A stretch of DNA of 64,000 bases. It comes from a virus. Taxonomy: Duplodnaviria > Heunggongvirae > Uroviricota > Caudoviricetes. The notes under the pieces are model-generated. The model was not told the origin of the DNA, did no database searches, and saw only the letters and a program-made list of their open reading frames with translations. Made by a program: the position numbers and the translations under genes. Below, piece after piece: positions 1 through 64,000 of this stretch (positions are counted from its first letter, which is position 1; each line of letters begins with the position of its first letter). The DNA is taken from IMG/VR virus record IMGVR_UViG_3300028592_000006, positions 1 through 64,000 of that record, one strand, 5' to 3'.

Positions 1-339
1 CTCTAAAGATGGAGTGACCATTCCGAAGCAAACGTGCAGGCTGGAAGGTCCAAGAGGGTTGGGATTTCACCGGGGATGGGCAGGGAGGCGTCCTTGGGAG
101 GCTGGCTGGTGTCATTGGGGGTGAAAACCAACGTTCTTCCAATGAATTCCATTTAAAGGCCTCTAGGAGCCTCTGTGGCTGGAGATGGGGGTCTTCTGGC
201 ACTATGTGACGGAAGACTTCTGAAAAGCCCTATATGGAGGACTGTGGTGCCCGTAGTGGGCATGCCAAAGAATGAACAGTCCGACCAATCCGTAGGCCGT
301 CAGGCCGTAATAGAGGTAGAAGGAGTAGGGTAAAGTACA

Positions 340-430
340 AGGGGTATCTGCTTCTGTATCTGTATCTGCTTCTGCTATGTCCCAATGATGCGTGAGGGAA
401 TCGTGAAAAAACGTGAGAAACCGTGAGAAT
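340..430 (+). repeat. Direct-repeat cluster: TATCTGCTTCTG x2 (347-376) and four CGTGA(G/A) repeats at ~10-11 bp phasing (391-427); iteron-like
   Basis: Repeats read directly in sequence, located immediately upstream of replication-initiator-like gene at 470. Confidence 0.5.
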
Positions 431-469
431 TAAGATTGCAACCAGCAATGATTCCGTTAGGGTTTTGCC

Positions 470-892
470 ATGGCTTACATCAAGTTGTTTCAATCCATCC
501 TCACCTCCACCATCTGGTTGGAGGACGATTCCACCCGCATTGTGTGGATCACCCTCATGGCCCTTGCTGACAAACACGGGGAGGTTCAGGGAACCATTCC
601 GGGAATTGCCCGCCTTGCCGGAGTTCCGGTCGATGCGTGTCGTGCTGCCTTCACCAAATTCCTGGCTCCCGATCCTGACTCGCGAACCAAGGATGAAGGC
701 GGGCGACGGCTCGAGGAGATCGACGGAGGATGGGCTTTGATCAACCACGCAAAATACCGGGCCTTGGCTTCCAAGGATAATGAGAAGGAGAAGTCGGCAG
801 CACGCTCCAAGCGTTACTACGACCGGAAAACCGGCAAAACCCCCGCCCTCACCAAGGAAGAAATCACCAGCATCCTCTATCCTGAAAAGTGA
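470..892 (+). CDS. Phage replisome organizer / replication initiation protein N-terminal domain-like
   Basis: N-terminus MAYIKLFQSIL..SxIWxEDDxTRIVWITLMALAD..G.VQG...IARLAGV resembles conserved phage replisome-organizer N-domain; overlapping minus ORF 230-748 has low-complexity antisense-type composition. Confidence 0.5.
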   Translation: MAYIKLFQSILTSTIWLEDDSTRIVWITLMALADKHGEVQGTIPGIARLAGVPVDACRAAFTKFLAPDPDSRTKDEGGRRLEEIDGGWALINHAKYRALASKDNEKEKSAARSKRYYDRKTGKTPALTKEEITSILYPEK

Positions 893-940
893 GTCTGTGC
901 CCTCTTAGTTGTAGCTAATACCCCGGACCCTGGTGCATCC

Positions 941-2719
941 TCACCGGTGCAAGCGCCGGCCGCAGGTGGTCCCCAGCCCAATCTTCTTCTTCTTCTGGAG
1001 CCACCCGGAGTTCGCCATCTTCGCCACCTTCTGCACCTCCACCGACTGGAACCTCCCCGAGCTGATGGCGCGATCTGCTGCCAGCAGCAGGGCGTCACAG
1101 AGGTCAGAAGACTTCTTGAGCCGCTTCTTGGCCTCCTCCTTGGACTCCACCCGCAGCGTGCGTCCCTCCTTCGGGTGATACTCACGTTCGACCAGCTCCG
1201 ACACCACCTCCTTGCTCAGGCCCGTCACCTGCCCCGAGCGGATGTATTCCTTGAGCTGAATCCACAGCTCCGAGTTCTTGTTGTAGAACCCCACGTCCTC
1301 GTTGCGGAACACCACCGTGCGCTCGGAGGCCTTCCCCTGGAAGTTGATCTTGTTGACCGCCGGCGACCACTCCATGTCCACAATGTGGCCGAAGGGGGTC
1401 CCGCTGCCGGTATTGTCCATCGCCGCATTCGACGGCCTCACCTGCCAGTCCTTGCACAGTTCGATCCACTGCCGCGCAATCTGGTGCGAGTGCGCAACCG
1501 CCTTGTTGTTCACATCCTCTGCCAAGGTCGCGTAATGGCAGAAGTGCAGGTGATCCCGGCCGTCCACCTTCCCCAGCTTGGCAATGACGGCACAGGATCG
1601 GTCCCCGTTGCGCGAGAACGCAGGGTCCAGACCCGACAAGGCGGAAGGCTCGAGGTCCCACGCCGGCTCATCCATCGACATGGCTCCCGAATTCAACAGC
1701 TCGGTCTCGGAGTAAATCGAATTGGCAGCCCCGTCCGGGCACCAGAATGCCTTCACGAACCGGTAGTAACCACGCGACTTGGTGCCGCCGCGGGCATCCG
1801 CAATGCGAGTGCAATAGGCCCGGTCAGGTTGCCAGTAACACTTCGCCCGCCGGCCATTCTTCCAGTCCTCCTCGGTGAACGTGTCCTCCTCCTCGATGCG
1901 GGGCGACTTCTCGGCATTCAACCGGATGCACTCCCCGTATTTGGTCTCCCACTCCTCGTCGTCCTCGGTGATCGACTTCCACCCGGCCTTCGGCTCCGAC
2001 AACTCCGCGAACGGGTCCGTCAGCTTGTCCGGGTTGGCCATGCCGGCAAAGATCATCCGGTCATTGGATGTCATGTTCTCAAACGCCGTCTTGAGAATGC
2101 CGTCACCCAGCTCGTTGAACTCGTCCGCCGCCACCATCACACACGGGTTCTTGATGCCCAGAAGGTCCTTGCACGCCTGCTCCGCGTCCGAATTGCCGGC
2201 AGCCATCAGCACCACCCCGCTGTTGCGCCACAGCTTTCCGTTCTGGTCCACCCCCTTGATGTAGCCGTCCGAGTCAATCAACTTGCCAGGGCACCCTTTC
2301 TCCACCGCCTGCCCCCAGAACTGCGTGATCGACTTCCAGATACGCATCCGCGCCGCCTGCTTGGTCGTGGACATCACGATGAAGTAGGTCTCCGCCGGCC
2401 GCGCCCAATACAGCATCAAGCCAAACAACGCCACCGTGTCGGATTTCCCCGAGCTCGATGAGCCCGCAATGCCAAGGAAGCGCTTCTTCTGCCAGTCCCT
2501 CACCAGCTTGCGCAAGATCCACTCCGTCCACCGGTTCCACACCACCCGCCGGATCGAACCCTCGCAGTTGAACGCCAAATCAATGGCGGCCTTCAGGTTC
2601 TGATACCGCTGCTCAGGGGTGCGCTGGATGTCATTCCCCTCACCGGCACGGGCAAAGAGAAAGAGGTTGGCCGCAATGGGACAGGTCCCATCCGGAAACT
2701 CGTATCCGTCAACAATCAT
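941..2719 (-). CDS. terL: Terminase large subunit
   Basis: 592 aa; Walker A-like GIAGSSSSGKSD in N-terminal ATPase; C-terminal nuclease-like region (DNTGSG...); antisense ORF 947-2461 is R/L/H-rich and spurious. Confidence 0.85.
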   Translation of the reverse strand: MIVDGYEFPDGTCPIAANLFLFARAGEGNDIQRTPEQRYQNLKAAIDLAFNCEGSIRRVVWNRWTEWILRKLVRDWQKKRFLGIAGSSSSGKSDTVALFGLMLYWARPAETYFIVMSTTKQAARMRIWKSITQFWGQAVEKGCPGKLIDSDGYIKGVDQNGKLWRNSGVVLMAAGNSDAEQACKDLLGIKNPCVMVAADEFNELGDGILKTAFENMTSNDRMIFAGMANPDKLTDPFAELSEPKAGWKSITEDDEEWETKYGECIRLNAEKSPRIEEEDTFTEEDWKNGRRAKCYWQPDRAYCTRIADARGGTKSRGYYRFVKAFWCPDGAANSIYSETELLNSGAMSMDEPAWDLEPSALSGLDPAFSRNGDRSCAVIAKLGKVDGRDHLHFCHYATLAEDVNNKAVAHSHQIARQWIELCKDWQVRPSNAAMDNTGSGTPFGHIVDMEWSPAVNKINFQGKASERTVVFRNEDVGFYNKNSELWIQLKEYIRSGQVTGLSKEVVSELVEREYHPKEGRTLRVESKEEAKKRLKKSSDLCDALLLAADRAISSGRFQSVEVQKVAKMANSGWLQKKKKIGLGTTCGRRLHR

Positions 2720-2721
2720 AA

Positions 2722-3759
2722 TCAGATCAGTCCGTTGTTCGACAGGTAGGAGCGCACCAGTGCGCGGCCATCCTCCTGGTCCTGCTTCTTGACCACCGCA
2801 GGGATGATCTTCGCAGCGGTGTCCATTAGCTTCTTCTGGGCCGCATCAGAAACACCCTCCTGCTTCTCACCCAGCGCTCGGAAGGTTCGACGAGCCTCCT
2901 CTGAGAACCCCTCGAAACGCTTGGATGGCTCCTTGCCCATCTCCCCGGAAAACCAGTCCCTGAACTCATCCTCCGTCTCAAACCGCTTTCCAGTCATCAG
3001 GAAGCGTTCCCGGTTTACCTTCCCAAGCCCGTTGATTAATTCCGCCGGCTTCGCAAGGTGGGACTCAGGAGCACCATTGATCGTCTCTCCCTTGCTGAAC
3101 GCGCCCCCTGACCCGTGCCCCACCTCGTGCTCCAGAATCGACATGAACTGCTTGTCGGCATCCGTCGAGAACTCACGACCCCATACCGGGTCCTCCTTGT
3201 TGAATATGCCATCCTGCAAGTTGCCGTAAATCGTCTCTTTCCCCTCCTTCCGGTTGAAACGCAAATCCACGGGATCAACCGTGTGGACGGTTTTGGTCTT
3301 CGGGTCATACACCGCCTCCTCAATCCCATCCATCTTCCCACTGCGCTGCTCACCCCAGCGGTCCCCACCCTCATGAAAGTTAAATGAGACCTCGCGAGGG
3401 CTCGTGCGGTTGAAGTCGGAAAGCCCGGTGAAATTAACACCTGAAAGCTCATATTTCCGAACTCCCTCCCGATTGTAGGCCTGATTGTCAGCCAGCGCCT
3501 CGCTGATCTCCTTCGCTGATCCATCCCGGGCTTCAGCCTTCAAAACGGGATTCCACTCATCCAGCGCAGCCTTCGCCTTCTTCGTCTCAGCCACGTAGTC
3601 CTTGCCGTAGTAAGGCCGCACAAGGTCATCAAACGATACCTTCCCTCCCTTCCCTCCACTCCCCCGCAAAGAAGCCATCACCTCAAGGTGCTCCTTCGGC
3701 ATCTTGCCTCCTGGAGCGTGAAACGCAGCCTTCGGCCGATCTTCCTTCTTCGTTGGCAT
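2722..3759 (-). CDS. Hypothetical protein with HExxH zinc-metallopeptidase-like motif (ILEHEVGHGSGG)
   Basis: 345 aa ORF immediately upstream of and co-oriented with terL (3-bp gap); HEVGH motif seen in translation. Confidence 0.55.
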   Translation of the reverse strand: MPTKKEDRPKAAFHAPGGKMPKEHLEVMASLRGSGGKGGKVSFDDLVRPYYGKDYVAETKKAKAALDEWNPVLKAEARDGSAKEISEALADNQAYNREGVRKYELSGVNFTGLSDFNRTSPREVSFNFHEGGDRWGEQRSGKMDGIEEAVYDPKTKTVHTVDPVDLRFNRKEGKETIYGNLQDGIFNKEDPVWGREFSTDADKQFMSILEHEVGHGSGGAFSKGETINGAPESHLAKPAELINGLGKVNRERFLMTGKRFETEDEFRDWFSGEMGKEPSKRFEGFSEEARRTFRALGEKQEGVSDAAQKKLMDTAAKIIPAVVKKQDQEDGRALVRSYLSNNGLI

Positions 3760-3959
3760 GCACCCCTTCTACCACAACAGTCAACCAACACCGATAACCA
3801 ACACCTCCTTACATGGACATCCTTTTATTTTTTCTTTTTGGATGGAAAACAAAATTTTCCGTGGGGAAGCCAACTCCTTGTCTGGGTGGCTGTGTAGTGG
3901 ATACGCGGTATCGACCTACACCCGCCGTCACCTAACCTGAACAGAAACAACGACATGCA
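3760..3959. promoter_or_regulatory. AT-rich divergent intergenic region (probable divergent promoters)
   Basis: Local AT-rich stretch ccttttattttttctttttggatggaaaacaaaatttt between diverging genes 2722-3759(-) and 3960-4397(+). Confidence 0.35.
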
Positions 3960-4397
3960 ATGAAACAAGAGAACATGAATACTACTACAGCAGCACAACC
4001 TGATACGACCATGAGCGAGAACCTGAACAATGTGAGCGCGGGCGAAGCGCGGCTGTTCGCCAATACCGTGAAGCAAGGGCTGACCAAGCCAAGCAGGCTG
4101 GCGAGGCCATTTGCCCGGCAGCTCTACAAGTGGCTGCGGGACCAGCAGGGGGCAGAGCCCTGCATGGATGGGCTGGTGAAGGGTAGGATCACCTACTGCT
4201 TCACCAAGGTGACGCCGAACCAGGTGCAATACAGCACCAGGGAGCTCACCGAGGAGGAGTTGGAGGACATCGAGGACTTGAAGGTGATTGCCGAGATGGA
4301 GGCCAATGGTGAGCTGGATGATGACAAGCTGATCAAGCCGGGCGATCCACGGCATGCTGAGATCATGGCCCTGCTGAAAGGAGGCACCGGTGAGTAA
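3960..4397 (+). CDS. Hypothetical protein
   Basis: 145 aa ORF with normal composition; overlapping minus ORF 3825-4448 is Leu-rich and antisense-type. Confidence 0.45.
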   Translation: MKQENMNTTTAAQPDTTMSENLNNVSAGEARLFANTVKQGLTKPSRLARPFARQLYKWLRDQQGAEPCMDGLVKGRITYCFTKVTPNQVQYSTRELTEEELEDIEDLKVIAEMEANGELDDDKLIKPGDPRHAEIMALLKGGTGE

Positions 4398-4766
4398 TCC
4401 CGTTGATCCCCGTCTCGCTTGCTGGCTGGCCTTTGGTGCCAGCGTCATCTACACCCTCATCCTCCTGTTCACCTGATGTTCGAGGACTGGATGGAGCGGA
4501 TGCTCCCACTCGCTCAGGAAGGCCCTCAGCAGCCTCCTGGGCGGGTTTTCGCAGTGGGTCAGCTACTCACTGCCAGAAAGAGCGGACGAAGGGCTACAGT
4601 GGCCTTCTCGTGCGCGCAATGGACTATTCTGGATTACGGGCGCTCGTCTCACCGGATGAGCACCAGCCGGGTGGTCAGGTTATACAGTGTCACCTAAATT
4701 GGTATCCACCGCTAGGGCGAGCAACTTATGGTGACATTGCTCAATCTAGCACAATGCGCAAACATC

Positions 4767-4934
4767 ATGAATTACTACCTATTCTGTCTTATTGTCCACC
4801 TTGGAGCCACCGTCATTGCCCTCTGGCTCACCTCACCGGTGCAGCCACCACCACGATGGACACCGGGCAAACCCAAGGAAACCACCCTCAAGGGCAAGCA
4901 CCGCGTCTATTGGATACCCATCGACAAGGACTAG
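4767..4934 (+). CDS. Small hypothetical membrane protein (one TM segment)
   Basis: Internal Met of ORF 4728-4934: MNYYLFCLIVHLGATVIALWL...; weak. Confidence 0.2.
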   Translation: MNYYLFCLIVHLGATVIALWLTSPVQPPPRWTPGKPKETTLKGKHRVYWIPIDKD

Positions 4935-5139
4935 TCCCCTGAACCCGAGGGCTCACATCACCACGGTGTGAGCCTTCCATTCAGGGGGTAATCCAACCCC
5001 TTGGCCTCCTTCCCATATCCCGCCCCTTTGTTTATTCCCCCGTCAATCATCGCCGGGACTGGTGCTGGTTACTCGTTGATTATCATGCTACCGCGCAGGA
5101 GAGCTTCGCTCTGGACCGTTGGGGTTGCTGTCCTATTAG

Positions 5140-5320
5140 CCGCTATTAGCGACATGGTGTCACAGGAACAATTCCAAGCGATTTCTTCACAGGAACAATC
5201 CTTTATAGGGTCTTTACAAGGCCTTTATGAGGCCTTCATGGGTAGTTTATGGCCATGGCAATGCGCTCTGTGGGGTGTGATGGCTGTTCTCTGGGTGACT
5301 GGTAACTTTTAGTTACCAGT
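5140..5320. repeat. Direct and inverted repeats: CTATTAGC x2 (5143/5153), TCACAGGAACAAT x2 (5160/5187), AAGGCC-n7-GGCCTT hairpin, and a perfect 8-bp-stem hairpin CTGGTAAC-TTTTA-GTTACCAG (5299-5319)
   Basis: Read directly; region 4400-5430 lacks convincing genes and lies just downstream of the TerS candidate. Confidence 0.4.
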
Positions 5321-5431
5321 CCCTAATGGTGAGGGGTGGTGTTGTTCCTTCTTATGGGGGACAGGGGAGAAAGCTCCTCCGCGAACCATGGGTGTGGCTA
5401 CAGTGCACAATGCAATGCACACCTATTAGCC

Positions 5432-6019
5432 TCACACATCCACCGTCACCTGCTTGGGGACAAACCCTTGGTTTGCAAGCACTGCTATGGAGACATTGGC
5501 TGTTGGTGCCTGTTGGCCTTCTGAGGGGTCGATGGCCTTGTCGAGGAGCTTTTGGGCTATTGCGGCCTCTTGGAATGAGGTGGGGATGGGAGACATGGCC
5601 CAGAAGCGTTCCATGGCCTTCTTGGCTCCTTGGTAGGATGCTTCACGTGATTGTTCGCCGCGTTGGGTCCATAGGGCAGCGAGGGCTTGGGCTGGATCAT
5701 TGGTTTCCTCCTTCGGGTTGTTCATGGCCCGTTGGATGCGTTGGGGTGTTGGCCATTGCTCCTTGTTGGCCCGTGAGTTGATGGTCTGCGGTTTGATGCC
5801 ATAGCGAGGGGCCAGCACGGTGGCGAGCTCACCGTGACAGTATAATGCGCGGATTACCGCCCAATCCTCATCCGAAACCTTCTTGTTCGGATTGCGCTGC
5901 ATCAGCACTGGCTTTTCTTCAGGCGGCATCGACTCGCTCATGGTTTCTTTATGGGATAAATCGCCCAAAAGCTCAACGTCAACTTCCCAAGTGGGTCTCG
6001 CCCTGATAGGGTCGCCCAT
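5432..6019 (-). CDS. HTH DNA-binding protein, candidate terminase small subunit
   Basis: HTH-like segment DEDWAVIRALYCHGELATVLAPRYGIKPQTINSRANKEQW; position upstream of terL in the same orientation; start uncertain (alternative Met at ~5941). Confidence 0.4.
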   Translation of the reverse strand: MGDPIRARPTWEVDVELLGDLSHKETMSESMPPEEKPVLMQRNPNKKVSDEDWAVIRALYCHGELATVLAPRYGIKPQTINSRANKEQWPTPQRIQRAMNNPKEETNDPAQALAALWTQRGEQSREASYQGAKKAMERFWAMSPIPTSFQEAAIAQKLLDKAIDPSEGQQAPTANVSIAVLANQGFVPKQVTVDV

Positions 6020-6145
6020 CCAAAAGGATCTCCTGCCTCGAATCAGGTGCGTCCATTGCGAAAACGAAATGCGCCCTCGTGCGTGCGGTGGGGATCAACG
6101 CGATCCATTCGAGCCACTGCGCCGCGAGGGTGTGCCATTTACACC

Positions 6146-6637
6146 ATGCAACCAACACTCGAATTCTTTCGCTCGATACTATCATACGAACCCGAAACCG
6201 GCCTGCTTCACTGGCTAAACAATCGAGGACGCAATAAGCGTAAAGGAAAGCAGGCTGGTTGGGTTGCAGAACGCGGATACATCGTGATCCAAGTAGAGGG
6301 CAAACAATACGCCGCCCACCGAGTGGCATGGCTCCTGATGACCGGTGAATTCCCGGCTATCCACATCGACCACATCGACGGAGTCACCTCCAACAATAAA
6401 TGGTCCAACCTGCGTCAGGCCACTCCTTCCCAAAACGCACAAAACCGGCGTTTATACAAAAACAACACCTCTGGACACAAAGGCATTTGCTATCACCCCG
6501 GCAAAAAGAAATGGATAGCGGTTCTTCGTGCTAAAGAGCAAAAACTATCCAAAGCATTCAAGGAACTTGAACAAGCCGTCGAATGGATGAAGCAAGCTCG
6601 TCTGGCTATGCACGGCGAATTCGCCCGCTTCTCCTAA
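6146..6637 (+). CDS. HNH homing-type endonuclease (HNH_3 plus AP2-like DNA-binding region)
   Basis: IDHIDGVTSNNKWSNLRQATPSQNAQN HNH motif; GHKGICYHPGKKKWIAVL AP2-like; start taken at internal Met of ORF 6047-6637. Confidence 0.75.
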   Translation: MQPTLEFFRSILSYEPETGLLHWLNNRGRNKRKGKQAGWVAERGYIVIQVEGKQYAAHRVAWLLMTGEFPAIHIDHIDGVTSNNKWSNLRQATPSQNAQNRRLYKNNTSGHKGICYHPGKKKWIAVLRAKEQKLSKAFKELEQAVEWMKQARLAMHGEFARFS

Positions 6638-6779
6638 CCTTATAGAGCTTTGATGATCTCCCAGTCTGCGGAGCTTACCTTGGCTGCCCGGGTGGTGATG
6701 ACGGCTCCCATGGGGATTACATTCGAGCCTTCGGCTTGGTGGTTGGACGTATCCATGCGTCCTGTTTTAACAGCTTTCC

Positions 6780-7073
6780 GTGGCAATGGCCACAACGTCG
6801 TCAGGTGCGTCACAGCCTGAACCAAAGAACAAAGCACTACTCGTTATGAAGACACACAATCCATTCAGGAAGCGCAGCAGGTATGACCGCATTTGCGTGT
6901 GGTTCAACGTCTCCGGTGTTCCGACCCGGCGCTATTGCACGAAAACCTACCGCACCCGTGAAGGAGCCTTGGGTTTGGTTCGCAGCAATGCGGATGGGAC
7001 TCACCGGCTTGCCACCGCTGCCCATGCAGCCTTCATCCACCCCGTCATTCTCATTGAGAAGCTCAAGCCATGA
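6780..7073 (+). CDS. Hypothetical protein
   Basis: 97 aa ORF whose TGA overlaps the ATG of the next gene (ATGA coupling typical of this block). Confidence 0.3.
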   Translation: MAMATTSSGASQPEPKNKALLVMKTHNPFRKRSRYDRICVWFNVSGVPTRRYCTKTYRTREGALGLVRSNADGTHRLATAAHAAFIHPVILIEKLKP

Positions 7074-7450
7074 AAACACTCGCCATTACCGTGAATAAGT
7101 TCGGCCGGGATCACCCGGTGGCGGACCTTCACCTCTACTGCGGTCGGACACCCAAGATGCCGCTCATTCCACCCATGGTAGATGCAGGCTTGGGTAATCC
7201 GTTCTGGATGGGTTCTGAAAAAGACCGCGACCAAGTCTGCGAGCAATACGCCGACATGCTCGATGCCCAACCGCTGCACCCACACTGGAAGCGCATCCGC
7301 CGAATTGCTGAACACCTAGTGGCGGGTCGCTCGGTGGCTCTCTACTGCTACTGTGCTCCCAAGCGCTGCCATTGCGACACCATCCGGGCGCACGCCATCC
7401 GGATTGCAACCGAATGGACCACCGATGAGCGCTTCGCGCTGGAGCACTAA
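7070..7450 (+). CDS. DUF4326-like protein
   Basis: Motif LYCYCAPKRCHCDTI characteristic of DUF4326. Confidence 0.55.
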   Translation: MKTLAITVNKFGRDHPVADLHLYCGRTPKMPLIPPMVDAGLGNPFWMGSEKDRDQVCEQYADMLDAQPLHPHWKRIRRIAEHLVAGRSVALYCYCAPKRCHCDTIRAHAIRIATEWTTDERFALEH

Positions 7451-7467
7451 TCAATCCACCTGATACC

Positions 7468-7680
7468 ATGAAAACCAACGTAATCACCGTCGTCCTTGAA
7501 AAGGAACAATCCGACGAAAGTGCCGCTCTGATTCTCGCTGCAATCCGCCAGATTAAGGGTGTGACTTCGGCTGAGGCAAATATTTCAGATGAGACTCAAT
7601 ACCTCGCGATCACACGAGCTCGCACCGAAATCCGCCAACAAATCGTCGAAATCCTCTACCCGAAAAACCAGCCTAAATAG
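7468..7680 (+). CDS. Hypothetical protein
   Basis: 70 aa ORF. Confidence 0.4.
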   Translation: MKTNVITVVLEKEQSDESAALILAAIRQIKGVTSAEANISDETQYLAITRARTEIRQQIVEILYPKNQPK

Positions 7681-7697
7681 CAATTCCCTACCAAACC

Positions 7698-9449
7698 ATG
7701 AAACATGCATTGAAAACCGTTGGAGGCTTGAACCCGGAGATGGTTCCGTCCTCGTTCTCGTTGCCCGACCTCATCCTTGAGGCTCTGGAGTCGTTGCAAG
7801 GCAAGCTCCCTCCCGAAGAGGATGAGTTGAACCTCGACCTGCTCACCAAGGACATCGTGTGGAACATGATGCGGAGGAAGTTCGGCAAATGGCTCCCCAA
7901 AGGCGCTCAGAGCGTCATTGAAGGCTCTTTGAAGGAGCTCCGGGCTATCGGTGAGGAACGGGGCTATCCCCTGTCTCACGACGAAGTGGTGGCCTCCTAC
8001 GCATGGAGCGCACAACGCATCCTCGAACTGGAGAAGTGGAAGGAGGAACAACGGGTCATCCGCCGGGCGACACAAGCCCTCGTCCGTCAGGAGACCACCA
8101 AGCAACTGGTCGATGGTCGGAAGGTCTGGGTGGACGCCACCGTCTATGAGCTTCCCCCGTTGGTTCAGCCCGATGGGAAGTCGCTGAAACACGCTCTCTC
8201 CCGTTATGCCTGCCGTCTCCCTGACGGCCGCACCGTGGACTTGGGCATGCAAGACGGCAACTGGGCACCGATAATGAGTGATGGTCCCGACATTGCCATG
8301 CAGCGCATTGCCAAGCGTCTCGGGATGGACATCCGCGGAGGAGCCCACACCATCTTGCAGGCTCTCACGGGTCAGAACGACATCATTCCTGCTTACCAGA
8401 CCATCTGGCACCGCGGGCAGTGGTTCACCATTGTGGGCTGGCAGAAAGATCCCAAGCTGACCAATTCGAGCTACTACCTCGATGGGACACAGCTCACCCG
8501 CATTGGGGACGACGAGAATCGGCTGACGATGTCCGAGCTGGACTACCACTTGTTGCGTGGTTCCGCTGAAACCGAGGTTCAGGACGAACAAGGTGAAGTG
8601 GTGGACTACCTCAACGAGGAGGAAGAGTTCTACGCCGAGGACGATACACGGGATGAAGACCCGCTTGATCCTCCGCTGGACCCTGAAATGTTCGACGAGG
8701 GCTCCGATGAGGTGGCGCTGATCTGGTTTGCCGGTGAGCAGTCCAATTGCACCGTGAAAGCCCGCTACAACCGCAAAGGGCAACGCCGGATGTTCACGGT
8801 GAGCGTGGGCACCACCAAGCCCGCCACGATGAACGAGGTGTGCTCTGAATCGACCATGCGGGCACTGGTTGAACAGCACAACTACCACTCCCGCCTTGAG
8901 GGACTGGCACAGCACCACGGCAACGTGGAGATGGAAGCCGTCCACGCCGCCAAGCGCCGGCAGCTGGAGCGCATGGCACAAATCCGTGACGAATGGATGC
9001 AGCCGCAATCGACCTGCCTCGTCCGTCACTGGTTGCCAGAGCACAAGAACGGGTTCGGCTCGATGCGCGGCACCGTCTCCGGCTCGCCGCTGATGGAGCC
9101 GGTTCGGACCTCTCCTGAGATGCTCTTAGTTCCGGCTAACGAAGTGGCTTCTGTGGGTCCTATCCTTGAGGTGGCGGAATTGGGTGAGCACCGGGTTTCG
9201 GTGATGCATCGCGTGCGGCGCTCCACAATCGCCGTGGTGGGCTTTGACGTGTCCACTGGCACTCCCATCCGGAAAGCCATCGCGCCTCGCTCACAGCCCC
9301 GTTTTGAGGCCAAGGACGCCTCGCCACGACTCAAGGAGACTCTTCGCCGGATCATTTGCACTGAACTGGAGAAAGGCACGCTTGAGCAAGAAGTCAGCGA
9401 CACCTTTGCCGCGGCTCTCGATGAGGCAATCCGTGCAGCTTGCGCGTGA
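7698..9449 (+). CDS. Hypothetical protein (583 aa) with acidic central segment
   Basis: Long ORF with balanced composition; antisense ORF 7656-9044 is R/L/H/G-rich and spurious. Confidence 0.6.
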   Translation: MKHALKTVGGLNPEMVPSSFSLPDLILEALESLQGKLPPEEDELNLDLLTKDIVWNMMRRKFGKWLPKGAQSVIEGSLKELRAIGEERGYPLSHDEVVASYAWSAQRILELEKWKEEQRVIRRATQALVRQETTKQLVDGRKVWVDATVYELPPLVQPDGKSLKHALSRYACRLPDGRTVDLGMQDGNWAPIMSDGPDIAMQRIAKRLGMDIRGGAHTILQALTGQNDIIPAYQTIWHRGQWFTIVGWQKDPKLTNSSYYLDGTQLTRIGDDENRLTMSELDYHLLRGSAETEVQDEQGEVVDYLNEEEEFYAEDDTRDEDPLDPPLDPEMFDEGSDEVALIWFAGEQSNCTVKARYNRKGQRRMFTVSVGTTKPATMNEVCSESTMRALVEQHNYHSRLEGLAQHHGNVEMEAVHAAKRRQLERMAQIRDEWMQPQSTCLVRHWLPEHKNGFGSMRGTVSGSPLMEPVRTSPEMLLVPANEVASVGPILEVAELGEHRVSVMHRVRRSTIAVVGFDVSTGTPIRKAIAPRSQPRFEAKDASPRLKETLRRIICTELEKGTLEQEVSDTFAAALDEAIRAACA

Positions 9450-9556
9450 AGCCCTTCGGGCTGGATTTGTAAGCGATCAGGGAGGTTCAGGAATCCGGTC
9501 AGGTGATCGGGTTCCTGGCCTTCCACCCACAAACCACAGAAGAAAGAGAGAGCAAT

Positions 9557-9985
9557 ATGAAGACCATCGTTCATACCAAGGACAAGAATGACCTCGATGA
9601 ACTGCTGAAGGTGATCCCGGAAGCCGACCTGGGCGAATACAGCATCGTCCACTCGGTGACCAAGCGCACCGTGGAGAAGCCCAACATCCTCACCGGCGGA
9701 AAGCAGTCGGTGGAGGTGGAAGGCTTCGACCCGGCCTGCCCAACCGCGTTGGCTGCGGCTGCTGCCGCCGGTAACCGCATCCTCACGACCGGGCTCTACC
9801 TCGACCGTGCGGCCGAACTCGGTGAGTTGATGCTGGTGACGAAGAACTTCGGCAAGTATGCCGAGGTGAAGCACATCTTCGCCAAGAACATCGTCGATGC
9901 CGAGGCGTTCAACCGCCTGAAGGAGTCTGACGACTTCAAGGCCGCGTTCACGCCGGCTGAAGGTGCCACGGACACTCCGTTCTAA
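9557..9985 (+). CDS. Hypothetical protein
   Basis: Internal Met MKTIVHTKDK of ORF 9503-9985, preceded by purine-rich agagagag. Confidence 0.5.
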   Translation: MKTIVHTKDKNDLDELLKVIPEADLGEYSIVHSVTKRTVEKPNILTGGKQSVEVEGFDPACPTALAAAAAAGNRILTTGLYLDRAAELGELMLVTKNFGKYAEVKHIFAKNIVDAEAFNRLKESDDFKAAFTPAEGATDTPF

Positions 9986-10036
9986 GTGTTTGCCGCACGC
10001 CAGTGCGGATGAGCTTGGAACAAGCGATTCACCCCC

Positions 10037-10084
10037 GGAACACGGGCCGGTCTGTCCCCGATTGGGGATGGACCGGCTTACCCT
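10037..10084 (+). terminator. Rho-independent terminator candidate
   Basis: CCGGTC...(inner CCCC/GGGG)...GACCGG stem followed by CTTACCCTTTTCTTTT. Confidence 0.5.
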
Positions 10085-10106
10085 TTTCTTTTAGACGGTC
10101 AATGCC

Positions 10107-10358
10107 ATGCGTAAGAAACCCATAGGCTACTTCGAGCAAGACGGTTCCTACAATGAACTGGACCCGCAACAGACTCCCAAGCTGAGAAAAAGACCGGCCA
10201 AAAAACTCGGCAGCATGGAGGAAGCATCCGCCCTTTCACTTGCTCCCGAAGATTTCATCCGTTGGCTCAGTCACCGGACTTACTGGCATGGCAATCAATA
10301 CCGGGCAGCTTGCTCGCGTTGGCTTGACCGGCAGCAAAAGCTCCAAGCCAGCAAGTAA
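10107..10358 (+). CDS. Hypothetical protein
   Basis: 83 aa ORF. Confidence 0.35.
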   Translation: MRKKPIGYFEQDGSYNELDPQQTPKLRKRPAKKLGSMEEASALSLAPEDFIRWLSHRTYWHGNQYRAACSRWLDRQQKLQASK

Positions 10359-10473
10359 CCACTTTCAATGTCACCGCGGCGTGGAAGGACACGCGAGCAC
10401 AACCACCTGCGCTCCTCGTGGAGTGGAGCGAGGACAGCCGGTTTCGAGTCCGGCCGGTGACACCTTTTGCAAT

Positions 10474-10578
10474 GCTGGAAGCCGCTCGGACGGAGACGAG
10501 CCCAAGTCGTAATTGATTCCTAGGTTCTCGGTTACGTGAGGTGAAAAACAAAGCGGGTTCAATTCCCGCCTTCCAGCA
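10474..10578 (+). tRNA. tRNA-like element (~102 nt): 8-9 bp acceptor-like closing stem, D-arm-like and canonical T-arm, oversized anticodon/variable region
   Basis: GCTGGAAG ... GCGGG-TTCAATT-CCCGC-CTTCCAGC; T-arm is canonical; the ~50 nt between D-arm and T-arm is too long for a standard tRNA. Confidence 0.35.
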
Positions 10579-10755
10579 ACCTCCTTCATGTAAGGGTAGT
10601 GCATAGCGCCGCATCTCCGGGTGAAGGTGCGGCCACCCCTTTCCTTTTTACCCGGTCAATCCCATGAGCACCCGTGCCACAGCATGCCTCGCTTCAAGCT
10701 TGTCCATCGTGTGGCCCTTGCTCTGGCTGGTTGTCATCCTGTTCCTTATTACACC

Positions 10756-11142
10756 ATGACCGACATCGAAAAACGCGTTGCCCTGGCTGAGTTTGCCGGC
10801 TGGAGGTTCCAATTCGAGATTCCCGGTGGGACATGGACCCGCGAGGTGGACCGTGAGACCAAGCTGGTTGCCACGTCCTGCTGGGTCAGGCCCGGTTCTC
10901 CCCCGTGGGAAACCGAACGGCTCCCACGCTACACCGATGACCTCAACCGGGTGCAGGACCTGATTTCCTTACTGCGGGACAAGGACATCCTACTCTACCG
11001 GGAGTATGCCCTGTATCTGGGAGTGATTCTGACGCGGTTCAACGTCTCCCCTGAACGCGAATCCTACCACCCCATCGAAACCTGCGATGCCACCGCCTCA
11101 ATGAGGTGCGATGCCATCGGACACGTCCTCAACCTCTGGTAA
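10756..11142 (+). CDS. Hypothetical protein
   Basis: Internal Met MTDIEKRVALAEF of ORF 10621-11142. Confidence 0.35.
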   Translation: MTDIEKRVALAEFAGWRFQFEIPGGTWTREVDRETKLVATSCWVRPGSPPWETERLPRYTDDLNRVQDLISLLRDKDILLYREYALYLGVILTRFNVSPERESYHPIETCDATASMRCDAIGHVLNLW

Positions 11143-11254
11143 TGATCCTCTTCCTCACCCGCTGGCAGGCTGGCAAGCTCCGGCAAATGGGCTTGGCTCC
11201 CGCCCTCAAGCGGACCACCTTTTCCGTTAGCCGCAACTAAAACCAACCACTACC

Positions 11255-11437
11255 ATGAGTCCCAACACATTCATTATCTCTGCCGCCGCAATGGCTGCCA
11301 GCTCGCCATCCGATTTCTGGCCGCTTGCTGTTCATCGCTCGCCAGCGGAAATCAACTGGAACCGCCACAACCAGCGCCAGAAGCGCAAGAACCGCCGCCG
11401 GGCACATGCCGCAGGCATCAAGAAAGCTTTCCACTAA
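11255..11437 (+). CDS. Small basic hypothetical protein
   Basis: 60 aa ORF, Arg/Lys-rich C-terminus. Confidence 0.3.
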   Translation: MSPNTFIISAAAMAASSPSDFWPLAVHRSPAEINWNRHNQRQKRKNRRRAHAAGIKKAFH

Positions 11438-11441
11438 AGCC

Positions 11442-11648
11442 ATGTCCAAACCAACCGCCAACCGCCAGAACGTCGTCTCCTCTGCCACCTACAACCCGGA
11501 ATGGGAAAAGCAGGCGCTGGAGAACATGAATCCCCGTGACCGCCACCAGAAGATGCTGGCAGAGCACCGGGAGGACAAGAGCCGCGCCCGTGACCAGCAC
11601 CGCCGTGGCACCCGCTACCGGAAGATGCCGGCAACCCACCTCATCTGA
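11442..11648 (+). CDS. Hypothetical protein
   Basis: Internal Met MSKPTANRQ of ORF 11325-11648. Confidence 0.35.
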   Translation: MSKPTANRQNVVSSATYNPEWEKQALENMNPRDRHQKMLAEHREDKSRARDQHRRGTRYRKMPATHLI

Positions 11649-11776
11649 TGACCTGGAAGCACCTATTCATGATGTTCATTGGTGCCGGGCTGGCATGGGC
11701 CGGCTTGGGTCTCAACCGCTGGCAAACCTGGGCCATCATTCTAGTTGCTTCAATCATTCTCACCTACTTCACCTGA
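11648..11776 (+). CDS. Small membrane protein (42 aa, one TM)
   Basis: MTWKHLFMMFIGAGLAWAGLGLNRWQTWAIILVASIILTYFT; ATGA overlaps with neighbours. Confidence 0.3.
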   Translation: MTWKHLFMMFIGAGLAWAGLGLNRWQTWAIILVASIILTYFT

Positions 11777-11991
11777 TGGACACTACCTCGGAACCCGCTT
11801 CCCACGTGGTGACGCGCCTCCGGGCCATGCTGCTTGAAGGCATGGTGAATGCGAAGGACCAATGGCTATGTGACGCCCTGGTCAATCGCACCCCGGAGGC
11901 CGAACTCACCGGTGCCAACCGCAAGTGGCTGTGCTCGTTGCTCGACCGCAATGGCGAACCATTTCTCAAGACCGAATCAATCCCGTCATGA
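11776..11991 (+). CDS. Hypothetical protein
   Basis: Internal Met MDTTSEP of ORF 11536-11991. Confidence 0.4.
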   Translation: MDTTSEPASHVVTRLRAMLLEGMVNAKDQWLCDALVNRTPEAELTGANRKWLCSLLDRNGEPFLKTESIPS

Positions 11992-12359
11992 CTCCCGAGC
12001 AAATCGAACGCAACCGCGAGTTCCTCAAGGACCTGAGGGCCAACCAAAAGAAAGTAAGGAAATGCATGAGAAGTTCTGGAGGCGGCCGTTGCTGCCTCGC
12101 AGTGGCTCTCGATTCCGCCATTGCCCAAGGCTATCAATGCCCGGAAACATGGGGTGATAGAGCCTTCCTTCCGCCTGATGACATGGCGGAAGATTTCTAT
12201 GGTTGGCCAGGTCGCTCGCCAATGCTGATTGGGCCTGATGGCGTGACCAAACACCATGCCGATGGATGGAATGATGGAAAGGATTGCCAAGAACTGAGCC
12301 ACGCCGAAATTGCCGACGCCTTCGAGCGCACCTTCCCCGAGCTGAAACAAGCTCCCTGA
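11984..12359 (+). CDS. Hypothetical protein, distant member of CGTxCCxxGH paralog family (GRCCLAVAL)
   Basis: Internal Met MTPEQIERN; CCLAVAL motif aligns with other paralogs. Confidence 0.4.
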
Positions 12360-12570
12360 TTTTCCCCGCGAAGGAAACCGAAGAGAGCCGGGGCTATGGA
12401 CCGCCCCTGCGGGTGATGGGACTCACCTGCAATTGACCACCCGTGCCGCCGAGGTTCCGCCCGAGAGGGCCGGCGTGCAAGTTTTCGTTTTGGAATGAAC
12501 CGCCTGCTGTGGGCACTCGCCCTTGTCATCCTCTTCCACCTGCTGGTGAAGATCTTTAGTTGAAACCAAT

Positions 12571-12921
12571 ATGATCCGTGACCCGAGAGAGCCCGTCTAT
12601 CGAAAGGTGGGTAAGCGCTACGTCGAATGCGGGCGCATCGACACTCCCTACCTCAAGGACCGCCAGGGATCATGGGAAGGCATCCGCAAGGATGGCCTGT
12701 GGCTCCACACCTCCGGCGATGGCTGGCGCGGGATGACCTTCCTTTCCTCGCTTGAGGACCTGCCGTGCAGTGCCGTGAGACTGGCTGCCATGCATGCCAA
12801 GCAGGACGACCTGACCAAGCTGATCATGGTGTGCAACGGCCAATCCATGAGTGTTGCCGAGCTTTCCAAAACCATCCTCCACTTCCTTGCCACGAGCCCT
12901 TCGGGCGGGAGCATTCCTTGA
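12571..12921 (+). CDS. Hypothetical protein
   Basis: 116 aa ORF. Confidence 0.45.
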   Translation: MIRDPREPVYRKVGKRYVECGRIDTPYLKDRQGSWEGIRKDGLWLHTSGDGWRGMTFLSSLEDLPCSAVRLAAMHAKQDDLTKLIMVCNGQSMSVAELSKTILHFLATSPSGGSIP

Positions 12922-12928
12922 ATCCCCT

Positions 12929-14113
12929 ATGAATACATCCACACCAACCAAGAGTCTCATTTTCCATACCGGAGGCGAAATCGACCCGGCTTCCTGGGAA
13001 ATCGTGGGCCTGTCAGCCAAGGAAACCGAGAACCCGCTGGGATTTTTCGGTAGCGGCCTGAAGCACAGCACCGCCATCCTCCTGCGCACCGGCCACAAGG
13101 TGCGGGTTGAGACCTCCAAGAATGGTGAGCGAGTCACCTACGAATTCGGAACCCGGGACATGGATTTCCGCGGCAAGGATTTCAAGCGCGTCACCTGCAA
13201 TGAGCAGGACTTGTCCTATACGACCCACATGGGCTCCCACTGGGAGCTTTGGCAGGCCTACCGGGAATTGGTCAGCAATACAATCGACGAGGGAGGGATC
13301 TGGTATGCCGGCGATCCGATGCCGGATGGAACCTCCTTCGTCATCGAAGGGCCTGTCATCGAGTGCCTGAAGGACCACGAGCGCTACTTTGTGGGTGATC
13401 GCGAGCCATTGGTTGTCTGTGACGGCCTCATGGAAGTCCACAAGGGCAACGGGACCATCTTCTACCGCGGGGTGAAGGTCGGGGAGATTGCCGGTTCACG
13501 CTGGTCCTACAACATGCTCCAGACGATTGAGCTGACCGAAGATCGAACCATCAAGCATCCGAGTGTCGTCCATGGTCAGATTGGCTTGGCGTGGTGCCAG
13601 TATGTGAAGGATGAAAAACTACTCCGCGAGCTGATGACGGTTCCTCAGAGCGCCTGGGAGCATGACGTGGACCTCGACTGGAGCTGGTCTCAGGAATTCC
13701 TGAAGGTTGCAGACAACCTGTGGACCAACGCACCCACCACCCTCACCAAGCAGATCCAACGGTTGATGAAGCGCCGCAACCCGTCAGCCACCTTCGCCTG
13801 CCGGGAGAAAACCGAGGACGAGGCGATGATGCTGGAACGGGCCTTGGAGGTAATGGCGACCATCGGGTATCCGGTGACGGCTCCGGTGGAACTGGTCGAC
13901 AACGAGGACGACAACAACATTGCCTTCATCCACGACTCCAAGATCCACCTGACCAACAGGGCATTCGACCGGGGCCTGTTCTTCCTGCTCACGGTGCTGA
14001 TGGAGGAACGCTCGCACGTTTCCGGGTATTCCGACGAGTCGCGGGCTTTCGAGTCCTACCTGATCGAGGAGCTGATCAAGCACGCGGCCAAGCGCCATCG
14101 CATTGTTCTTTAA
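12929..14113 (+). CDS. Hypothetical protein (394 aa) with possible nucleotide-binding motifs (GFFGSGLKHS; ELVSNTIDEGG)
   Basis: Internal Met MNTSTPTK of ORF 12851-14113; ExxxNxxD-like and Gly-rich motifs but not in canonical GHKL order. Confidence 0.55.
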   Translation: MNTSTPTKSLIFHTGGEIDPASWEIVGLSAKETENPLGFFGSGLKHSTAILLRTGHKVRVETSKNGERVTYEFGTRDMDFRGKDFKRVTCNEQDLSYTTHMGSHWELWQAYRELVSNTIDEGGIWYAGDPMPDGTSFVIEGPVIECLKDHERYFVGDREPLVVCDGLMEVHKGNGTIFYRGVKVGEIAGSRWSYNMLQTIELTEDRTIKHPSVVHGQIGLAWCQYVKDEKLLRELMTVPQSAWEHDVDLDWSWSQEFLKVADNLWTNAPTTLTKQIQRLMKRRNPSATFACREKTEDEAMMLERALEVMATIGYPVTAPVELVDNEDDNNIAFIHDSKIHLTNRAFDRGLFFLLTVLMEERSHVSGYSDESRAFESYLIEELIKHAAKRHRIVL

Positions 14114-14125
14114 CCAACCACAACC

Positions 14126-14596
14126 ATGGACAACGATAATCCATCCGCTGAATTCGCCCTCCGTGACGCGGAGGTTCCCTGGCCTGACTCCATCGAGGAG
14201 CTGGTCGCCTACATCAACAGTTTGACCGAACGACAGCACGACTACGGCACCGTCGTCTATGCCATGAGCATGGCTGCGGTGGCTGCCTTCCAGTATGTGG
14301 CGAAGAAGGAAGGGACCACTGGTTTCCAGGCCGGCTGTGCTGATCTGGACATCATCCGCCGCACCCGGCGGCTCAAGGGTCCGTTCATGATCGTGAAGCT
14401 GGAGGATACCCTGTATCCCCAATACGACGTGGAGGGGGATGTCAGGAAATTCTTGAATTCACCACGCTCCCTGCAATGGCTCAAGGAGCAAGCCCTTGAG
14501 CAACTTGAGAAAACCACCAAGGGCAATGTCCATCAACATGTCCTTGAGCACTGGAAGAGGCTTGCCGCATGGCGGCATGAAGAACCAACCACCTGA
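14126..14596 (+). CDS. Hypothetical protein
   Basis: 156 aa ORF. Confidence 0.5.
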   Translation: MDNDNPSAEFALRDAEVPWPDSIEELVAYINSLTERQHDYGTVVYAMSMAAVAAFQYVAKKEGTTGFQAGCADLDIIRRTRRLKGPFMIVKLEDTLYPQYDVEGDVRKFLNSPRSLQWLKEQALEQLEKTTKGNVHQHVLEHWKRLAAWRHEEPTT

Positions 14597-14600
14597 AACC

Positions 14601-15002
14601 ATGGGCGACCGGGGAAATTTATACATCACCAATAGGGACAGCACCGGCAAGCTGGAGTCCTGGATCGACCTCTACTGGCACTGGCACGGATCAAAGGTCC
14701 GGGACTATGCGGCCTACGCCCTTGAGGTCTGCCGCGGCCGGTGGGATGACGAGAGCTACATGGTGGCCTTGTTTCTGGGGCACCTGTATGGCTTCCATGT
14801 CCCTCCGAGCGGCATTGTCATCAACGGTTTCGACGACAACGAGCATGATGTCGTGGAGATGTGCATGACCGATAACCGAGTGAGGATCTGGAATGGCTAC
14901 GATCATGGCGACCTCAACACGCTGGCAGACGTGTCCAAAGCCAAGGAGTCCCTTCCGTTCCATGAATTCTGCCGCAAATACGAACCACCGAAGGAGGAAT
15001 GA
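14601..15002 (+). CDS. Hypothetical protein
   Basis: Internal Met MGDRGNLYI of ORF 14496-15002. Confidence 0.5.
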   Translation: MGDRGNLYITNRDSTGKLESWIDLYWHWHGSKVRDYAAYALEVCRGRWDDESYMVALFLGHLYGFHVPPSGIVINGFDDNEHDVVEMCMTDNRVRIWNGYDHGDLNTLADVSKAKESLPFHEFCRKYEPPKEE

Positions 15003-15140
15003 CCGTGCAGGAGTCCCTGCCTGATGGTGCAGGTGGCACTTGAAACCCCTTACAAAAGGCTGGGTTCAGGGTGCTAGGTAAGGACTTGCCGAATTTCCCC
15101 CTTCCAGTGTAACCGCTTACAATGAAGCACTTGTGAAACG

Positions 15141-15154
15141 TTAGTTGCAACTAA
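15141..15154. promoter_or_regulatory. Perfect 14-bp palindrome TTAGTTGCAACTAA (operator-like)
   Basis: Read directly in the 300-bp intergenic region 15003-15304. Confidence 0.45.
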
Positions 15155-15275
15155 TGCTTGTCCTTGGCCTGTTGCCTGCTAAATTAGCCACGTCCAATTT
15201 GGACGAAGCTCGCCCTGTCATGGGCACCGGCGCTTAAGCACGCAGCGCAGCCAAGAAATACCTCCGTGAGGCGAT

Positions 15276-15298
15276 GAGCCTCCGGAGGCTTTCTTTTT
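15276..15298 (+). terminator. Rho-independent terminator candidate
   Basis: AGCCTCCGGAGGCT palindromic stem followed by TTCTTTTT. Confidence 0.45.
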
Positions 15299-15304
15299 CC
15301 CATT

Positions 15305-15823
15305 ATGTTCTACCTTTGCTGCTACCACGATTGGCCGGAGCGGAAATCCGAGATCCGGGAAGACCCTCCGAAGTTCTGGCCCAACACCGAGGGTTACTCC
15401 TCAATGTCGGCCGGCTATGAGACTGAAGCCGAGCTTCGAGAGAAGAACGGCATTCCCGATGAACCCTGCAAGGAATGTGGGTCGATCTTCAGCACCCACT
15501 ACAGCGAGCCGGTGAAGACGCTGCTTCTTGAGAGGGGCATTTGCCATCACTGCAACCACTTCCTGCAATTGATCGGAAAACAGCATGCCCTGCGGATCAA
15601 TGGAGTCCACTGGATGGGCAAGGCAGGTGACAAGGGACAAGGCTGCGGCGGAAGAACCTTCGGAATACGAATGCTCGGCACCGGTGAGGAGTTCCAGACC
15701 TCCAACCTGTGGTGCCAGGGAGAGATTCCATCCCATTTCCGGGAACGCCTTCCTGACAATGCCGAGTTCATTCAAATACCAAAGCCCATGCTTCACGGGC
15801 AGGGATACCTTGGAGACCCATGA
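15305..15823 (+). CDS. Cys/His-rich hypothetical protein
   Basis: 172 aa; multiple CxxC/HH pairs (CKECG, CHHCNH). Confidence 0.5.
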   Translation: MFYLCCYHDWPERKSEIREDPPKFWPNTEGYSSMSAGYETEAELREKNGIPDEPCKECGSIFSTHYSEPVKTLLLERGICHHCNHFLQLIGKQHALRINGVHWMGKAGDKGQGCGGRTFGIRMLGTGEEFQTSNLWCQGEIPSHFRERLPDNAEFIQIPKPMLHGQGYLGDP

Positions 15824-16029
15824 CCACTGAAAGAATCAGCCACCACGAAATTTCCGTGAAGTTGCGGGACCTGCTTGCCAATAGCGGCATCAAAACCGGA
15901 TCGGTTAAAGCCAGAACCGTTGAACAAGCATTCCTCCACGGGATGATCTTTGCCGATGAACGCTATATGACGCCCTATATCGCCATCCTGCTGGTTAGCG
16001 GCAGGTCCATCCTCGACGACCACCCATGA
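15820..16029 (+). CDS. Hypothetical protein
   Basis: 69 aa; ATGA-coupled. Confidence 0.4.
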   Translation: MTTERISHHEISVKLRDLLANSGIKTGSVKARTVEQAFLHGMIFADERYMTPYIAILLVSGRSILDDHP

Positions 16030-16493
16030 CCACTCCACGACAATACACCGATGAGGAACGCCGGAGCAACCTCGCCCGTCTGGCCAAGGCCCTGCTCTCC
16101 CGGAAGTTCAAGGTGAGCTTCGAGATGGATTGCTTCGCGTTCAATCCCCATTCCAAGGTAGTACCTGCTCCTTTCGAAGTGGCTAACATCTGCGGAACTT
16201 CCTGCTGCGCACTCGGTCACGCTCCCTTCGTGATCAACGACGTGAATGATGGAGAGCGCTGGATGCAATATTCCAACCGGACCATGCCAATGCGAGCTGG
16301 TGGAGGCGCTGACTCTCGCGATTGGGATTTCCTGTTCGGTCAGTATTGGCCTGACGACAAGAAGCAGTTTGCCGCACGGGCTTTCCTCTACCTCACCGAA
16401 GGCACCCCTGACGACTTCGACGAGGATTGCTACGGGGAGGATGAATACACGGTGGTGGGACCGAAGCGCTTCGACCAATTTATCATCAAATGA
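16026..16493 (+). CDS. Hypothetical protein, CGTxCCxxGH paralog family member
   Basis: ANICGTSCCALGHAPF ... DWDFLFGQYW ... FAARAFLYL. Confidence 0.55.
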   Translation: MTTPRQYTDEERRSNLARLAKALLSRKFKVSFEMDCFAFNPHSKVVPAPFEVANICGTSCCALGHAPFVINDVNDGERWMQYSNRTMPMRAGGGADSRDWDFLFGQYWPDDKKQFAARAFLYLTEGTPDDFDEDCYGEDEYTVVGPKRFDQFIIK

Positions 16494-16723
16494 AAAAGCC
16501 ACGCACCAAGATCAACCCGGGTAACCGGAAGAACCTCGACACCATCAATGCCGCGGCCCGGGACGGAAACCTGTGCCTCATGCTCTGCCATTGGAAGGAC
16601 TCCGGGAAACCGGTGGATGTGCTGTGCGCGGTGAACCGGCAGGAGAATAGTGATTCGGCCTTTGTGCCGCTCGCCACCTTGTTCGATGGCAACCCCTACG
16701 AGTTGCTGTTGCCGCCGCAATGA
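16490..16723 (+). CDS. Hypothetical protein
   Basis: 77 aa; ATGA-coupled. Confidence 0.4.
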   Translation: MKKPRTKINPGNRKNLDTINAAARDGNLCLMLCHWKDSGKPVDVLCAVNRQENSDSAFVPLATLFDGNPYELLLPPQ

Positions 16724-16867
16724 CACCACATCAAGGAATTCGCCGTAAAGGCCCCTAGGAGCCACCAGGAGCGAAGCGACGCCATCCGCAGGCACACTAC
16801 AGGGAAGCCACCAGAAACGCAGCCACAGGCACCCCACAACGCAAAAGAAACACCACCCACAGGAAAC

Positions 16868-17089
16868 ATGAGCAACCCAGGACAAGGAAATGGAAATCTA
16901 TCCATGCACCAGAGCCAATACCACTGCGGCTTAACCAAACGGGAATACATCGCCACTGCCTGTTTGCAGGGCTTGCTGGCAGCCCAAATCCATGGCTTCA
17001 CGGATGTTCCATCCAAAGGTCCATTTGCGCGCCTGGCAAGAGATGCGGCCGATGCACTTCTTGCAGAACTCGAATCAAACAATCCATGA
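16868..17089 (+). CDS. Hypothetical protein
   Basis: 73 aa. Confidence 0.4.
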   Translation: MSNPGQGNGNLSMHQSQYHCGLTKREYIATACLQGLLAAQIHGFTDVPSKGPFARLARDAADALLAELESNNP

Positions 17090-17892
17090 TCCTCAAGCAC
17101 ATCAGCACCGCCCCCAAGGACGGCACCATCATCCTCGCCCTCACCACTAACGCCCTCGAGCAAGTCAGGTTCAGCAGGGTCAGGTTCAACAATGGCCGCT
17201 GGCGTTATGGAAAGGATAGCCATGTTGAATTACAGGAGTCGTTCATCCTCTGGACCGAAAACCACATCGAGGAAGAAAAGGCACCGGAGCCACCCAAGCC
17301 GGTCCTCGTGCCACTGGGGCCGAACAAGACCCGCGATGGCCGAACCGTCCACGTCCGCTGCATCGACGCCGCGAAGCCCGGCTATCCGGTTATCGCTGAA
17401 GTCCCTGACCCGCACTCCAAGGAACTCATCCTCACCTACTATACCGCTGAAGGGGTTTCCCGTAGCAGTAAAGAAAGGGACCGCACGGACCTCGTCGGCC
17501 ACCTGCCCCCGGCAGAACCGGAACCCGTGAAGCCGCGGGAGTGGTGGATCAACATCTGCGAGCACCGGCCGGAGTTCTTCGCATCAAAGGAAGACGCAGA
17601 TGAGGCGGCGTGCAATAGCCGGAAGGAATGCAGGCATGTCCGCGAAGTCCTCCCCGGCGAACAGGACGAACTTGAAGCCCTGCGTCTGTGGAAGAAGGCG
17701 CAACTGCTGGTTGAGGACCAGTGGGACCCGCACGCGGTAGGCAAGGAACTCGGGCTTACGTTGGGTTCCAAGATCCGTCCAGCCATCCTGCCGAAGATCC
17801 GGGAATACAAGGACCTTCTGGATAGGGCACTCCGGGGACTAGACCCTCAATGTCATTTGGCAGGACAAATCCGCAAAGCGCTCAACCCATGA
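17086..17892 (+). CDS. Hypothetical protein (N-terminus DUF551-like: HISTAPKDGTIILALT)
   Basis: 268 aa ORF; motif similarity is weak. Confidence 0.5.
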   Translation: MILKHISTAPKDGTIILALTTNALEQVRFSRVRFNNGRWRYGKDSHVELQESFILWTENHIEEEKAPEPPKPVLVPLGPNKTRDGRTVHVRCIDAAKPGYPVIAEVPDPHSKELILTYYTAEGVSRSSKERDRTDLVGHLPPAEPEPVKPREWWINICEHRPEFFASKEDADEAACNSRKECRHVREVLPGEQDELEALRLWKKAQLLVEDQWDPHAVGKELGLTLGSKIRPAILPKIREYKDLLDRALRGLDPQCHLAGQIRKALNP

Positions 17893-18146
17893 AAGCAGGC
17901 GACATCATCGACACCCCGCACGGCACCGGCACCGTGCATGGGTTTGAAATCTACCCTCCGCTCGACAAGGGTTGGAGGGATCATCAGCCATGGCCTGACG
18001 TGGAATACACCACCGTCTTTCCAGATGAAATTCCGGAAGGAACCTTCATCCGGGTTGGCGTCACCGGTGCCCACCCCACCCTGACGGTGGCCTACTATAC
18101 CTTCGATGAACTCCAACTGGAAAAGCCATGGGATACCAACGCGTGA
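17889..18146 (+). CDS. Hypothetical protein
   Basis: Internal Met MKAGDIID of ORF 17850-18146; ATGA-coupled. Confidence 0.45.
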   Translation: MKAGDIIDTPHGTGTVHGFEIYPPLDKGWRDHQPWPDVEYTTVFPDEIPEGTFIRVGVTGAHPTLTVAYYTFDELQLEKPWDTNA

Positions 18147-18481
18147 TACCACGGGACCTCTTCAACGAAGCCAGCCTGTTGAAATGCGTGGGAAGGCTCT
18201 CATTGCTCATTCACAACCGTTCCGCGCCACCAAACCTCCGGCTGGAGCACTTCGGCACCAGTGCAGGATTCCAGATCTACCAAGACCCTGATGATGGTTC
18301 CATTGCCATCAGCAACATCAGCCTGTTCCGGAACAACAAAGGTGGCTTCGATTTGTGGAGGCCCTTGAACTCTCGTGACCCATGGCCGCTTTACGTCGAT
18401 TACAAAGACAATGAAGCCCGTGTATTTGACCACGAAGGCAATTTGTCACCGGAATTCATCGAATGGTCCTTAAAGCCATGA
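18128..18481 (+). CDS. Hypothetical protein
   Basis: 117 aa. Confidence 0.45.
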   Translation: MGYQRVIPRDLFNEASLLKCVGRLSLLIHNRSAPPNLRLEHFGTSAGFQIYQDPDDGSIAISNISLFRNNKGGFDLWRPLNSRDPWPLYVDYKDNEARVFDHEGNLSPEFIEWSLKP

Positions 18482-18684
18482 AAGCCGATGACACCATGGG
18501 AGGGCAGCACCTCAAGAAGCTGCTGGCGCGGTTCAGGCCGAACCGGAAGTCCCGCATTGAATGGCTGGCCACCCCCAATGGCTCCTTTGCCATCAAATGT
18601 GCCCCCATCGAGCTGATCCTCGCCGGCAAGGGCAACATCGTCCAATACCACCTCGAACAACGCCTCAAGGGCAACCCCGCATGA
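18478..18684 (+). CDS. Hypothetical protein
   Basis: Internal Met MKADDTMGG; ATGA-coupled. Confidence 0.4.
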   Translation: MKADDTMGGQHLKKLLARFRPNRKSRIEWLATPNGSFAIKCAPIELILAGKGNIVQYHLEQRLKGNPA

Positions 18685-19109
18685 AAACCTACATTTCCAT
18701 CTCCAAAGGCTCCTACGACTTCCTTCACCCGAAGGACGTGCAGGTGCAGGTTTCCATCCGCGGCTTGGACAATGAACTCACCGGTGTCCATTTCCTCAGT
18801 GAAACGTGGCCGGAAGACGAGGACCCTGGCATTGACTCCAGCACCCTGCTGCGGGACGTGGTTGCCACCATGAAGGCCCGTTTGGAGTCCTACTGGATCA
18901 ACACACGCAAAGACCGAGAGCTGCCAGTCTATGCGTGGCTGGAGGCCAACATGGACGAGTTGGAGCGCCATTGGGCAATCCAGCGACAAAAGAATCTTAA
19001 GGCCCAAATCGACCGCTTGCAGGCCGAGTGGAACCAATTGGATGTGGACTACGAGCTTTCGTCGGTTCCGCTGAAGGAGGAGTTCGAGCCTTTGATCCAA
19101 ACCAAATGA
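18681..19109 (+). CDS. Hypothetical protein
   Basis: Internal Met MKTYISIS; ATGA-coupled. Confidence 0.5.
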   Translation: MKTYISISKGSYDFLHPKDVQVQVSIRGLDNELTGVHFLSETWPEDEDPGIDSSTLLRDVVATMKARLESYWINTRKDRELPVYAWLEANMDELERHWAIQRQKNLKAQIDRLQAEWNQLDVDYELSSVPLKEEFEPLIQTK

Positions 19110-19522
19110 AAACCGAAATCATCACCACCTTTCCTCCCGGCCTCTACTACGTCGGGGATCTCTGCTACCTGATCCAAGACCGGGATCAATGGTCGGCCGT
19201 CTGCAATGCCATTGCAAACACCTGGTGCGGAACCGTCAACCTGCCGGAACATGGCATCCAAGCATGGTTCTCATCGACCAAGTGGGGTGACGGAACCTAC
19301 CGTGACCAATTTGGACGGGAATACGAGGTGGACGCCGGCCTCATCGGGGTTTGCGCAGTCAAGGACACTACCCCGGTGCGTGGAGGCCACATCCTGGCCT
19401 TTGACCGGCCGTTCGAGTGCTTCGGGTATGATTCAGACGACTGGGATGGGGAAATCATGATCGGTGAACTGCGAATCGACACCGACCCGGAGTGCGACGT
19501 GGACGAGGAGGAAGAAGAATGA
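19106..19522 (+). CDS. Hypothetical protein with acidic C-terminus
   Basis: Internal Met MKTEIITT; ATGA-coupled. Confidence 0.5.
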   Translation: MKTEIITTFPPGLYYVGDLCYLIQDRDQWSAVCNAIANTWCGTVNLPEHGIQAWFSSTKWGDGTYRDQFGREYEVDAGLIGVCAVKDTTPVRGGHILAFDRPFECFGYDSDDWDGEIMIGELRIDTDPECDVDEEEEE

Positions 19523-19689
19523 AACCCACCGACGAGAACATCCGGGAGATGGCCCGCAAGCGCTACGGCCTGACCGGCAACGTGGACGTGGATGATGACG
19601 CGGTGGTCTCCCGTGGCGATGACCCGGGAGCCTACGTGCAGGCGTGGGTGTGGGTGCCTTTTGAAGAGGGTGAGGACGAGGAAGAATAG
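19519..19689 (+). CDS. Small acidic hypothetical protein
   Basis: Internal Met MKPTDEN. Confidence 0.4.
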   Translation: MKPTDENIREMARKRYGLTGNVDVDDDAVVSRGDDPGAYVQAWVWVPFEEGEDEEE

Positions 19690-19810
19690 CCTTTAGCTTC
19701 GGCTAAAGAAAAGAAGCTTGCACCGGTGCCGGCATCGGGTAGTTTCACCCACGTTCCTTGCATGCGGCGAGAACGGACCAATTTCCCTCTTGAGGAAAGC
19801 TCAAGACGCG

Positions 19811-19857
19811 AACCCCGATTCCTGGCCGCATACTGGGATCGGGGTTTTGCTTTTCTT
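19811..19857 (+). terminator. Rho-independent terminator
   Basis: AACCCCGAT-17 nt loop-ATCGGGGTT followed by TTGCTTTTCTT. Confidence 0.6.
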
Positions 19858-20269
19858 CCGGGAAGCACCACTTCACATAACAAGGAAGGAAGGAACGTTC
19901 AAAGCGACCGCACCCGACCCACCGGAAGATCACAAGGGTCTCCCCCTGACGACAAATGAAGGGGAGATGGCGTGGCGGTGACAGCACCACGTCTCAGTGT
20001 GAATGCTCCATGGGGTTTGAAGCCGTTCCTACCACCACAGCCCTTCGGCTACTCATGGGGTCCGGCGTCCTGCTTGCAGGGCTGCGAGCAGGCTTGTCCC
20101 GCAAAGCAATCCCCGGTCTATACGCTTTTCTCCGTGGCTCCGTTACGGGTGAGGTTCGAGCGGTAGGGTTTCGGCTGCAATGGCCGAACTCTGCCGTATA
20201 GCAACCGTCCACCACCCGGGTGAGGTTGGGCTGGTTTACTACGACCCGTCCGATTGCTCCTACTGGCAG

Positions 20270-20644
20270 ATGAAACCAAGGAAGAAACCAACCGAATCCC
20301 AGCGGGAGACCTTCAAGTTGAAGTTCCTATCCTTGGTTGGTGGTTTCCTTGTGAAGCATCCACATTGGACTTTGAAGAGATTCCACTCGGGACACTACCG
20401 GTTGATAGATGGCAAACGTCTCACGGACTTCTGGCCTGTCACCGGCACCTGGTATGACCTGGACTCGAGGGCGAAAGGGAAAGGCTTTGATTCTCTGGAG
20501 AGATTCCTGACAGGAGAACAACCCGAGGGGATACCCAGATCCAAATACCCGAAACCGGAAGACCCGAAGCACTACGATCATCCCGACCTGATGGATGACA
20601 TTCCATCCTTTGAAGACCTCAACCCTGAAACCCCACCTTGGTAA
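20270..20644 (+). CDS. Hypothetical protein
   Basis: Internal Met MKPRKKPTE (atgaaacc start context shared with other genes) of ORF 20180-20644. Confidence 0.45.
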   Translation: MKPRKKPTESQRETFKLKFLSLVGGFLVKHPHWTLKRFHSGHYRLIDGKRLTDFWPVTGTWYDLDSRAKGKGFDSLERFLTGEQPEGIPRSKYPKPEDPKHYDHPDLMDDIPSFEDLNPETPPW

Positions 20645-20997
20645 TGAGCCGACCACCATACACCGCTCGCCAGTACTTTCTCGAGATGACCGACCCGACC
20701 AATTGGCCGGAGGATGCTGGAAAAGAATACGCCCATGCCATGGAATTGGTCCATGAAGGGGTCATGGATTGGTGGAGCGAGCTTGAGCTGACTGAATACA
20801 TCGACGTTGTTGAAACCACAAAGGGAGCCATTTACCCCTACATGGTGGAAACCAAACCAAACGAAAGCTGGAGCGCCCACACCATCTGGAAGGAGCTGGA
20901 ACACGCCCAGATGGTTGGCAGGGCCATCCGGAGGGAACACCCGAATCTCCCCGTCCGCATTCTTCATTACACCGGCCCATCCGGTCCACCCTTCTGA
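20638..20997 (+). CDS. Hypothetical protein
   Basis: 119 aa. Confidence 0.45.
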   Translation: MVMSRPPYTARQYFLEMTDPTNWPEDAGKEYAHAMELVHEGVMDWWSELELTEYIDVVETTKGAIYPYMVETKPNESWSAHTIWKELEHAQMVGRAIRREHPNLPVRILHYTGPSGPPF

Positions 20998-21410
20998 TGA
21001 ACCCTGACGACACCGCCATGAGCTGGGACGAGTGGAAGGAAGCTGGCTTCCACGTCATCAAGGGCCAGAAGTCCCACCTGCGGGATGCCCTTGGTGTCCC
21101 TCAATTCACCGAACAACAGGTCGAGCCTGATCGTGGCAATTATCGGGGAATGTGGGAGGACGAAGGCGGAAACTATCATTACGTGATGCCCGGACAGACC
21201 GTTGCCGGACAAGTTTACTATCGACCGGAGGAGGCGCCTCCGCTGGCATTCGATCCACGAGGATTTCCAACCAAGGAGCGGATGGACTACCACATGAGCA
21301 TGCTCAACCCAACCCACCAGGCCTTCCGTGCCCTTGAATCCCATCTGGATTCGGTGTTCGAGAAGCACCACGGTGGCATGGAATTCGACGAAGACTACGG
21401 GGACTGGTAG
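20997..21410 (+). CDS. Hypothetical protein
   Basis: 137 aa. Confidence 0.45.
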   Translation: MNPDDTAMSWDEWKEAGFHVIKGQKSHLRDALGVPQFTEQQVEPDRGNYRGMWEDEGGNYHYVMPGQTVAGQVYYRPEEAPPLAFDPRGFPTKERMDYHMSMLNPTHQAFRALESHLDSVFEKHHGGMEFDEDYGDW

Positions 21411-21427
21411 CCCTTCGGGCTGGAAGG

Positions 21428-21631
21428 ATGAAGGACATGGACGACAAGGAACCTATAGCCATGAGTGAGGAAGCCTACCCTTGGTTCGCGACCAACGAGA
21501 AGCAGTTCGTCCAGATCACCGAACCCCGTTTCCAAATGGGAGGAATGGTTAATTGCCGCAACAAGGAAGGCCAGGAGTGGCTCATCCCGTTCGAGGAACT
21601 GGAGACAGCCGAGAAGCACAAGGAGCCATGA
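21428..21631 (+). CDS. Hypothetical protein
   Basis: 67 aa. Confidence 0.35.
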   Translation: MKDMDDKEPIAMSEEAYPWFATNEKQFVQITEPRFQMGGMVNCRNKEGQEWLIPFEELETAEKHKEP

Positions 21632-21819
21632 AAACCAACATCCTCATCAAGGTCCTCAGAGAATCCATTAAAAAGGATGGAGATGCCGTGCTCACAAAAT
21701 TCTCCCTCTTGGAAATCCTGGATGAAGCAAGAAAGCTCGAGAAAGAAGAAGCCATCCAAGAGGAGGAAAATCATCGGCAAGCATGGGAAGAAGCAAACCC
21801 TCACTGGGGGCAATTCTAA
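21628..21819 (+). CDS. Hypothetical protein
   Basis: Internal Met MKTNILIK; ATGA-coupled. Confidence 0.4.
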   Translation: MKTNILIKVLRESIKKDGDAVLTKFSLLEILDEARKLEKEEAIQEEENHRQAWEEANPHWGQF

Positions 21820-21825
21820 GCAACC

Positions 21826-21978
21826 ATGATCTTCACCCTGCTAATCCTTTCCTGCCTGCTCACAGGAGGCATCATAGGAGCCCTCCTGCTGGGCCGCTGG
21901 GAACACTACCGCTACTGGCTGTTTGCTGCCGGAGCCTTGTCCGAAACGGCCATGTTCATTCTCATTCACAAGCAATGA
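21826..21978 (+). CDS. Small membrane protein (50 aa, two hydrophobic segments)
   Basis: MIFTLLILSCLLTGGIIGALLLGRWEHYRYWLFAAGALSETAMFILIHKQ, ATGA overlap with next gene. Confidence 0.3.
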   Translation: MIFTLLILSCLLTGGIIGALLLGRWEHYRYWLFAAGALSETAMFILIHKQ

Positions 21979-22205
21979 CACTCATCACCAAATACGACAT
22001 CCGCCATCGGGTCTGGATCATGATTGAGAATAAGCCCGAAGAAGTGGAAATCCACGACATTACCGTGGCGGTGACTCCTGACGCTCAGGGTGTTCCGGTG
22101 CCAACCATCTGCTACCGGCACTACGGTGCCAAGCATGGCCTTTCCAACATTCACAGGCAGGACCTGTATTTTCCCACCAAGGAAGAACTCATCGCATCAC
22201 TATGA
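21975..22205 (+). CDS. Hypothetical protein
   Basis: Internal Met MTLITKYD of ORF 21783-22205. Confidence 0.4.
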   Translation: MTLITKYDIRHRVWIMIENKPEEVEIHDITVAVTPDAQGVPVPTICYRHYGAKHGLSNIHRQDLYFPTKEELIASL

Positions 22206-22993
22206 CACCGCAATCGAACCTCCGCACCATCACCCCCGCGTGGGCTGCCAAGGTGCTCAAATACAAGAACGTCGGCAACCGGCCGATCAACGAGAAGCAC
22301 GTCAAGGAGCTGGCCGACGAAATGGCCGGCGGACGCTGGGAACTCAACGGGGACACCATCTGCCTGAACGGCGAACGTCTGATAGACGGACAGCACCGCT
22401 TGAAGGCGGTCATCCTGTCGGGCGTGTCCATCCGCACCTTCGTGGTGGACGGGCTCAAATCCGAGACCTTCCACACCAAGGACATCGGCAAGCGCCGCAG
22501 CGGGTCCGACACCTTCGCTGCGGCGGGCGAGCAGAACACCACCCGGCTGGCAGCCGCGCTGGCAATGGTGGAGACCTACATGGCGGGCAAGGCGGGCTAC
22601 AAGATGAGCTACACCAACGGCCAGTTGCAGGACCTGCTGGACAAGTATCCCGACATCCGGGAAACCTGCGCCAAGAGTTTCAAGTGCCAGGGATTCGTCA
22701 ACCGCTCCATCCTTGACTCTTGCCACTACCTGTTCTCAAAGAAGGACCCGGAGCTGGCGGATGTATTCATCACCGCCACCCTGAAGGGTGTGGGATTGGA
22801 AGCAGGAAGCCCGTGGCTGGCCTTGCGCGAGCGGCTGGTGTCGAACTCGATCAACAAGGCGAAGCTCGACAAGTGGCACCTCATGGCGCTGTGCATCAAG
22901 GCGTGGAACTCCGCCCGCAAGGGCAAGCCGTTGCACCAGCTCAAGTGGACGCCTGACGGCAAGAACGCCGAGAACTTTCCCATCATCCTCTAA
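22202..22993 (+). CDS. ParB/Sulfiredoxin-like nuclease domain protein
   Basis: LIDGQHRLKAVI (DGxHRxxA ParB N-terminal motif). Confidence 0.65.
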   Translation: MTPQSNLRTITPAWAAKVLKYKNVGNRPINEKHVKELADEMAGGRWELNGDTICLNGERLIDGQHRLKAVILSGVSIRTFVVDGLKSETFHTKDIGKRRSGSDTFAAAGEQNTTRLAAALAMVETYMAGKAGYKMSYTNGQLQDLLDKYPDIRETCAKSFKCQGFVNRSILDSCHYLFSKKDPELADVFITATLKGVGLEAGSPWLALRERLVSNSINKAKLDKWHLMALCIKAWNSARKGKPLHQLKWTPDGKNAENFPIIL

Positions 22994-22995
22994 CC

Positions 22996-23214
22996 ATGAA
23001 CGACACCGAATTGATTGACTGGCTGGAAACCCAGGAAGGCTCCGCTTTGATTTCCGATGACTTCGGACACTGGGCCGTAAGTGGAACGGGGATGCAAAAC
23101 GTGCCCGAGAATCCGCCGGATGACATCCAAACCACCTTCTTCATCGAAAAGCACGAGTGGAAGAAGACTATCCGTGAAGCAATTCTAGCGGCTTACAAGG
23201 AAGTAGAGTCATGA
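22996..23214 (+). CDS. Hypothetical protein
   Basis: 72 aa. Confidence 0.4.
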   Translation: MNDTELIDWLETQEGSALISDDFGHWAVSGTGMQNVPENPPDDIQTTFFIEKHEWKKTIREAILAAYKEVES

Positions 23215-23633
23215 AAACACTCGAACAAAAGGAGCTTCGCTCACTGGTGGCACGGACTGCCTTGGAAATCCTTGCCGGCACCGGTATGCCTTTCAGGATG
23301 GAATACTGGGTGTCTTACAAGGGAGTTGAAAAACGGATGGGCTGGGCAGACCCGAACATCTGCGGCACCGCCTGCTGTCTGGTCGGTCACATGTATGCCA
23401 TTGAGCATGAGAAACCGGTGCTCTCTGCCGGAGACAATGAAGAGATTTCTGGTTTTGCTTCTGCAAACTACATCCCGCCATTCCTCTTCGACTCGGACTG
23501 GTCGGATGACCGCGATCAATGCGGGGTTCGCTGCCTGATGTGGCTCAATGGAGAGGACACCGAGGACTACGAGGCCACCGACATCTACCCGGTGCCGGAG
23601 GACCTCCGTGAACAACTCGAGCAATTTGCATAA
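23211..23633 (+). CDS. Hypothetical protein, CGTxCCxxGH paralog family member
   Basis: NICGTACCLVGHMYA ... PPFLFDSDW ... QCGVRCLMWL. Confidence 0.55.
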   Translation: MKTLEQKELRSLVARTALEILAGTGMPFRMEYWVSYKGVEKRMGWADPNICGTACCLVGHMYAIEHEKPVLSAGDNEEISGFASANYIPPFLFDSDWSDDRDQCGVRCLMWLNGEDTEDYEATDIYPVPEDLREQLEQFA

Positions 23634-24091
23634 TGAAGCGATCAAAAGAACAACGCCTTGCGGTGGCAGCCATTCGCATTCTCGACGAGGTAGGACCAAG
23701 CCTGGACATGGATACCTTCGCCAATCATTGCGGCACCTCCTGCTGTCTTGCCGGCCATGCCGTTTTGCCGATGGGGAAAACCGCTCCACGAAAGGGCATG
23801 AGCCCAATCCAGGAGCGTCTCATTGCGGACCTTGCCGGTGATTTCACCGACAACTTCACCAATCGTTCCGCATCATGGCTTTTCAGCCCGGTATGGAGCA
23901 ACGACCGCAAGCAATGCGCCACCCGGGTCCTGATGTTCCTTGAGAACGACAAGGGGGCACCTGCTGAATTCGAAACCCGTCCTGGCGACCAAGGCCCCAA
24001 GGGGGTGAAGGATTACCCGGTGCCGCGCAACCTGCGTGCCCGGCTGATGAAGTTCGTCCCGGCCGATCTCAAGGAATCCCTCTCGAAATGA
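23633..24091 (+). CDS. Hypothetical protein, CGTxCCxxGH paralog family member
   Basis: NHCGTSCCLAGHAVL ... SWLFSPVW ... QCATRVLMFL; tandem with 23211-23633. Confidence 0.55.
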   Translation: MKRSKEQRLAVAAIRILDEVGPSLDMDTFANHCGTSCCLAGHAVLPMGKTAPRKGMSPIQERLIADLAGDFTDNFTNRSASWLFSPVWSNDRKQCATRVLMFLENDKGAPAEFETRPGDQGPKGVKDYPVPRNLRARLMKFVPADLKESLSK

Positions 24092-24411
24092 AGTCCGTCT
24101 TGCAGCGCCAAAAGATCAACCCGTATCTGGCACCGACCACCACCCACCTGTCGGAGTGCCTTCCGTATTACCTGTCGAACCATAATTCGGGGAGCTACAA
24201 CACGAAGATGGTGCACATCATCCGCTCCGGGCTGGTCCACTGGACGAGTGACAAGCGGGACCAGGTGCGGCACCTGAGCTACAACTTCTGGTGCGGCGGT
24301 GCGGGATCGACCGGCAAGGGTGAGCTGATGGATGACCCCGGTGCATTGACGGTGTGCCGGCGCTGCCTTGAAGCGCACGGCAAGAGCCCGAACAAGACCT
24401 TAAAGCAATGA
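24088..24411 (+). CDS. Hypothetical protein
   Basis: 107 aa. Confidence 0.45.
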   Translation: MKSVLQRQKINPYLAPTTTHLSECLPYYLSNHNSGSYNTKMVHIIRSGLVHWTSDKRDQVRHLSYNFWCGGAGSTGKGELMDDPGALTVCRRCLEAHGKSPNKTLKQ

Positions 24412-24644
24412 AAGCGCTGTATTTGAAAGCCGATGGCTGGTGTGCCGTTTACGTCAACGGAATTGCAGTCTTCCAGGACCATTCGATCCAGCCGATGGAA
24501 ATGCTACGGCTGGCCACCAAGTTCTGCTTCGGGTTCGATGATGTCCATGTGGCATGGGCTAACGACGAGGATTGGGATGAATGCGAGGAATCGGGGCAAT
24601 TCCCGGAATTGACTGAAGAGCTGAAAGGAAGCTATGAGCCCTAA
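24408..24644 (+). CDS. Hypothetical protein
   Basis: 78 aa. Confidence 0.4.
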   Translation: MKALYLKADGWCAVYVNGIAVFQDHSIQPMEMLRLATKFCFGFDDVHVAWANDEDWDECEESGQFPELTEELKGSYEP

Positions 24645-24891
24645 GGAAAAGGTCGAGAAATCCCTGCTTGCGTTTAAAGCCCACCAGGAGCTTCGTGAGC
24701 GCGTTGCGGAAGTCTGGTGGAGGTTGTTCCACGAGAAGCCGACAAACGCCGCCACGACGACGCTGGCCACCTTTGCGGAGCTGCGGGGATTCGAGGCTAT
24801 CGAGCAATGGCTCACCCGTGCCGCCATGGAGGAAATCCCGCCTCAAAATGTAATACGATTCGTCCGCCATCAGGCTAAACACTTCCACTGA
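24634..24891 (+). CDS. Hypothetical protein
   Basis: 85 aa. Confidence 0.4.
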   Translation: MSPKEKVEKSLLAFKAHQELRERVAEVWWRLFHEKPTNAATTTLATFAELRGFEAIEQWLTRAAMEEIPPQNVIRFVRHQAKHFH

Positions 24892-25146
24892 ATGAAATTC
24901 AAACACCTCCTAACCATTACCATCGGCGTCATTCTCTGGTTTGTTGCCACCGTTGCCACTCCTGCCGCCACCGGGCTAGAGGCATCGGCCGCAGCCGACC
25001 AGGTCAAGACCGGTTTCAATTATCTCCAAGCCCGCGCCGAAATGGATCTGTGGGCGAGAGCCTGCCAACTGACCCGCATCGCGGGATACGCCCTGATCTT
25101 CTCGGGCGTCCTTTTTTCCATCCTCCCGAAAAAACAAAAAGCATGA
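24892..25146 (+). CDS. Small membrane protein (two TM helices)
   Basis: LLTITIGVILWFVATVA ... IAGYALIFSGVLFSIL; directly precedes SPFH lipoprotein. Confidence 0.45.
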   Translation: MKFKHLLTITIGVILWFVATVATPAATGLEASAAADQVKTGFNYLQARAEMDLWARACQLTRIAGYALIFSGVLFSILPKKQKA

Positions 25147-26123
25147 ACAAACACACCATCATCCTGCTGGCGCTGGCCAGCCTTGGCCTGCCCTCCTGCA
25201 TGAAGCCCGTGCGGGTCGATCCCATCAAGGAGATCAACCCCAACGAAACCGCCTTCGTGGTCCCACTGGAAGCCGGCACCGAAAACCAGGAAAAACTGGA
25301 GTCGGTTGAATTCCTCAAGCAGTCGCAGGTTGCCGCCAAGCGCATCGTCATCCCTCAACGGGAGCGCAAGATCGGCCGGTTCGATCACAACGTGGAATGG
25401 ATTCCGACGGTAAGGGTCCTCACCGTCAACCGGACACCGGTGACGCGGTCATGGATCACCTCCCTTTCGGAAAACCCCAAAGCGTCCAATGACACCCGTG
25501 ACTTCGGGGTCGAATCCAAGGACTCCATCGGATTCTCGGTCGGGGTGAACGTGTCGGCCTTCATCGAGGAGACCGACGCCGCCAAATACCTCTACTACTA
25601 CCGGGGTGATGACCTGTCCGAAGTGATGGACCGCAACGTTCGAGAACGGGTCCACACGGTCCTGCACGGTGAATTCACCAGCCTGACGCTACAGGAATCC
25701 AAAACCGCGAAAGCAGCCATTGTGGAGGCGCTCCGCGAGGACGTGGTGAAGCACTTCAAGGAGTTCGGCATCACCATCACCAGCATTGGCCTGGCGGAAG
25801 GCATGACCTTCGAGCAACCCGAGATCCAGCAGTCGATCAACAGCGCCTACGTTGCGGAAATGGCGGTGGAGCAGGCCAAGCAGAAGACCGCCGAGCAGAA
25901 CGAGGTGAACAAGCGCCTTCTGGCGCAGGCACAGGGTGAAGCCGCCGCCGCCAAGGAATTTGCCGCGGCAGCCGAAGAACGGATCAAGCTGGTCAACCTC
26001 GACATCCAAAAGATCAAGGCCGAGGCGGAACGCACCAAGGCCGAGAAATGGGATGGGAAAATGCCGCAGTTCATGACCAGCGGCGAGGGAGGAAACTTCC
26101 TTTTCCAAATCGACAAGCAGTGA
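25143..26123 (+). CDS. SPFH/Band-7 (prohibitin/HflK-like) domain lipoprotein
   Basis: Signal peptide with lipobox LGLPSC; C-terminal coiled-coil QAKQKTAEQNEVNKRLLAQAQGEAAAAKEFAAAAEERIK typical of SPFH proteins. Confidence 0.6.
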   Translation: MNKHTIILLALASLGLPSCMKPVRVDPIKEINPNETAFVVPLEAGTENQEKLESVEFLKQSQVAAKRIVIPQRERKIGRFDHNVEWIPTVRVLTVNRTPVTRSWITSLSENPKASNDTRDFGVESKDSIGFSVGVNVSAFIEETDAAKYLYYYRGDDLSEVMDRNVRERVHTVLHGEFTSLTLQESKTAKAAIVEALREDVVKHFKEFGITITSIGLAEGMTFEQPEIQQSINSAYVAEMAVEQAKQKTAEQNEVNKRLLAQAQGEAAAAKEFAAAAEERIKLVNLDIQKIKAEAERTKAEKWDGKMPQFMTSGEGGNFLFQIDKQ

Positions 26124-26229
26124 ATCAACCGGGGCAGCGCTGGCACCTGCTGGCGCTGCTTTCCATTAACTCCGGCCAAAGCGCTTCGCGCTGGCGTCTT
26201 CGAGTGAATCACCTTCTCCTCTCCTCCAC

Positions 26230-27072
26230 ATGATCGTCAAAAAAGGACTCACCTGCTTTCCCGCCCCGTTCGCCCGCGCCATCGCCAATGATGCTTACGA
26301 CCCCGGGGTCTCGGATTACACCGTGACCCAGCTTCTGAGTCCGCCACAGAGGACCTGGCTGGCCACCAAGGGTGGAAAAGTTGAAAGCGGATACGCAGCC
26401 ACCATGTCGGTGTTCGGAACCGGAGTCCACAATGTGCTGGAAAACCACGTGGACAAGGAGGCTGGCGAACTGGCAGAGGTTCGCTTCTACAAGCAGATCA
26501 ATGGCCTGACCATCGGAGGGAAGATCGACCTGTATGTCCCCGGTGAGGTCCACGACTGGAAGGTGACAGCCAAGGTGCAGGACCAAGCCAAGCCAGAGCA
26601 CCACGACCAAGCCCAGATGAACGGTCTGCTGGCAAGCCACAACGGGCTACCGGTGAATGTCGTCGCGGTGAACTACTTCGACCGGGCATGGAGCTACCTC
26701 CAGTCCGTCGTCAACCCGACCTATCCCAAGACCGCCTTCACTTCCTTCGTCTTCGACTTCGACCCGGCCTATGCGGAAAAGCGTTTCAACGAAACCATCG
26801 CCGACCACGTGGCAGCCAAGGCCGGCAGGCCGCGTCCCTGCACGGATGACGAGCGCTGGAAGAAGCCCGACACCTATGCGCTCATGAAGCCCGGAGCCAA
26901 GCGGGCCAGCAAGGTTTGCGACTCACTGGCTGAAGCCGAGTCACTCAAAAAGCCGGACCAGATCATCCAAGCCCGACCGGGCGAGTCCACCTATTGCAAA
27001 TTCTTTTGCGGATTTTCGCATATCTGTAGGCAATACCAGAGCGATCTAGCCCAACAATCCGAAGAACCATGA
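26230..27072 (+). CDS. PD-(D/E)XK exonuclease, Cas4/RecB-like with C-terminal Cys cluster
   Basis: GTGVHNVLE, GKIDLY, HDWKV motifs; YCKFFCGFSHIC plus N-terminal Cys consistent with Fe-S Cas4-like nucleases. Confidence 0.6.
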   Translation: MIVKKGLTCFPAPFARAIANDAYDPGVSDYTVTQLLSPPQRTWLATKGGKVESGYAATMSVFGTGVHNVLENHVDKEAGELAEVRFYKQINGLTIGGKIDLYVPGEVHDWKVTAKVQDQAKPEHHDQAQMNGLLASHNGLPVNVVAVNYFDRAWSYLQSVVNPTYPKTAFTSFVFDFDPAYAEKRFNETIADHVAAKAGRPRPCTDDERWKKPDTYALMKPGAKRASKVCDSLAEAESLKKPDQIIQARPGESTYCKFFCGFSHICRQYQSDLAQQSEEP

Positions 27073-27335
27073 AGATTTTTACACGCAACCGCTACGGCCA
27101 TGAGACGTGGTTTGAGTCCCGCCGCGGCAACAAATGGAAGGTGAGCTGCACGAAGGCCCATTACTGCCGTCTTGGAGGTGAGCCTGACAATATCATCTAC
27201 TGGGACCCGGAAGGAGGGCCTTTCATTGAAAAAGGGGTCAGCCTCAACAGGTTTCACAAGGATCTTCCCGATTCCCTCATCACGTCCATCAAGCCGCTCA
27301 AGACCGGCGGAATCATCGTATCCACCGAACCATGA
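27069..27335 (+). CDS. Hypothetical protein
   Basis: 88 aa. Confidence 0.4.
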   Translation: MKIFTRNRYGHETWFESRRGNKWKVSCTKAHYCRLGGEPDNIIYWDPEGGPFIEKGVSLNRFHKDLPDSLITSIKPLKTGGIIVSTEP

Positions 27336-27721
27336 ACAAACTGCCGAAATTCAGCCTCAAGGGGATGACCTGCACGGAACTGGCTACCTTCCTTGAAAAC
27401 CCTCCTGCCGGGGAAGAGCGTGCCGCAGCAACGAAGATTCGAGAACGCTTTGCCCATTGGTCCAAGGGACTCGAGCTGCTCAAGAAGTGCGGGGACCTTC
27501 CAGCGCGATACCACATGGCCTACATCAAGACAGCCAAGCACCTCGACCACATCCCGGAGGTGAAGATGATGGTGGGTGGAGGCAAACCGCAGCAGGTGTC
27601 CATGCCACGCTTCAGCAAGACGCTGAAGAAGATGGCGGAAGCCAATGGTCACGGAACCCTGCATCGGTGGAGCCGTGGAGCCTTCAAGCTCCATCAGCCG
27701 GTCAAACAGGAGGAGTCATGA
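27332..27721 (+). CDS. Hypothetical protein
   Basis: 129 aa. Confidence 0.45.
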   Translation: MNKLPKFSLKGMTCTELATFLENPPAGEERAAATKIRERFAHWSKGLELLKKCGDLPARYHMAYIKTAKHLDHIPEVKMMVGGGKPQQVSMPRFSKTLKKMAEANGHGTLHRWSRGAFKLHQPVKQEES

Positions 27722-27912
27722 TTGATATTTCCAACCCAGCCATCGGGATTTGTGCCGCATTGACCATCCTTCTGGTTCTCATCGCCGGATTCGCCATGGG
27801 TCATGATGAAGCAGACACGGGGATTTCAATCCCGGGTGGATTGATCATGGTGGGAATGGTCGGTTGGATTTTAGTGAACCTCATCGGGTTCATTGTAAAA
27901 GCATGGCCATGA
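27718..27912 (+). CDS. Small two-TM membrane protein (holin-like)
   Basis: MIDISNPAIGICAALTILLVLIAGFAMG...GLIMVGMVGWILVNLIGFIVKAWP. Confidence 0.4.
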   Translation: MIDISNPAIGICAALTILLVLIAGFAMGHDEADTGISIPGGLIMVGMVGWILVNLIGFIVKAWP

Positions 27913-28085
27913 AACAAGACCACGAACGCCTGCTCGACGCATTGGAATCGGCGCAGCTCAACTCCGGCTGCGGGGATGACCTCGACACGCTGCTTTACCT
28001 GATCGACCACCTTGAAATGGACTTCCTCGGCCACACCATGGCAGATGAACTCAAGGAGATGGCTAGAGACCGACATCAACCGTGA
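27909..28085 (+). CDS. Hypothetical protein
   Basis: Internal Met MKQDHERLL. Confidence 0.35.
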   Translation: MKQDHERLLDALESAQLNSGCGDDLDTLLYLIDHLEMDFLGHTMADELKEMARDRHQP

Positions 28086-28133
28086 ACGCCGCTGTCCTGC
28101 CACCTGCGGCCAACCCTAACAAAGCCCCCGACC

Positions 28134-28466
28134 ATGTCTGACCCCACGAAAGAAGAAAGCCAACCGCAGGTTGGCAGCGACGGCCTTGTTCGGCTTTTGG
28201 GTGATGCGCTCTGCGATGCCGTGGATCACCTCGATTACATCGGATGGGGTGATGAATGGGAACGTGGCAAATCTAAGTCTGTTGAGCCGGCGATCCGTAA
28301 TGCGATCAACCAATACCAAACTCTATTCCCCGATGCTGAGAACAAGCCCGACAAGCAATGGGTGTGTGATCGCTGCGGGCGTGTATTCAAGGAGCGCATC
28401 AGTCGGATGCAACACAAGCGCACGAGCACCAAATGTCAGCCGAACAGAACGTCCAGCCACCCGTAG
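28134..28466 (+). CDS. Hypothetical protein with C-terminal C2H2/C2HC zinc-finger-like motif
   Basis: WVCDRCGRVFKERISRMQHKRTSTKC. Confidence 0.45.
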   Translation: MSDPTKEESQPQVGSDGLVRLLGDALCDAVDHLDYIGWGDEWERGKSKSVEPAIRNAINQYQTLFPDAENKPDKQWVCDRCGRVFKERISRMQHKRTSTKCQPNRTSSHP

Positions 28467-28497
28467 GGTTGGCTGCGACCATCCGTTCAACAAAACC

Positions 28498-28749
28498 ATG
28501 AACCTCCTTCCCGCCGACATCCTCCGCATCCTCGGGCATTTCCCGGAGTGCAAGCCAGTCATCCACGGCAAGGACCTGATTGTAACCTGTCCCGACACCG
28601 GCACCGCATGGGACCTGGTAAAGAACATCCCCCGGCACTACGGAAAGACTCCCTGCTTTGTCCGGTTGAGGCCTTCGGCCTTGGTGTTCGGGGTGGTCGG
28701 TAGGTATCCGGACCCGCTGCTCCCGGCGAGTGAGCTTCCAACCTTTTAG
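28498..28749 (+). CDS. Hypothetical protein
   Basis: Internal Met MNLLPADIL of ORF 28171-28749. Confidence 0.35.
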   Translation: MNLLPADILRILGHFPECKPVIHGKDLIVTCPDTGTAWDLVKNIPRHYGKTPCFVRLRPSALVFGVVGRYPDPLLPASELPTF

Positions 28750-28896
28750 TTTCACCTAAAACGCATGGCCTCCCGGCACCGGGGGATGATACAAGGCATC
28801 CGGCTTTGATTACCGTAACCCTTGCACGCGAAGAGGCGGCTGATCACCGCTCGCCATGCACCACTCTCAAGCTAAACAACCAAACCAACAACCATC

Positions 28897-29640
28897 ATGC
28901 ATTTGCACGAGCTACTGGCCGTAGAGGGCAATCAACAGACCCAGGCCAACAAGGTCCGCAAGGAACTCGAGTCCACCTTCGACAAGAAGCGACACCTGTT
29001 CGAGCGGAAGATTGTCACCTTCACTTCCAGCACCGAGGGATCGGAGCCGGTGGTTGAGGAACAATCGGACATCAACACCACGGTCTCGAAGGAGATCCAG
29101 TGGATCAAGGGACACCTGACCAAGGCTCTCGACCTTGAATACCAGATTGCCGAGACCAACACCATTGCCCGTGCGGACGTGGAGCTGGACGACGGATCGG
29201 TTCTACTCAAGGCGGTGCCTGCCACCTCGCTGCTGGAGCTACAGAAGCGCATGGCAGAGCTGCTGGAGCTGGCCAAGGCCATTCCCACCCTCGACCCTGC
29301 AAAGGGCTTCCAGGCCGATCCTGCGGCCGGGGAAGGGGTGTTCCAGGCACGCATCGTCAACCGGGACCGGACCAAGAAGGTGCCGAAGGCATTCGTTGCC
29401 TACGAGGCCACCAAGGAGCACCCGGCACAGGTCCAGATGTTCAACGAGGATATCAAGACCGGCACCATCACCACCCAGGAGTGGTCGGGGATGATGACGC
29501 CTGCCGACAAGGCGGCGGTGCTGGACCGCATCGAGTCCTTGACTCGCGCCATCCGTGCGGCACGCTCACGGGCGAACACCGCGGAGGTGGATCGCAAGAA
29601 CAAGATTGGCGATGCCATCTTCACCTACATTTTCGGGTAA
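28897..29640 (+). CDS. Hypothetical protein (247 aa)
   Basis: Balanced composition; last protein gene before tRNA-like cluster. Confidence 0.55.
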   Translation: MHLHELLAVEGNQQTQANKVRKELESTFDKKRHLFERKIVTFTSSTEGSEPVVEEQSDINTTVSKEIQWIKGHLTKALDLEYQIAETNTIARADVELDDGSVLLKAVPATSLLELQKRMAELLELAKAIPTLDPAKGFQADPAAGEGVFQARIVNRDRTKKVPKAFVAYEATKEHPAQVQMFNEDIKTGTITTQEWSGMMTPADKAAVLDRIESLTRAIRAARSRANTAEVDRKNKIGDAIFTYIFG

Positions 29641-29676
29641 TTCCCATCAATGATTTCGGGTAGCCCCTAACGGGGT

Positions 29677-29740
29677 CCGAGGCTCAGGCTAAGGTTTGGA
29701 AATGAGGCTCACTCACTTCAGGCTTTTTACCCGAGGCTCA
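29677..29740 (+). repeat. Direct repeats CCGAGGCTCA (29677, 29731) and GAGGCTCA (29704)
   Basis: Read directly; precede tRNA-like cluster. Confidence 0.4.
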
Positions 29741-29790
29741 ACCCAACCGCAGCCCGCCACCGAATGCAGGCATCCATCCAAATCCAGGCC

Positions 29791-29818
29791 GGGGGTTCGA
29801 ATCCCCTCTCCGACGCCA
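29791..29818 (+). tRNA. tRNA 3' fragment (T-arm GGGGG-TTCGAAT-CCCCT, acceptor 3' strand CTCCGAC, discriminator G, CCA)
   Basis: Canonical T-loop and CCA end; no matching 5' half upstream. Confidence 0.5.
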
Positions 29819-29845
29819 TCAGCCCATCACGGTGGGTTGATCATC

Positions 29846-29870
29846 GTCGGAGTAGCTCAGTGGTAGAGCA
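29846..29870 (+). tRNA. tRNA 5' fragment (acceptor GTCGGAG exactly complementary to upstream CTCCGAC, TA, D-arm GCTC-AGTGGTA-GAGC)
   Basis: Canonical D-arm; no foldable anticodon/T-arm/3' acceptor downstream. Confidence 0.45.
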
Positions 29871-29921
29871 TGGAGATCAGGTTCGAAAGGATGCTGTCGC
29901 CCGAGGGGCACCAGGCTGCAA

Positions 29922-29993
29922 AAGCGCATAGCTCAATAGTAGAGCATTCGACTTATAATCGAACGGTTGGGGGTGCGAATCCCCCTACGCAAG
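29922..29993 (+). tRNA. tRNA-like gene, anticodon UAU (Ile-type) with poorly paired acceptor stem
   Basis: D-arm GCTC-AATAGTA-GAGC, anticodon arm TTCGA-CTTATAA-TCGAA, variable CGGTT, T-arm GGGGG-TGCGAAT-CCCCC; acceptor 5' AAGCGCA vs 3' TACGCAA pairs only 4/7. Confidence 0.4.
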
Positions 29994-29999
29994 ACAACC

Positions 30000-30040
30000 G
30001 GGGCGGGTGGCAGGCTAGTCACCCGTCCCACTTTCTTTTT
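30000..30040 (+). terminator. Rho-independent terminator
   Basis: GGGGCGGGTG-loop-CACCCGTCCC followed by ACTTTCTTTTT immediately after tRNA-like cluster. Confidence 0.65.
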
Positions 30041-30086
30041 CACCAACAACCACCATGGAAACCATCCAGCCACTGCCAATCCAGCC

Positions 30087-30326
30087 ATGAATGTCGCGGA
30101 ACTGATCGAAATACTCAAAGAGGAGGACCCGATGGCACTGGTCGTCCTGTCCCGTGATCCTGAAGGGAACGGCTTCAATGAGTGTCGTGGATTTTCCACC
30201 GACTGCTATGACCCGGACGGGCGCGAACTCGGCTTGGCGGAACTAACTCCCGAGCTCAAAGCGAAGGGCTACACCGACGAGGATGTCTTGGAGGACGGGG
30301 TGCCTTGTGTCACCCTATGGCCATGA
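30087..30326 (+). CDS. Hypothetical protein
   Basis: Internal Met MNVAELIEIL of ORF 29967-30326. Confidence 0.4.
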   Translation: MNVAELIEILKEEDPMALVVLSRDPEGNGFNECRGFSTDCYDPDGRELGLAELTPELKAKGYTDEDVLEDGVPCVTLWP

Positions 30327-30769
30327 GGAAGGCCAAGGGACCACCGAGGAAACCGAAGCGCCGGAACAGCAAGGTTGAGCGTCCCTACAACGGGGGCGAA
30401 TGGACCCTTGCCCGGATGAAGGCCTTCATCTTCTCCGCGCTCCGCGGTGCCCGCTGGCCGGTGAAATACCAGGTCATCAAGGAGGCCTTCGTCGAGCACG
30501 GCATCAACCCCAAGACCGGACGCTCCTGCAAACTGCACCGGTGCTCCGCGTGCCTCAAGCTGGTTCCCCAGAAAGAGGTGCGGGTGGATCACATCGAACC
30601 CATCGTCCCCATCGGCCATGAATGGGCGGCGGAAGGACACTTCCTTGGCACCAACTGGGACATGGTCCTGAGACGGATGTTCGTCGAATCCGAGGGCTTG
30701 CAGGCTCTGTGCGAGGGGTGCCACAATCTTAAGTCGTCAGCGGAACGGGAAGCCCGCAAGAACCAATGA
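30323..30769 (+). CDS. HNH endonuclease
   Basis: CSACLKL ... VDHIEPIVP ... LCEGCHNLK; start taken at ATG overlapping previous stop. Confidence 0.65.
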   Translation: MRKAKGPPRKPKRRNSKVERPYNGGEWTLARMKAFIFSALRGARWPVKYQVIKEAFVEHGINPKTGRSCKLHRCSACLKLVPQKEVRVDHIEPIVPIGHEWAAEGHFLGTNWDMVLRRMFVESEGLQALCEGCHNLKSSAEREARKNQ

Positions 30770-31194
30770 TCCAAGAACCATTCACCCTGGTCGGGAAAGC
30801 CCGCCAGATTGCCGCTAAAGCCCATTCCAACCAATGGCGTCGTGACGGGATCACACCCTACATCGTGCATCCGATGCAGGTGGCCTTGAGGCTATCCCAT
30901 TATCCGGAAGAAGTCCGGGCAACAGCATGGCTCCACGATGTGTTGGAGGATTCGGCCTACAAGGCGGGATTCCTACGGGAGAATGGTATCCCGGAATCCG
31001 TGATTGAAGCCGTAGTGGTGCTGACCAAGCGTGAAGGGGTCCTTTACACGGATTACATCGAGCAGATCAAAGCCCACCCATTCGCCCGGCACGTGAAAAT
31101 TGCAGACATCCTCTGCAACCTTGCCGACAACCCGACGAACAACCAGATCCGCAAGTATGCGGAAGCGCTGTTGATCCTTGTCGATCCTGCCTGA
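30766..31194 (+). CDS. HD-domain (p)ppGpp hydrolase-like protein (small alarmone hydrolase, RelA/SpoT-type HD)
   Basis: PYIVHPMQVALRL ... AWLHDVLEDS matches the His...HD...ED signature of Rel/SpoT hydrolase domain. Confidence 0.75.
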   Translation: MIQEPFTLVGKARQIAAKAHSNQWRRDGITPYIVHPMQVALRLSHYPEEVRATAWLHDVLEDSAYKAGFLRENGIPESVIEAVVVLTKREGVLYTDYIEQIKAHPFARHVKIADILCNLADNPTNNQIRKYAEALLILVDPA

Positions 31195-31296
31195 ACCAAT
31201 TTCCCGGCCGGTGGTCCTTCCCTTGTCCGCACGTTGGGGGACGTGTGAGTTGCAGGGGTGGCCCCGGTCGGGTTCCTTTTTGAAAGCCCGAGAGGA

Positions 31297-31464
31297 ATGA
31301 ACCAGTCAACCCTCGAGGAAAGACGCCGTCAACGGCTCAGGGAGCGCCACCAGAAGGCCGGCAAACGCAACCGCCGCAACCACATCGAATGGTTCTCCGG
31401 GCTGTCCACGGCTGAAATGGTGGCCTTGCGCGACGCCTACACCAAACACCTCAACCGGGAATGA
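31297..31464 (+). CDS. Small basic hypothetical protein
   Basis: Internal Met MNQSTLEERRRQRL. Confidence 0.35.
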   Translation: MNQSTLEERRRQRLRERHQKAGKRNRRNHIEWFSGLSTAEMVALRDAYTKHLNRE

Positions 31465-31697
31465 AACTTTACCACTTAAAGTCGAACTCGCAAACCATTG
31501 TCCGGAAGTCCGGATGCATGCATCAGGTGATGTGGTCCGGTTCCATGGAAAGGGGCAAGGATTGCCGGTGGATGATGCACCGGTGGAATCCCGGAAACGT
31601 GGAAAAGCTTTCACCGGAAGAAACCAAGGAGATCCTTGGCAAGATCAGTGATTTTGACAAACGGACCAAACACCGTGACCCGACTTTCGGAGCCTGA
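31461..31697 (+). CDS. Hypothetical protein
   Basis: 78 aa. Confidence 0.4.
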   Translation: MKLYHLKSNSQTIVRKSGCMHQVMWSGSMERGKDCRWMMHRWNPGNVEKLSPEETKEILGKISDFDKRTKHRDPTFGA

Positions 31698-31715
31698 GCC
31701 CTCCGGGCTTGGGAA

Positions 31716-32735
31716 TTGAATGACACCGCCCACAGGGCACAACCAACCAAAACAATGCCAGCAGGAATCACATCTCGCGACCGCCAGACATCTACTCAGA
31801 TGGCATGGCACGGTAAAACAATCATCGTCGATGAAGTCACACGCTCCAATTCAATGGACTGGGATGTCATCGAGTCGCCCATCTTCTACAACCGCCCGGT
31901 TGAAGGGCCGTTCGGGGAAGTGACGCCGCAATACCTCGAGGACCCCGAATACAAGCGCCTCATTGCCACCGACGACGGCAAGCCGGTCGGTCCACCGTAT
32001 GCCCCGAGCTACACGCCGTCGAGCGTGGCCAAGTTCTGGGAGGTGATCAACAAGGGCATGGGTGACACGCCCTACAAGATCGTGTCAGCCGGCTCGGTGG
32101 ATGACCGCTGCAAGATCTTTGCCTCCATCCAGACCACGGAGGGATTCATGGTCGGGGACCGGGAGTTCAAGGACTACGTGACCATCCTTGATTCATTCGA
32201 CAAGTCGTGCTCACTCACCGCGCTCTACAGTAATGTCTGCGTGGTGTGCGCTAATACGTTCGCCAGCGCCCTCCAGTCGGGGAAGGTAGTCGGAAAGGCC
32301 AAGCACACGCTGATGCTCGACGTGAACATCCAGCGCCTGATCGACGCCATTGACTCGTTCGTTGGCACCAGCGCCTACTTCAAGCAGCTCCTGCAACGGG
32401 CACACGAGACACCATGCACCCGCGACGAGGCGCATGCCTGGTTCACCGGACTGGAATGCCGCAATGCCGAGCACCTGACCAATGGCATCCGCCAGAAGAC
32501 GGCGCGCATGGCAGAGTTGTTTTCCGGTGGCCGCGGCAACGAGGGACTCACCCGTTTGGATGCTTTCTCCGGGCTGACCGAGTTCTACACCCGTGAATCG
32601 AGCCGGTCCTCGGACAACCAGTCCTACTCGAGTGAATTCGGCACCGCCGCGCAAACCAAGCGCTTCGTGGTCGATAACTTCGAGAAGACTTGGGATAAGT
32701 TCCGCAAGGAAGGCGAAGCCCTGTTGTCGGCATGA
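31716..32735 (+). CDS. DUF932-like phage/plasmid protein
   Basis: AWHGKTIIVDE N-terminal region and size resemble DUF932 (TIGR03299) proteins; weak. Confidence 0.45.
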   Translation: MNDTAHRAQPTKTMPAGITSRDRQTSTQMAWHGKTIIVDEVTRSNSMDWDVIESPIFYNRPVEGPFGEVTPQYLEDPEYKRLIATDDGKPVGPPYAPSYTPSSVAKFWEVINKGMGDTPYKIVSAGSVDDRCKIFASIQTTEGFMVGDREFKDYVTILDSFDKSCSLTALYSNVCVVCANTFASALQSGKVVGKAKHTLMLDVNIQRLIDAIDSFVGTSAYFKQLLQRAHETPCTRDEAHAWFTGLECRNAEHLTNGIRQKTARMAELFSGGRGNEGLTRLDAFSGLTEFYTRESSRSSDNQSYSSEFGTAAQTKRFVVDNFEKTWDKFRKEGEALLSA

Positions 32736-33064
32736 ATACCAACTTTACGCCGGGGCCATGGAAGGTCCACTTCAACGTCCCGACCGCCATCTACCCGGGG
32801 CACATCATCAAGCAGGATGACAACGTCCAGCTTCCGATTTGCAACGTCCCGGAAGGCGGCGGAACCCATGGCAAGGGCATCTACCGGGCCAATGCAATTC
32901 TGATCGCGGCGGCACCGGAGCTACTTGAAGCCTTATGTGGGCTAAGTGAATGGGTTTTACGCCCGGAAATTTCCGATTGGTTAAATCGAAGTGGGGTAAT
33001 CGGAAATTATGGTGAGGTGATACTCAATGCCCAAAGCGCAATTCGGAAAGCCCTTGAAGGATAA
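32732..33064 (+). CDS. Hypothetical protein
   Basis: 110 aa. Confidence 0.45.
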   Translation: MNTNFTPGPWKVHFNVPTAIYPGHIIKQDDNVQLPICNVPEGGGTHGKGIYRANAILIAAAPELLEALCGLSEWVLRPEISDWLNRSGVIGNYGEVILNAQSAIRKALEG

Positions 33065-33302
33065 AGCCATGGGATGCCACAAACTGGTTGATGGAAGCGG
33101 AAAGGTGATTGGAATCGTCACCTGCTCGAACGTCTATTCCTACAAGGGATTCCTTTTCGAGATGCACCATTTCTGTGGTCCTACCCGGCTCAAAAGGAAC
33201 GGGGAGCACCACAAATATTTCGGTCCCAGGTTCTGGAAGGTATTTGAGGAGTGGTTCAAGCTAACCGACAAGCAGAAGGCTAAGACCTTCATTTCAGGAT
33301 GA
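33027..33302 (+). CDS. Hypothetical protein
   Basis: 91 aa; alternative start ~33069. Confidence 0.4.
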   Translation: MPKAQFGKPLKDKAMGCHKLVDGSGKVIGIVTCSNVYSYKGFLFEMHHFCGPTRLKRNGEHHKYFGPRFWKVFEEWFKLTDKQKAKTFISG

Positions 33303-33607
33303 AGCCGAAATTCACCATTGGACCATACAAGGTTGTCCCGAATCCTTTGAACAGCAGTTTAAAGATCGAGGCGGAAGTAAGCGATGGGAGCTTCGTGGTG
33401 GCAGTTACTCCTTCCTTCCAGGAGTGTGACATACACAATGCAAGGCTTCTTGCTACCGCACCCGAACTGTTTTGGATGCTCAAGGAGGCTCGCTCGCTGG
33501 TGGAGCGGGAAGCCACGATTCGAGCACGAGGTGAACTCGGACAGCCCTACTTGCGAGACTTTCAATCCCGCATCGACAAGCTGCTCAACAAGTCATTGAA
33601 CGGATGA
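33299..33607 (+). CDS. Hypothetical protein
   Basis: 102 aa. Confidence 0.45.
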   Translation: MKPKFTIGPYKVVPNPLNSSLKIEAEVSDGSFVVAVTPSFQECDIHNARLLATAPELFWMLKEARSLVEREATIRARGELGQPYLRDFQSRIDKLLNKSLNG

Positions 33608-33810
33608 AACCCGACTCCCGCTGCGAGACGTGCTTCTTTTGGCGGCGGGACCCTCTCAACCCATGGTGCGGGTGGTGCCATGAGCCCACTGGTGATAAGC
33701 TGGAAGGCTCGAAAGGAAGACAACCCGCCCTCAAGACCGGAGCCCTGACCGCCTGCGAACGTCACCGCCCGCTCGACCCGGAACATTCCGAACTGACCAT
33801 CACGACATGA
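33604..33810 (+). CDS. Cys-rich small protein (CETCFF...CGWCH)
   Basis: 68 aa with two CxxC-like pairs. Confidence 0.4.
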   Translation: MKPDSRCETCFFWRRDPLNPWCGWCHEPTGDKLEGSKGRQPALKTGALTACERHRPLDPEHSELTITT

Positions 33811-34016
33811 CCTTAAATCCCTTTGAAGATTTGATTCTCGAAAATACCGCCATGAAAAAGGCGTTAAGCTCCTGTCTCATAATCATGAAGGATGCCCGCC
33901 ATGTGGCATTCCAGGACTACCAGGACGGCAGGGGTGAAGATCGAGAGCAATCCTACCATCGCTATAGCGGGTTGGATGAAACCATCCGCTCCATCGAAGA
34001 CCTGCTGAAACAATGA
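33807..34016 (+). CDS. Hypothetical protein
   Basis: 69 aa. Confidence 0.4.
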   Translation: MTLNPFEDLILENTAMKKALSSCLIIMKDARHVAFQDYQDGRGEDREQSYHRYSGLDETIRSIEDLLKQ

Positions 34017-34270
34017 GCGAGCCGATTCCAAAGACCCTTGCCGACCTCACCCAAGTGGAAAGGAAGAAGATCTTCCGGGCTTTCTGTGGTGCCGCTGCCG
34101 CCCGTGCCAAACAATGGGACTTCGAGCAGTTCATCGAAGACCTGATCAGACAGGAAATCGACGTTGAATTCGACTACTACGCCACCTGCTTGCACCAATC
34201 CACCATTGAGGAAGCAATGGAGACCTTCACGATGGAAGACGCCCTTGATGCGGTGTTCGGTGGGGACTGA
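34013..34270 (+). CDS. Hypothetical protein
   Basis: 85 aa. Confidence 0.4.
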   Translation: MSEPIPKTLADLTQVERKKIFRAFCGAAAARAKQWDFEQFIEDLIRQEIDVEFDYYATCLHQSTIEEAMETFTMEDALDAVFGGD

Positions 34271-34360
34271 GTGGAAAATCACCCGTGCTGGTGGCTGGAC
34301 ACCTGCCGTTAGTTTAGCCATGGCTAATAGCCTTCGCTTCCGAACAGGAAGCCTCCCTTT

Positions 34361-35329
34361 ATGACCCAACCAACATTGTTCCATTGTGGATCGGTATTGA
34401 CCGACTCCGACATCCCGTTCCTTGCTGAAACCTACCTCCTGCCGGAGAACGTCGTTTCCGAGCTTGTAGCCCGTCTCAGGCTGAAGGGAGAGGCTTCAGC
34501 GGACGACTACCCGGAGGAGATCCGCGACGGCGTCACGGCGCTGCTGGAGGCCATTGCGGACCATCCCGACGAAGACCCCGGCGAGGAGGTGGTGGACAAC
34601 GCCGCCTTCGCCCTGATGGGGGCCATGACGAGCGACAATTCGTTCATCATCACCCCGGACGGCACCTGCACCATCAACCCGGCCAATCCCCCGACCCTTG
34701 CCCACGGATACCTGGTGGTGGCGAAGGTGATGCAGCTCTACAAGCTGGGCAAGAAGGTCGATGAGGGGGCCACCTGGATGCTGGGGACCATCATCTCGTC
34801 GATGCGGGCCTACCACGGAGAATCCTTCGATCCCTCCCAGATCGCGGAGATGACCGAAAAGAGCTACAACACCATCTACACCGCCGAGAAGGTTTCCGAT
34901 GCCTACCCGCCGGAGAAGCGCCGGGGACGCAAGAACCTGACATTCTCCCACTACAAGGAGGCGTTCTTCCAAGACATTCCCGAGGAGTCGAAGGACCTCG
35001 TCCTTGCCAAATGCGAGACCTACGGTCTGGGGTCGAAGTTCGTCCGCGACCTGTCGTCGGTCATCAGGAAGATGGACGACGACACCACGGTGAGGAACAT
35101 CCGCTCGGTCCAGCAGGCCAAGGACCTGATCAAGGCCTGCAACGGCATCAAGGTGAAATACTACATCCTCAACGAGCACAACGAATGGTATGCCGTCATG
35201 GGCACCACCGCCGCCATCCCGACCGGCCGGCTCGTCATCGACCTGAAGAACGAGACGGTGCGCAAGGACAACGGGGCACCGTCGCCGATCAAGCCCGTCC
35301 GGACCAAGAAGGGCAGCAAGGCGGCCTGA
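34361..35329 (+). CDS. Hypothetical protein (322 aa)
   Basis: Balanced composition; antisense ORF 34496-35179 is spurious. Confidence 0.55.
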   Translation: MTQPTLFHCGSVLTDSDIPFLAETYLLPENVVSELVARLRLKGEASADDYPEEIRDGVTALLEAIADHPDEDPGEEVVDNAAFALMGAMTSDNSFIITPDGTCTINPANPPTLAHGYLVVAKVMQLYKLGKKVDEGATWMLGTIISSMRAYHGESFDPSQIAEMTEKSYNTIYTAEKVSDAYPPEKRRGRKNLTFSHYKEAFFQDIPEESKDLVLAKCETYGLGSKFVRDLSSVIRKMDDDTTVRNIRSVQQAKDLIKACNGIKVKYYILNEHNEWYAVMGTTAAIPTGRLVIDLKNETVRKDNGAPSPIKPVRTKKGSKAA

Positions 35330-35336
35330 TTACCTT

Positions 35337-35720
35337 ATGACCGAAAAACCAGAAGACGGGGTGGGGTTTGGAGACAAGCCCCACCCGCGGGACGAGAACC
35401 CGGAGCAGTTCGAGCGGATGCTGGACTTCTTCCGGGACATGGAATCCGTCACCTCCGAGATCCAGCAGGAGATGGTGGAGGCCCTGATGAAGAACGAGAG
35501 GTTCCGTAAGAAGATGGAAGCTGACCAGCAGCGCAGCGAGGAATGGATGATGGCCCATATCGACCGGGGGGTGAGGCAGTTCGTGAGCATCATGCCCCTG
35601 GCGCTGGTAAACGGGATCAACCCGTTCATCTCGGCCATGTCCCTGCATTCGGCGCTCACGAAGAACCCGATGATTGCGGCCATTATTGAAGCCCTCAATG
35701 AGGAGTCGCTAAACGAGTGA
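35337..35720 (+). CDS. Hypothetical protein
   Basis: 127 aa. Confidence 0.45.
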   Translation: MTEKPEDGVGFGDKPHPRDENPEQFERMLDFFRDMESVTSEIQQEMVEALMKNERFRKKMEADQQRSEEWMMAHIDRGVRQFVSIMPLALVNGINPFISAMSLHSALTKNPMIAAIIEALNEESLNE

Positions 35721-35732
35721 ACGCCTAGCCTC

Positions 35733-35972
35733 ATGGACGCCAACCTAACATCACCGCCGACAGAGGACGCCCCGCAGGCGTTCCATGCAGGCTCTTGTTC
35801 TCGCGTTGGCGATCATCCGTGGATGGATGAGACCGGCCACATCTCCGCCAAGGTCGCGGGAATCTGGATGGCCAACACCCTTCTAACGGCGGGCGTTGCT
35901 CCCGAACGGGCCTTCCGATGCGCCACATACGTGGCCGAAGACATAGCTTTCAACCCCGATAAATTCCGATGA
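35733..35972 (+). CDS. Hypothetical protein
   Basis: 79 aa. Confidence 0.35.
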   Translation: MDANLTSPPTEDAPQAFHAGSCSRVGDHPWMDETGHISAKVAGIWMANTLLTAGVAPERAFRCATYVAEDIAFNPDKFR

Positions 35973-36295
35973 GCAACCCGACACTATGGGGGAACTTCCG
36001 GCCGCTCTGGATGACTGGAACCGCAGCGTGCGATTGGCTAGAGGACGCCCCGCATGAAAATGGCGGCTACTACAACAAATGTATGGTGCCCCAGTGCCGC
36101 GCGGACTTCATCGGTCACAAGCGCCGCCACGTCTGCCGCCGTTGCTACATGTCAGCGAAAGCCGTCTATGACCGGATGACCCCCGAGGAACGGGTCGCGC
36201 ATGACCGCAAGATCCGCGAAGAGATCGAGCAATTCATGCGCGAGAACGCCCACTGCCCATCCGTGGGCGCAACAAAAGACGACCATGACAACTGA
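35969..36295 (+). CDS. Cys-rich hypothetical protein (CMVPQC...CRRC)
   Basis: 108 aa. Confidence 0.4.
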   Translation: MSNPTLWGNFRPLWMTGTAACDWLEDAPHENGGYYNKCMVPQCRADFIGHKRRHVCRRCYMSAKAVYDRMTPEERVAHDRKIREEIEQFMRENAHCPSVGATKDDHDN

Positions 36296-36737
36296 CTCAC
36301 CCCGCCCATCGGATGCGGCGGATTGTTCTCGGTCTTTGCATCAGTCGGTCAAAGTATGGACTGAGGTTGAAGCTCTCGCATTTATTGAGCATGACACCCG
36401 AATATCGTTCGCCCACAATTTCGGATGGTGGCTGATTTTTGATGGACGGGTGATCCATAACTCAACCTTCGAGATTTCAGACGGATGGGTGGCGTCGCCC
36501 CCGCCTGACCATGTAAAGAAAGACCTCGCGAAGATCTTCTGCCATGAGCTGCAAATCGCAGTGATCGAGAGCGAGAGAGACGCGCTTCGTAGCTGCGCCG
36601 ACCTACTCGCATGCCGACTCCAATGCCATCGCCACGACATGCTGGCGGGCGAGGACATCACATGGGAGGAAGGCGACCAAAACGCGCTGAATCGCTACGC
36701 CAATATTCCCGAGAACAGAGAGCCCAGCGGGCGTTAG
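36285..36737 (+). CDS. Hypothetical protein
   Basis: Internal Met MTTDSPRP of ORF 36201-36737. Confidence 0.4.
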   Translation: MTTDSPRPSDAADCSRSLHQSVKVWTEVEALAFIEHDTRISFAHNFGWWLIFDGRVIHNSTFEISDGWVASPPPDHVKKDLAKIFCHELQIAVIESERDALRSCADLLACRLQCHRHDMLAGEDITWEEGDQNALNRYANIPENREPSGR

Positions 36738-36765
36738 CTCCGCTGCGGCGGGAAGTTCTCCAATC

Positions 36766-36954
36766 ATGAACGACCAGGAACAAGTCGAGCTGCTCCGTGA
36801 AGCCCTTCGGGCGTGTCTGGAGGATAGCATGGAGCTGTTGGCTGAACGCCACTGGTGGGAAGACGAAGCCCGCGGCGGTTACTCCGGACGCTACCTGATG
36901 ACCAAGCTCAACATCGAACGGGCAAACGAAGCCCTTGAACAAACGAAACCATGA
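36766..36954 (+). CDS. Hypothetical protein
   Basis: 62 aa. Confidence 0.35.
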   Translation: MNDQEQVELLREALRACLEDSMELLAERHWWEDEARGGYSGRYLMTKLNIERANEALEQTKP

Positions 36955-37526
36955 ACAACCTGACCACAAAGCTCGGAGCCGTGCAGGCAGAGCTTAAAGC
37001 TCCGAAGGATCAACGGAACACCTTCGGTAACTACAACTACCGATCTGCCGAAGGCATCCTTGAGGCCGTCAAGCCATTGCTGGCGAAGCATGGATTGGTG
37101 CTGGCCATCAGCGACACCATCGAGGCTATTGGTGGACGAATTTACGTGAAGGCCACTTCAAAGATCACAGATGGAGCCGACACCATTGAGGTGAGCGCCT
37201 ACGCCCGTGAGCCCGAGAACAAGAAGGGGGCAGATGAATCCCAGATCACCGGTGCCTGCTCGAGCTACGCCCGCAAATACTCGCTCAACGGCTTGTTCCT
37301 GATCGACGATACACGTGACCCAGATGCCACGAATGACCACGGCAAGGGGCAGCAGGAGCCCGAGAAGCCCAAGAGGCCGACCGTGGACCAGATCCTCACC
37401 TCCATCGCCCATGCCATGGACCTGCCGGCACTGGAGGAACTCAAGGGACGGATCAAGGCCACCGACCATGCCAACAACCCGAAGGTCAAGGAAGCCTACG
37501 AGGCCCGATCCAAGGAACTCTTCTAA
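36951..37526 (+). CDS. erf: Erf-family single-strand annealing protein
   Basis: ELKAPKDQRNTFGNYNYRSAEGILEAVKPLL...YVKATSKITDG...ENKKGADESQITGACSSYARKYSLNGLFLIDD closely parallels the conserved P22 Erf core. Confidence 0.85.
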   Translation: MNNLTTKLGAVQAELKAPKDQRNTFGNYNYRSAEGILEAVKPLLAKHGLVLAISDTIEAIGGRIYVKATSKITDGADTIEVSAYAREPENKKGADESQITGACSSYARKYSLNGLFLIDDTRDPDATNDHGKGQQEPEKPKRPTVDQILTSIAHAMDLPALEELKGRIKATDHANNPKVKEAYEARSKELF

Positions 37527-37550
37527 CCAAACCAACAAAACAGACACACA

Positions 37551-37832
37551 ATGAGCGCCATCATCGCAATTTCGTTCAAGAAGGACGACCTGGCCAAGCT
37601 CCAGGCAAACCCGAAGGGCTACGTCAACCTGACCGCCATGGTCGATGACAAGAACGGCAAGTTCGGCCACAACGTCTCGATCATCATTGAGCAGACCAAG
37701 GAGGAGCGCGACGCCAAGGCCAAGCGGGTTTATGTCGGAAGCGGCAAGGTGGTTTACGTCGGCCGCGACGGCATCAAGACCGCCAAAGAGCTGGAAAGCG
37801 AGAATGCCCCGAATCCCGGCGACCCCTGGTAA
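37551..37832 (+). CDS. Hypothetical protein (possible ssDNA-binding partner of Erf by position)
   Basis: 93 aa between erf and dnaB; function inferred from position only. Confidence 0.45.
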   Translation: MSAIIAISFKKDDLAKLQANPKGYVNLTAMVDDKNGKFGHNVSIIIEQTKEERDAKAKRVYVGSGKVVYVGRDGIKTAKELESENAPNPGDPW

Positions 37833-37835
37833 TCC

Positions 37836-39140
37836 ATGAGCGAACCTGTCCAGATTCCGCAGTCGGAGCCTTCGGAGAAGTTCGTCATTTCCTCGTTCCT
37901 CCGGGACCCCTCGCTTATCGAGGAGTTCCCGGTGGAACCGGAGTGGTTCTTCCATCCCGGCAGACAGTTGATCCTCCAGACGATGCTGGATACCCGCATC
38001 CTCGACATCGCCCTGCTGGCCCAGCACATGGCCGACAAGGGGACCTTGGAGAGGGTGGGTGGTCCGGCCGAGATTGCCGGACTGCTCAACTACGCACAGG
38101 GGCCGGGGTTCAAGCAGCACCACAGGGAACTGAGGAACAAGCATGCCCGCAGGCTGGCCATCAATGCCCTCACGGCGGCGCTGAAGGCCTCTTACGACTG
38201 CGCGGACGACAACTGGCTGGACAAGCTCTCGGAGCCGCTCACCAGGGTCTTTGACGCTGCCAACGGGATCAAGCCGGTCCACAACCTCAAGCAACTGTCG
38301 GAGGACTTTCTCAAGCAATTCCTGGCGAAGGTGGAGGGAAAGGAAATGCCGATGGGTATTCCATTCGGCATCCCGATGATTGACGAGAAGCTTCGCGGAA
38401 TGCATTCCCAGCATTACGGGATCATTTCGGGGAGAAGCGGTTCTGGCAAATCAACCCTTGCGGTGGAAGTGTGGGGTAATCTTGCCGATGTCCACACCGG
38501 CGGGCTCTACCTCATTCTTGAGAGGACTGAGTCATCTGCATTCGCCAAAGCAGTCATCCAGGTGGCCAAGCTCCATCATGCCGCCATTGTCGATCCTATC
38601 GGCTACTGCGCCAGCCGCCAACAAAAGGGCCTCAACAAGGAGGAATTGAAGGCAATCCGCGACGCGGTCCAGAAGCTTTCGGAATCCAACTTGCACATCC
38701 GCAAGCCTCAATCCAGGGGTATTCATGAAATCACCGCGGAGATCCGCCGCTACGTCCGGCTGCACGGGGTCAAGGTGGTGTTTGTGGACCAGATCGGCCT
38801 GATCCGCGGGGATCGCTTCAAGGGGGAAACCCAGGAAGCGGAGCTGCGCAGGACATCAAACACCTTGCAGGAACTCAGTGACGAGCTTCACATCACCATC
38901 GTGGTCCTCTGCCAGGAGAACTTCGAGGGTGAGACCAAGAACGCCCGTGCGATAGAGGAAGACGCGGATTGGTGGTTGTCCATCGTGCAGGAGCGGGACA
39001 AACAGAAAGCTAACTTCGGGGAGCACAAGCACATCCTCATCGCCAAGGACAGCCATAACGGCCATGGAGGAGTGAGGCTTCCGCTGGTGCTCGACAAGGG
39101 AAGCCTGCGCTTCACCTACAAGCCCAATGCCGACGTGTGA
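37836..39140 (+). CDS. dnaB: DnaB-like replicative helicase
   Basis: N-terminal DnaB-like domain; Walker A GRSGSGKSTLA, Walker B VVFVDQIGLI, VVLCQENFEGETKNA; antisense ORF 37158-38414 is spurious. Confidence 0.8.
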   Translation: MSEPVQIPQSEPSEKFVISSFLRDPSLIEEFPVEPEWFFHPGRQLILQTMLDTRILDIALLAQHMADKGTLERVGGPAEIAGLLNYAQGPGFKQHHRELRNKHARRLAINALTAALKASYDCADDNWLDKLSEPLTRVFDAANGIKPVHNLKQLSEDFLKQFLAKVEGKEMPMGIPFGIPMIDEKLRGMHSQHYGIISGRSGSGKSTLAVEVWGNLADVHTGGLYLILERTESSAFAKAVIQVAKLHHAAIVDPIGYCASRQQKGLNKEELKAIRDAVQKLSESNLHIRKPQSRGIHEITAEIRRYVRLHGVKVVFVDQIGLIRGDRFKGETQEAELRRTSNTLQELSDELHITIVVLCQENFEGETKNARAIEEDADWWLSIVQERDKQKANFGEHKHILIAKDSHNGHGGVRLPLVLDKGSLRFTYKPNADV

Positions 39141-39217
39141 ACGATCAAGATCACGGAGCGCCGGACACGGCGGCGACTCCACCTAACAAGCAATAACCGG
39201 CGCTTCCGTGCAGCGCC

Positions 39218-39517
39218 TTGTTCGACGCCATGAAACTGACCTACGGAGACGGAAATTTGCAGACCCAACAAGGGAAACTCGCGAACGGAAATCGGTGCAT
39301 CTGCATCACGAAACACGATCAAGGCCGATCCATTGGCTTCGTGCCGAAGGAGTGGGAAGCCGTAGTCGAAGAGGACTCAATCGACGCGATTCTTGAGTTC
39401 AAAAACATTCAGTCAGCGCGGACGCTCCAAGACGAACTAGGAGAGATGATTGCGATCTGGAGCCGCGAGCAAGGCCGCGAATTGCCAGAGTCGAATACCC
39501 CGGATCAGGCACCGTAG
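39218..39517 (+). CDS. Hypothetical protein
   Basis: 99 aa. Confidence 0.4.
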   Translation: MFDAMKLTYGDGNLQTQQGKLANGNRCICITKHDQGRSIGFVPKEWEAVVEEDSIDAILEFKNIQSARTLQDELGEMIAIWSREQGRELPESNTPDQAP

Positions 39518-39551
39518 GTTGCCTGCATCCAACGGTTCAACCCAACAAATT

Positions 39552-40004
39552 ATGAAGGTATTGTTTTTAGATTGTGACGGTGTGCTTAACACCCGTCCGG
39601 GATCATTGGATGAAGACAAGCTGGCGATGCTTGCAGGCATCGTGAATGAAACGGCCTGTGACGTGGTTGTGTCCTCATCATGGAGGACGGTCCCGCACAT
39701 GCTCAAAAGGCTGTCAGAAGCCCTTTTGGATCGCCAGGTGGTCATCCACGGGGTGACTCCGGAGCTTTCCTCGACCCCCCTTCCATGGGGGTTCTCGATG
39801 GAGCGCCCACGCCATGAGGAAATCACCGCATGGTTGCTCAAGCACCCGGAGGTGGAGTCCTACTGCATCCTCGACGACATGAGCTACGCCGACGATGGAT
39901 CAGGGAGGTTTGTCCAAACCAACGCGCACGAGGGTTTGACCGACAAGGCGGCTCAAACGGTCATTGGCACCCTGCTCCAACCTTTAGTTCCGACTAACGC
40001 ATGA
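39552..40004 (+). CDS. HAD-superfamily phosphatase-like protein
   Basis: Motif I LFLDCDGVLN (DxDGxL); internal Met MKVLFLDCDG of ORF 39450-40004. Confidence 0.55.
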   Translation: MKVLFLDCDGVLNTRPGSLDEDKLAMLAGIVNETACDVVVSSSWRTVPHMLKRLSEALLDRQVVIHGVTPELSSTPLPWGFSMERPRHEEITAWLLKHPEVESYCILDDMSYADDGSGRFVQTNAHEGLTDKAAQTVIGTLLQPLVPTNA

Positions 40005-40345
40005 TCGACCTGGCCAAGCTTGAAGCCCACCGTCGCACCTTCGGCAAGGGTCGTGGCAACCGCGGCGACGAACACCCCGGCACCTTCGACATCCGGGTCG
40101 GGGGCGGACGGCACATGGAAGCCCGCACCATCACCGTGCGGGTGGACTCGATTGACGGCTGGAACCGGCTGCGGGTCTCGGTGAGACTCTCCCGGCACAA
40201 CCGCCGTCCCGACATCTACGAGCTGGCACGGGTGCGCCAGTTGTTCTTCCATCCCATGGAGACGGTTCTCCACTGGGTCCACAACAACGGGGATGAATAC
40301 CTCGACCTATGGGAGCCGCCCAACCCGATCCAACCACCGCAATGA
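40001..40345 (+). CDS. Hypothetical protein
   Basis: 114 aa. Confidence 0.4.
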   Translation: MIDLAKLEAHRRTFGKGRGNRGDEHPGTFDIRVGGGRHMEARTITVRVDSIDGWNRLRVSVRLSRHNRRPDIYELARVRQLFFHPMETVLHWVHNNGDEYLDLWEPPNPIQPPQ

Positions 40346-40611
40346 CCGACCAAACCAACAAGCTGCTGGCCTCCTTCGTGGAGAGCCTTTCCACCATTTC
40401 CTACAACGAGGTGCTGGAGGCGCTCAACATCCTGTCCGTGCGCCTCTTTGTCTGTGCTCCGCAGAATACCGGTATGGAAGCCCTGGAGGAATGCCATCGC
40501 GTTCAAAAGGAACTTCTGCTCAAATTCCTCGGTGAGAAGGAAAACACGTCCCAAAAGCTGGCTGAAGGCATTCGTGGATTCGGTGAACTCGGAGGAGAAT
40601 CCTCCAACTAG
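40342..40611 (+). CDS. Hypothetical protein
   Basis: Internal Met MTDQTNKLL. Confidence 0.4.
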   Translation: MTDQTNKLLASFVESLSTISYNEVLEALNILSVRLFVCAPQNTGMEALEECHRVQKELLLKFLGEKENTSQKLAEGIRGFGELGGESSN

Positions 40612-40636
40612 TGATTCCGGGGCCGGGAAGGCACCT

Positions 40637-40999
40637 GTGAGCCGTCGCAAGCGTCCTCCGCTGTCATCTACCCGGAAAGACCTGCTGCGGCGATACGATG
40701 CCTCCTACGCGTCAATTCCGGATGTGGTCCAATGTGCCTACTGCGGAGGACTCATGAGAAAGGACAACGGGGAAAGACATCACCCTGCCGGCCGTCGCAA
40801 GACCTCCTTCCTGTTTACCTACATCCTGCACTCGCATTGCCACCTAGCTGTTCACTCGGAGCCGGGCAAGGCAACCCTGCTGGGACTGCTCTGGTCCGGT
40901 CGCAACTCGAAGGTGTTCACTGAACAGGACGCAAGGAAGCTGGTGGCGATGTGCCCCCATCCCCCGCAGTATGCGCTTGAAATCTTTAGCCACGACTAA
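40637..40999 (+). CDS. NinG/Rap-like HNH-type endonuclease (start uncertain; ORF track frame begins at 40448)
   Basis: CAYCGG ... ERHHPAGRR ... HCHLAVH pattern resembles lambda NinG family; GTG start chosen to avoid a long overlap with the previous gene. Confidence 0.4.
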   Translation: MSRRKRPPLSSTRKDLLRRYDASYASIPDVVQCAYCGGLMRKDNGERHHPAGRRKTSFLFTYILHSHCHLAVHSEPGKATLLGLLWSGRNSKVFTEQDARKLVAMCPHPPQYALEIFSHD

Positions 41000-41001
41000 C
41001 C

Positions 41002-41268
41002 ATGGGTTCAGATAATTTCCGCGAATGGAAACGCTCGCCTTGTTCGTTCTGCGGCAAGGAGCAGGGCGGGATGATGGGCAGCTCCTGCTGGACCCACCGG
41101 TTCATGTGTTGTTCTGAGGAATGCGGGAAGGCGCTTGGCGAGGCCTTGAAGGAAAACGAGAACACCAGGGAATACCAAGACGCCTTGCAGAAATCCCGAA
41201 TCATCCAACAGAAGCTCTGGTTGGTCCGACGCCGAGGACTAAAACACCTTCCACTACATGATCCATGA
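41002..41268 (+). CDS. Cys-rich small protein (CSFCGK ... CCSEECGK)
   Basis: 88 aa. Confidence 0.4.
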   Translation: MGSDNFREWKRSPCSFCGKEQGGMMGSSCWTHRFMCCSEECGKALGEALKENENTREYQDALQKSRIIQQKLWLVRRRGLKHLPLHDP

Positions 41269-41437
41269 AAGACCTCTACTCCAACTGGCCCGAGGGCTGG
41301 CATTACGACGAGCATGACGGGCGGGTGTACGATGACGCCCATTTCTCGAGCTTCAGCTTCCCGGCGTTCGTCAAAAACTTCGACCTCAAGCGAAAGGAAC
41401 CCGATGAGCAACCTGAGCCAGGAAAAGCTGGATGAGA
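41265..41437 (+). CDS. Small hypothetical protein
   Basis: 57-codon ORF starting ATGAAAGACC with ATGA coupling; overlaps next gene. Confidence 0.25.
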
Positions 41438-41997
41438 TTTACCAGAAGCTTATTTCAGCGAAATCAACTCCCATCGGATTCGATCCGAAAACCACCGTTC
41501 CCCAATTCTTCTTTATGACCGCACAGAACAAAGAACGCCCGTATGGGCACGCAACCTCCCTGCTTGAAGCCGAAATTTTGATGTCTCACCCCGTGGGGGA
41601 CGACAGCGAGCAAACAACGGCTTACCTCGACGAGAAGCGCAAGCAACTGGAAGATGCCCGCACGCTGCTGGTCTCCGGCCAGATTGGAGGCTTCGGTGCC
41701 TTGGTGTCGCTCGTGCGAGCTTGGGGTGAGGACAAGGGCCTGACGGGAGCCAACGGCAAGGCCACGGTGTTCGGCCAGTTCGAGAAGCTGGAGGAGGAAA
41801 AGGAGGAACTCCGCGGAGCCCTCAATGATTCCAACTTCGAGGAGATCGAAGATGCCATCGGGGACTGCACGGTGGTTCTCATCCTGCTCGCGGAGCTGGC
41901 CGGAACACGCTTCGAGAAGTGTCTGCAAGGTGCCTACGACATCATCAAGCACCGCACTGGCAAGATGGTTGGCGGTGTCTTCCAAAAAGACCAATGA
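41404..41997 (+). CDS. MazG-like nucleoside triphosphate pyrophosphohydrolase
   Basis: QFEKLEEEKEELRGAL ... EIEDAIGDCTVVLILLAELAG matches the all-alpha MazG/HisE EExxE...D signature. Confidence 0.7.
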   Translation: MSNLSQEKLDEIYQKLISAKSTPIGFDPKTTVPQFFFMTAQNKERPYGHATSLLEAEILMSHPVGDDSEQTTAYLDEKRKQLEDARTLLVSGQIGGFGALVSLVRAWGEDKGLTGANGKATVFGQFEKLEEEKEELRGALNDSNFEEIEDAIGDCTVVLILLAELAGTRFEKCLQGAYDIIKHRTGKMVGGVFQKDQ

Positions 41998-42212
41998 ACT
42001 ACGATATTAAGCTAACCTGTGTTCGAGTAGGAAAAGATCCGGAACTCAAGCTTCTTGCGGTGATTCGCGACAGCGAGGAGAAATGGAATAAACAAGCTTC
42101 CATAGACGTTGAGTCCGAGGAGGATGCCATCGAAAAGATACCGAGCTTCCTGATGCAGCTCGGTATGGTTCTCTACGAGCATGAGGCCGGGAAAGCCAAA
42201 CAGATCACCTGA
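41994..42212 (+). CDS. Hypothetical protein
   Basis: 72 aa. Confidence 0.4.
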   Translation: MNYDIKLTCVRVGKDPELKLLAVIRDSEEKWNKQASIDVESEEDAIEKIPSFLMQLGMVLYEHEAGKAKQIT

Positions 42213-42280
42213 GTGAAAGCTGTGCCACACTCTAGCATGCTGGAGGCCACAAATCATACGCATGCCAAACCATTGAATCC

Positions 42281-42928
42281 ATGAACAACAACCTGACCGA
42301 CATTACGCTCGTCATCGACCGCTCCGGCTCGATGCAATCCATGAAGAAGGACGCCGAAGGCGGCATTGCCAACTTCATCGAGGAACAACGCAAGGCACCC
42401 GGGGAAGCCCGCCTCACCCTCGTCCAATTCGATGACGTGGTGGAGACTGTCTATACTGCGGGAGACATTCGCTACACCCCGGCATGGGAACTCAAGCCTC
42501 GTGGTTCCACCGCCCTGCTGGACGCCTTGGGCAAGACCATCACGGACACCGGCAAGCGTCTTGCAGCCATTCCGGAAGCCGAGCGCCCGGATCTCGTCAC
42601 CTTCGTCATCGTCACTGACGGCGGGGAGAATGCCTCGAAGGAATTCAAGCGTGACAAGATCAATGCGATGATCCGGGAACAACAGGACACCTACAAATGG
42701 CAGTTCGTGTTCCTTGCAGCCAATCAGGATGCCTTCGCGGAAGCCGGCTCTCTGGGCATCAACCTGGGCAAGGTGAGCAACTACGGTTCACAGAACTCGA
42801 AGCAGGCTTACGACAATGCCTCGAAGATGGTCAGCCAGCTCCGGGCCACAGCATCAGTGGGTGGAGATGTGACCATGGCGGCTTTCTCCGCTGAGGACCG
42901 CAAGGAAATGGAAACCCCGACCCACTGA
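42281..42928 (+). CDS. von Willebrand factor A (VWA) domain protein
   Basis: MIDAS-type motifs LVIDRSGSM, GSTALLDAL, VIVTDGGEN. Confidence 0.7.
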   Translation: MNNNLTDITLVIDRSGSMQSMKKDAEGGIANFIEEQRKAPGEARLTLVQFDDVVETVYTAGDIRYTPAWELKPRGSTALLDALGKTITDTGKRLAAIPEAERPDLVTFVIVTDGGENASKEFKRDKINAMIREQQDTYKWQFVFLAANQDAFAEAGSLGINLGKVSNYGSQNSKQAYDNASKMVSQLRATASVGGDVTMAAFSAEDRKEMETPTH

Positions 42929-42932
42929 GACG

Positions 42933-43196
42933 ATGCGTGCCAAATTCGAAGTGCTGAACTGCCAGCAGATGTCCGACGCAACCGGTGCCGTCACCGCGGT
43001 GAAAGTGAAGATGCTGCCGGTCTCGGGAAACTACGACAAGGAGGGCTACAGCGAGGACAACGAGTTCTCGAAGTGGACCCCGTCCGGGATGATCGAGTTG
43101 GACATCACCAATCCCAACCTGTTCAACCGCTTCGAGCGGGGACAGAAATACTACGCCGACTTCACTGAGGTGGAGGAACCCGTTAGCCAGGGCTAA
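42933..43196 (+). CDS. Hypothetical protein
   Basis: 87 aa. Confidence 0.4.
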   Translation: MRAKFEVLNCQQMSDATGAVTAVKVKMLPVSGNYDKEGYSEDNEFSKWTPSGMIELDITNPNLFNRFERGQKYYADFTEVEEPVSQG

Positions 43197-43250
43197 TTCC
43201 AACCGTGGTGGCCTGCATGCAGCGGGCTGCCCCTTTCCTTTCCCAAGACC

Positions 43251-43808
43251 ATGCCAGCAAAGAAACAAGCCAAGAAAGCCGCCAAGAAGAAGCCGGCCGT
43301 CACCTTTGACGACGTGCTCGACCAGATGCCGTCCAATGTGGAGCCGGTGCCGGTGGACACCCGCGAGTCCCTTCCGATCTACCACCAGCTTGGCGAGGAG
43401 CCGGAGGTGGACCCGTCGGAGCTAATTGACGAGCCAGTGATGATTCCCCCGGCATTGCGTCAGGAGGCACCTGTGAGCGAGGGTGACCCATCTGTGGGAT
43501 CATCTCCCACCGCAAGCGAGAAAACGCCTCCTGATGGCCCTGAGGGCCAACCAGAGGCCATTCAGAATGTCCGGTTCCAGTCTCCCGACAAAACACTCCT
43601 CGAGGCCGCAGCCCACATCACCAACCTCCGGGAAATGGTCCGCACCATCTACGGCAAGGCCAAGCAACCGAAATACCGGTGCAGCTTCGACCAAACCCAG
43701 GTGAACATCTGGACCCGCCAGGCCGAAGAAGCGGAACGCTTCGTCGCCACCATCAAGTCCCACCTGAATGAAGAAGCGCAAGCAGAAGGACATCAACCGG
43801 CTGTTTAA
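43251..43808 (+). CDS. Hypothetical protein with Lys/Ala-rich N-terminus
   Basis: 185 aa. Confidence 0.45.
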   Translation: MPAKKQAKKAAKKKPAVTFDDVLDQMPSNVEPVPVDTRESLPIYHQLGEEPEVDPSELIDEPVMIPPALRQEAPVSEGDPSVGSSPTASEKTPPDGPEGQPEAIQNVRFQSPDKTLLEAAAHITNLREMVRTIYGKAKQPKYRCSFDQTQVNIWTRQAEEAERFVATIKSHLNEEAQAEGHQPAV

Positions 43809-44100
43809 ACTGCTCGGCTGGCACGGGGAGGCATTGTCTCCCCTGTCACCGGCGGATGCCGCGGAAGCCACCCATTGCATCCCCTCGCAGAAACCACCGA
43901 AGACATCCCGACAGGGCAAGGTCAACGGCTGCGGGAAGACCAGCTACACCAGCGAGAAGCACGCCAAACAAGCAGCGCGGCACCGCCTCAACAAGGGAGC
44001 CAACGTCAGCCGCTTGAGAGCCTACCGGTGCAACACCTGCAACCTGTGGCACCTGAGCAGCAAGGTGGATGGATTTGGAAGCAAACGAAAGAGAGCATGA
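43768..44100 (+). CDS. Hypothetical protein with zinc-ribbon-like C-terminus (CNTCNLWH)
   Basis: 110 aa; overlaps the previous gene. Confidence 0.4.
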   Translation: MKKRKQKDINRLFKLLGWHGEALSPLSPADAAEATHCIPSQKPPKTSRQGKVNGCGKTSYTSEKHAKQAARHRLNKGANVSRLRAYRCNTCNLWHLSSKVDGFGSKRKRA

Positions 44101-44330
44101 CCAACCCATTGCAAACCCAGGTGGCGGGAAGCCACTACAAGAACCTGCCAATCCAGCCGGTCGAGTTTTGCCAGAAGAACCAGTTCAACTACTTCGAGTC
44201 GGCCGTGATCAAATACGTGAGTCGGCATCGAGAGAAGAACGGCCGGCAGGACATCGAGAAGGCCATCCACTTCCTCCACCTGCTGCTAGAGCTGGAATAT
44301 CCGGTTGAAATCCCATCAGGGAATTCCTGA
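44097..44330 (+). CDS. DUF3310 protein
   Basis: GSHYKNLPIQPVEF...FESAVIKYVSRHREKNG..DIEKAIHFLHLLLE matches the DUF3310 consensus. Confidence 0.65.
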   Translation: MTNPLQTQVAGSHYKNLPIQPVEFCQKNQFNYFESAVIKYVSRHREKNGRQDIEKAIHFLHLLLELEYPVEIPSGNS

Positions 44331-44349
44331 CCCGTCTGAAAACAAAGAA

Positions 44350-44382
44350 GCCGGCCCCGTGATGGGACCGGCTCTTTTTTTG
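44350..44382. terminator. Bidirectional Rho-independent terminator between convergent modules
   Basis: GCCGGCCCC-GTGAT-GGGACCGGC flanked by T-runs on both strands (TCTTTTTTTG; CTTCTTTGTTTT on the complement). Confidence 0.65.
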
Positions 44383-44390
44383 TTTCAGCT

Positions 44391-47300
44391 TTAGTCCTTG
44401 GGGAGCTGTTTCAACAGGTCTCTCCGTCGTGCCGAGCGGTAGTCCCGCAGGAACGGCAGCACCTCGCTGACCAGGTAGGCGGCAATGTCGAGCGGTTTGG
44501 CTTCTCCGACCGAACGACCGGCCAACACCGCCGCATCCACCGCGTCATACGCCACGCTGGTCGGGGCGGTCAGGTTGGCTGCCGCCTCCACCGCATTCGG
44601 CCGGTGTTCCCTCACACCCACCTTGTCGCGCTCATACCATGCCTCTGCCGGCTTCACTCCGGACGTGAGCGAGGCGGCACTCACCGCAGCATCATTCATG
44701 ATCGGCTTGATCATGCCGGTGATCGGAGAGTAACCGGCCAGCACCCCTGCCACCGGCATTGCCTGCAACAGCTCCATGCCGACCCGTGATGCAAGTTCAG
44801 CTTTAGCCGAGGCCAAAGAGGCATCCTTGTCCTTCCACGATTGGAACAATTCCTTCTGAGGGCCGACCAGCAGGTCCTTGAGCGCCGCCACGAACGGGTT
44901 GCTGTCCTTCTGGGCGGCGAGCAGGTCGTTGGCTTTCTTCTGTGCCTTCTTGGCTGCCTTCTCCTCGTCGTCACCTCCGAGCATGTAGAAGGCCATCAAC
45001 AGTAATGGCACCATGGTGTGGACCTTGCCGAACTGAAACAGGATGTTCTGACCCAGCGTGCCCACCATGTTCTCGATGGCGTCCTTCCTTGTCCGGTTCG
45101 GGTCCGGGTCGGTGTCGGGGTCGGTGGTCATCAATCCCGGAAGAAGAGCGGTCAGGTTAGAAGCGGTGGTGGCGGTGTGGTTGCTGAACCGCACCAGCGA
45201 CTTGAGCAGGCTCGACCATACCGGACTGTCAGAGTGGCTCTGGAACGGCATAGCCTTCTTGCTCATGTCCGACTGGCCCATCATGTCGTTGACCTTCATG
45301 GTGGCCATCTGGGTTGCTGCAATGGGGATCTGGCGGCTATTCAGCTCAAGCAGTCCGTCCACGTCGGCAGGGGTGTGCGGGCTTCCGCTGCGCCGCATCT
45401 CACCGAGTAACTCCGCAAGGAAGATGGCGCGGGAGATTACCTTCTCGCCCTTGCCGATGGTCAGGTTGAGAGCCGCTTCCCCGATGTTCTCATACTCCTT
45501 GAGGATCTTGCCGGCCCATGCCTTGCCTTTGCCGACCCCGAAGCGGAGCTGGTGCTTGAGTTCGTTCCTCGCCACGTCCTGGCCATCGACACCACGGAAG
45601 TTGACATAGACCGACACCTCCTTGGTGAAGGCGTTGACCTTGTCGTAGAACGTCCTGTCCGTGAACCGCGAGCTGATCAACCGTGGCAGGATGTGGAGGA
45701 AGTCCGAAGCCGTCTGCCATTCGCCGATGACCAGCTTCTTGATCGGGAAGAACACCGAGGGCGGGAAGGTCTGGTTCCACATCTGCTGTGCACTCGCCAG
45801 CGCCCGCACAATGAACACCGAGGACAAGAACCTCGTGGCCTCCGCAAACCCGGTGTTGACCACACCGATCTGCGAATCATTGAAGAGAAGGTTTTCCACT
45901 TCACCGGTGACGGCTGCAATGGCGACCTGGAACTTGCGCATGTCCTGCGAGTAGGCCGGACGCAACTGCATCTGTGGAGTGAAGATGCTGGCTTCCATCG
46001 GATCCACCACCGGCACCCCGTTCGGGCTCTTGATCCGTCCCAGCATCCTCCGGATCACGTCGTAGTTGGCACTGACGTTCGCCCGATACAACGAGTCCTC
46101 GAGGATGTTGAAGGGAGCCGATAGGCCGTTCAGGCTGATCGGCCGCAGGACCGAGGCATCCGCAGGGTTCTTCTCGTGCCGTCCGTAACCACCGTAGAAC
46201 GGCGAGTTCTTCATGGACACCACGTCCGCAGGGTCTGGAATCCACTTCCCTTCCTTGGTCACCCTGTGATCCCTTTTGGTCGGGTTGGCGGCATAGGCCA
46301 TCCGCAGCGGCACCGAGCCATACGTCTTCGGCGACGGGGTCATGCCGTCGTGCTTCCATTCGTTGTGCTGTTCACCACCCAGTGGGGTTTCCACCGGCTT
46401 GGACAACATTGCCCGGTGGACCGCCGTGGCGTTGTAGGCATCACCAAGTTGCTCGCGGATCACCTTTGCCATGTTCTCCACCGCGTCCCGCTTGCCGTCG
46501 CTGGTCTCCTTCAGGAATGCCTCCCTGAGCCCGGCAATCACCTTGCGGGCGGCAATGGCCTGTGCCTCTTCCTGGGTGGTGTTCTGGTTCTCGTAGATGG
46601 CGGTGCCGTAGTCAGCCATTGCTCCCGAATCCCTGATGATCTTCACCACTTCCTTGGCTAATGGCAGGTCGCGGATCAGGTCGAGATGGTTTGCATTCAG
46701 GAAGCGCTGCCCGAACCGGGAGAACGCCTGTGCCTGCAACTTGTCCAGGCTGGCAAGATCGCGCATCCCTTTGCTCAAGCCCTGATACCACTTCGTGAGC
46801 GCCTCGTTGATCGAGTAGCCGGAAGCATCCGACAAGCCGTCAAGCTGGGCTACCAGATAGGCCATGGCGTGGTCCTTGGCGTGCCGTCCGACCTTCTTGG
46901 CCTCCTTGGCGATGTGTTCCTGTGCCTCCTTGTGGGCTGCCTGGTGGCCCGCCCGTCCGGTGTTGCCGTCGAACCCGTGCTGGATGAATGCCAGCAGGTG
47001 CATGGCGGTCTCCCGTGCCAAGGCCGACTTGATGAAGCGCGAGCGCATCCGTCCATCCTGACCATGGGCATACCTGAGCAAGGCCTGGTTCACAGTTCCA
47101 TCCTGCACCGACAACCCGCTGACCAGCTTGGCCATCACCTGCTCGGCCTCAAGCTCCGCAAACACCCGGGCGAACAGGTCGATCAGGTTGAACTTCTGCA
47201 TGGCATCCTCGGAAGCCGCGAAGCTTCCATCCTCGATGGCCTTGAGCACCGCGTCGATCTCGTTGCGAAGCTCCTTCGGCTTGCCGGTCTTCTCGTCGAA

Positions 47301-50300
47301 CATCTCCGGCAACCCGTGGGCGTGCACCAGCTTCTCGACCAGGGAGCCGTAGAACTCCATCGCCTTCCGGGTGTTGTCCCCGTCCAGCTTCTTGTTGGTG
47401 CGCTTGGACACCACGAATTCCTCGAGTCCCTTCTTGAACTCACCGGAGAACAACTTGCCAGCCTCGACGATGCTCATCGTCTTGCCATCCGTCAGCTTGA
47501 AGCCGGTGCCCATCCAGTTGCCGGTGGGTTCCGCCGCATTGTCCATGAACGACGGACGGCCCTGGCTTGCTTGGAACGGTCCACCCACCGGATTGAATGC
47601 GCGCAGCACCAGATTCTCCAGCTTGCGGTTGACGTTGCGGGCGGTGATCCGTCCCGGAAATGCTTGCATCAGCCGTTGCTTGGCGTCGATTGGCAACAAC
47701 ACGATCTTGCTGCCGTCCACATCGTTCTCGTCGAACACCTTGCCGATCAGGTCACGACGTGCCCGGTAGTTCGAAGGAAGCCTCAACCGCTTGATCCGGT
47801 CCTTGCCCTTGGTGAATGCCATGGTTTCGCCGTTGGTGGCGAAGGCGATGGCCTCGGCGGTCATTCCCCTGAGCTTCTGTTGTTCTACTTCGCTGGCTTG
47901 ATCGAAACGCGACCGGACAATGGCGTCCTCCACCTCCGTGCGACGCACCGCTTCCTGCACCATCAGCATCGGGTTGAACCCGTTGAGAGTGTCGGTGGTG
48001 CCACGGATGCGGCGGTAGTGGTCGTCCACCCGGTCGTTGGCAATCTCGGTGAGTGCCATGCGGAGCGCTTCGCGCCTGACGTAGTAGTCCCTCTGGGCGT
48101 TCGGGTCGTTGTTATAGGCACGGGCGTTCTCGGCAATGTCCCTAGGACGCATGCCCGGGAAGGTCTCGTGGGCCGGGTCGATCAGCTCGATCTGGATGTT
48201 GCCGGACAGGTTCTTTCCGTCCGCCCCCTTGATGCCGCTCACCCGGCGATACTTGCCAAGCATCGTCCGTCCACCGGTGTCGAACTGGAGGGCTCGCTGG
48301 GCCTGCATGTTCTCGAGCTTCTTGCGGGCGTTCTCGAGCTGCCAGTTGGCATTGTCCCGTTCGGCCAGCTCCTTGCCGGTCATCAGCTTCAATTCGGCGA
48401 TCTGCCGTCCTTCCTCGGTGCTGAGAGCCAGCGATCCGATCAAGGCGTCCATCACCCCGCCCTGTTCCATCCGTCCAATCAGGGTGTCCAGGTTGTTGTA
48501 GATGTCGGTGTCGGTCATGCCTTGGGCTGCCTTGAGGAAAGCCGTGAGCTTCTCGCGGTGTTCGCGCTCCTGACCCTTCTCCTTGCCCTTGAGAGCCACA
48601 CCAAGGCCTCCGGCCAGCTCGGCGGTGAATTCCTCCAGCGCCTGGTCCATCAGGGGCTTCATGAAGCTCTGAGGGTCCAAGCCAGCCTCAAGGCGCTTGT
48701 GCTGCTGCTGCAACTCCTCGAAGTCCAGCGTGTCGGCATCACCTTCGATCAAGGGAACGTGCTGGCGGACCTTCACGTCCTTCAATCCAAGCTTCTTCAG
48801 CCGGTCGTTGACCGTGTCATTGACGATGGCGTTGATGAAGCGGGCCGACTTGTCGAACCAACGGATGTGGCGCTCCATCGCTTGCACGGCATCGGTCTCG
48901 GCATTCACGTCGAACCTGGCACGGGCGGCATCCCGGTCACGGATCAGGCGATACAGCTCGTTGAGGCGGTAGCTGGCTTGCGGCATCAGCTTGCCGAACT
49001 CGTTTTCAAGCCTCTTCTGAATCTGGTGGTTGGCCAGACGGGTCTCGTAAGCCGCACGGTCGTGGGTGCGGGTCGAAATCGAACGGGCCAGGTCACCGAC
49101 CAAGGCGGCAAGCTGCTCCTTGAGCACCGTGTTCTGCAAGTCCTCCACTTCCAGCACCCGTTCCGCCGTCAGCCTGAGTGGCTTGTTGAGAACCTCCTGC
49201 GCCTGCTCCATTTCCTTCTCAAGAGCCCACTGAGCCTCGTCCTGTCCACGGAGCGCATCCATCACCTGCTGCCGATACATCGGCAGGTTGGGGATCAGGC
49301 TTTCAGCCTCACCGAGCAAGGCGTCATCCAGCACCACTTCCACATGAGCCATTGGCACCTTGGTGGAATTCGGGTTCTTCCGCTGCGCCTGCCGGATCGC
49401 ATCGACCAGCGCCAGTCCGGCCTTGGAATCGACCGATGGCACCTTCGACAACCATGCCGACTGCTCCATGCCCCGGCGGACCATGTTCATCTTGAGCGTC
49501 ATGGTGGTGGTTCCACCGACGTTCGGGATGTTCAGGCGGTTGGCCTCTCCGACCAACAACAAGGTCGGGTCCTCGGCAATGGGTCGGTTGCGGGCCTGGA
49601 AGATCGGTCCTGCCGGCGATCCCGGTGGTTCACGGTCGAGGATTTCATGACGGGTCCGCACCTGGCCCTTCAGGCTCTTGCGGTTGGCAGGGATCATCGG
49701 GGATTCAACCCGTGGCAACAAGTCGTTGACCGCCTTGGCCCGCTCCAAGGCGCGGGCGAGATGGTTGAAGACCACCATGTCGGAAGGAGGAAGAACCTCG
49801 TTGTAAGGGTCCTTCTTATCCTCCTTGCGGGCACGGGCCTTCTCGCGCATGAACTCGCGGGTTGTAGCCTGTGCCACCTGAAGCTTCTCACCGGAGACTT
49901 CCACGTCTTCGACGGGATACTCGAAGTCTTCCGACTCCTGCTCTCCCAACCGGATGGCGACCTGATCAAGTGCCAGTTGATAGGGATCCTTGAGACGATC
50001 CTCGTCCACCGTGTCCTGTTCCAGGTCGTCCGAGTCCTCCTTGTCGAAGGAACGGAGCACTTGTTCGTGCATGTCCTCCAGATTGGCGTCCGTGGCGTCA
50101 TCAAGCTCGTAGGGGGCGTAGTCAGCAGCCACCTCGCGCAAGCGCCTCACAGCGATGCTGAGGGCATCCACGGCTTGATCCGACAAGCCGCTCTCTTCCG
50201 CTTCGTCAGGACCAAGGTAAACCTCGTCAAAGGCCGCCTTGTATTGCGGATTGGTCAGCAGGTTGGCCACCAGCAGCACATCCGATCCATACCCTTCCGT

Positions 50301-53300
50301 GAAGTTCACGGGGCTCATCAGCTCTTCGTTGCGGCTAATGCGCTGGAATTTCTCCAGTGCCCGCTGGACGAAGAACTTCTGCTCGGACTCGCGGAGCTTC
50401 GCCACATACTCCTTGAAGTGGGGAATCTTCAGCGTCTTGCCAACGTTGATGTATTCCTTGGTCACATCCCGCAAGGGATCGCCAAGCTCCTTCTCCATGG
50501 TCTCCACGTCAAAGGCCGGGGCAAACGTCTCACGGATGATCCCGGCAAGGCTTTCCACCTGTGCCCTGGCCGTTGGATCGTCACCATAGGACATCAGCAC
50601 CCGGTGGATTGCGGCTGCCTGTTCCTCGCGGCTCGCGCTGTCCTGCGGTGCCCACACGATATTCGGCTGGCCGTCCTTGCCTGGAATCACCCGCAGGCCC
50701 ACCTGCGATTGACCCATCCATTGCTCCTTGTCGGTCGGGAACACCACCAACGTCCTGCCGAGCATGTTGGTCAGCAACAACGAGACGGACGGGTTGTCAC
50801 CAAGGAAGATGTCATACTCGGAAAGGAACCGGCTGTCCTGCACGCCGAGCTTTCCTTCATCCATTCCCCTCTTGAACACCCGGGCAAGCTGGTCCTTCTC
50901 GTCCTGCGGCAGGTCGGAAGCCATCACCGCGTCCTGTGCGATGACGATTTGCTCGCCGGCATTGCGGCGGAACTCTTCAACCCGCTTGTCTTCCTTCTCC
51001 TTCTTGAACTCCAGCAGGTCGGCAAGGAACGACTCCGGATCAAAGCTTCCCGCGCTTGAAAAGCGGGACAAGCTCCAGCGCGGGTTCTTGTCGTAGAACT
51101 CCTGGGCAAGCAACTGGAATGCCTCGCCTTCCTCATTGCTGCCAGGAAACACACCCATCAGCCCGCGGACGACGATGTCCGGAATCTCACCGGTGCCGGA
51201 CAGGTGCTTGGTCATCACCATGCGCGTGAACTCGCGGGAGTCCTCGATGTTGCCTTCCGGGAAGTGGGAACGGAAACCGATGAAGGTCAGGGCCTTTGAC
51301 AGCCAGATCTTCATCCCCTTGTCGTTCTCGTTACGCAGGGCGAAGTCCTTGGCGGTCGAGGCATCGGTCACCTTATCATTCTCGAAGTCCGGCAGCGTCA
51401 CGCCGTGCTCGCCGGTGTCCGGGCGGTTTTGCGGGCGGTTGTCCGGGTCGAGGTCGTTGTAGGACTGCGGGATGACGGGCTCGAACCTTTCGTCAAAGCC
51501 GGAGTCCACCGGCTTGATGAAGGTCTCCTGATAGAAGGCTCTCCCGGCGCGGCTGTCCCCGGCTTCCGCCAGATCAAAGCGCTCCTGCTCGGTCATCCTC
51601 ACGTTGACCCGCTTCACCCGGTTGGCGATCTTCATCTCCTCGCGGCCCTTCTGGAGCTTGCGCAGATCCTCCAGCAGGTCGGAGGCATACAGCGATCCCA
51701 CCATGTAGGGGGATGCATTGGTCGCCATGTAGTTCAGGCTGAACTCGAGGCTGTGAATGGTCGGGATGTCCAACATCGAGTCCCGCAATTGGAGCATCTC
51801 CTCGTGATCCGGGCGGTAGGCACCGTCACGGATGGTCCGGATGGCTTCCTGTTCGACGTTGCGCTGCCAGTTGGCGTTGTTGAACTCCTTGACCATGCGA
51901 CGGGTCAGGCTCACCGCCGCGTTGGTCGCCCGCAGCGAGTTGACCAGGCCCATTACATGCGAGCTGCCGGCCGCCGGGGCAAGCCGCTGGTTGAAGGCCG
52001 TCAGGACATTGCTGATGCCACCCTTGAACTTCAGGTTGCCCTGTTCGTCCCTCGCGAAGCGATCCGCGAAGCTTTCCGCTTCCACGGTCTCGAAGAACTG
52101 CCCCATCTGGCCGAACAGGTGCTGCTTCATCTCCACCACGACCTTGGACAAGCCCTCAAGGCGTGGCTGGAGCAACAGGTTGGCACGGGCCGCCGGGCTC
52201 TGCCTGCCATCCATCTCGGCAATGATCTCGTCGGGATTCGCACGCTGCGCGATGTGGGCAATCCACTTCTCCGCCATGTCGATCACCTTGATCAGGTTGT
52301 TGATGCCACCGAGGTTGATTGCCTCCCCCTTCTCAAAGCGCCGGTCGATATCGAACATCTCGTCCATGCCCGGGAATTGCGGAAAAGCCATGCGAGGCGA
52401 CTCATAGTCGATCTGCTCGTATTCATTGAGGGTTCCCTCGAGATTGAATCCGGCACCTGCATGATACAGGTCGCGGTCGAAGGATGCCGGCAAGCGGTGC
52501 ATCTGGTCCGCAAGGTAGAACAACATGCGGCCGTAGCGCCCCGTGTAGGCCGCATTCGACTCGATGGCGCGCTTGTGCGCTTCGATCAATTCATGGACCT
52601 TGGAATCGTCCAGCTTGTTTGGGTTGCGCTGGTAGCCGGTGCCGGGCTTACCCGGTGGCAAGTGGCCTTCATGGTAGTCATGGCCGAAGGCATCCCCGGC
52701 TTCCACGGCTTCCGGGACATTCCTCTCGCGGAACTCAAACACTCCGGTTGGCTCTCCCGTGGCACGGGTGTCCTGCCAGCCAAGGCCGTAGTTCTCGGTC
52801 TTGTAGTCGTCGAACGAGCCAATGGCGCGGTCGGTCATGGACCGGAGCCGGGCGTTGTAATCGTTCACCGCCTTGAGATATTCCGAGAATTTCCGGTAGC
52901 GCTCTACCGAGACCGGGTCGTCAGTCGGCTTCAGCTTCGCGGCCTTCTCAAGCTCCGTGATATTGTTGGTCAGGTTGATCCGCTGTTTGACCAGTTCCTT
53001 GAACTCCTTGTGACCCTCCTGTCCTTCGACCAGGCTATCGGTGAGCGGGTTGTTGAACAGGTGGACCCGGGCGGCATTGACCACCGCATCCTTGAAGGCA
53101 TCGAAGGTCGGATAGTTCTCGGTGTCGATGAAACCGTCAGGATCAACGGTGACACCCAGCTTGGCGGCGGCACGGATCAGGGCGACCCGTCCACGGGGGC
53201 GGGAAACATCCTGCGACTGCAAATCCCGCAAGGCACCGGTGACCAGCATGGTCTCCATCCTGTTGATGCTGTCATTGACCCTTGCGAGCTCCTCGCGGGC

Positions 53301-56300
53301 ATTGCGAAGGACCGGCTTGCTCACATCGCGGGGTGCACCTTGCAGGATGAAGCCCATCAAGCCCGCGGGGTCGAACTTGTCGCCGCGCAGCCAGTTGAAG
53401 TATTCGTTCGGGTCGAACTCCAGTTCCTCCTCCTTGGCTTCCACGACCTGACGGGCAATGTAGGCGTCAGCCCACATCTTCTGGAATGCATCCTCGTCAT
53501 TGAGGGCATCCAGGGCCTTGTTCATCGCCTCAACGTCGTATTCCTTCCGTCCCTCCAACCACTTGGCGATTTCCGGATGGATCGACATCTCGAGGTTGTC
53601 GTTCACCACCACGATTTCATCCATGCCCGCCGCCGGGAAGATCTCACGCAAGTCGCGGATCTGCATCAGCGCCTCGCTGTGCTTCTTGGCCACCGCACGG
53701 ATTTCATCTTCTCCCTTGCCGGTGAACGTGCGGAGCCGGTGTTCCATGGTCTGGGTGACCTTCTCACGCATCTGGTCAACGTCGCCGCGCAGGTTGGCAT
53801 CGTTGTAGAACTGGTTGAGCCGGTCGAGCAATTCGAGGTGCTTCGGGTCCAGCTTGCTGCGGAAGAACCGCATGGCGAGGATCTTGCGCACCCGCTCAGT
53901 GTAGCGGCGGACCAGCTCGCCGATGGTCTTCATCAGCCTGGTGCCCTTGCCGTCCTTGCCGGTATCCTCCTGCATCGAGCGGATCAACCGGCGGGCATCG
54001 GCATTCGCCTGTTCGGAGTAGGACCCGGTGGTCCGCAACTGGTGAAGCTTTCGGATGAATTCATGGGCGATGAGCATCGTCTCCTCATCCGACTTGATCG
54101 CCTTCGGGTTCTTGCGGTCGAAGGTTGGCTCGCGGTGCGACAAGCGCTCCTTGACCGTCTCGCGGAAAATGTCGTGGAAGGGATGCTTGGTGTCCCCGGC
54201 CACTGCGGTGATCATTTTTTCAAGCTCACGCGGCTTGAACTTCTCCTGATCGACGGTGAGCAAGTGGATTTGCTCCTCGTCCACCCAGTTGGACAACAGG
54301 CGTGCCGCCTCAAGGGCCGCCAGCAGGCGGGTCCGCGGGTTGAGCGGGGCGTCACCGACAAGGCTGCGCAGCACCGCCAGCGTGCGCTTGTAGTCCACCT
54401 CCATGACCGGCCGCATCTCCTTGCGGGTTGCCTTCCCTTGTGGCTTGCCGTCCGGGAATTGCGAGACCGGCACCTCCACCTCACGAAAGGCCACCTGCAT
54501 GAAGTGCTCGGAAGTGGAGATGTTCTCCTCGTCGTCGATCTGCATCTCAACCGGGTCCGATGCATCCGGTGCAACTTCCTTCATCACCGCCTTGATGAGC
54601 TTCTTCAGCTCCTTGACCGCGGACTTCTCATCACCGCGCAACAAGGTTTCCAAACCCTCCTTGTCGGTCAGGTCCTTGGCCATCTGGATGAGGCGGGTCT
54701 TGTGCCACATTGCATTGGACCCGTTGAGCCTGCTCTTGCTTTCAGGATCGACGCTGAACTTCGCCTCCAGGTTGAACTTGAAGAACTCGTATTGTCCGTT
54801 CTCCACCTTGTGGAGCACCAGCACGTTGTCGGGGTCTCCTTCAATCGAGATGATGTCACCCACCCCCAGCGGAAGGCCCTTGCCCTTGGCCGGGGTGTAG
54901 ATGAACGACTGGGCACCTTCGACGATGAGAGGCACCTCACCGGGCTTTTCCTCCTTCTTCGACCACGTTCCTCCACGGTCATCCTCCTTGCCTTCCTCAA
55001 GGTTGGCCTTGCGGACGAAGTATTTCGGCACCTTCGATGGTGCTGGCTTCTCCTCCACCGGCTTGCCGCTGGCTTGTAATTTGATGCTCTTGCCCTTCGC
55101 GAGCTTCTCAACCTTGGAAGCAATGTGCTCCTCCTTGTCCTCAATCGAGTCGTCGGCCATCACCTCGTCGAGGTAGGCCGGCGAGATCCCGATTTGGCCG
55201 GTTCGGGTGTCGAGCCACACTCCTTCGTCCGACTTGTAACGCTCCTTGTTCTGCGAGAGCTTGGCGGATTCCGGCAGGTCGGCTTCCTCGAGTTCCGGAA
55301 GTTCCTTTTCGTCGAGGATGTCGCGAATGCCACGGACCACCGAGTCACGTTCCGCCTTGGAGCCGCTGTCAGCCCGCAAGGTAGGCTTGGAAGGCTCCTC
55401 CTCTTCTACTGCTTCGGTTTCAGCTTCTCCCTCAGTTGCACTGCCTGTTCCTTTGGAATCCTCGCCACTGCCTGGAGCCACGTCAGACACTCCTGTTCCG
55501 GCTTTGTTGCCACTGCTTCCATCACCTGCTGGCTTGGCACCTGTGCCAGGCTCATCAGTTGCCACAGTCCGAGCTGCGGCGTCTCCGGTGGTGGCTGCGG
55601 GCTTGGTGGCGGGAGTTGTGTTGGATTCATTGGTCTTTGATTCGGCTTTGGTTTCCTTGGTTGATGGTTCCTTGGCTGGTTCGGTTTCCTTGGCCCAGTC
55701 GTCGTAGAAGGGATCGGCACCGGGCAACGAGTCGTCGGTGGCTGCATCAGCAAAGCGCTCGGAGAGGAAGTTATGGGCCACGGTCAGCTTGGCGGCCTCT
55801 TCAGCACCGATGTGACGCTCGGTGGTGGTGCCATCCGGATTGACGGTGGTGAGCTTGGCTCCGGCATGGGAACGGCCGTCGATGGTAATCGGGGTGATCT
55901 GGACACCGGGGGATACCCGGACGGGCTTGTCTTCCTCCAGTTTCACGTCGGTGCGCCATTCCTTGCCGGCGGATGGCTTGTAGCCCATCTCATCAAGCAC
56001 CGCTCCGGGAGTGGCCTTTTCCTGGCCTTCAGTGGTGCCTGTGGCTGAGGATTGGCCTTCTTTGGTATCAGGAGCCACGCCGGTGCCGTCGAGCCCTCCT
56101 GAGCCATCCTGAGCGCCAATATCGACTTGGAGGCCATTGCGTGCCGCTGCGGTCAGGATACGGCTCTTCTCCTGCACGCTCATCTTCGGGTCAGCCAGCA
56201 CCTCCGCCACCCGCACAGCTTGCTCGCCAGCCACGTTGGCCAGCTTGTTGTGATCCTGGAATTGATCAACGTTGGCGACGATGGATTTCCACTGGTCGGT

Positions 56301-58349
56301 GATCTGCTCTTTGATTACCTGCTTGCGGGTGTCATCCTTGCCGAACAACGCCTTGCCCACCGACTTGGCATTGCCAGGTGCCGAGCCCATTGCCCCGCCA
56401 ATGGCACCCAGCACACCCGCCTTCACGTAGTCACGCCAGTGATGCTGGATGTTCTTGAAGCCGTCCTCACTCCACGTCTTGGAGTCATCCACCATGATCT
56501 GGATGGCGTCGGAGAGCGCTTCATCAAGCGCCTCCTCCGCTCCTTCCGCAAGGATGTCCGCTCCGGGTCCAAGACCACGCAATCCGGCCTGTGCCGCAGT
56601 CTGCCGCATCGACTTGCCGATGTCCTTGACGAACTGCTTGGTAAGTTCAGGCGACAAGCCGGTAAGCGCATCCTTGGTTGCCTTCATCCCCTTGACTGAA
56701 GCAATCGTGCCACGCATCCGCTGGACCAGGCTGGATTCCAGCTTTCCGCCCTTGGCTCCCAAAAGACGTTCCATGCCCGGTGCCACCTGGTTCATTACAC
56801 CCGTGGCAATGAGGGCTGACAGACCATCACTGACCCCTTGGATGGATGCCGCCTTGTAGGCTTCCTCCTTGCTTCCCGTTGCGTCGAGAACCTGCTTGTA
56901 GGTCCGGCCGAACGACATGCCGCTTGCTTGGGTTGCCCCCAAGTAAGCAGTAGGATCGGTTCCGGCCGCTTTGAGGAAGTTGAGGGTCTTTCCTCCAAGC
57001 GTGGTTGCCGCCTTGGCCCCGCCTTCTGCCGCCGCCGCCTCAGCAAGCGTCAAACCCTTGGCTGCCGCCTGTTCCGCCGCCTTGAGGCCGGCCGACCTGG
57101 TCGCCAGCGAGGTTGCTCCACCAAGCGCAATGAATGACCCGATCTGACCGACCAGCTCGGTCAGGTCACGGCGCTTGATGTCAATGCCGCCGGGAAGAGT
57201 GAAGGCCGTTTGGTTCTTGTATCCCTGCGAGCTTTGTTCCGCCAGTTCACCCCAGATCTGGGCGGGACGTGAAGCGACCTCACCCACCCCATCGACACCT
57301 GGAAGAACATCCAGTCCGGCACCGGCAAGCCACGTCGCACCCGTGCCAATCGCCATCATCGCGTCACGGAACTTGGTCGCCACCTCCGAGCCCACGCCAT
57401 ACGAGTCGCGGCTCATCCGGTCCTTGCGCTGGCGCAGGAAGCTCACCCCGTCGCCACCGGCAGCGGCATGGGCCTCATACTCGTTGTTCAAGGGCCGGTT
57501 GAAGATCGACTCCAGCGGGCCAGCCTCGGCGGCCGAAAACGTGTTGATGATCTCACCGATGTTCGCATCCACCGTGTCATGGTAGCGGTCGAGCATCATG
57601 GCCTTCTGGCCTGCATCGAAATCCGGAAGCTCCATGATGGCCTTCTCCATCTTGTCGATTTCGGCCAGGTTGTAGGGATTCATCACCGGTCGTCCCCCGA
57701 CAATGCGGATCATCTCGTCGTCCCCCATGGTGGAAGGATCGAAGGTCGATTGGGCGAGGTGGTTCAGGAATGCCTTCTTCTCGTTCGGATCAACTCCACG
57801 CTTCTGGCCACCGCCACCGGCAGCGAAGTCAAGGTAGTCCTCGTAGGACAAGCCGGCCTTGTCCGTGCCGGTATCCAGTGCGGTGCGCTCCTTGAGCCAC
57901 TCGTTGAACTGCGGAAAGCGCTCCTCACCCTTCGTCTGCGGGGCATTCATTGCTTCGCTGATCCACGGGGCGGGTTCCAGCTTGTCCTCAAGCTCGTTGT
58001 AAACCAATCCGCCGTTCTCATCCTTGGATGCCAGCTCAAGGACCTGCCGGGCACGCTCGAGGTATTCCTGGCCAGCCTGGTTCAAGCGGCCGGATTGACC
58101 ATGGACACCCACCCCCTCCCTGACCTTCTGTCCGTCACGATAAACATCCCGGTCCACCTTGGCATCCGGGTTGGACAGCATCGAGTCGCGGATGATCGCC
58201 AGCGCCTTGCCTGCCATCTTCCCGCGCTTGTCCGGGTTGTTCGCCCAGTCGTCGGAAAGCACCATGGTTTGCACCTTGGTCATGTCGGGAGCCGTTTCGG
58301 CAGGCTCGTCACCAAGCGGGACCTGGTCCCACGGGAGTTCTTCGTTCAT
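44391..58349 (-). CDS. Giant virion-module protein, 4,652 aa (function unknown; candidate internal/ejection or polyvalent protein)
   Basis: Single uninterrupted 13,959-nt ORF with protein-like composition; N-terminal ~900 aa Ala/Gly-rich, acidic T/P/E-rich linker, no P-loop or DxDGD seen; antisense ORFs 46686-51059 and 51405-55079 are R/L/H/G-rich artefacts. Confidence 0.85.
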   Translation of the reverse strand: MNEELPWDQVPLGDEPAETAPDMTKVQTMVLSDDWANNPDKRGKMAGKALAIIRDSMLSNPDAKVDRDVYRDGQKVREGVGVHGQSGRLNQAGQEYLERARQVLELASKDENGGLVYNELEDKLEPAPWISEAMNAPQTKGEERFPQFNEWLKERTALDTGTDKAGLSYEDYLDFAAGGGGQKRGVDPNEKKAFLNHLAQSTFDPSTMGDDEMIRIVGGRPVMNPYNLAEIDKMEKAIMELPDFDAGQKAMMLDRYHDTVDANIGEIINTFSAAEAGPLESIFNRPLNNEYEAHAAAGGDGVSFLRQRKDRMSRDSYGVGSEVATKFRDAMMAIGTGATWLAGAGLDVLPGVDGVGEVASRPAQIWGELAEQSSQGYKNQTAFTLPGGIDIKRRDLTELVGQIGSFIALGGATSLATRSAGLKAAEQAAAKGLTLAEAAAAEGGAKAATTLGGKTLNFLKAAGTDPTAYLGATQASGMSFGRTYKQVLDATGSKEEAYKAASIQGVSDGLSALIATGVMNQVAPGMERLLGAKGGKLESSLVQRMRGTIASVKGMKATKDALTGLSPELTKQFVKDIGKSMRQTAAQAGLRGLGPGADILAEGAEEALDEALSDAIQIMVDDSKTWSEDGFKNIQHHWRDYVKAGVLGAIGGAMGSAPGNAKSVGKALFGKDDTRKQVIKEQITDQWKSIVANVDQFQDHNKLANVAGEQAVRVAEVLADPKMSVQEKSRILTAAARNGLQVDIGAQDGSGGLDGTGVAPDTKEGQSSATGTTEGQEKATPGAVLDEMGYKPSAGKEWRTDVKLEEDKPVRVSPGVQITPITIDGRSHAGAKLTTVNPDGTTTERHIGAEEAAKLTVAHNFLSERFADAATDDSLPGADPFYDDWAKETEPAKEPSTKETKAESKTNESNTTPATKPAATTGDAAARTVATDEPGTGAKPAGDGSSGNKAGTGVSDVAPGSGEDSKGTGSATEGEAETEAVEEEEPSKPTLRADSGSKAERDSVVRGIRDILDEKELPELEEADLPESAKLSQNKERYKSDEGVWLDTRTGQIGISPAYLDEVMADDSIEDKEEHIASKVEKLAKGKSIKLQASGKPVEEKPAPSKVPKYFVRKANLEEGKEDDRGGTWSKKEEKPGEVPLIVEGAQSFIYTPAKGKGLPLGVGDIISIEGDPDNVLVLHKVENGQYEFFKFNLEAKFSVDPESKSRLNGSNAMWHKTRLIQMAKDLTDKEGLETLLRGDEKSAVKELKKLIKAVMKEVAPDASDPVEMQIDDEENISTSEHFMQVAFREVEVPVSQFPDGKPQGKATRKEMRPVMEVDYKRTLAVLRSLVGDAPLNPRTRLLAALEAARLLSNWVDEEQIHLLTVDQEKFKPRELEKMITAVAGDTKHPFHDIFRETVKERLSHREPTFDRKNPKAIKSDEETMLIAHEFIRKLHQLRTTGSYSEQANADARRLIRSMQEDTGKDGKGTRLMKTIGELVRRYTERVRKILAMRFFRSKLDPKHLELLDRLNQFYNDANLRGDVDQMREKVTQTMEHRLRTFTGKGEDEIRAVAKKHSEALMQIRDLREIFPAAGMDEIVVVNDNLEMSIHPEIAKWLEGRKEYDVEAMNKALDALNDEDAFQKMWADAYIARQVVEAKEEELEFDPNEYFNWLRGDKFDPAGLMGFILQGAPRDVSKPVLRNAREELARVNDSINRMETMLVTGALRDLQSQDVSRPRGRVALIRAAAKLGVTVDPDGFIDTENYPTFDAFKDAVVNAARVHLFNNPLTDSLVEGQEGHKEFKELVKQRINLTNNITELEKAAKLKPTDDPVSVERYRKFSEYLKAVNDYNARLRSMTDRAIGSFDDYKTENYGLGWQDTRATGEPTGVFEFRERNVPEAVEAGDAFGHDYHEGHLPPGKPGTGYQRNPNKLDDSKVHELIEAHKRAIESNAAYTGRYGRMLFYLADQMHRLPASFDRDLYHAGAGFNLEGTLNEYEQIDYESPRMAFPQFPGMDEMFDIDRRFEKGEAINLGGINNLIKVIDMAEKWIAHIAQRANPDEIIAEMDGRQSPAARANLLLQPRLEGLSKVVVEMKQHLFGQMGQFFETVEAESFADRFARDEQGNLKFKGGISNVLTAFNQRLAPAAGSSHVMGLVNSLRATNAAVSLTRRMVKEFNNANWQRNVEQEAIRTIRDGAYRPDHEEMLQLRDSMLDIPTIHSLEFSLNYMATNASPYMVGSLYASDLLEDLRKLQKGREEMKIANRVKRVNVRMTEQERFDLAEAGDSRAGRAFYQETFIKPVDSGFDERFEPVIPQSYNDLDPDNRPQNRPDTGEHGVTLPDFENDKVTDASTAKDFALRNENDKGMKIWLSKALTFIGFRSHFPEGNIEDSREFTRMVMTKHLSGTGEIPDIVVRGLMGVFPGSNEEGEAFQLLAQEFYDKNPRWSLSRFSSAGSFDPESFLADLLEFKKEKEDKRVEEFRRNAGEQIVIAQDAVMASDLPQDEKDQLARVFKRGMDEGKLGVQDSRFLSEYDIFLGDNPSVSLLLTNMLGRTLVVFPTDKEQWMGQSQVGLRVIPGKDGQPNIVWAPQDSASREEQAAAIHRVLMSYGDDPTARAQVESLAGIIRETFAPAFDVETMEKELGDPLRDVTKEYINVGKTLKIPHFKEYVAKLRESEQKFFVQRALEKFQRISRNEELMSPVNFTEGYGSDVLLVANLLTNPQYKAAFDEVYLGPDEAEESGLSDQAVDALSIAVRRLREVAADYAPYELDDATDANLEDMHEQVLRSFDKEDSDDLEQDTVDEDRLKDPYQLALDQVAIRLGEQESEDFEYPVEDVEVSGEKLQVAQATTREFMREKARARKEDKKDPYNEVLPPSDMVVFNHLARALERAKAVNDLLPRVESPMIPANRKSLKGQVRTRHEILDREPPGSPAGPIFQARNRPIAEDPTLLLVGEANRLNIPNVGGTTTMTLKMNMVRRGMEQSAWLSKVPSVDSKAGLALVDAIRQAQRKNPNSTKVPMAHVEVVLDDALLGEAESLIPNLPMYRQQVMDALRGQDEAQWALEKEMEQAQEVLNKPLRLTAERVLEVEDLQNTVLKEQLAALVGDLARSISTRTHDRAAYETRLANHQIQKRLENEFGKLMPQASYRLNELYRLIRDRDAARARFDVNAETDAVQAMERHIRWFDKSARFINAIVNDTVNDRLKKLGLKDVKVRQHVPLIEGDADTLDFEELQQQHKRLEAGLDPQSFMKPLMDQALEEFTAELAGGLGVALKGKEKGQEREHREKLTAFLKAAQGMTDTDIYNNLDTLIGRMEQGGVMDALIGSLALSTEEGRQIAELKLMTGKELAERDNANWQLENARKKLENMQAQRALQFDTGGRTMLGKYRRVSGIKGADGKNLSGNIQIELIDPAHETFPGMRPRDIAENARAYNNDPNAQRDYYVRREALRMALTEIANDRVDDHYRRIRGTTDTLNGFNPMLMVQEAVRRTEVEDAIVRSRFDQASEVEQQKLRGMTAEAIAFATNGETMAFTKGKDRIKRLRLPSNYRARRDLIGKVFDENDVDGSKIVLLPIDAKQRLMQAFPGRITARNVNRKLENLVLRAFNPVGGPFQASQGRPSFMDNAAEPTGNWMGTGFKLTDGKTMSIVEAGKLFSGEFKKGLEEFVVSKRTNKKLDGDNTRKAMEFYGSLVEKLVHAHGLPEMFDEKTGKPKELRNEIDAVLKAIEDGSFAASEDAMQKFNLIDLFARVFAELEAEQVMAKLVSGLSVQDGTVNQALLRYAHGQDGRMRSRFIKSALARETAMHLLAFIQHGFDGNTGRAGHQAAHKEAQEHIAKEAKKVGRHAKDHAMAYLVAQLDGLSDASGYSINEALTKWYQGLSKGMRDLASLDKLQAQAFSRFGQRFLNANHLDLIRDLPLAKEVVKIIRDSGAMADYGTAIYENQNTTQEEAQAIAARKVIAGLREAFLKETSDGKRDAVENMAKVIREQLGDAYNATAVHRAMLSKPVETPLGGEQHNEWKHDGMTPSPKTYGSVPLRMAYAANPTKRDHRVTKEGKWIPDPADVVSMKNSPFYGGYGRHEKNPADASVLRPISLNGLSAPFNILEDSLYRANVSANYDVIRRMLGRIKSPNGVPVVDPMEASIFTPQMQLRPAYSQDMRKFQVAIAAVTGEVENLLFNDSQIGVVNTGFAEATRFLSSVFIVRALASAQQMWNQTFPPSVFFPIKKLVIGEWQTASDFLHILPRLISSRFTDRTFYDKVNAFTKEVSVYVNFRGVDGQDVARNELKHQLRFGVGKGKAWAGKILKEYENIGEAALNLTIGKGEKVISRAIFLAELLGEMRRSGSPHTPADVDGLLELNSRQIPIAATQMATMKVNDMMGQSDMSKKAMPFQSHSDSPVWSSLLKSLVRFSNHTATTASNLTALLPGLMTTDPDTDPDPNRTRKDAIENMVGTLGQNILFQFGKVHTMVPLLLMAFYMLGGDDEEKAAKKAQKKANDLLAAQKDSNPFVAALKDLLVGPQKELFQSWKDKDASLASAKAELASRVGMELLQAMPVAGVLAGYSPITGMIKPIMNDAAVSAASLTSGVKPAEAWYERDKVGVREHRPNAVEAAANLTAPTSVAYDAVDAAVLAGRSVGEAKPLDIAAYLVSEVLPFLRDYRSARRRDLLKQLPKD

Positions 58350-58410
58350 GATGTGAGAAGGGAGCTTGTCACCCCCTGTTGGTTAAACAAAGGGGCACAA
58401 TGCCCCCAAA

Positions 58411-59811
58411 TCACTCGTCCAGCAGGTTCACGCCGTTGGTGCCCTTGCTGGCAGGGTTCGGTTGGATCACCTCAAGGATGCTGTCCACGGTGGACTGGAT
58501 CTTGGTCGGGTCCTCTGCGAATTCCTCGGCGTCGAAATCCTTGCTTTGCACCAGCGCCATCATCACCGCCTTGCGCATGTCCTGGGCATTCTTGCTCGGC
58601 AACGACTTCAGGATCTCGATCTGGGCCTTGGTCTTGGCTTCCGTGAGGGCCTTGCCCTTGAGGGTTGCCATGGCGTTCTTCAGATCCGCCACCTTCTTCT
58701 GGAGGTCCACGGAATCTTTCTGGTTCTGCAACGATGTGGAGCGGCGTTCCATCTCGGAATCGACCATCCCGCCAATCGTGTGGGCATCCATGCCGATGAC
58801 CGCCAGCTCGTCCTTGAGCTTGCCCATCTGCGATGGGTCCTTCGACTGCGCCATCTCCAACAGTCGGGGAAGGTCGTCGGCCAGGCGCTGGGACACGGTG
58901 CCAATGGTGTTGTTCATCGTGTGGGCGCTCTTGGCCAGCGCAAGGGTCTTGCCAAGCTCGCGGGTGACGGCCGGGTTTTTCTCCTTGGCTGCAAGGGCGG
59001 AGGCCGCAGCAAGCTGCGCGTTGAACTGGTCCGGTGGCAACGAGGGGTCGAGGTTGACGTTGTTCTTGCGCAGCCAGCTCATCTCCTTTGATCCTTCAAG
59101 CTCACTCATGTAAGTGGGAAGCATCGTCTTGCCACGCGACAATGATCCGATGAAGCCAGCCAACCCTTTCATCAGGCCGGCATTGGCAGGGTCCTCGGAC
59201 AGGTTGCGGGCGAGCATGACCAATCCCTTTTGCGAAGCACCATCAAGGTTGGAGCCACCGATGAAACGTCCGAGCAACTCGGTGTTGGCGAAGTCACCGG
59301 CATCGTCCGCAGCCTGCCATGCACTGCGCTCGCGCTTCACCTTGTCCAATCCTTGCAAGGTGGATTCAAGGGCGAGCTTTTGGCGTTGCTCACGGGTTTT
59401 TTCTTCAAAGTCCAGATCACGCTCGTCACCAGCCAGCTCCTTCGCCTTCACCCGGTTGGTGGCAGAACCAAGCACGTAGTCATCTCCAGCCTGAAGGGCT
59501 CCCATTGCCTCCTTGACCCGCTGGTTGTTCAACCACGCAGGGTTGTTCACCATGTCGTCGCGCAAAGCCGTGGAACGGGCTTCAGGGGTCATTCCTGCCG
59601 TCCCCTTCATGCGCTCCGAGAAAGCATCGAACTCGTCGGCCTCGGCAAAGGCGGCTTGTTCCTCACGGTCCAAGGCACGCAACGCATAGTCCTGCCGCTC
59701 GATGCCACGGCGCATGTCCATCAACTGTCCGAGCTGCATCATTTCCGGCAGCATGGCCATGTCGGCACGGCCTGCGGAAAACGAGTCGATGGGAGCGGAG
59801 TAAGTGGGCAT
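58411..59811 (-). CDS. Hypothetical virion-module protein (466 aa)
   Basis: Co-oriented and immediately upstream of the giant ORF; Ala/Lys/Glu-rich. Confidence 0.6.
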   Translation of the reverse strand: MPTYSAPIDSFSAGRADMAMLPEMMQLGQLMDMRRGIERQDYALRALDREEQAAFAEADEFDAFSERMKGTAGMTPEARSTALRDDMVNNPAWLNNQRVKEAMGALQAGDDYVLGSATNRVKAKELAGDERDLDFEEKTREQRQKLALESTLQGLDKVKRERSAWQAADDAGDFANTELLGRFIGGSNLDGASQKGLVMLARNLSEDPANAGLMKGLAGFIGSLSRGKTMLPTYMSELEGSKEMSWLRKNNVNLDPSLPPDQFNAQLAAASALAAKEKNPAVTRELGKTLALAKSAHTMNNTIGTVSQRLADDLPRLLEMAQSKDPSQMGKLKDELAVIGMDAHTIGGMVDSEMERRSTSLQNQKDSVDLQKKVADLKNAMATLKGKALTEAKTKAQIEILKSLPSKNAQDMRKAVMMALVQSKDFDAEEFAEDPTKIQSTVDSILEVIQPNPASKGTNGVNLLDE

Positions 59812-59830
59812 GGACGTTAGTTGAAGCTAA

Positions 59831-61204
59831 TTAGCGGGCAAGCAGGTTGGCTGCCTGCTTCTCAAGGTTGTCGGCAGCGGCAAACCGGGACTTGGCATCC
59901 TTGCGGAGAGCAAGCTCCTGGTCGTAGGCCGCAGCCAATGCCGGATCGTTTTTAGTCAGCGAGGTAATGTCAACCCGGCCCTTGATGGCTTCATTGATAA
60001 TGATCTGCCGCTCGCGTTGCTTCTGTTCCGGGGACTTCAGGCTGTAAGGGTTTCCGAACTCGCGTGCAGCTTGCTTGGCTGCGCTGTCGCGAATCCCCAC
60101 GCTTACCTTGTCGCCATATTCCTTTTCGTCGGCTTGACGCTGCTTTTCGATTTCATTCCGAATGAAACGACGACTCTCGACAAGCCGTCCGAGACGGGCG
60201 GACTCCTCCGGGGTGGCCTCGAATGGAATCTGGTTCTTCTCGTTGTCGGCAAGCAGGGAGGCAATCTCACTCCGGGACTTGTCCACCGATGCCATGCCAG
60301 AGGAAATCTGCTGTCCCAGATCTTCCGCCTTCGACTTGATGCCCATTGCCATCTTCATCAGGTCGGAGGGCTCATCAGTGCCGCTTGAGCCAAATGCTTC
60401 GGCCACCTTGTCCAATTCGGCTTGCTCGGCCTTGTCTCGTGCCATGGCTTCCGGAGTCGCCTCCTTGCCTTGGGAGTGTGCAATCAACTGGTCCTTGCTG
60501 ATGCCGAACTTCGCCCCGCGGGTGGCAGCACGCTCCAATGCGTCGGCATCCCCGCTCTTGAACAAATCCGAGCGGTTCAGGTCGTAGATGAACTTCTGGC
60601 GGTTGTCAGCCATGCCTGCCATCCAGCCGGGCTGGGCGGGTCCGTTCACCGGTCCATCACTCACACCGAGCTGCTCACGGGAGCGCACGGCACGATCCGC
60701 CTCGCTGTCGAGGTTGTGCTTGGGATCAATGGAACGGCCGTAGCCGGCACCGGCAGAAGCACGTGGATTCAGGGTGCGGGTAGCAGCTTCAATTTGCTGG
60801 CCCGCAGAGGGCATCACAGGGCCTTCGGCACCTTGATCTGGACGTGCACCCATCCCAACCGGGGAAACGCCTCCACGGCCCGTCATGGCGTCAATCTCGC
60901 GGCCTACCTGTGCTCCGGCCTGGCGTTGGGTTTCGGCACGGCGGAATGCTTCGGCGTCATTCTCCTCGGCGGAGGCAATGCCACCCTTGCCGATGCGGGA
61001 TAGCCCCATCGAATCCATCTGGTTGCCCAGCGCGCTGATCGCCTGGATGTCACCATGACGGACTGCGCGGCGGAATTGCCGCTGCATCGAACGCTCCACA
61101 CCCATCCGCTGGCGCTGGTCACTCGCCGCACGGCGCGAAGCATCAATGGCGCGGGAGTTGGCCAGCGTGCGGTCGTCCAGTCGTGATTGTGGTTCGTAGG
61201 CCAT
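59831..61204 (-). CDS. Hypothetical virion-module protein (457 aa)
   Basis: Long ORF in the minus-strand module. Confidence 0.6.
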   Translation of the reverse strand: MAYEPQSRLDDRTLANSRAIDASRRAASDQRQRMGVERSMQRQFRRAVRHGDIQAISALGNQMDSMGLSRIGKGGIASAEENDAEAFRRAETQRQAGAQVGREIDAMTGRGGVSPVGMGARPDQGAEGPVMPSAGQQIEAATRTLNPRASAGAGYGRSIDPKHNLDSEADRAVRSREQLGVSDGPVNGPAQPGWMAGMADNRQKFIYDLNRSDLFKSGDADALERAATRGAKFGISKDQLIAHSQGKEATPEAMARDKAEQAELDKVAEAFGSSGTDEPSDLMKMAMGIKSKAEDLGQQISSGMASVDKSRSEIASLLADNEKNQIPFEATPEESARLGRLVESRRFIRNEIEKQRQADEKEYGDKVSVGIRDSAAKQAAREFGNPYSLKSPEQKQRERQIIINEAIKGRVDITSLTKNDPALAAAYDQELALRKDAKSRFAAADNLEKQAANLLAR

Positions 61205-61248
61205 GGTTACATGAATGAGAATTTATTCGAATGCGGTGACGCGAAGCT

Positions 61249-62193
61249 TCACATGAATTGGCTGGGCTTCCGGCGCAGCGAGGATTCAAAATTGACGTGG
61301 TTCTTCTTCGGCCCGCTGGTCTGCTTTTCCTTGCGCTGCATTGCTGCCTCGAACTTCTGCCAGTTCATCAGCGCCCGCTCGTCGTCGGAGACGTATTCCT
61401 GGCACACTGCGAGGATGGCATACTTGAGAGCACGGGCGGATGCGATCTTGATCACGGTGTCGTTCTCGAGCTCGGGAGCTTCCAGCTTGATTAGGGCGTA
61501 GTAGGGGCCGGTGGAAGGGCTCCATCCCAGCGGACAGCGATACTTCCGGACATAGTCCTCATTGAGGGTCAGCACCGGGTCGCCTGTTTCTGACCCACCA
61601 GGCAACCACTCCGTGACGAGGTCGGGCGTTTCCACGTCCTCATTGGAAACCCACATGGGAGTGCTCTCCTCCCCATTCATCATCATGAACCAACTTCCAC
61701 TCGACCAGTAGATGATCACCCAGTTTTCCTCCGAGTTCTCCTGAAGACCATCGGTGGACCACGCCTCTTTCCCGTTGATCGTCCCGACTGAAACAAGCTC
61801 CCCGTTCATTTCCTCCGGGTCGGTGATACCGCTGACCACCAAACTCCCATTCCGAGTGATGGTCCCGTAGTCGATGAACTCCATGTCACCGGCATTCACC
61901 CCGTCCTTGTAGAGGGCGGTGTGATCCATGATGCCCCAGCCCCGGTGGTCACAGCGGAAGCCAATCACCCCGTCGTAGGTCGATTCATCCAGATAGACGA
62001 AGTAGCAGTTCAGATCGGTGTCTTCGATGAAGTCGTCCTCGGACAGCACGATTTCGGTGGTGGTGCCAATGTAGCGGCCGGTCTCGTAGATCGCATCCAC
62101 AGCCTCCTGCACCGCATCCTCGATGGAAATGCCCGTGGTCGCCAGATTGGCAAACCGGGTGCAGACCTGAGCGTATGTAAGGAATTTCGCCAT
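61249..62193 (-). CDS. Hypothetical structural protein (314 aa)
   Basis: Long ORF in the minus-strand module. Confidence 0.6.
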   Translation of the reverse strand: MAKFLTYAQVCTRFANLATTGISIEDAVQEAVDAIYETGRYIGTTTEIVLSEDDFIEDTDLNCYFVYLDESTYDGVIGFRCDHRGWGIMDHTALYKDGVNAGDMEFIDYGTITRNGSLVVSGITDPEEMNGELVSVGTINGKEAWSTDGLQENSEENWVIIYWSSGSWFMMMNGEESTPMWVSNEDVETPDLVTEWLPGGSETGDPVLTLNEDYVRKYRCPLGWSPSTGPYYALIKLEAPELENDTVIKIASARALKYAILAVCQEYVSDDERALMNWQKFEAAMQRKEKQTSGPKKNHVNFESSLRRKPSQFM

Positions 62194-62252
62194 CGTGGTG
62201 GGGTGATAATGCCGGAGCTAAGGAAAACCTCAAGATTTAGGTTTCAGGACGA

Positions 62253-63188
62253 TCAAGGGGTAACTGGGGTGAAGATGTTGATGTCGAAGAAATTAGAGGT
62301 GCCGGTTCCTGGCGGGCTGTTGAAGTAGATTCCCTCCGGGCGGAAATACAGGGTCTTCTGGAGGACCAGGCTGTCGTAGGTGATTGTTTCCCCGGTGAAG
62401 TCCACGTGGCAATCCGCGGTGTAGAGCCGAACGTCAAAGCTGTCGCAGGCAAATCCTGATCCAGTCGCTTCAACCGTAACATCGTCAGTCCCCTGGGTGA
62501 TGGTGATGCCGGTCCCTGCCAACAGGCTTCGAAGCAGCAGCTTTCCGCTGGTTGCCTCCCATTGCTGGACCAGCTTGGCTCCACTGCCCTTGTGCTCCAC
62601 GGGAAAGCGGTCCTGGGGGATTTCCAAGGCACCCTGATGGTGCTGCCGCACTGTCACAACAGTGCCGGCAATGGTGACGGTGGCCACCTTGAAGTAGTAT
62701 TCACCATCTGTTCCTCCTGCTCCGTCAACCTTGGGGACATGACGGACAGTATCGGGAATTCCCCCAATGCCCATCTCTGCGGCTGTCACCCGTCCGTTTT
62801 CGTCGGTTGATGCATGGACGTAGATGGTATCCCCGCTGGCGACGGTTTCCCAGGTGTTTGTGCCGTCGATTTCGGTGTAGATCCGCACCGGTGTCTCGGT
62901 GGATTCAAGGTCGGTGTGGACCACGAAGGCTGGCTTCACCCTTACCTCGTAGTTGGCTCCATTCTTCCTGACCTCCACCTCAAGGTCATCCTCGATGCCT
63001 GCTTTGGTTTGCTCCTTGGTCAGCGATCCATGTGTCCCATTGACGTGTGATCGTGAAGGCACCGGTGCCGGCTGGTGGGCCGGCTGGTTGACCTGCTGGG
63101 CTGCCCGGATACCCAGCGGCTGGGCTTCTGGCAACGGGGTCGGGATGACATCCCGCAGTGTCTTTCCTTGTTCGTCAGGAGTCGCCAT
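62253..63188 (-). CDS. Putative tail fiber/receptor-binding-like protein (311 aa)
   Basis: Gly/Thr-rich beta-type composition (GTDDVTVEATGSG, TGTSNFFDINIFTP). Confidence 0.5.
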   Translation of the reverse strand: MATPDEQGKTLRDVIPTPLPEAQPLGIRAAQQVNQPAHQPAPVPSRSHVNGTHGSLTKEQTKAGIEDDLEVEVRKNGANYEVRVKPAFVVHTDLESTETPVRIYTEIDGTNTWETVASGDTIYVHASTDENGRVTAAEMGIGGIPDTVRHVPKVDGAGGTDGEYYFKVATVTIAGTVVTVRQHHQGALEIPQDRFPVEHKGSGAKLVQQWEATSGKLLLRSLLAGTGITITQGTDDVTVEATGSGFACDSFDVRLYTADCHVDFTGETITYDSLVLQKTLYFRPEGIYFNSPPGTGTSNFFDINIFTPVTP

Positions 63189-64000
63189 AGAGATCGGTAA
63201 TGTTCAGTGTGATCAGCGAAACCTCATAAAGGCCGAGAGGCAGCTCCTTGACCGAGTAATCGGCCTTGAAGGACGTGAGGGCCGCAAATTCGGCGTAGCC
63301 TGGAGTGGCCTCCAGGGTTTCAGTCTGGAATGGAGAGCGCCCGCCAGGATAGCCTTCCGTAATCGAGGTGTTGACCGTCACCTCGCCGTGGATGGTGGAT
63401 GGCACGGCCCATTCTTTTGCTGCGGCACTGGTGGAATTGCCCTTGGTCGAGGCGTTGAACCAGGCATACAGCGAACAGATGGATTCTGTGACAGGGTTCG
63501 GGCAAATGTTCAGCGGGTTGGCCGTCTTCCATGCTGACGGGTTGTCGGTAATGAAGCGGGTCTGGAGGGCCTCGTAGGGTCCGGGCCTCGGATCGGTCTG
63601 CTTGAACTGGAAGTAGTAATCCTCCGAGTAGGAAAGGGCTGCTGTGGTCGAATCGGCATAAGCCCATGCGACAACCAGCGTGACGCTGTCGAGACGGGTT
63701 GGGAACCGGCGGTCCACTGCAAGCGGGATGGATGGCAGGGTGAGCGGGTAGGTGCTTTCACCCTCATTGAAGACCAGCTCCTGTTTGATCCGGACCTTGT
63801 GGAACTTGTTGCCATCCCGCAGCTCGTAGGTCGTTCCCGGGGTTGATGCTGTCACCGTGGTGGTTGTCACCGGCACCACTGTCTTGGTGATCCGCATCTG
63901 TCGCTTGAAGGTGTCGTTATAGACCAGATCAATGGTCTCCGGCCGGATCAGCCGGCGGCGGACGACAATGTAGGTGTTGCGAAGCTCTTGCGGGGCGGGA
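63175..64000 (-). CDS. Hypothetical structural protein, 5' end beyond the window
   Basis: Reading frame stays open on the minus strand from 63898 to 64000 upstream of the listed Met; Thr/Val-rich. Confidence 0.5.
   Translation of the reverse strand, partial: PAPQELRNTYIVVRRRLIRPETIDLVYNDTFKRQMRITKTVVPVTTTTVTASTPGTTYELRDGNKFHKVRIKQELVFNEGESTYPLTLPSIPLAVDRRFPTRLDSVTLVVAWAYADSTTAALSYSEDYYFQFKQTDPRPGPYEALQTRFITDNPSAWKTANPLNICPNPVTESICSLYAWFNASTKGNSTSAAAKEWAVPSTIHGEVTVNTSITEGYPGGRSPFQTETLEATPGYAEFAALTSFKADYSVKELPLGLYEVSLITLNITDLYGDS

Follow-up and report, generated by a model that had tools for sequence, protein, structure and literature searches.

A predicted small alarmone hydrolase with a Rel-like base pocket encoded by an orphan phage gene

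We identified, in the 64-kb window analysed here (the whole stretch of 64,000 nucleotides, taken from a 79.5-kb source contig), an orphan phage gene whose 142-aa product is, judged by its sequence and structural model, a stand-alone RelA/SpoT-family HD hydrolase without a synthetase domain, and for which we predict enzymatic activity as a small alarmone hydrolase (SAH). Its active site is intact, and its base pocket differs from that of Aph1, the closest solved relative, and looks more like the pockets of ppGpp hydrolases. We consider it likely that this orphan, phage-borne SAH combines a Rel-like pocket with a broadened purine range and erases host alarmone-based arrest or defence, with the metal, the substrates, the timing and the counter-defence function all predicted. 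Phage alarmone hydrolases that stand alone have been described before, two of them as neutralising toxSAS toxins, and the present protein is a further example that brings no new principle. The family to which it belongs is lumped by current annotation with (p)ppApp-specific Aph1, and it splits cleanly into two pocket types.

Family, fold and active site

An earlier note on this DNA had described the gene (table 1) as encoding a candidate HD-type RelA/SpoT small alarmone hydrolase with two signature motifs. The ORF and both motifs were found exactly as given: in the window translation, PYIVHPMQVALRL spans residues 31-43 and AWLHDVLEDS spans 54-63, and the independent JGI and Logan gene callers returned the same 142-aa product. 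An identical protein is already on record (P0001), and 113 homologues were retrieved at E<=1e-5, with lengths mostly of 130-170 aa. The family assignment was borne out by profile, sequence and fold searches alike. PHROG 990 matched at E=1.1e-39 in the profile search, and the N-terminus of TIGR00691 (positions 3-81) at E=4e-11. The sole Pfam match was HD_4 (PF13328), which aligned over profile positions 1-53 of 156 and scored 22.8 bits, under the gathering cutoff of 27.2, because the architecture of the protein is shortened; a precomputed PF13328 match is present on many of its close homologues. This sole match, together with a length of 142 aa that is too short for a synthetase domain, agrees with the earlier statement that no such domain is present.

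Among 23 matches in a sequence search of the PDB, every one at E<=0.03 was an RSH protein. The best solved relative was Aph1 (adenosine 3'-pyrophosphohydrolase 1) from a Bacteroides caccae prophage (PDB 7smg; Ahmad et al. 2023, PMC10083569), with E=4.5e-19 by phmmer, 1e-37 by profile and 5e-26 by blastp at 38% identity, whereas the hydrolase domains of long RSH proteins scored E=5e-8 or worse in the single-sequence search. The AlphaFold (AF2) model (pLDDT 95.7, pTM 0.90) contains eight helices by DSSP and forms, as in Aph1, a compact protomer without helix 0 and helix 9. Foldseek matched it to 7smg with a TM of 0.80-0.87 and an rmsd of 1.8-2.3 Å (TM 0.87 for the full-length superposition), followed by MESH1, PaSAH, RelH, TtRel and SpoT; all 50 listed PDB matches were RSH hydrolase domains, and the search for a better-fitting, unrelated HD family, which the earlier note had named as a ground for rejecting its assignment, returned none. 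The closest solved enzyme, by sequence and by fold, remains a ppApp-specific one.

The predicted metal-binding and catalytic residues are H20, H35-P36, H57-D58, E61-D62, K111, D114 and N118, and they align with those of the Rel, SpoT, Mesh1 and Aph1 hydrolases, as the earlier assignment had implied. None of the 113 homologues departs from H57, D58 or E61, and between 106 and 112 of them retain each of the other catalytic positions. In Aph1 numbering, H19, H33, H53-D54, E57, D110 and N114 have equivalents that vary little or not at all across this set, and 110 of the proteins retain that of D58. The residues H35, H57, D58 and D114 would most likely hold a divalent metal (Mn2+ or Mg2+), with E61-D62 acting as the catalytic pair, and the enzyme would most likely cleave the 3'-pyrophosphate off hyperphosphorylated purine nucleotides.

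The base pocket and the expected substrates

We compared the base pocket with that of Aph1, whose (p)ppApp signature comprises D24, R96, D116, R119, K133 and Y134; our reconstructed Aph1 numbering recovered all six of these published residues. The pocket of the SAH is lined by R25-R26-D27, by D121 and by the C-terminal K130-Y131, the last two corresponding to K133-Y134 of Aph1. In the remaining positions, D24 is replaced by R25, K25 by R26, R96 by Q100 and D116 by A120, and the R119 loop, ITRLNE in Aph1, is deleted. The two proteins are thus alike in length (142 vs 149 aa), catalytic set, the K133/Y134 pair and phage-borne origin, but the SAH is without D24 and R119, the residues whose mutation breaks the (p)ppApp exclusivity of Aph1. 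Because only two of the six specificity residues are kept, we conclude from the alignment that the SAH is not a canonical Aph1.

Arg25-Arg26 align with R43-R44 of Thermus thermophilus Rel (TtRel), which stack on guanine (PMC10083569). When D24R and R119A are combined in a double mutant, Aph1 becomes able to hydrolyse ppGpp, with a turnover of ~3 per min compared with ~478 per min for the wild type on ppApp; since the turnover of the mutant is slow, this pocket state shows permissiveness and not preference (PMC10083569). Modest ppGpp activity was also reported in the same study for two tested Aph1 homologues, from clusters E and I. A similar picture emerged from the hydrolase domains of the long RSH proteins (TtRel 6s2t, S. 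aureus Rel 7oiw, RelSeq 1vj7 and SpoT 7qpr), which share the HD fold and the catalytic residues with the SAH. Their GQxRR/K-x-G-x-PYIxHP motif contains both guanine-stacking arginines, and their short HN-x-x-(T/D)...P-x-x-x-Q loop resembles that of the SAH more than the Aph1 loop does; however, they form part of larger synthetase/hydrolase proteins of several domains and have additional helices, whereas the SAH is single-domain. Since the pocket is Rel-like (R25-R26, no R119 loop), guanine nucleotides would be expected as substrates. We propose that (p)ppGpp would be accepted, that (p)ppApp probably would be too, perhaps along with tRNA ends bearing a 3'-pyrophosphate, and that the enzyme would not be (p)ppApp-specific as Aph1 is.

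The two pocket states are sharply separated in the family. Across ~200 sequences the position-24 state and the loop covary perfectly: in two sequence sets, every protein with D24 has the R119 loop (16/16 and 27/27) and every protein with Arg at this position is without it (93/93 and 42/42). The RR/short-loop type accounts for 119 of 183 non-redundant relatives and, among the 85 loci looked at, for 42, with IMG/VR viral contigs making up nearly all of them; it dominates among uncultivated viral contigs. D121 is conserved at 79% within this subgroup and could hydrogen-bond either purine. This branch carries naturally both of the changes (Asp24 to Arg and loss of the Arg119 loop) that give ppGpp cleavage in Aph1, and is a natural equivalent of the specificity-broadening double mutant. 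It is possible, and we suggest it only tentatively, that the RR/short-loop proteins represent a distinct, uncharacterised and largely virus-borne branch of compact SAHs, that is, minimal (p)ppGpp or dual G/A hydrolases that are encoded by orphan phage genes, often beside tRNA genes, and counter the stringent response and alarmone-based abortive infection. If ppGpp or dual activity holds true, the two pocket types would provide a sequence rule separating phage SAHs that target the stringent response from those that target (p)ppApp toxins, and a ppGpp hydrolase as small as ~140 aa might serve as a tool.

The functional reference points among phage SAHs are the stand-alone proteins of the Salmonella phages PVP-SE1 and SSU5, which neutralise all five tested toxSAS toxins on co-expression in E. 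coli (Jimmy et al. 2020, PMC7229694), as the earlier note had stated for free-standing phage SAHs in general. The PVP-SE1 protein gp220 (PbcSpo) likewise has no synthetase partner and is the closer of the two to our SAH (39% identity over 107 residues, E=3e-17); in contrast to the RR/short-loop pocket of the SAH, it shows the full Aph1-type pocket (NQKDKGG; NSDVRRL; RKY), and it reaches 169 aa with a longer C-terminus. The SSU5 protein (PaSpo, SSU5_099) carries Arg at the Aph1 D24 position (GQKRKY) (PMC7229694, PMC9712102), but is more distant (29% identity, E=2e-7) and, at 213 aa with a long C-terminal extension, not compact.

Gene neighbourhood and association with tRNA genes

The window contains phage markers (ERF, DnaB, P22-Y8K6-like and TerL-like genes), and the SAH gene lies among replication/early genes, not beside portal or MuF genes. 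A megablast search of 50,697 phage genomes, with 20 kb of the window as query, and a tblastn search with the TerL-like ORF gave no match; we therefore describe the genome as one without a cultured relative, whose phage identity rests on PHROG and Pfam matches and on gene organisation. As to the host, relatives point to Verrucomicrobiota. The ORF at 41314..41997 has no record in the contig index.

Table 1. Features at and around the SAH gene (positions in the window).
Feature	Position	Strand	Evidence
YrlA (Y RNA-like) tRNA mimic, sub-threshold	29761..29902	+	RF02553 33.6 bits (gathering 69), E=1.4e-5
tRNA-like gene, anticodon UAU	29924..29991	+	Rfam RF00005 54 bits, E=8e-9
Strong terminator-like hairpin	30000..30029	+	12 pairs, 9 G-C, then T-run
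orf79, 79 aa, first gene of putative three-gene unit	30087..30326	+	gene calls
HNH endonuclease ORF, 154 aa	30305..30769	+	PHROG 1985 E=4.9e-11; Pfam HNH E=0.002, below cutoff
SAH gene (HD-only RSH hydrolase, 142 aa)	30766..31194	+	ATG start
Weak terminator-like hairpin and T-run	31260..31284	+	5-pair stem, consensus match only
DUF932 ORF	31716/31854..32735		DUF932 E=9.5e-16

The stop codon of the HNH ORF (TGA) overlaps the start of the SAH gene in an ATGA, and the two are therefore probably co-transcribed and translationally coupled. Upstream, the strong hairpin separates the RNA genes and a DUF7873 gene from orf79, HNH and SAH; downstream, the weak hairpin lies 66 nt after the SAH stop and may mark the end of this unit. 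No sigma-70-like promoter was found, and the boundaries of the unit were placed by the hairpins alone; a longer reading of orf79 (29967..30326) gave no Pfam or PHROG match. The SAH appears to be expressed together with the HNH gene, as part of a short early/replication-region unit. The tRNA-like gene, 775 nt upstream of the SAH gene, has an acceptor stem that is shortened and contains mismatches, and its CCA end is not encoded; its minimum-energy fold is a cloverleaf, and it was missed by ARAGORN. The YrlA-like element has a T-arm and a D-arm as well as an acceptor-like stem of 6 bp into which 33 nt are inserted, and its fold z-score is -2.2. A sister contig is 100% identical across this RNA region and thus offers no covariation signal.

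Relatives of the SAH were found on 111 IMG/VR contigs. No conserved partner was observed in four relatives or in 34 non-redundant viral loci of the RR type, and clustering of 653 ORFs from around RR-type SAH genes gave no neighbour that is conserved. tRNA genes were the recurrent element: in 5 of 9 tRNA-bearing loci the RR-type SAH lies no more than 350 nt from a tRNA gene, compared with 2.1 expected (P ~0.02), and in two loci (L029 and L043) it lies inside a tRNA array.

This proximity bears on the possibility that the main substrate is RNA, in which case the SAH would be a repair enzyme for tRNA ends that works with the tRNA and RNA-repair genes of the phage and takes off the 3'-pyrophosphate placed on tRNA CCA ends by CapRel-type toxSAS defences. 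The toxins CapRel, PhRel, PhRel2 and FaRel2, which modify tRNA, are neutralised by both phage SAHs tested (PMC7229694), and SSU5 PaSpo removes the tRNA 3'-pyrophosphate installed by FaRel2 (PMC11559606). The tRNA-like gene and its YrlA-like neighbour lie just upstream of the SAH, a gene with the RNA-repair domain HAD_SAK_2 lies 8 kb downstream, and 3 of 125 neighbours carry an RNA_ligase domain. However, the tRNA association is statistically weak, with no tRNA within 6 kb in 25 of the 34 RR-type loci, and tRNAs and accessory genes could merely share variable regions; the strong hairpin, moreover, stands between the local tRNA-like gene and the SAH unit. The target on tRNA is also an adenosine, which favours an Aph1-type pocket such as that of PVP-SE1 gp220 and not the Arg-Arg pair. 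We regard RNA as an unlikely main substrate, and the recurrent proximity of tRNA genes as a testable lead on the repair of CapRel-type tRNA damage.

Partner search and possible roles during infection

We searched the 64-kb window for an alarmone synthetase or toxin partner; ~15 kb of the source contig lies outside it. Neither RelA_SpoT nor Phage_Mu_F was detected by Pfam in the 92 window ORFs and the giant ORF. Pfam is blind to the Apk2 toxin domains, as controls showed the MuF domain only; a profile of the Apk2 C-terminus, built locally from three sequences only, found nothing in the six-frame translation of the 64 kb (best E=0.08). RelA_SpoT was likewise absent from the precomputed neighbour annotations and from the surroundings of four close relatives. 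The DUF7873 protein was considered as a hidden toxin and rejected, with noise-level matches only (E=0.08-0.6) and no PDB relative. Within the 64-kb window the SAH is therefore an orphan gene, as neither an alarmone synthetase nor a MuF toxin could be detected there. A toxSAS-SAH type IV pair of the FaRel-ATfaRel type would place a RelA_SpoT synthetase gene next to the SAH, and none is adjacent.

Because no cognate synthetase toxin was found in the available portion of the genome, a role in countering host arrest is likely. The SAH most likely degrades host (p)ppGpp/(p)ppApp, or repairs pyrophosphorylated tRNA, during infection; its job would be to erase alarmone-based growth arrest or defence of the host, including the stringent response and effectors of the toxSAS/CapRel and Apk types.

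The alternative that the SAH is a bona fide (p)ppApp-specific hydrolase of the Aph1 family, providing immunity to a phage Apk2/MuF toxin as in Bacteroides and Streptococcus prophages, would accord with 7smg being the best match in sequence and fold, with the compact eight-helix architecture and with the conserved K133/Y134. The gene order apk2-iapK-aph1 published for such modules (PMC12226406) is matched by our control loci from the Streptococcus prophages V22 and Javan180, in which a portal-MuF-small ORF series directly precedes a related SAH gene. At our locus, however, the genes upstream of the SAH are orf79 and HNH among replication/early genes, with no adjacent Apk2/MuF toxin or IapK detected and no MuF, RelA_SpoT or Apk2-like sequence in the 64 kb; furthermore, four of the six signature residues are missing, including D24 and R119, which were shown by experiment to enforce specificity. 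Among the larger ORFs neighbouring the SAH in the 34 RR-type loci there was a single Phage_Mu_F match, which shows no similarity to the Apk2 toxin C-terminus. We thus hold this alternative to be quite improbable. The single match likely comes from a 286-aa ORF that follows terminase- and portal-sized genes in one locus (L038); four other candidates for it proved to be DnaB-like, helicase, AAA and tape-measure proteins.

More improbable still is a promiscuous phosphohydrolase of the Mesh1 kind that serves phage nucleotide metabolism by acting on a different 2'/3'-phosphorylated metabolite (NADPH, pGpp or PAPS-like compounds), without an alarmone or defence role. In favour of it, the next-best folds include MESH1 structures bound to NADPH and PAPS (TM 0.73-0.77), an orphan bacterial SAH is reported to be metabolically promiscuous (PMC9765508), and some phage homologues lie among nucleotide-metabolism genes, such as those of PHB09 (dCMP deaminase, ligase, Nudix) and of Salmonella phage 40 (next to thymidine kinase). 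However, the sequence similarity to MESH1 is weak (E ~1e-3 vs 4.5e-19 for Aph1), the model is without the additional helix at the C-terminus that Mesh1 and PaSAH have, and no nucleotide-metabolism genes flank the SAH here.

With regard to the counter-arrest role that we prefer, the earlier note had also seen in the gene and its HNH and DUF932-like neighbours what looked like an accessory or anti-defence islet. Both neighbours are real (table 1); to our knowledge, neither HNH nor DUF932 has a known defence role, and PADLOC returned no match for the SAH and four neighbours. What stands of the islet is indirect, in that relatives of the SAH adjoin Lar, an Acb2/Tad1-like gene and DNA methyltransferases.

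Family assignment and fold of the hydrolase

The window is very likely phage DNA, as it carries long co-directional gene blocks, genes for an ERF recombinase, a DnaB helicase, two P22-Y8K6-like proteins and a DUF932 protein, a weak TerL match (PHROG 2, E = 3e-7) and matches to several PHROG-only families; a megablast search of 20 kb of it against 50,697 phage genomes revealed no cultured relative at the DNA level. The hydrolase gene is located in the early/replication block, and its position was exactly that given in the earlier note; of the two motifs quoted there, PYIVHPMQVALRL occupies residues 31-43 and AWLHDVLEDS residues 54-63. The hydrolase ATG and the stop codon of the 154-aa HNH ORF before it overlap (ATGA). 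Public gene callers predicted the same product, and assemblies from JGI, ENA and Logan contain the identical protein, on contigs of up to 79.5 kb.

All profile libraries searched assigned the product to the hydrolase half of the RelA/SpoT homologue (RSH) superfamily: PHROG 990, "metal-dependent phosphohydrolase" (E = 1e-39), TIGR00691 spoT_relA at positions 3-81 (E = 4e-11), and Pfam HD_4 (E = 8e-5), which aligned over no more than the first third of the model and so, at 22.8 bits, narrowly missed the 27.2-bit cutoff. When the sequences of solved structures were searched, every match at E ≤ 0.03 was an RSH hydrolase; the best by far was 7smg, the 149-aa (p)ppApp-specific hydrolase Aph1 of a Bacteroides caccae prophage (E = 4.5e-19 with the single sequence and 1e-37 with a family profile), followed by long Rel enzymes (5e-8) and then MESH1 (~1e-3). 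A very confident AlphaFold2 model built from 52 homologues (pLDDT 95.7, pTM 0.90) comprised eight helices and superposed on 7smg over the full length in Foldseek (TM 0.80-0.87, rmsd 1.8-2.3 Å), with MESH1, the P. aeruginosa SAH (small alarmone hydrolase), RelH, T. thermophilus Rel and SpoT next in order; 50 of the 50 listed matches were RSH hydrolase domains. The catalytic residues H20, H35, H57-D58, E61-D62, K111, D114 and N118 were all present, and each is invariant or almost invariant across 113 homologues. Thus, the HD residues align with those of Rel/SpoT enzymes and no other HD family fits better; profiles, solved relatives, fold and catalytic residues agree on the RelA/SpoT-type identity that the earlier note had proposed. 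We concluded that the hydrolase is a new, uncharacterised member of an already known kind of phage enzyme.

Base pocket and the RR/short-loop subgroup

Aph enzymes are defined by six residues, D24, R96, D116, R119, K133 and Y134; a D24R/R119A double mutant of Aph1 gains ppGpp hydrolysis, at a slow ~3 per min, and R43/R44 of T. thermophilus Rel, at the positions of Aph1 D24/K25, stack on guanine (Ahmad et al., PMC10083569). We rebuilt Aph1 residues 5-142 from HMMER alignments, with a numbering that recovers 6/6 published residues. Aph1 D24, K25, R96 and D116 correspond to R25, R26, Q100 and A120 of the hydrolase, and K133/Y134 to K130/Y131; R119 has no counterpart, a four-residue loop segment being missing. 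Two of the six signature residues are therefore retained, and both specificity-switch positions (D24 and R119) are naturally in the ppGpp-permissive state. As judged from these residues, the hydrolase is not a canonical Aph1, and its pocket predicts, without proving, acceptance of guanine nucleotides.

Among the 113 database homologues, Asp24 was accompanied by the R119 loop in 16/16 and Arg24 by its absence in 93/93. A further 85 loci, drawn nearly all from IMG/VR viral contigs, comprised 27 Aph1-type, 42 RR/short-loop (Arg at the Aph1-D24 position, R119 loop absent) and 16 other sequences. When both sets were merged and made non-redundant, 119 of 183 sequences belonged to the RR subgroup, with R25 conserved at 100%, R/K26 at 85%, D27 at 66%, N118 at 100%, D121 at 79% and Y131 at 92%; R25 and the missing loop are thus a trait of the whole subgroup rather than of one sequence. 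In its motif GQxRRDGxTPYIxHP and its short N-L-S/A-D-x-P-T-x-x-Q loop, the RR subgroup comes closer to long Rel enzymes than Aph1 comes to them. The hydrolase places a Rel-like base pocket on an Aph1-like scaffold, and the features involved covary perfectly, which is a modestly interesting refinement.

Two stand-alone Salmonella phage SAHs, from PVP-SE1 (PbcSpo) and SSU5 (PaSpo), neutralised 5/5 toxSAS toxins (Jimmy et al., PMC7229694), and SSU5 PaSpo was reported to strip the tRNA modification put on by FaRel2 (PMC11559606). We located both genes in their own genomes and compared them with the hydrolase. PVP-SE1 gp220 shares 39% identity with it but its pocket is fully of the Aph1 type; SSU5_099 carries Arg at the Aph1-D24 position, yet shares no more than 29% identity and is 213 aa long. 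Among the other cultured-phage homologues sampled, those of Salmonella phage 40, Rhodococcus phage Weasels2 and Streptococcus prophages V22 and Javan180 were Aph1-type, and that of Pseudomonas phage PHB09 represented a third pocket type. We found no experimentally tested RR/short-loop member in the publications consulted.

Gene neighbourhood and search for a synthetase partner

The hydrolase gene, the HNH gene and orf79, a 79-aa ORF, probably form a three-gene unit bracketed by two hairpins; no sigma-70-type promoter was detected.

Features of the window and of control loci
Feature	Position	Strand	Remarks
YrlA/Y-RNA-like tRNA mimic	29761-29902	+	sub-threshold, 33.6 bits vs gathering score 69, E = 1.4e-5
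tRNA-like gene	29924-29991	+	Rfam 54 bits, E = 8e-9; rejected by ARAGORN
Strong hairpin + T-run	30000-30029		5' of orf79-HNH-hydrolase
Hydrolase ORF	30766-31194	+	ATG start, 142 aa
Weaker hairpin + T-run	31260-31274		3' of hydrolase
DUF7873 ORF	28897-29640	+	E = 3.5e-67
Phage_P22_Y8K6 paralogue	32732-33064	+	110 aa
Phage_P22_Y8K6 paralogue	33299-33607	+	102 aa
HAD_SAK_2 ORF	39450-40004	+	E = 3.6e-25
4,652-aa ORF	44391-58349	-	adjoins putative structural genes
Five large ORFs	58411-63897	-	downstream of 4,652-aa ORF
HNH_3	6146-6637
DUF4326	7070-7450
DUF6117	16490-16723
MuF toxin control	L014:725-2308
MuF toxin control	L012:743-2308
MuF toxin control	L042:4273-5814

The Pfam census of 92 window ORFs plus the 4,652-aa ORF contained neither RelA_SpoT nor Phage_Mu_F. 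Positive controls revealed that Pfam is blind to the Apk2 domain that MuF toxins carry: in three control loci, Pfam-A saw Phage_Mu_F only and nothing in the C-terminal Apk2-type region. A Pfam-only screen is therefore unable to exclude (p)ppApp synthetase toxins, and we made a local profile of our own from the C-termini of three Apk2-type toxins. It scored E = 1e-94 on control locus L042, whereas a search of the window translated in all six frames detected no Apk2-type sequence (best E = 0.08). Thus, the hydrolase gene is an orphan within the 64-kb window (the source contig is ~15 kb longer).

The earlier note had also suggested that the gene lies in what looks like an accessory/anti-defence islet. 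PADLOC gave no match in the hydrolase and its immediate neighbours, which lend the islet no direct support, and HNH and DUF932 proteins are not known to act in defence. Some indirect support came from the neighbourhoods of close relatives, likewise orphans and located in the early regions of phages or prophages: two lie between DNA/SAM methyltransferases and glycosyltransferases, one (Verrucomicrobiota MAG) adjoins a DNA methylase, a Lar restriction-alleviation gene and an integrase, and one (Opitutus MAG) is 5 kb from an Acb2/Tad1-like gene. Clustering of 653 neighbours yielded no conserved partner of RR-type genes; unlike these, the Streptococcus prophage homologues come after a portal-MuF-small ORF series, which is the published apk2-iapK-aph1 order.

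By analogy with characterised relatives, the hydrolase is most likely a metal-dependent 3'-pyrophosphohydrolase, acting probably on (p)ppGpp and probably also on (p)ppApp, with 3'-pyrophosphorylated tRNA as a possible further substrate. Produced early in infection, as the same analogy suggests, it would rid the phage of host alarmone-mediated arrest or defence.

tRNA-like RNAs and other observations

Two structured RNAs occupy the 445-bp gene-free gap that precedes the three-gene unit, an unexpected neighbourhood for the hydrolase. [quoted passage not shown] Codon supplementation is an unlikely purpose because AUA is almost unused (5 of 520 Ile codons in the genome). In the YrlA-like mimic, a T-arm, a D-arm and a 6-bp acceptor-like stem interrupted by a 33-nt hairpin are recognisable; no TROVE/Ro60 protein was among the Pfam matches of the window census.

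Elsewhere in IMG/VR, RR-type SAH genes lie inside tRNA arrays at two loci (L029 and L043, with 13 and 9 tRNAs) and ~20-230 nt from a single tRNA gene at three (L020, L038 and L040), that is, at five of nine tRNA-bearing loci, where 2.1 would be expected if genes were picked at random from each locus (P ~0.02). Since toxSAS defences attack tRNA 3' ends, this proximity, although statistically weak, hints at a possible role in tRNA repair; the Arg-Arg pocket is contrary to expectation for a terminal adenosine.

The window ORF with HAD_SAK_2, the HAD domain found in RNA-repair proteins of the "Swiss army knife" kind, lies downstream of the DnaB helicase gene, at a distance of ~8 kb from the hydrolase. 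Elsewhere, 3 of the 125 neighbours of RR-type SAH genes had an RNA_ligase domain. The DUF7873 protein, encoded directly upstream of the RNA genes, has no solved relative, and was dismissed as an Apk2-like toxin, its toxin-profile match being at noise level (E = 0.08-0.6). Directly downstream of DUF932, the two Phage_P22_Y8K6 paralogues, both also matching PHROG 1273, flank a 91-aa ORF. The 4,652-aa ORF matched no Pfam family and no sequence among solved structures, and the five minus-strand ORFs beyond it had no Pfam or PHROG match. The census further identified DUF3310 (E = 1.4e-7), VWA (E = 4.5e-5) and SU10_adaptor (E = 1.3e-3), in one ORF each. A 13.9-kb contig of the same metagenome (L001, JGI 3300038441) encodes the identical hydrolase, and its RNA region is 100% identical to that of the window, but the gene calls differ (HNH 150 vs 154 aa, DUF932 311 vs 293 aa, downstream small ORFs unlike), which suggests that the two are closely related, co-occurring phage variants.

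Follow-up and report, generated by a model that had tools for sequence, protein, structure and literature searches.

The internal core, or ejection, proteins of phage T7 are gp14, gp15, and gp16, the last of which bears a transglycosylase, and some siphovirus tape measures likewise carry peptidoglycan hydrolase motifs. In phage N4, whose genome is 70,153 bp long, the gene for the virion RNA polymerase (vRNAP, gp50) lies at 34523-45025 on the minus strand, where it is the last gene of a leftward late block and converges on a rightward replication block. The proteins gp50, gp51, and gp52 contain no cysteine at all, while other N4 proteins do have cysteines. The N4 vRNAP is built from an N-terminal domain (NTD) with membrane helices, a low-complexity linker of 100 residues, a core, and a C-terminal domain (CTD), and the N4 ejection proteins are without peptidoglycan hydrolase domains (PMC13434306). 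Seven genes serve as hallmarks of the Schitoviridae, namely those for DNAP, MCP, portal, gp67 tail, TerL, TerS, and vRNAP (PMC10654107).

The DNA analysed here, referred to below as the window, is a 64,000-nt stretch from an uncultured phage. A giant ORF closes its minus-strand block, and the following features surround it.

44348..44374, both strands: bidirectional intrinsic terminator, an 11-bp stem with T-runs on both strands, common to the converging late and replication blocks
44391..58349, minus strand: giant ORF, 4,652 aa, 515.5 kDa, pI 5.46, no cysteine
58391..58407, minus strand: hairpin followed by a T-rich tail, in the gap that separates the stop codon of upstream gene 1 from the ATG of the giant ORF
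58411..59811, minus strand: upstream gene 1, 466 aa, no cysteine, hydrophilic, Ala-rich, pI 5.1
59831..61204, minus strand: upstream gene 2, 457 aa, no cysteine, Ala/Arg/Gly-rich, pI 7.8
61249..62193, minus strand: 314-aa protein with five cysteines and a weak match to the SU10 (podovirus) adaptor (E 1.3e-3, below the Pfam cut-off)
941..2719, minus strand: terminase large subunit (TerL), weak match to phrog_2 (E 2.9e-7), on the same strand as the giant gene

The giant ORF begins with ATG, and its 13,959 nt make up 21.8% of the window. The first-pass annotation, made from the letters alone, had reported a 4,652-aa ORF filling some 22% of the window, and both the exact coordinates and the coding signal bear this out: GC content at codon positions 1, 2, and 3 is 0.63, 0.40, and 0.79, uniformly along the gene. 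Two long ORFs run antisense to it (46686-51059, 1,457 aa; 51405-55079, 1,224 aa). They are by-products of codon bias, since only 16 of the 4,652 sense codons are TTA, CTA, or TCA; the first-pass annotation had likewise taken the antisense ORFs for artefacts. Could the giant gene itself be an artefact of assembly or gene calling, such as a chimeric contig, a collapsed repeat, or a fusion of genes? Its unusual length suggests this, and nothing else does. A product identical to it, 4,652 aa long, is called in an independent Logan assembly of SRR8439261 (on a 20.4 kb contig with the same neighbours) and on a contig of 50-200 kb; self-BLASTP reveals no internal repeats; and 28 homologues of 4.1-6.4 k aa, from other, unrelated metagenomic samples, are colinear with it from N-terminus to C-terminus. 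The check for an artefact therefore came out negative, and the chance of one is vanishingly small. The gene is real and conserved.

All relatives were recovered by exhaustive phmmer search alone. A word-indexed protein search with the C-terminal 1,200 aa as query found no match, the same search with a C-module profile returned two fragments among the matches listed, and four scans of IMG/VR with tiles of the giant protein found no relative. Searches of Pfam, PHROGs, and NCBIfam gave no match to the giant protein, nor did megablast and tblastn comparison with 50,697 phage records. Against PDB sequences, a single-sequence search and four 7-sequence module profiles yielded only noise, including a weak SH3 hint and ribosomal protein S11; the solved ejection proteins were among those without a sequence match in these PDB searches. 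The suggestion that this protein was undescribed thus stands for Pfam, PHROGs, NCBIfam, PDB sequences, and GenBank phages, and extends to fold comparison for the two modules that were modelled. We conclude that the giant protein founds an unannotated family of giant, mostly cysteine-free proteins, a polymerase-less variant of the giant ejection or polyvalent protein kind.

At the 1.36% cysteine content of the window's other genes, about 63 cysteines would be expected in a protein of this length; there are none in 4,652 residues, a feature that the first-pass annotation had overlooked. Cysteine is absent from 18 of the 28 relatives as well. In six others it is the catalytic residue of a YkuD or CHAP domain, and in five of these it is the only cysteine, the sixth (P0016) having three more. 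The remaining cases are three relatives with cysteine in the C-terminal region and P0005, which has four. A lack of cysteine and a basic C-terminus go with ejection proteins but do not prove such a role.

The giant protein can be divided as follows.

56100..58349, minus strand: N module, aa 1-750, conserved, Ala/Gly-rich, acidic (pI 5.06)
55050..56099, minus strand: slot 1, aa 751-1100, an acidic low-complexity linker rich in Thr, Pro, Glu, and Ala, pI 4.56, domain-free here
47994..55049, minus strand: central core, aa 1101-3452, acidic (pI 5.34)
54759..54944, minus strand: possible small beta domain of SH3-like type where the core begins, aa ~1136-1197, weak profile match to SH3 domains (E 0.28)
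47508..47594, minus strand: slot 2, aa ~3586-3614, empty in the window's copy, with low pLDDT in the C-module model
44394..47993, minus strand: C module, aa 3453-4652, the best-conserved part (27-48% identity), basic (pI 9.13)

The N module shows 25-47% identity across 18-20 relatives and reaches 18% Ala and 15% Gly within aa 401-600. An N-terminal region of some 900 aa had been described as Ala/Gly-rich and of low complexity; the richness holds, for aa 1 to about 750, while the low complexity does not, as this is a module conserved across the family. It includes moderately hydrophobic, glycine-zipper-like stretches (aa 330-349, 398-417, 501-526, and 644-661), and on these features of its sequence we propose that it may act as a membrane-anchoring head. 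It has no sequence match to PDB or to the N4 NTD. No membrane-spanning helix is recognisable in the window's giant protein, where the best 19-residue hydrophobicity is 1.5, and Pfam, PHROGs, and NCBIfam recognise no enzyme domain in it. The acidic Thr/Pro/Glu-rich linker, also anticipated from the translation, is present as slot 1. Within the core, conservation is concentrated in blocks at aa 1101-1700, 1800-2250, and 2400-3000, and is poor at aa 3000-3400; the candidate SH3-like region keeps a local motif, Y..TP..G....G..V.I.G. A structural model of aa 1601-2800 is a chain of helical bundles. The C module is almost wholly helical, has hydrophobic stretches at aa 4163-4203, 4435-4459, and 4519-4551, and is modelled as a compact multi-bundle body (pTM 0.75), for which the predicted structure matched no known fold.

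The two slots are the fixed sites at which relatives insert domains. Slot 1 grows to as much as 1,581 aa and hosts YkuD, CHAP, HExxH zincin-like, or PD-(D/E)xK domains, often preceded by a TM-like helix; slot 2 holds inserts of 250-340 aa in four relatives, and an ART-PolyVal domain (29.7 bits) lies just beyond it in P0014. YkuD matches in P0013 (29.4 bits) and P0004 (26.7 bits) both exceed the Pfam cut-off. CHAP was detected in P0017 (25.1 bits) and PD-(D/E)xK in P0012 (26.6 bits by Pfam), the latter protein also having an HExxH motif. That motif occurs in nine of the 28 relatives, with Pfam support in the form of one sub-threshold SprT-like zincin match, in P0002; it is absent from the window's giant protein. 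P0016 combines an HExxH motif with a weak YkuD match and, by eye, a PD-(D/E)xK-like motif, and P0022 combines HExxH with a YkuD-type GC motif that has no Pfam match. Pfam found nothing in the slot-2 inserts of P0010 or in other unaligned pieces. At least two disparate enzymatic or effector domains in one polypeptide are thus partly seen in relatives (P0016, P0012, and P0022) and are lacking in the window's protein, in which MuF, SNF2, and methylase domains were also sought in Pfam, PHROGs, and NCBIfam and not found. The earlier remark that hallmark motifs were lacking is accurate for the window's copy and fails for the family. Packaged polyvalent proteins carry domain types seen in these relatives, although the term YkuD has zero occurrences in the text that describes them (PMC5512222). 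Since relatives bear zincin-like, ART-PolyVal, YkuD, CHAP, and PD-(D/E)xK domains, the family belongs with the polyvalent or ejection proteins.

The giant gene ends the minus-strand block, and the terminator beyond it faces a block encoding DnaB, MazG, and vWA proteins; that it was the last gene of its block, bounded by a bidirectional terminator, had been noted from the sequence, and the 11-bp stem with its flanking T-runs agrees. It is also the last gene before a terminator or converging block in every related locus that extends past it (L001 and L003-L005, and the gene tables of P0016 and P0003). No Shine-Dalgarno sequence precedes its ATG, and the hairpin just upstream may be an attenuating terminator. 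Every related locus read has a 442-489 aa counterpart of upstream gene 1 directly upstream of its giant gene, two of these counterparts being cut by the contig end. Going upstream from the giant gene, cysteine counts are 0 and 0, then 5, 2, and 2, and L001, L003, and L005 show the same pattern; with its five cysteines, the 314-aa protein falls outside the cysteine-free trio. We propose that upstream genes 1 and 2 encode two smaller ejection proteins. As TerL lies on the strand of the giant gene, a single late block appears to wrap around the missing ~6-9 kb of the genome; three related contigs, those with P0016, P0010, and P0007, measure 69-73 kb. Portal, capsid, and tail genes are absent within the window. 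Against PHROGs and Pfam, the structural neighbours gave only the weak SU10 adaptor and TerL matches, and ten structural neighbours from related loci gave one PHROGs family of unknown function and nothing else.

Membership of the Schitoviridae was considered and rejected. TerL has no homologue among the 50,697 phage records at E <= 1e-5, no window ORF matches N4 at 25-70 kb by local tblastn (a region that covers the late genes plus the final ~400 nt of the gene for DNAP), and the portal/MCP region lies outside the window. A giant virion RNAP of the crAss-like, two-barrel type was rejected too, as double-psi beta-barrels with a DxDGD motif were not found.

Gene position, genome size and layout, the cysteine-free trio, and the domain plan all resemble those of N4 gp50, and one may ask whether the giant protein is an extremely diverged N4-type vRNAP, with a T7-like single-subunit domain hidden in its core that transcribes early genes after injection. 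At aa ~2050-2055 the family has the consensus QTLAGR, which is similar to the T/DxxGR motif (TRVGR in N4). A sigma-70 scan was not enriched and gave no sigma-70-like promoter on the plus strand of the early region, and the window proteins that were scanned included no other RNAP; both results would suit a polymerase carried in the virion. A search of the early region for repeated promoter-like motifs gave nothing convincing. Yet PHROGs, phmmer, and four profile searches found no match, though the PDB copy searched includes the full-length N4 vRNAP, and hhalign of the giant protein with gp50, as of the two upstream proteins with gp51, gave a probability below 1%. Several members have A, E, Y, W, G, or M in place of the R of the TLAGR-like motif. 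Equivalents of motifs A, B, and C were not found; aa 1900-2800 contain only two conserved Asp residues (2194 and 2708), neither in a strand-turn context. The modelled core (aa 1601-2800) has no polymerase fold, and the core pieces outside the model (500 and 650 aa) could not house a polymerase of ~1,100 aa, being either too short or insufficiently conserved. The check for a vRNAP was therefore negative in sequence, in motifs, and in the fold of the modelled parts, and we regard such a polymerase as highly improbable.

A protein that is very long, helical, free of cysteine, and rich in Gly and Ala, with hydrophobic patches and with relatives that bear peptidoglycan-acting domains, might instead be the tape measure of a long-tailed phage, setting tail length and being ejected first with its cell-wall hydrolase domains. 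This is distinctly unlikely. In every locus that extends past the giant gene, what follows is a terminator or converging genes rather than distal-tail or baseplate genes. No tape-measure, tail-tube, or chaperone family was matched in Pfam or PHROGs, so the check for a tape-measure match was negative as well, and the sole structural hint nearby is the weak match to a podovirus adaptor. The C module is modelled as a compact body of several bundles and not as a single extended coiled coil. If each residue spans ~1.5 A, proteins of 4,100-6,400 aa would imply tails of 600-950 nm, which to our knowledge are beyond those of known phages.

The explanation we favour, to which we assign a probability of about 60%, is that the giant protein is the largest of three virion-packaged ejection proteins in a clade of uncultured ~70-kb phages, probably a positional and architectural counterpart of N4 gp50 minus the RNA polymerase. 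It is favoured because of the N4-like gene position, the cysteine-free three-gene operon, and the peptidoglycan-cutting and effector domains of the relatives. The first-pass annotation had offered a giant injected protein, and on these same grounds that remains the best reading, with injection itself an inferred step. The same gene could encode a giant protein that is made late and never packaged (for example a scaffold in the cytoplasm, a factor in defence or counter-defence, or a protein associated with the cell surface or with lysis) and that merely sits at the end of the late operon. Such a protein would fit the lack of any recognisable structural domain and a conserved helical scaffold to which no function is assigned. 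It would leave unexplained why cysteine is lacking in exactly the giant protein and its two upstream neighbours, as in the N4 ejection trio, why five relatives have no cysteine other than the catalytic one of YkuD or CHAP, and why peptidoglycan-cutting domains follow a TM-like helix, an arrangement sensible on the way into a cell. Moreover, throughout the clade a gene of this size takes up ~20% of a 70-kb genome, which speaks for an essential part in the virion or in entry. We judge a non-packaged protein rather unlikely.

If the giant protein is an ejection protein, we infer its packaging, ejection, exit order, membrane anchoring, and DNA binding to run as follows. A few copies would be packed in the capsid, each as a loosely folded string of small helical bundles. 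After adsorption, the 457-aa and 466-aa cysteine-free proteins would exit first and form a conduit across the envelope. The giant protein would exit next with its N-terminus leading, and its glycine-rich, moderately hydrophobic N module would lodge in or at the inner membrane. The flexible acidic linker would serve as a cargo slot, empty here and occupied in relatives by a peptidoglycan-cutting enzyme (YkuD or CHAP), a peptidase of zincin-like type, a nuclease of the PD-(D/E)xK type, or an ADP-ribosyltransferase. The helical core and the basic C module would thread through and refold inside the cell, where the C module may keep hold of the DNA end that enters first, or may act on targets in the host. 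More tentatively, and with the odds somewhat against it in this full form, the phage might have ejection machinery in the style of N4 in which the giant last component is something other than a polymerase: a helical-bundle chain of >500 kDa that threads the tail, with an N-module membrane anchor, interchangeable enzymes at two slots, and a basic, fold-novel C module of 1,200 aa that brings in or guards the DNA end. Were this true, the giant protein would represent a class of phage DNA-delivery protein not recognised before, and would define a new clade of uncultured ~70-kb phages.

Each member of the clade devotes ~20% of its ~70-kb genome to the giant gene, whose products are among the largest phage proteins on record, and to the "dark matter" of phage proteins the family adds ~3,900 aa of unannotated conserved sequence, together with a large C-terminal module of novel fold. 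If the protein is packaged and ejected, then the N4 strategy of passing a giant multi-bead protein through a tail channel of ~35 A would not be tied to RNA polymerase, and would be older or more general than the Schitoviridae. The family, with one scaffold and varied cargo or none, is a natural comparison set for the passage of megadalton-scale proteins through channels. That the trio is cysteine-free both here and in N4 suggests, should this prove general, that a run of cysteine-free late genes could be used as a simple sequence-based way of looking for ejection proteins in phages that have not been cultured.

The known systems may now be set beside this one. Tape measures share with the giant protein its length, helical character, and Gly/Ala richness, and they are ejected, some with peptidoglycan hydrolase motifs; the gene position, lack of a family match, compact-bundle model, and implausible implied tail length set it apart from them. 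Like T7 gp14-gp15-gp16, the trio is encoded by consecutive late genes, as are T7 proteins thought to cross the envelope before the DNA, and its large member has a cell-wall-cutting domain, here in relatives. The giant protein is 3.5 times the size of gp16, and the cell-wall domains of its relatives are YkuD or CHAP rather than lytic transglycosylase, with none in this copy. Polyvalent proteins, known from phages and conjugative elements, are likewise very large polypeptides; they are tied to a portal-terminase packaging system and predicted to be packaged and delivered with the DNA (Iyer et al. 2017, PMC5512222), and relatives of the giant protein similarly mix zincin-like HExxH, ART-PolyVal, nuclease, and peptidoglycan-attacking domains within family chains. 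Unlike polyvalent proteins, the window's copy is devoid of recognisable effector domains (Pfam, PHROGs, and NCBIfam give 0), and ~3,900 aa form a conserved unannotated helical scaffold instead of a chain of known domains. Compared with N4, the giant protein is 1,150 aa longer than gp50, its relatives bear peptidoglycan hydrolase domains, and there is no sequence similarity to any N4 protein, gp50, gp51, and gp52 included. The resemblance to N4 lies in organisation. Both systems have a giant single polypeptide of multi-bead architecture (3,500 aa in N4, 4,652 aa here), encoded by the last late gene, after two smaller genes of the same operon, in a ~70-kb genome with a convergent replication block. 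Both have three consecutive cysteine-free proteins. Both giant proteins run from an N module, with Gly-rich hydrophobic stretches here, through an acidic linker (350 aa here) to a core and a C module, and the polarity of charge along the chain is the same, with pI values of 5.1/4.6/5.3/9.1 here and 5.3/4.8/5.2/8.5 in the N4 vRNAP.

The giant gene occupies 44391..58349 on the minus strand, as the first-pass annotation had claimed, and from its ATG start encodes 4,652 amino acids with a computed mass of 515.5 kDa and pI of 5.46. GC content at codon positions 1, 2, and 3 (0.63/0.40/0.79) is a clear coding signature, and self-BLASTP found no internal repeats. Two long antisense ORFs lie inside the gene:

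46686-51059, plus strand, ORF of 1,457 aa, not a gene
51405-55079, plus strand, ORF of 1,224 aa, not a gene

The annotation had regarded such ORFs as artefacts, and the codon bias of the sense frame explains both, because TTA, CTA, and TCA, the opposite-strand stops in register, are nearly absent from it (16 uses in 4,652 sense codons). The bidirectional terminator it had described is likewise present past the giant stop codon, as a hairpin (44348-44374) with an 11-bp stem and T-runs on both strands, which the converging plus-strand block shares. That the ORF itself might be an assembly artefact is excluded, since an identical product is recorded on two contigs, one of the 50-200 kb class and one assembled from SRR8439261 by Logan (20,366 bp), in which the gene has the same neighbours as in the window. 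At the 5' end, between the stop of the upstream 466-aa gene and the giant ATG, which lacks a Shine-Dalgarno sequence, lies a GC-rich hairpin followed by a T-rich tail (58391-58407, minus strand). It may act as a leaky terminator and so limit the giant protein to few copies.

The giant protein has no match in Pfam, PHROGs, or NCBIfam, in all PDB sequences (phmmer, E <= 10), in 50,697 GenBank phage records (megablast and tblastn), or in four scans of IMG/VR. When aa 1151-2350 were searched exhaustively with phmmer against 1.84 billion cluster representatives, the protein itself and 28 relatives were recovered, most of them 4.1-6.4 thousand residues long. Identity in the family is 30-50% over 1,200 aa, and E is below 1e-10 for 27 of the 29 matches listed, counting the protein itself. 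By local BLASTP, the relatives are colinear with the giant protein along its whole length, as follows:

aa ~80-750, conserved (N module)
aa 750-1100, variable
aa 1100-1700, conserved
aa 1800-2250, conserved
aa 2400-3000, conserved, weaker
aa 3000-3400, variable
aa 3415-4650, best conserved, 27-48% identity (C module)

The relatives carry cargo domains at two fixed insertion points. Slot 1, the linker, is 350 aa long in the window copy and reaches 1,581 aa in relatives, where Pfam found these domains on the insert:

P0013, YkuD, 29.4 bits (cut-off 23.4)
P0004, YkuD, 26.7 bits
P0016, YkuD, 19.3 bits, weak
P0017, CHAP, 25.1 bits (cut-off 26)
P0012, PD-(D/E)xK, 26.6 bits (cut-off 22)
P0002, SprT-like zincin, 20.7 bits, below cut-off

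The YkuD domains, as read from the sequences, are preceded by a TM-like helix. An HExxH motif occurs in 9 of the 28 relatives and is absent from the window's protein. Within slot 1 of P0016, P0019, and P0012, a PD-(D/E)xK nuclease-like domain shares the insert with an HExxH domain, the nuclease having a Pfam match in P0012 only and its motif being seen by eye in the other two; in P0016 that insert also contains the YkuD domain. Slot 2, at aa ~3586-3614 of the window copy, holds 250-340 aa in four relatives, and in P0014, a fragment truncated where its contig stops, an ART-PolyVal domain (29.7 bits) lies just past it. Both slots of the window copy are empty. The cargo types are those of the packaged "polyvalent proteins" (Iyer et al. 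2017, PMC5512222). Close relatives differ in the cargo they combine, and this suggests that domains are often swapped at the fixed slots.

We compared seven loci, the window's and those of six relatives. A gene of 442-489 aa precedes the giant gene in all seven (two of these genes are cut by the contig end), and before it, where upstream sequence extends that far, stands a gene of 408-603 aa. The giant gene is the last of its block wherever the contig runs past it. Converging genes follow, in several loci including DnaB or primase, ERF, DUF932, MazG, and RNA ligase; three related contigs measure 69-73 kb. The window itself encodes:

941-2719, minus strand, TerL (weak match)
25050-26123, plus strand, SPFH/Band-7 protein, replication/early block
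26230-27072, plus strand, Cas4-like exonuclease, replication/early block
31716-32735, plus strand, DUF932, replication/early block
37836-39140, plus strand, DnaB helicase, replication/early block
41314-41997, plus strand, MazG-like pyrophosphatase, replication/early block
42281-42928, plus strand, vWA-domain protein, replication/early block

TerL lies on the strand of the giant gene, and therefore the late genes probably form a single block that extends from TerL, across ~6-9 kb outside the window, to 64000..44391. Neither a DNA polymerase nor an RNA polymerase was recognised among the scanned ORFs of the window, which has no tRNA genes. Matches to sigma-70-like promoters do not exceed chance at 3700-12000 and 43000-60000 (1 against 3.4 expected, and 0 against 2.9), and the plus strand of the early region has none. 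Many start codons follow A/C-rich leaders (AACCAACCAC..ATG; examples at 11241-11257, 14112-14128, 3774-3791, and 6141-6158) instead of Shine-Dalgarno sites, a hint that the host may start translation without depending on SD sites. A very strong hairpin within the early plus-strand block (10044-10079, plus strand; 16-bp stem, 10 GC pairs) is probably a terminator or processing site.

There is no evidence that the giant protein is a polymerase. The virion RNA polymerase (vRNAP) of phage N4, gp50, present at full length in the PDB sequence copy, was matched neither by phmmer nor by four 7-sequence module profiles, and when hhalign compared each module profile with gp50, no probability reached 1%. 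Residues 1601-2800 were modelled with AlphaFold2 (18-row alignment, pLDDT 66, pTM 0.47, domains well predicted), and a Foldseek search of 350,542 PDB chains with this model found no match at E <= 0.001. The family motif QTLAGR, QSPAAR in the window copy (aa 2050-2055), resembles T/DxxGR; its Arg is substituted in several members, and no counterparts of N4 motifs A (YVEADGVTNG), B, and C (LKIFDGMNIG) were found. As for a polymerase hidden outside the model, aa 1101-1600 and 2801-3452 would appear too short or variable for one of ~1,100 aa.

At the rest-of-window average of 1.36%, the giant protein should contain ~63 Cys residues, and it has none. Counts by locus are:

Window: 0 each in the giant protein and the 466-aa and 457-aa upstream proteins; 5, 2, and 2 in the next three upstream
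Three related loci (L001, L003, L005): 0 each in the giant protein and the products of its two upstream genes; Cys in the next genes upstream
N4: 0 each in gp50, gp51, and gp52; gp53 4, gp54 3, portal 2, gp65 11, TerL 7

Cys is entirely absent from 18 of the 28 relatives. Elsewhere it is the catalytic residue of an inserted YkuD domain (S/HGCINL; five relatives, P0016 having three others also) or CHAP domain (PWCTTF; P0017), lies in the C-terminal region (P0009, P0015, P0019), or occurs four times in a fragment (P0005). Total absence of Cys appears to mark ejection proteins, both N4 gp50-gp52 and the products of this clade's three terminal late genes, including the upstream pair (58411-61204, minus strand), and could serve as a general screen for them.

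The best-supported interpretation is that the giant protein is packaged in the virion and ejected. As the last of a set of three cysteine-free ejection proteins, it would be delivered as N4 gp50 is, without the polymerase; we infer its course, from packaging through to refolding inside the cell, from the N4 analogy and the protein's own anatomy. The most serious alternative, a tape measure, is disfavoured by the position of the gene, the lack of family matches, the shape of the model, and the tail length implied, and ejection is also better supported than a protein that is not packaged. Giant, multi-module, virion-delivered phage proteins are already known as a kind; what the libraries and papers searched do not describe is this family, with its conserved helical scaffold of ~3,900 aa, its C module of novel fold, and its N4-like arrangement that lacks a polymerase.

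The layout of N4 (70,153 bp) is the same as this phage's. Its 3,500-aa vRNAP gene (34523-45025, minus strand) is the final gene of the late block, which reads leftward towards a converging rightward block, and it is preceded by gp51 and gp52, the other two ejection proteins of the vRNAP's operon (Bellis et al. 2026, PMC13434306). With N4 domain boundaries taken from the same paper, the parts compare as follows:

N-terminal part: N4, NTD with membrane helices, pI 5.3; giant, N module containing moderately hydrophobic, Gly-rich stretches, pI 5.1
Linker: N4, 100-aa low-complexity, pI 4.8; giant, 350-aa acidic, pI 4.6
Core: N4, RNAP, pI 5.2; giant, helical core, pI 5.3
C-terminal part: N4, CTD, pI 8.5; giant, C module, pI 9.1

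The two proteins agree in domain plan and in charge polarity.
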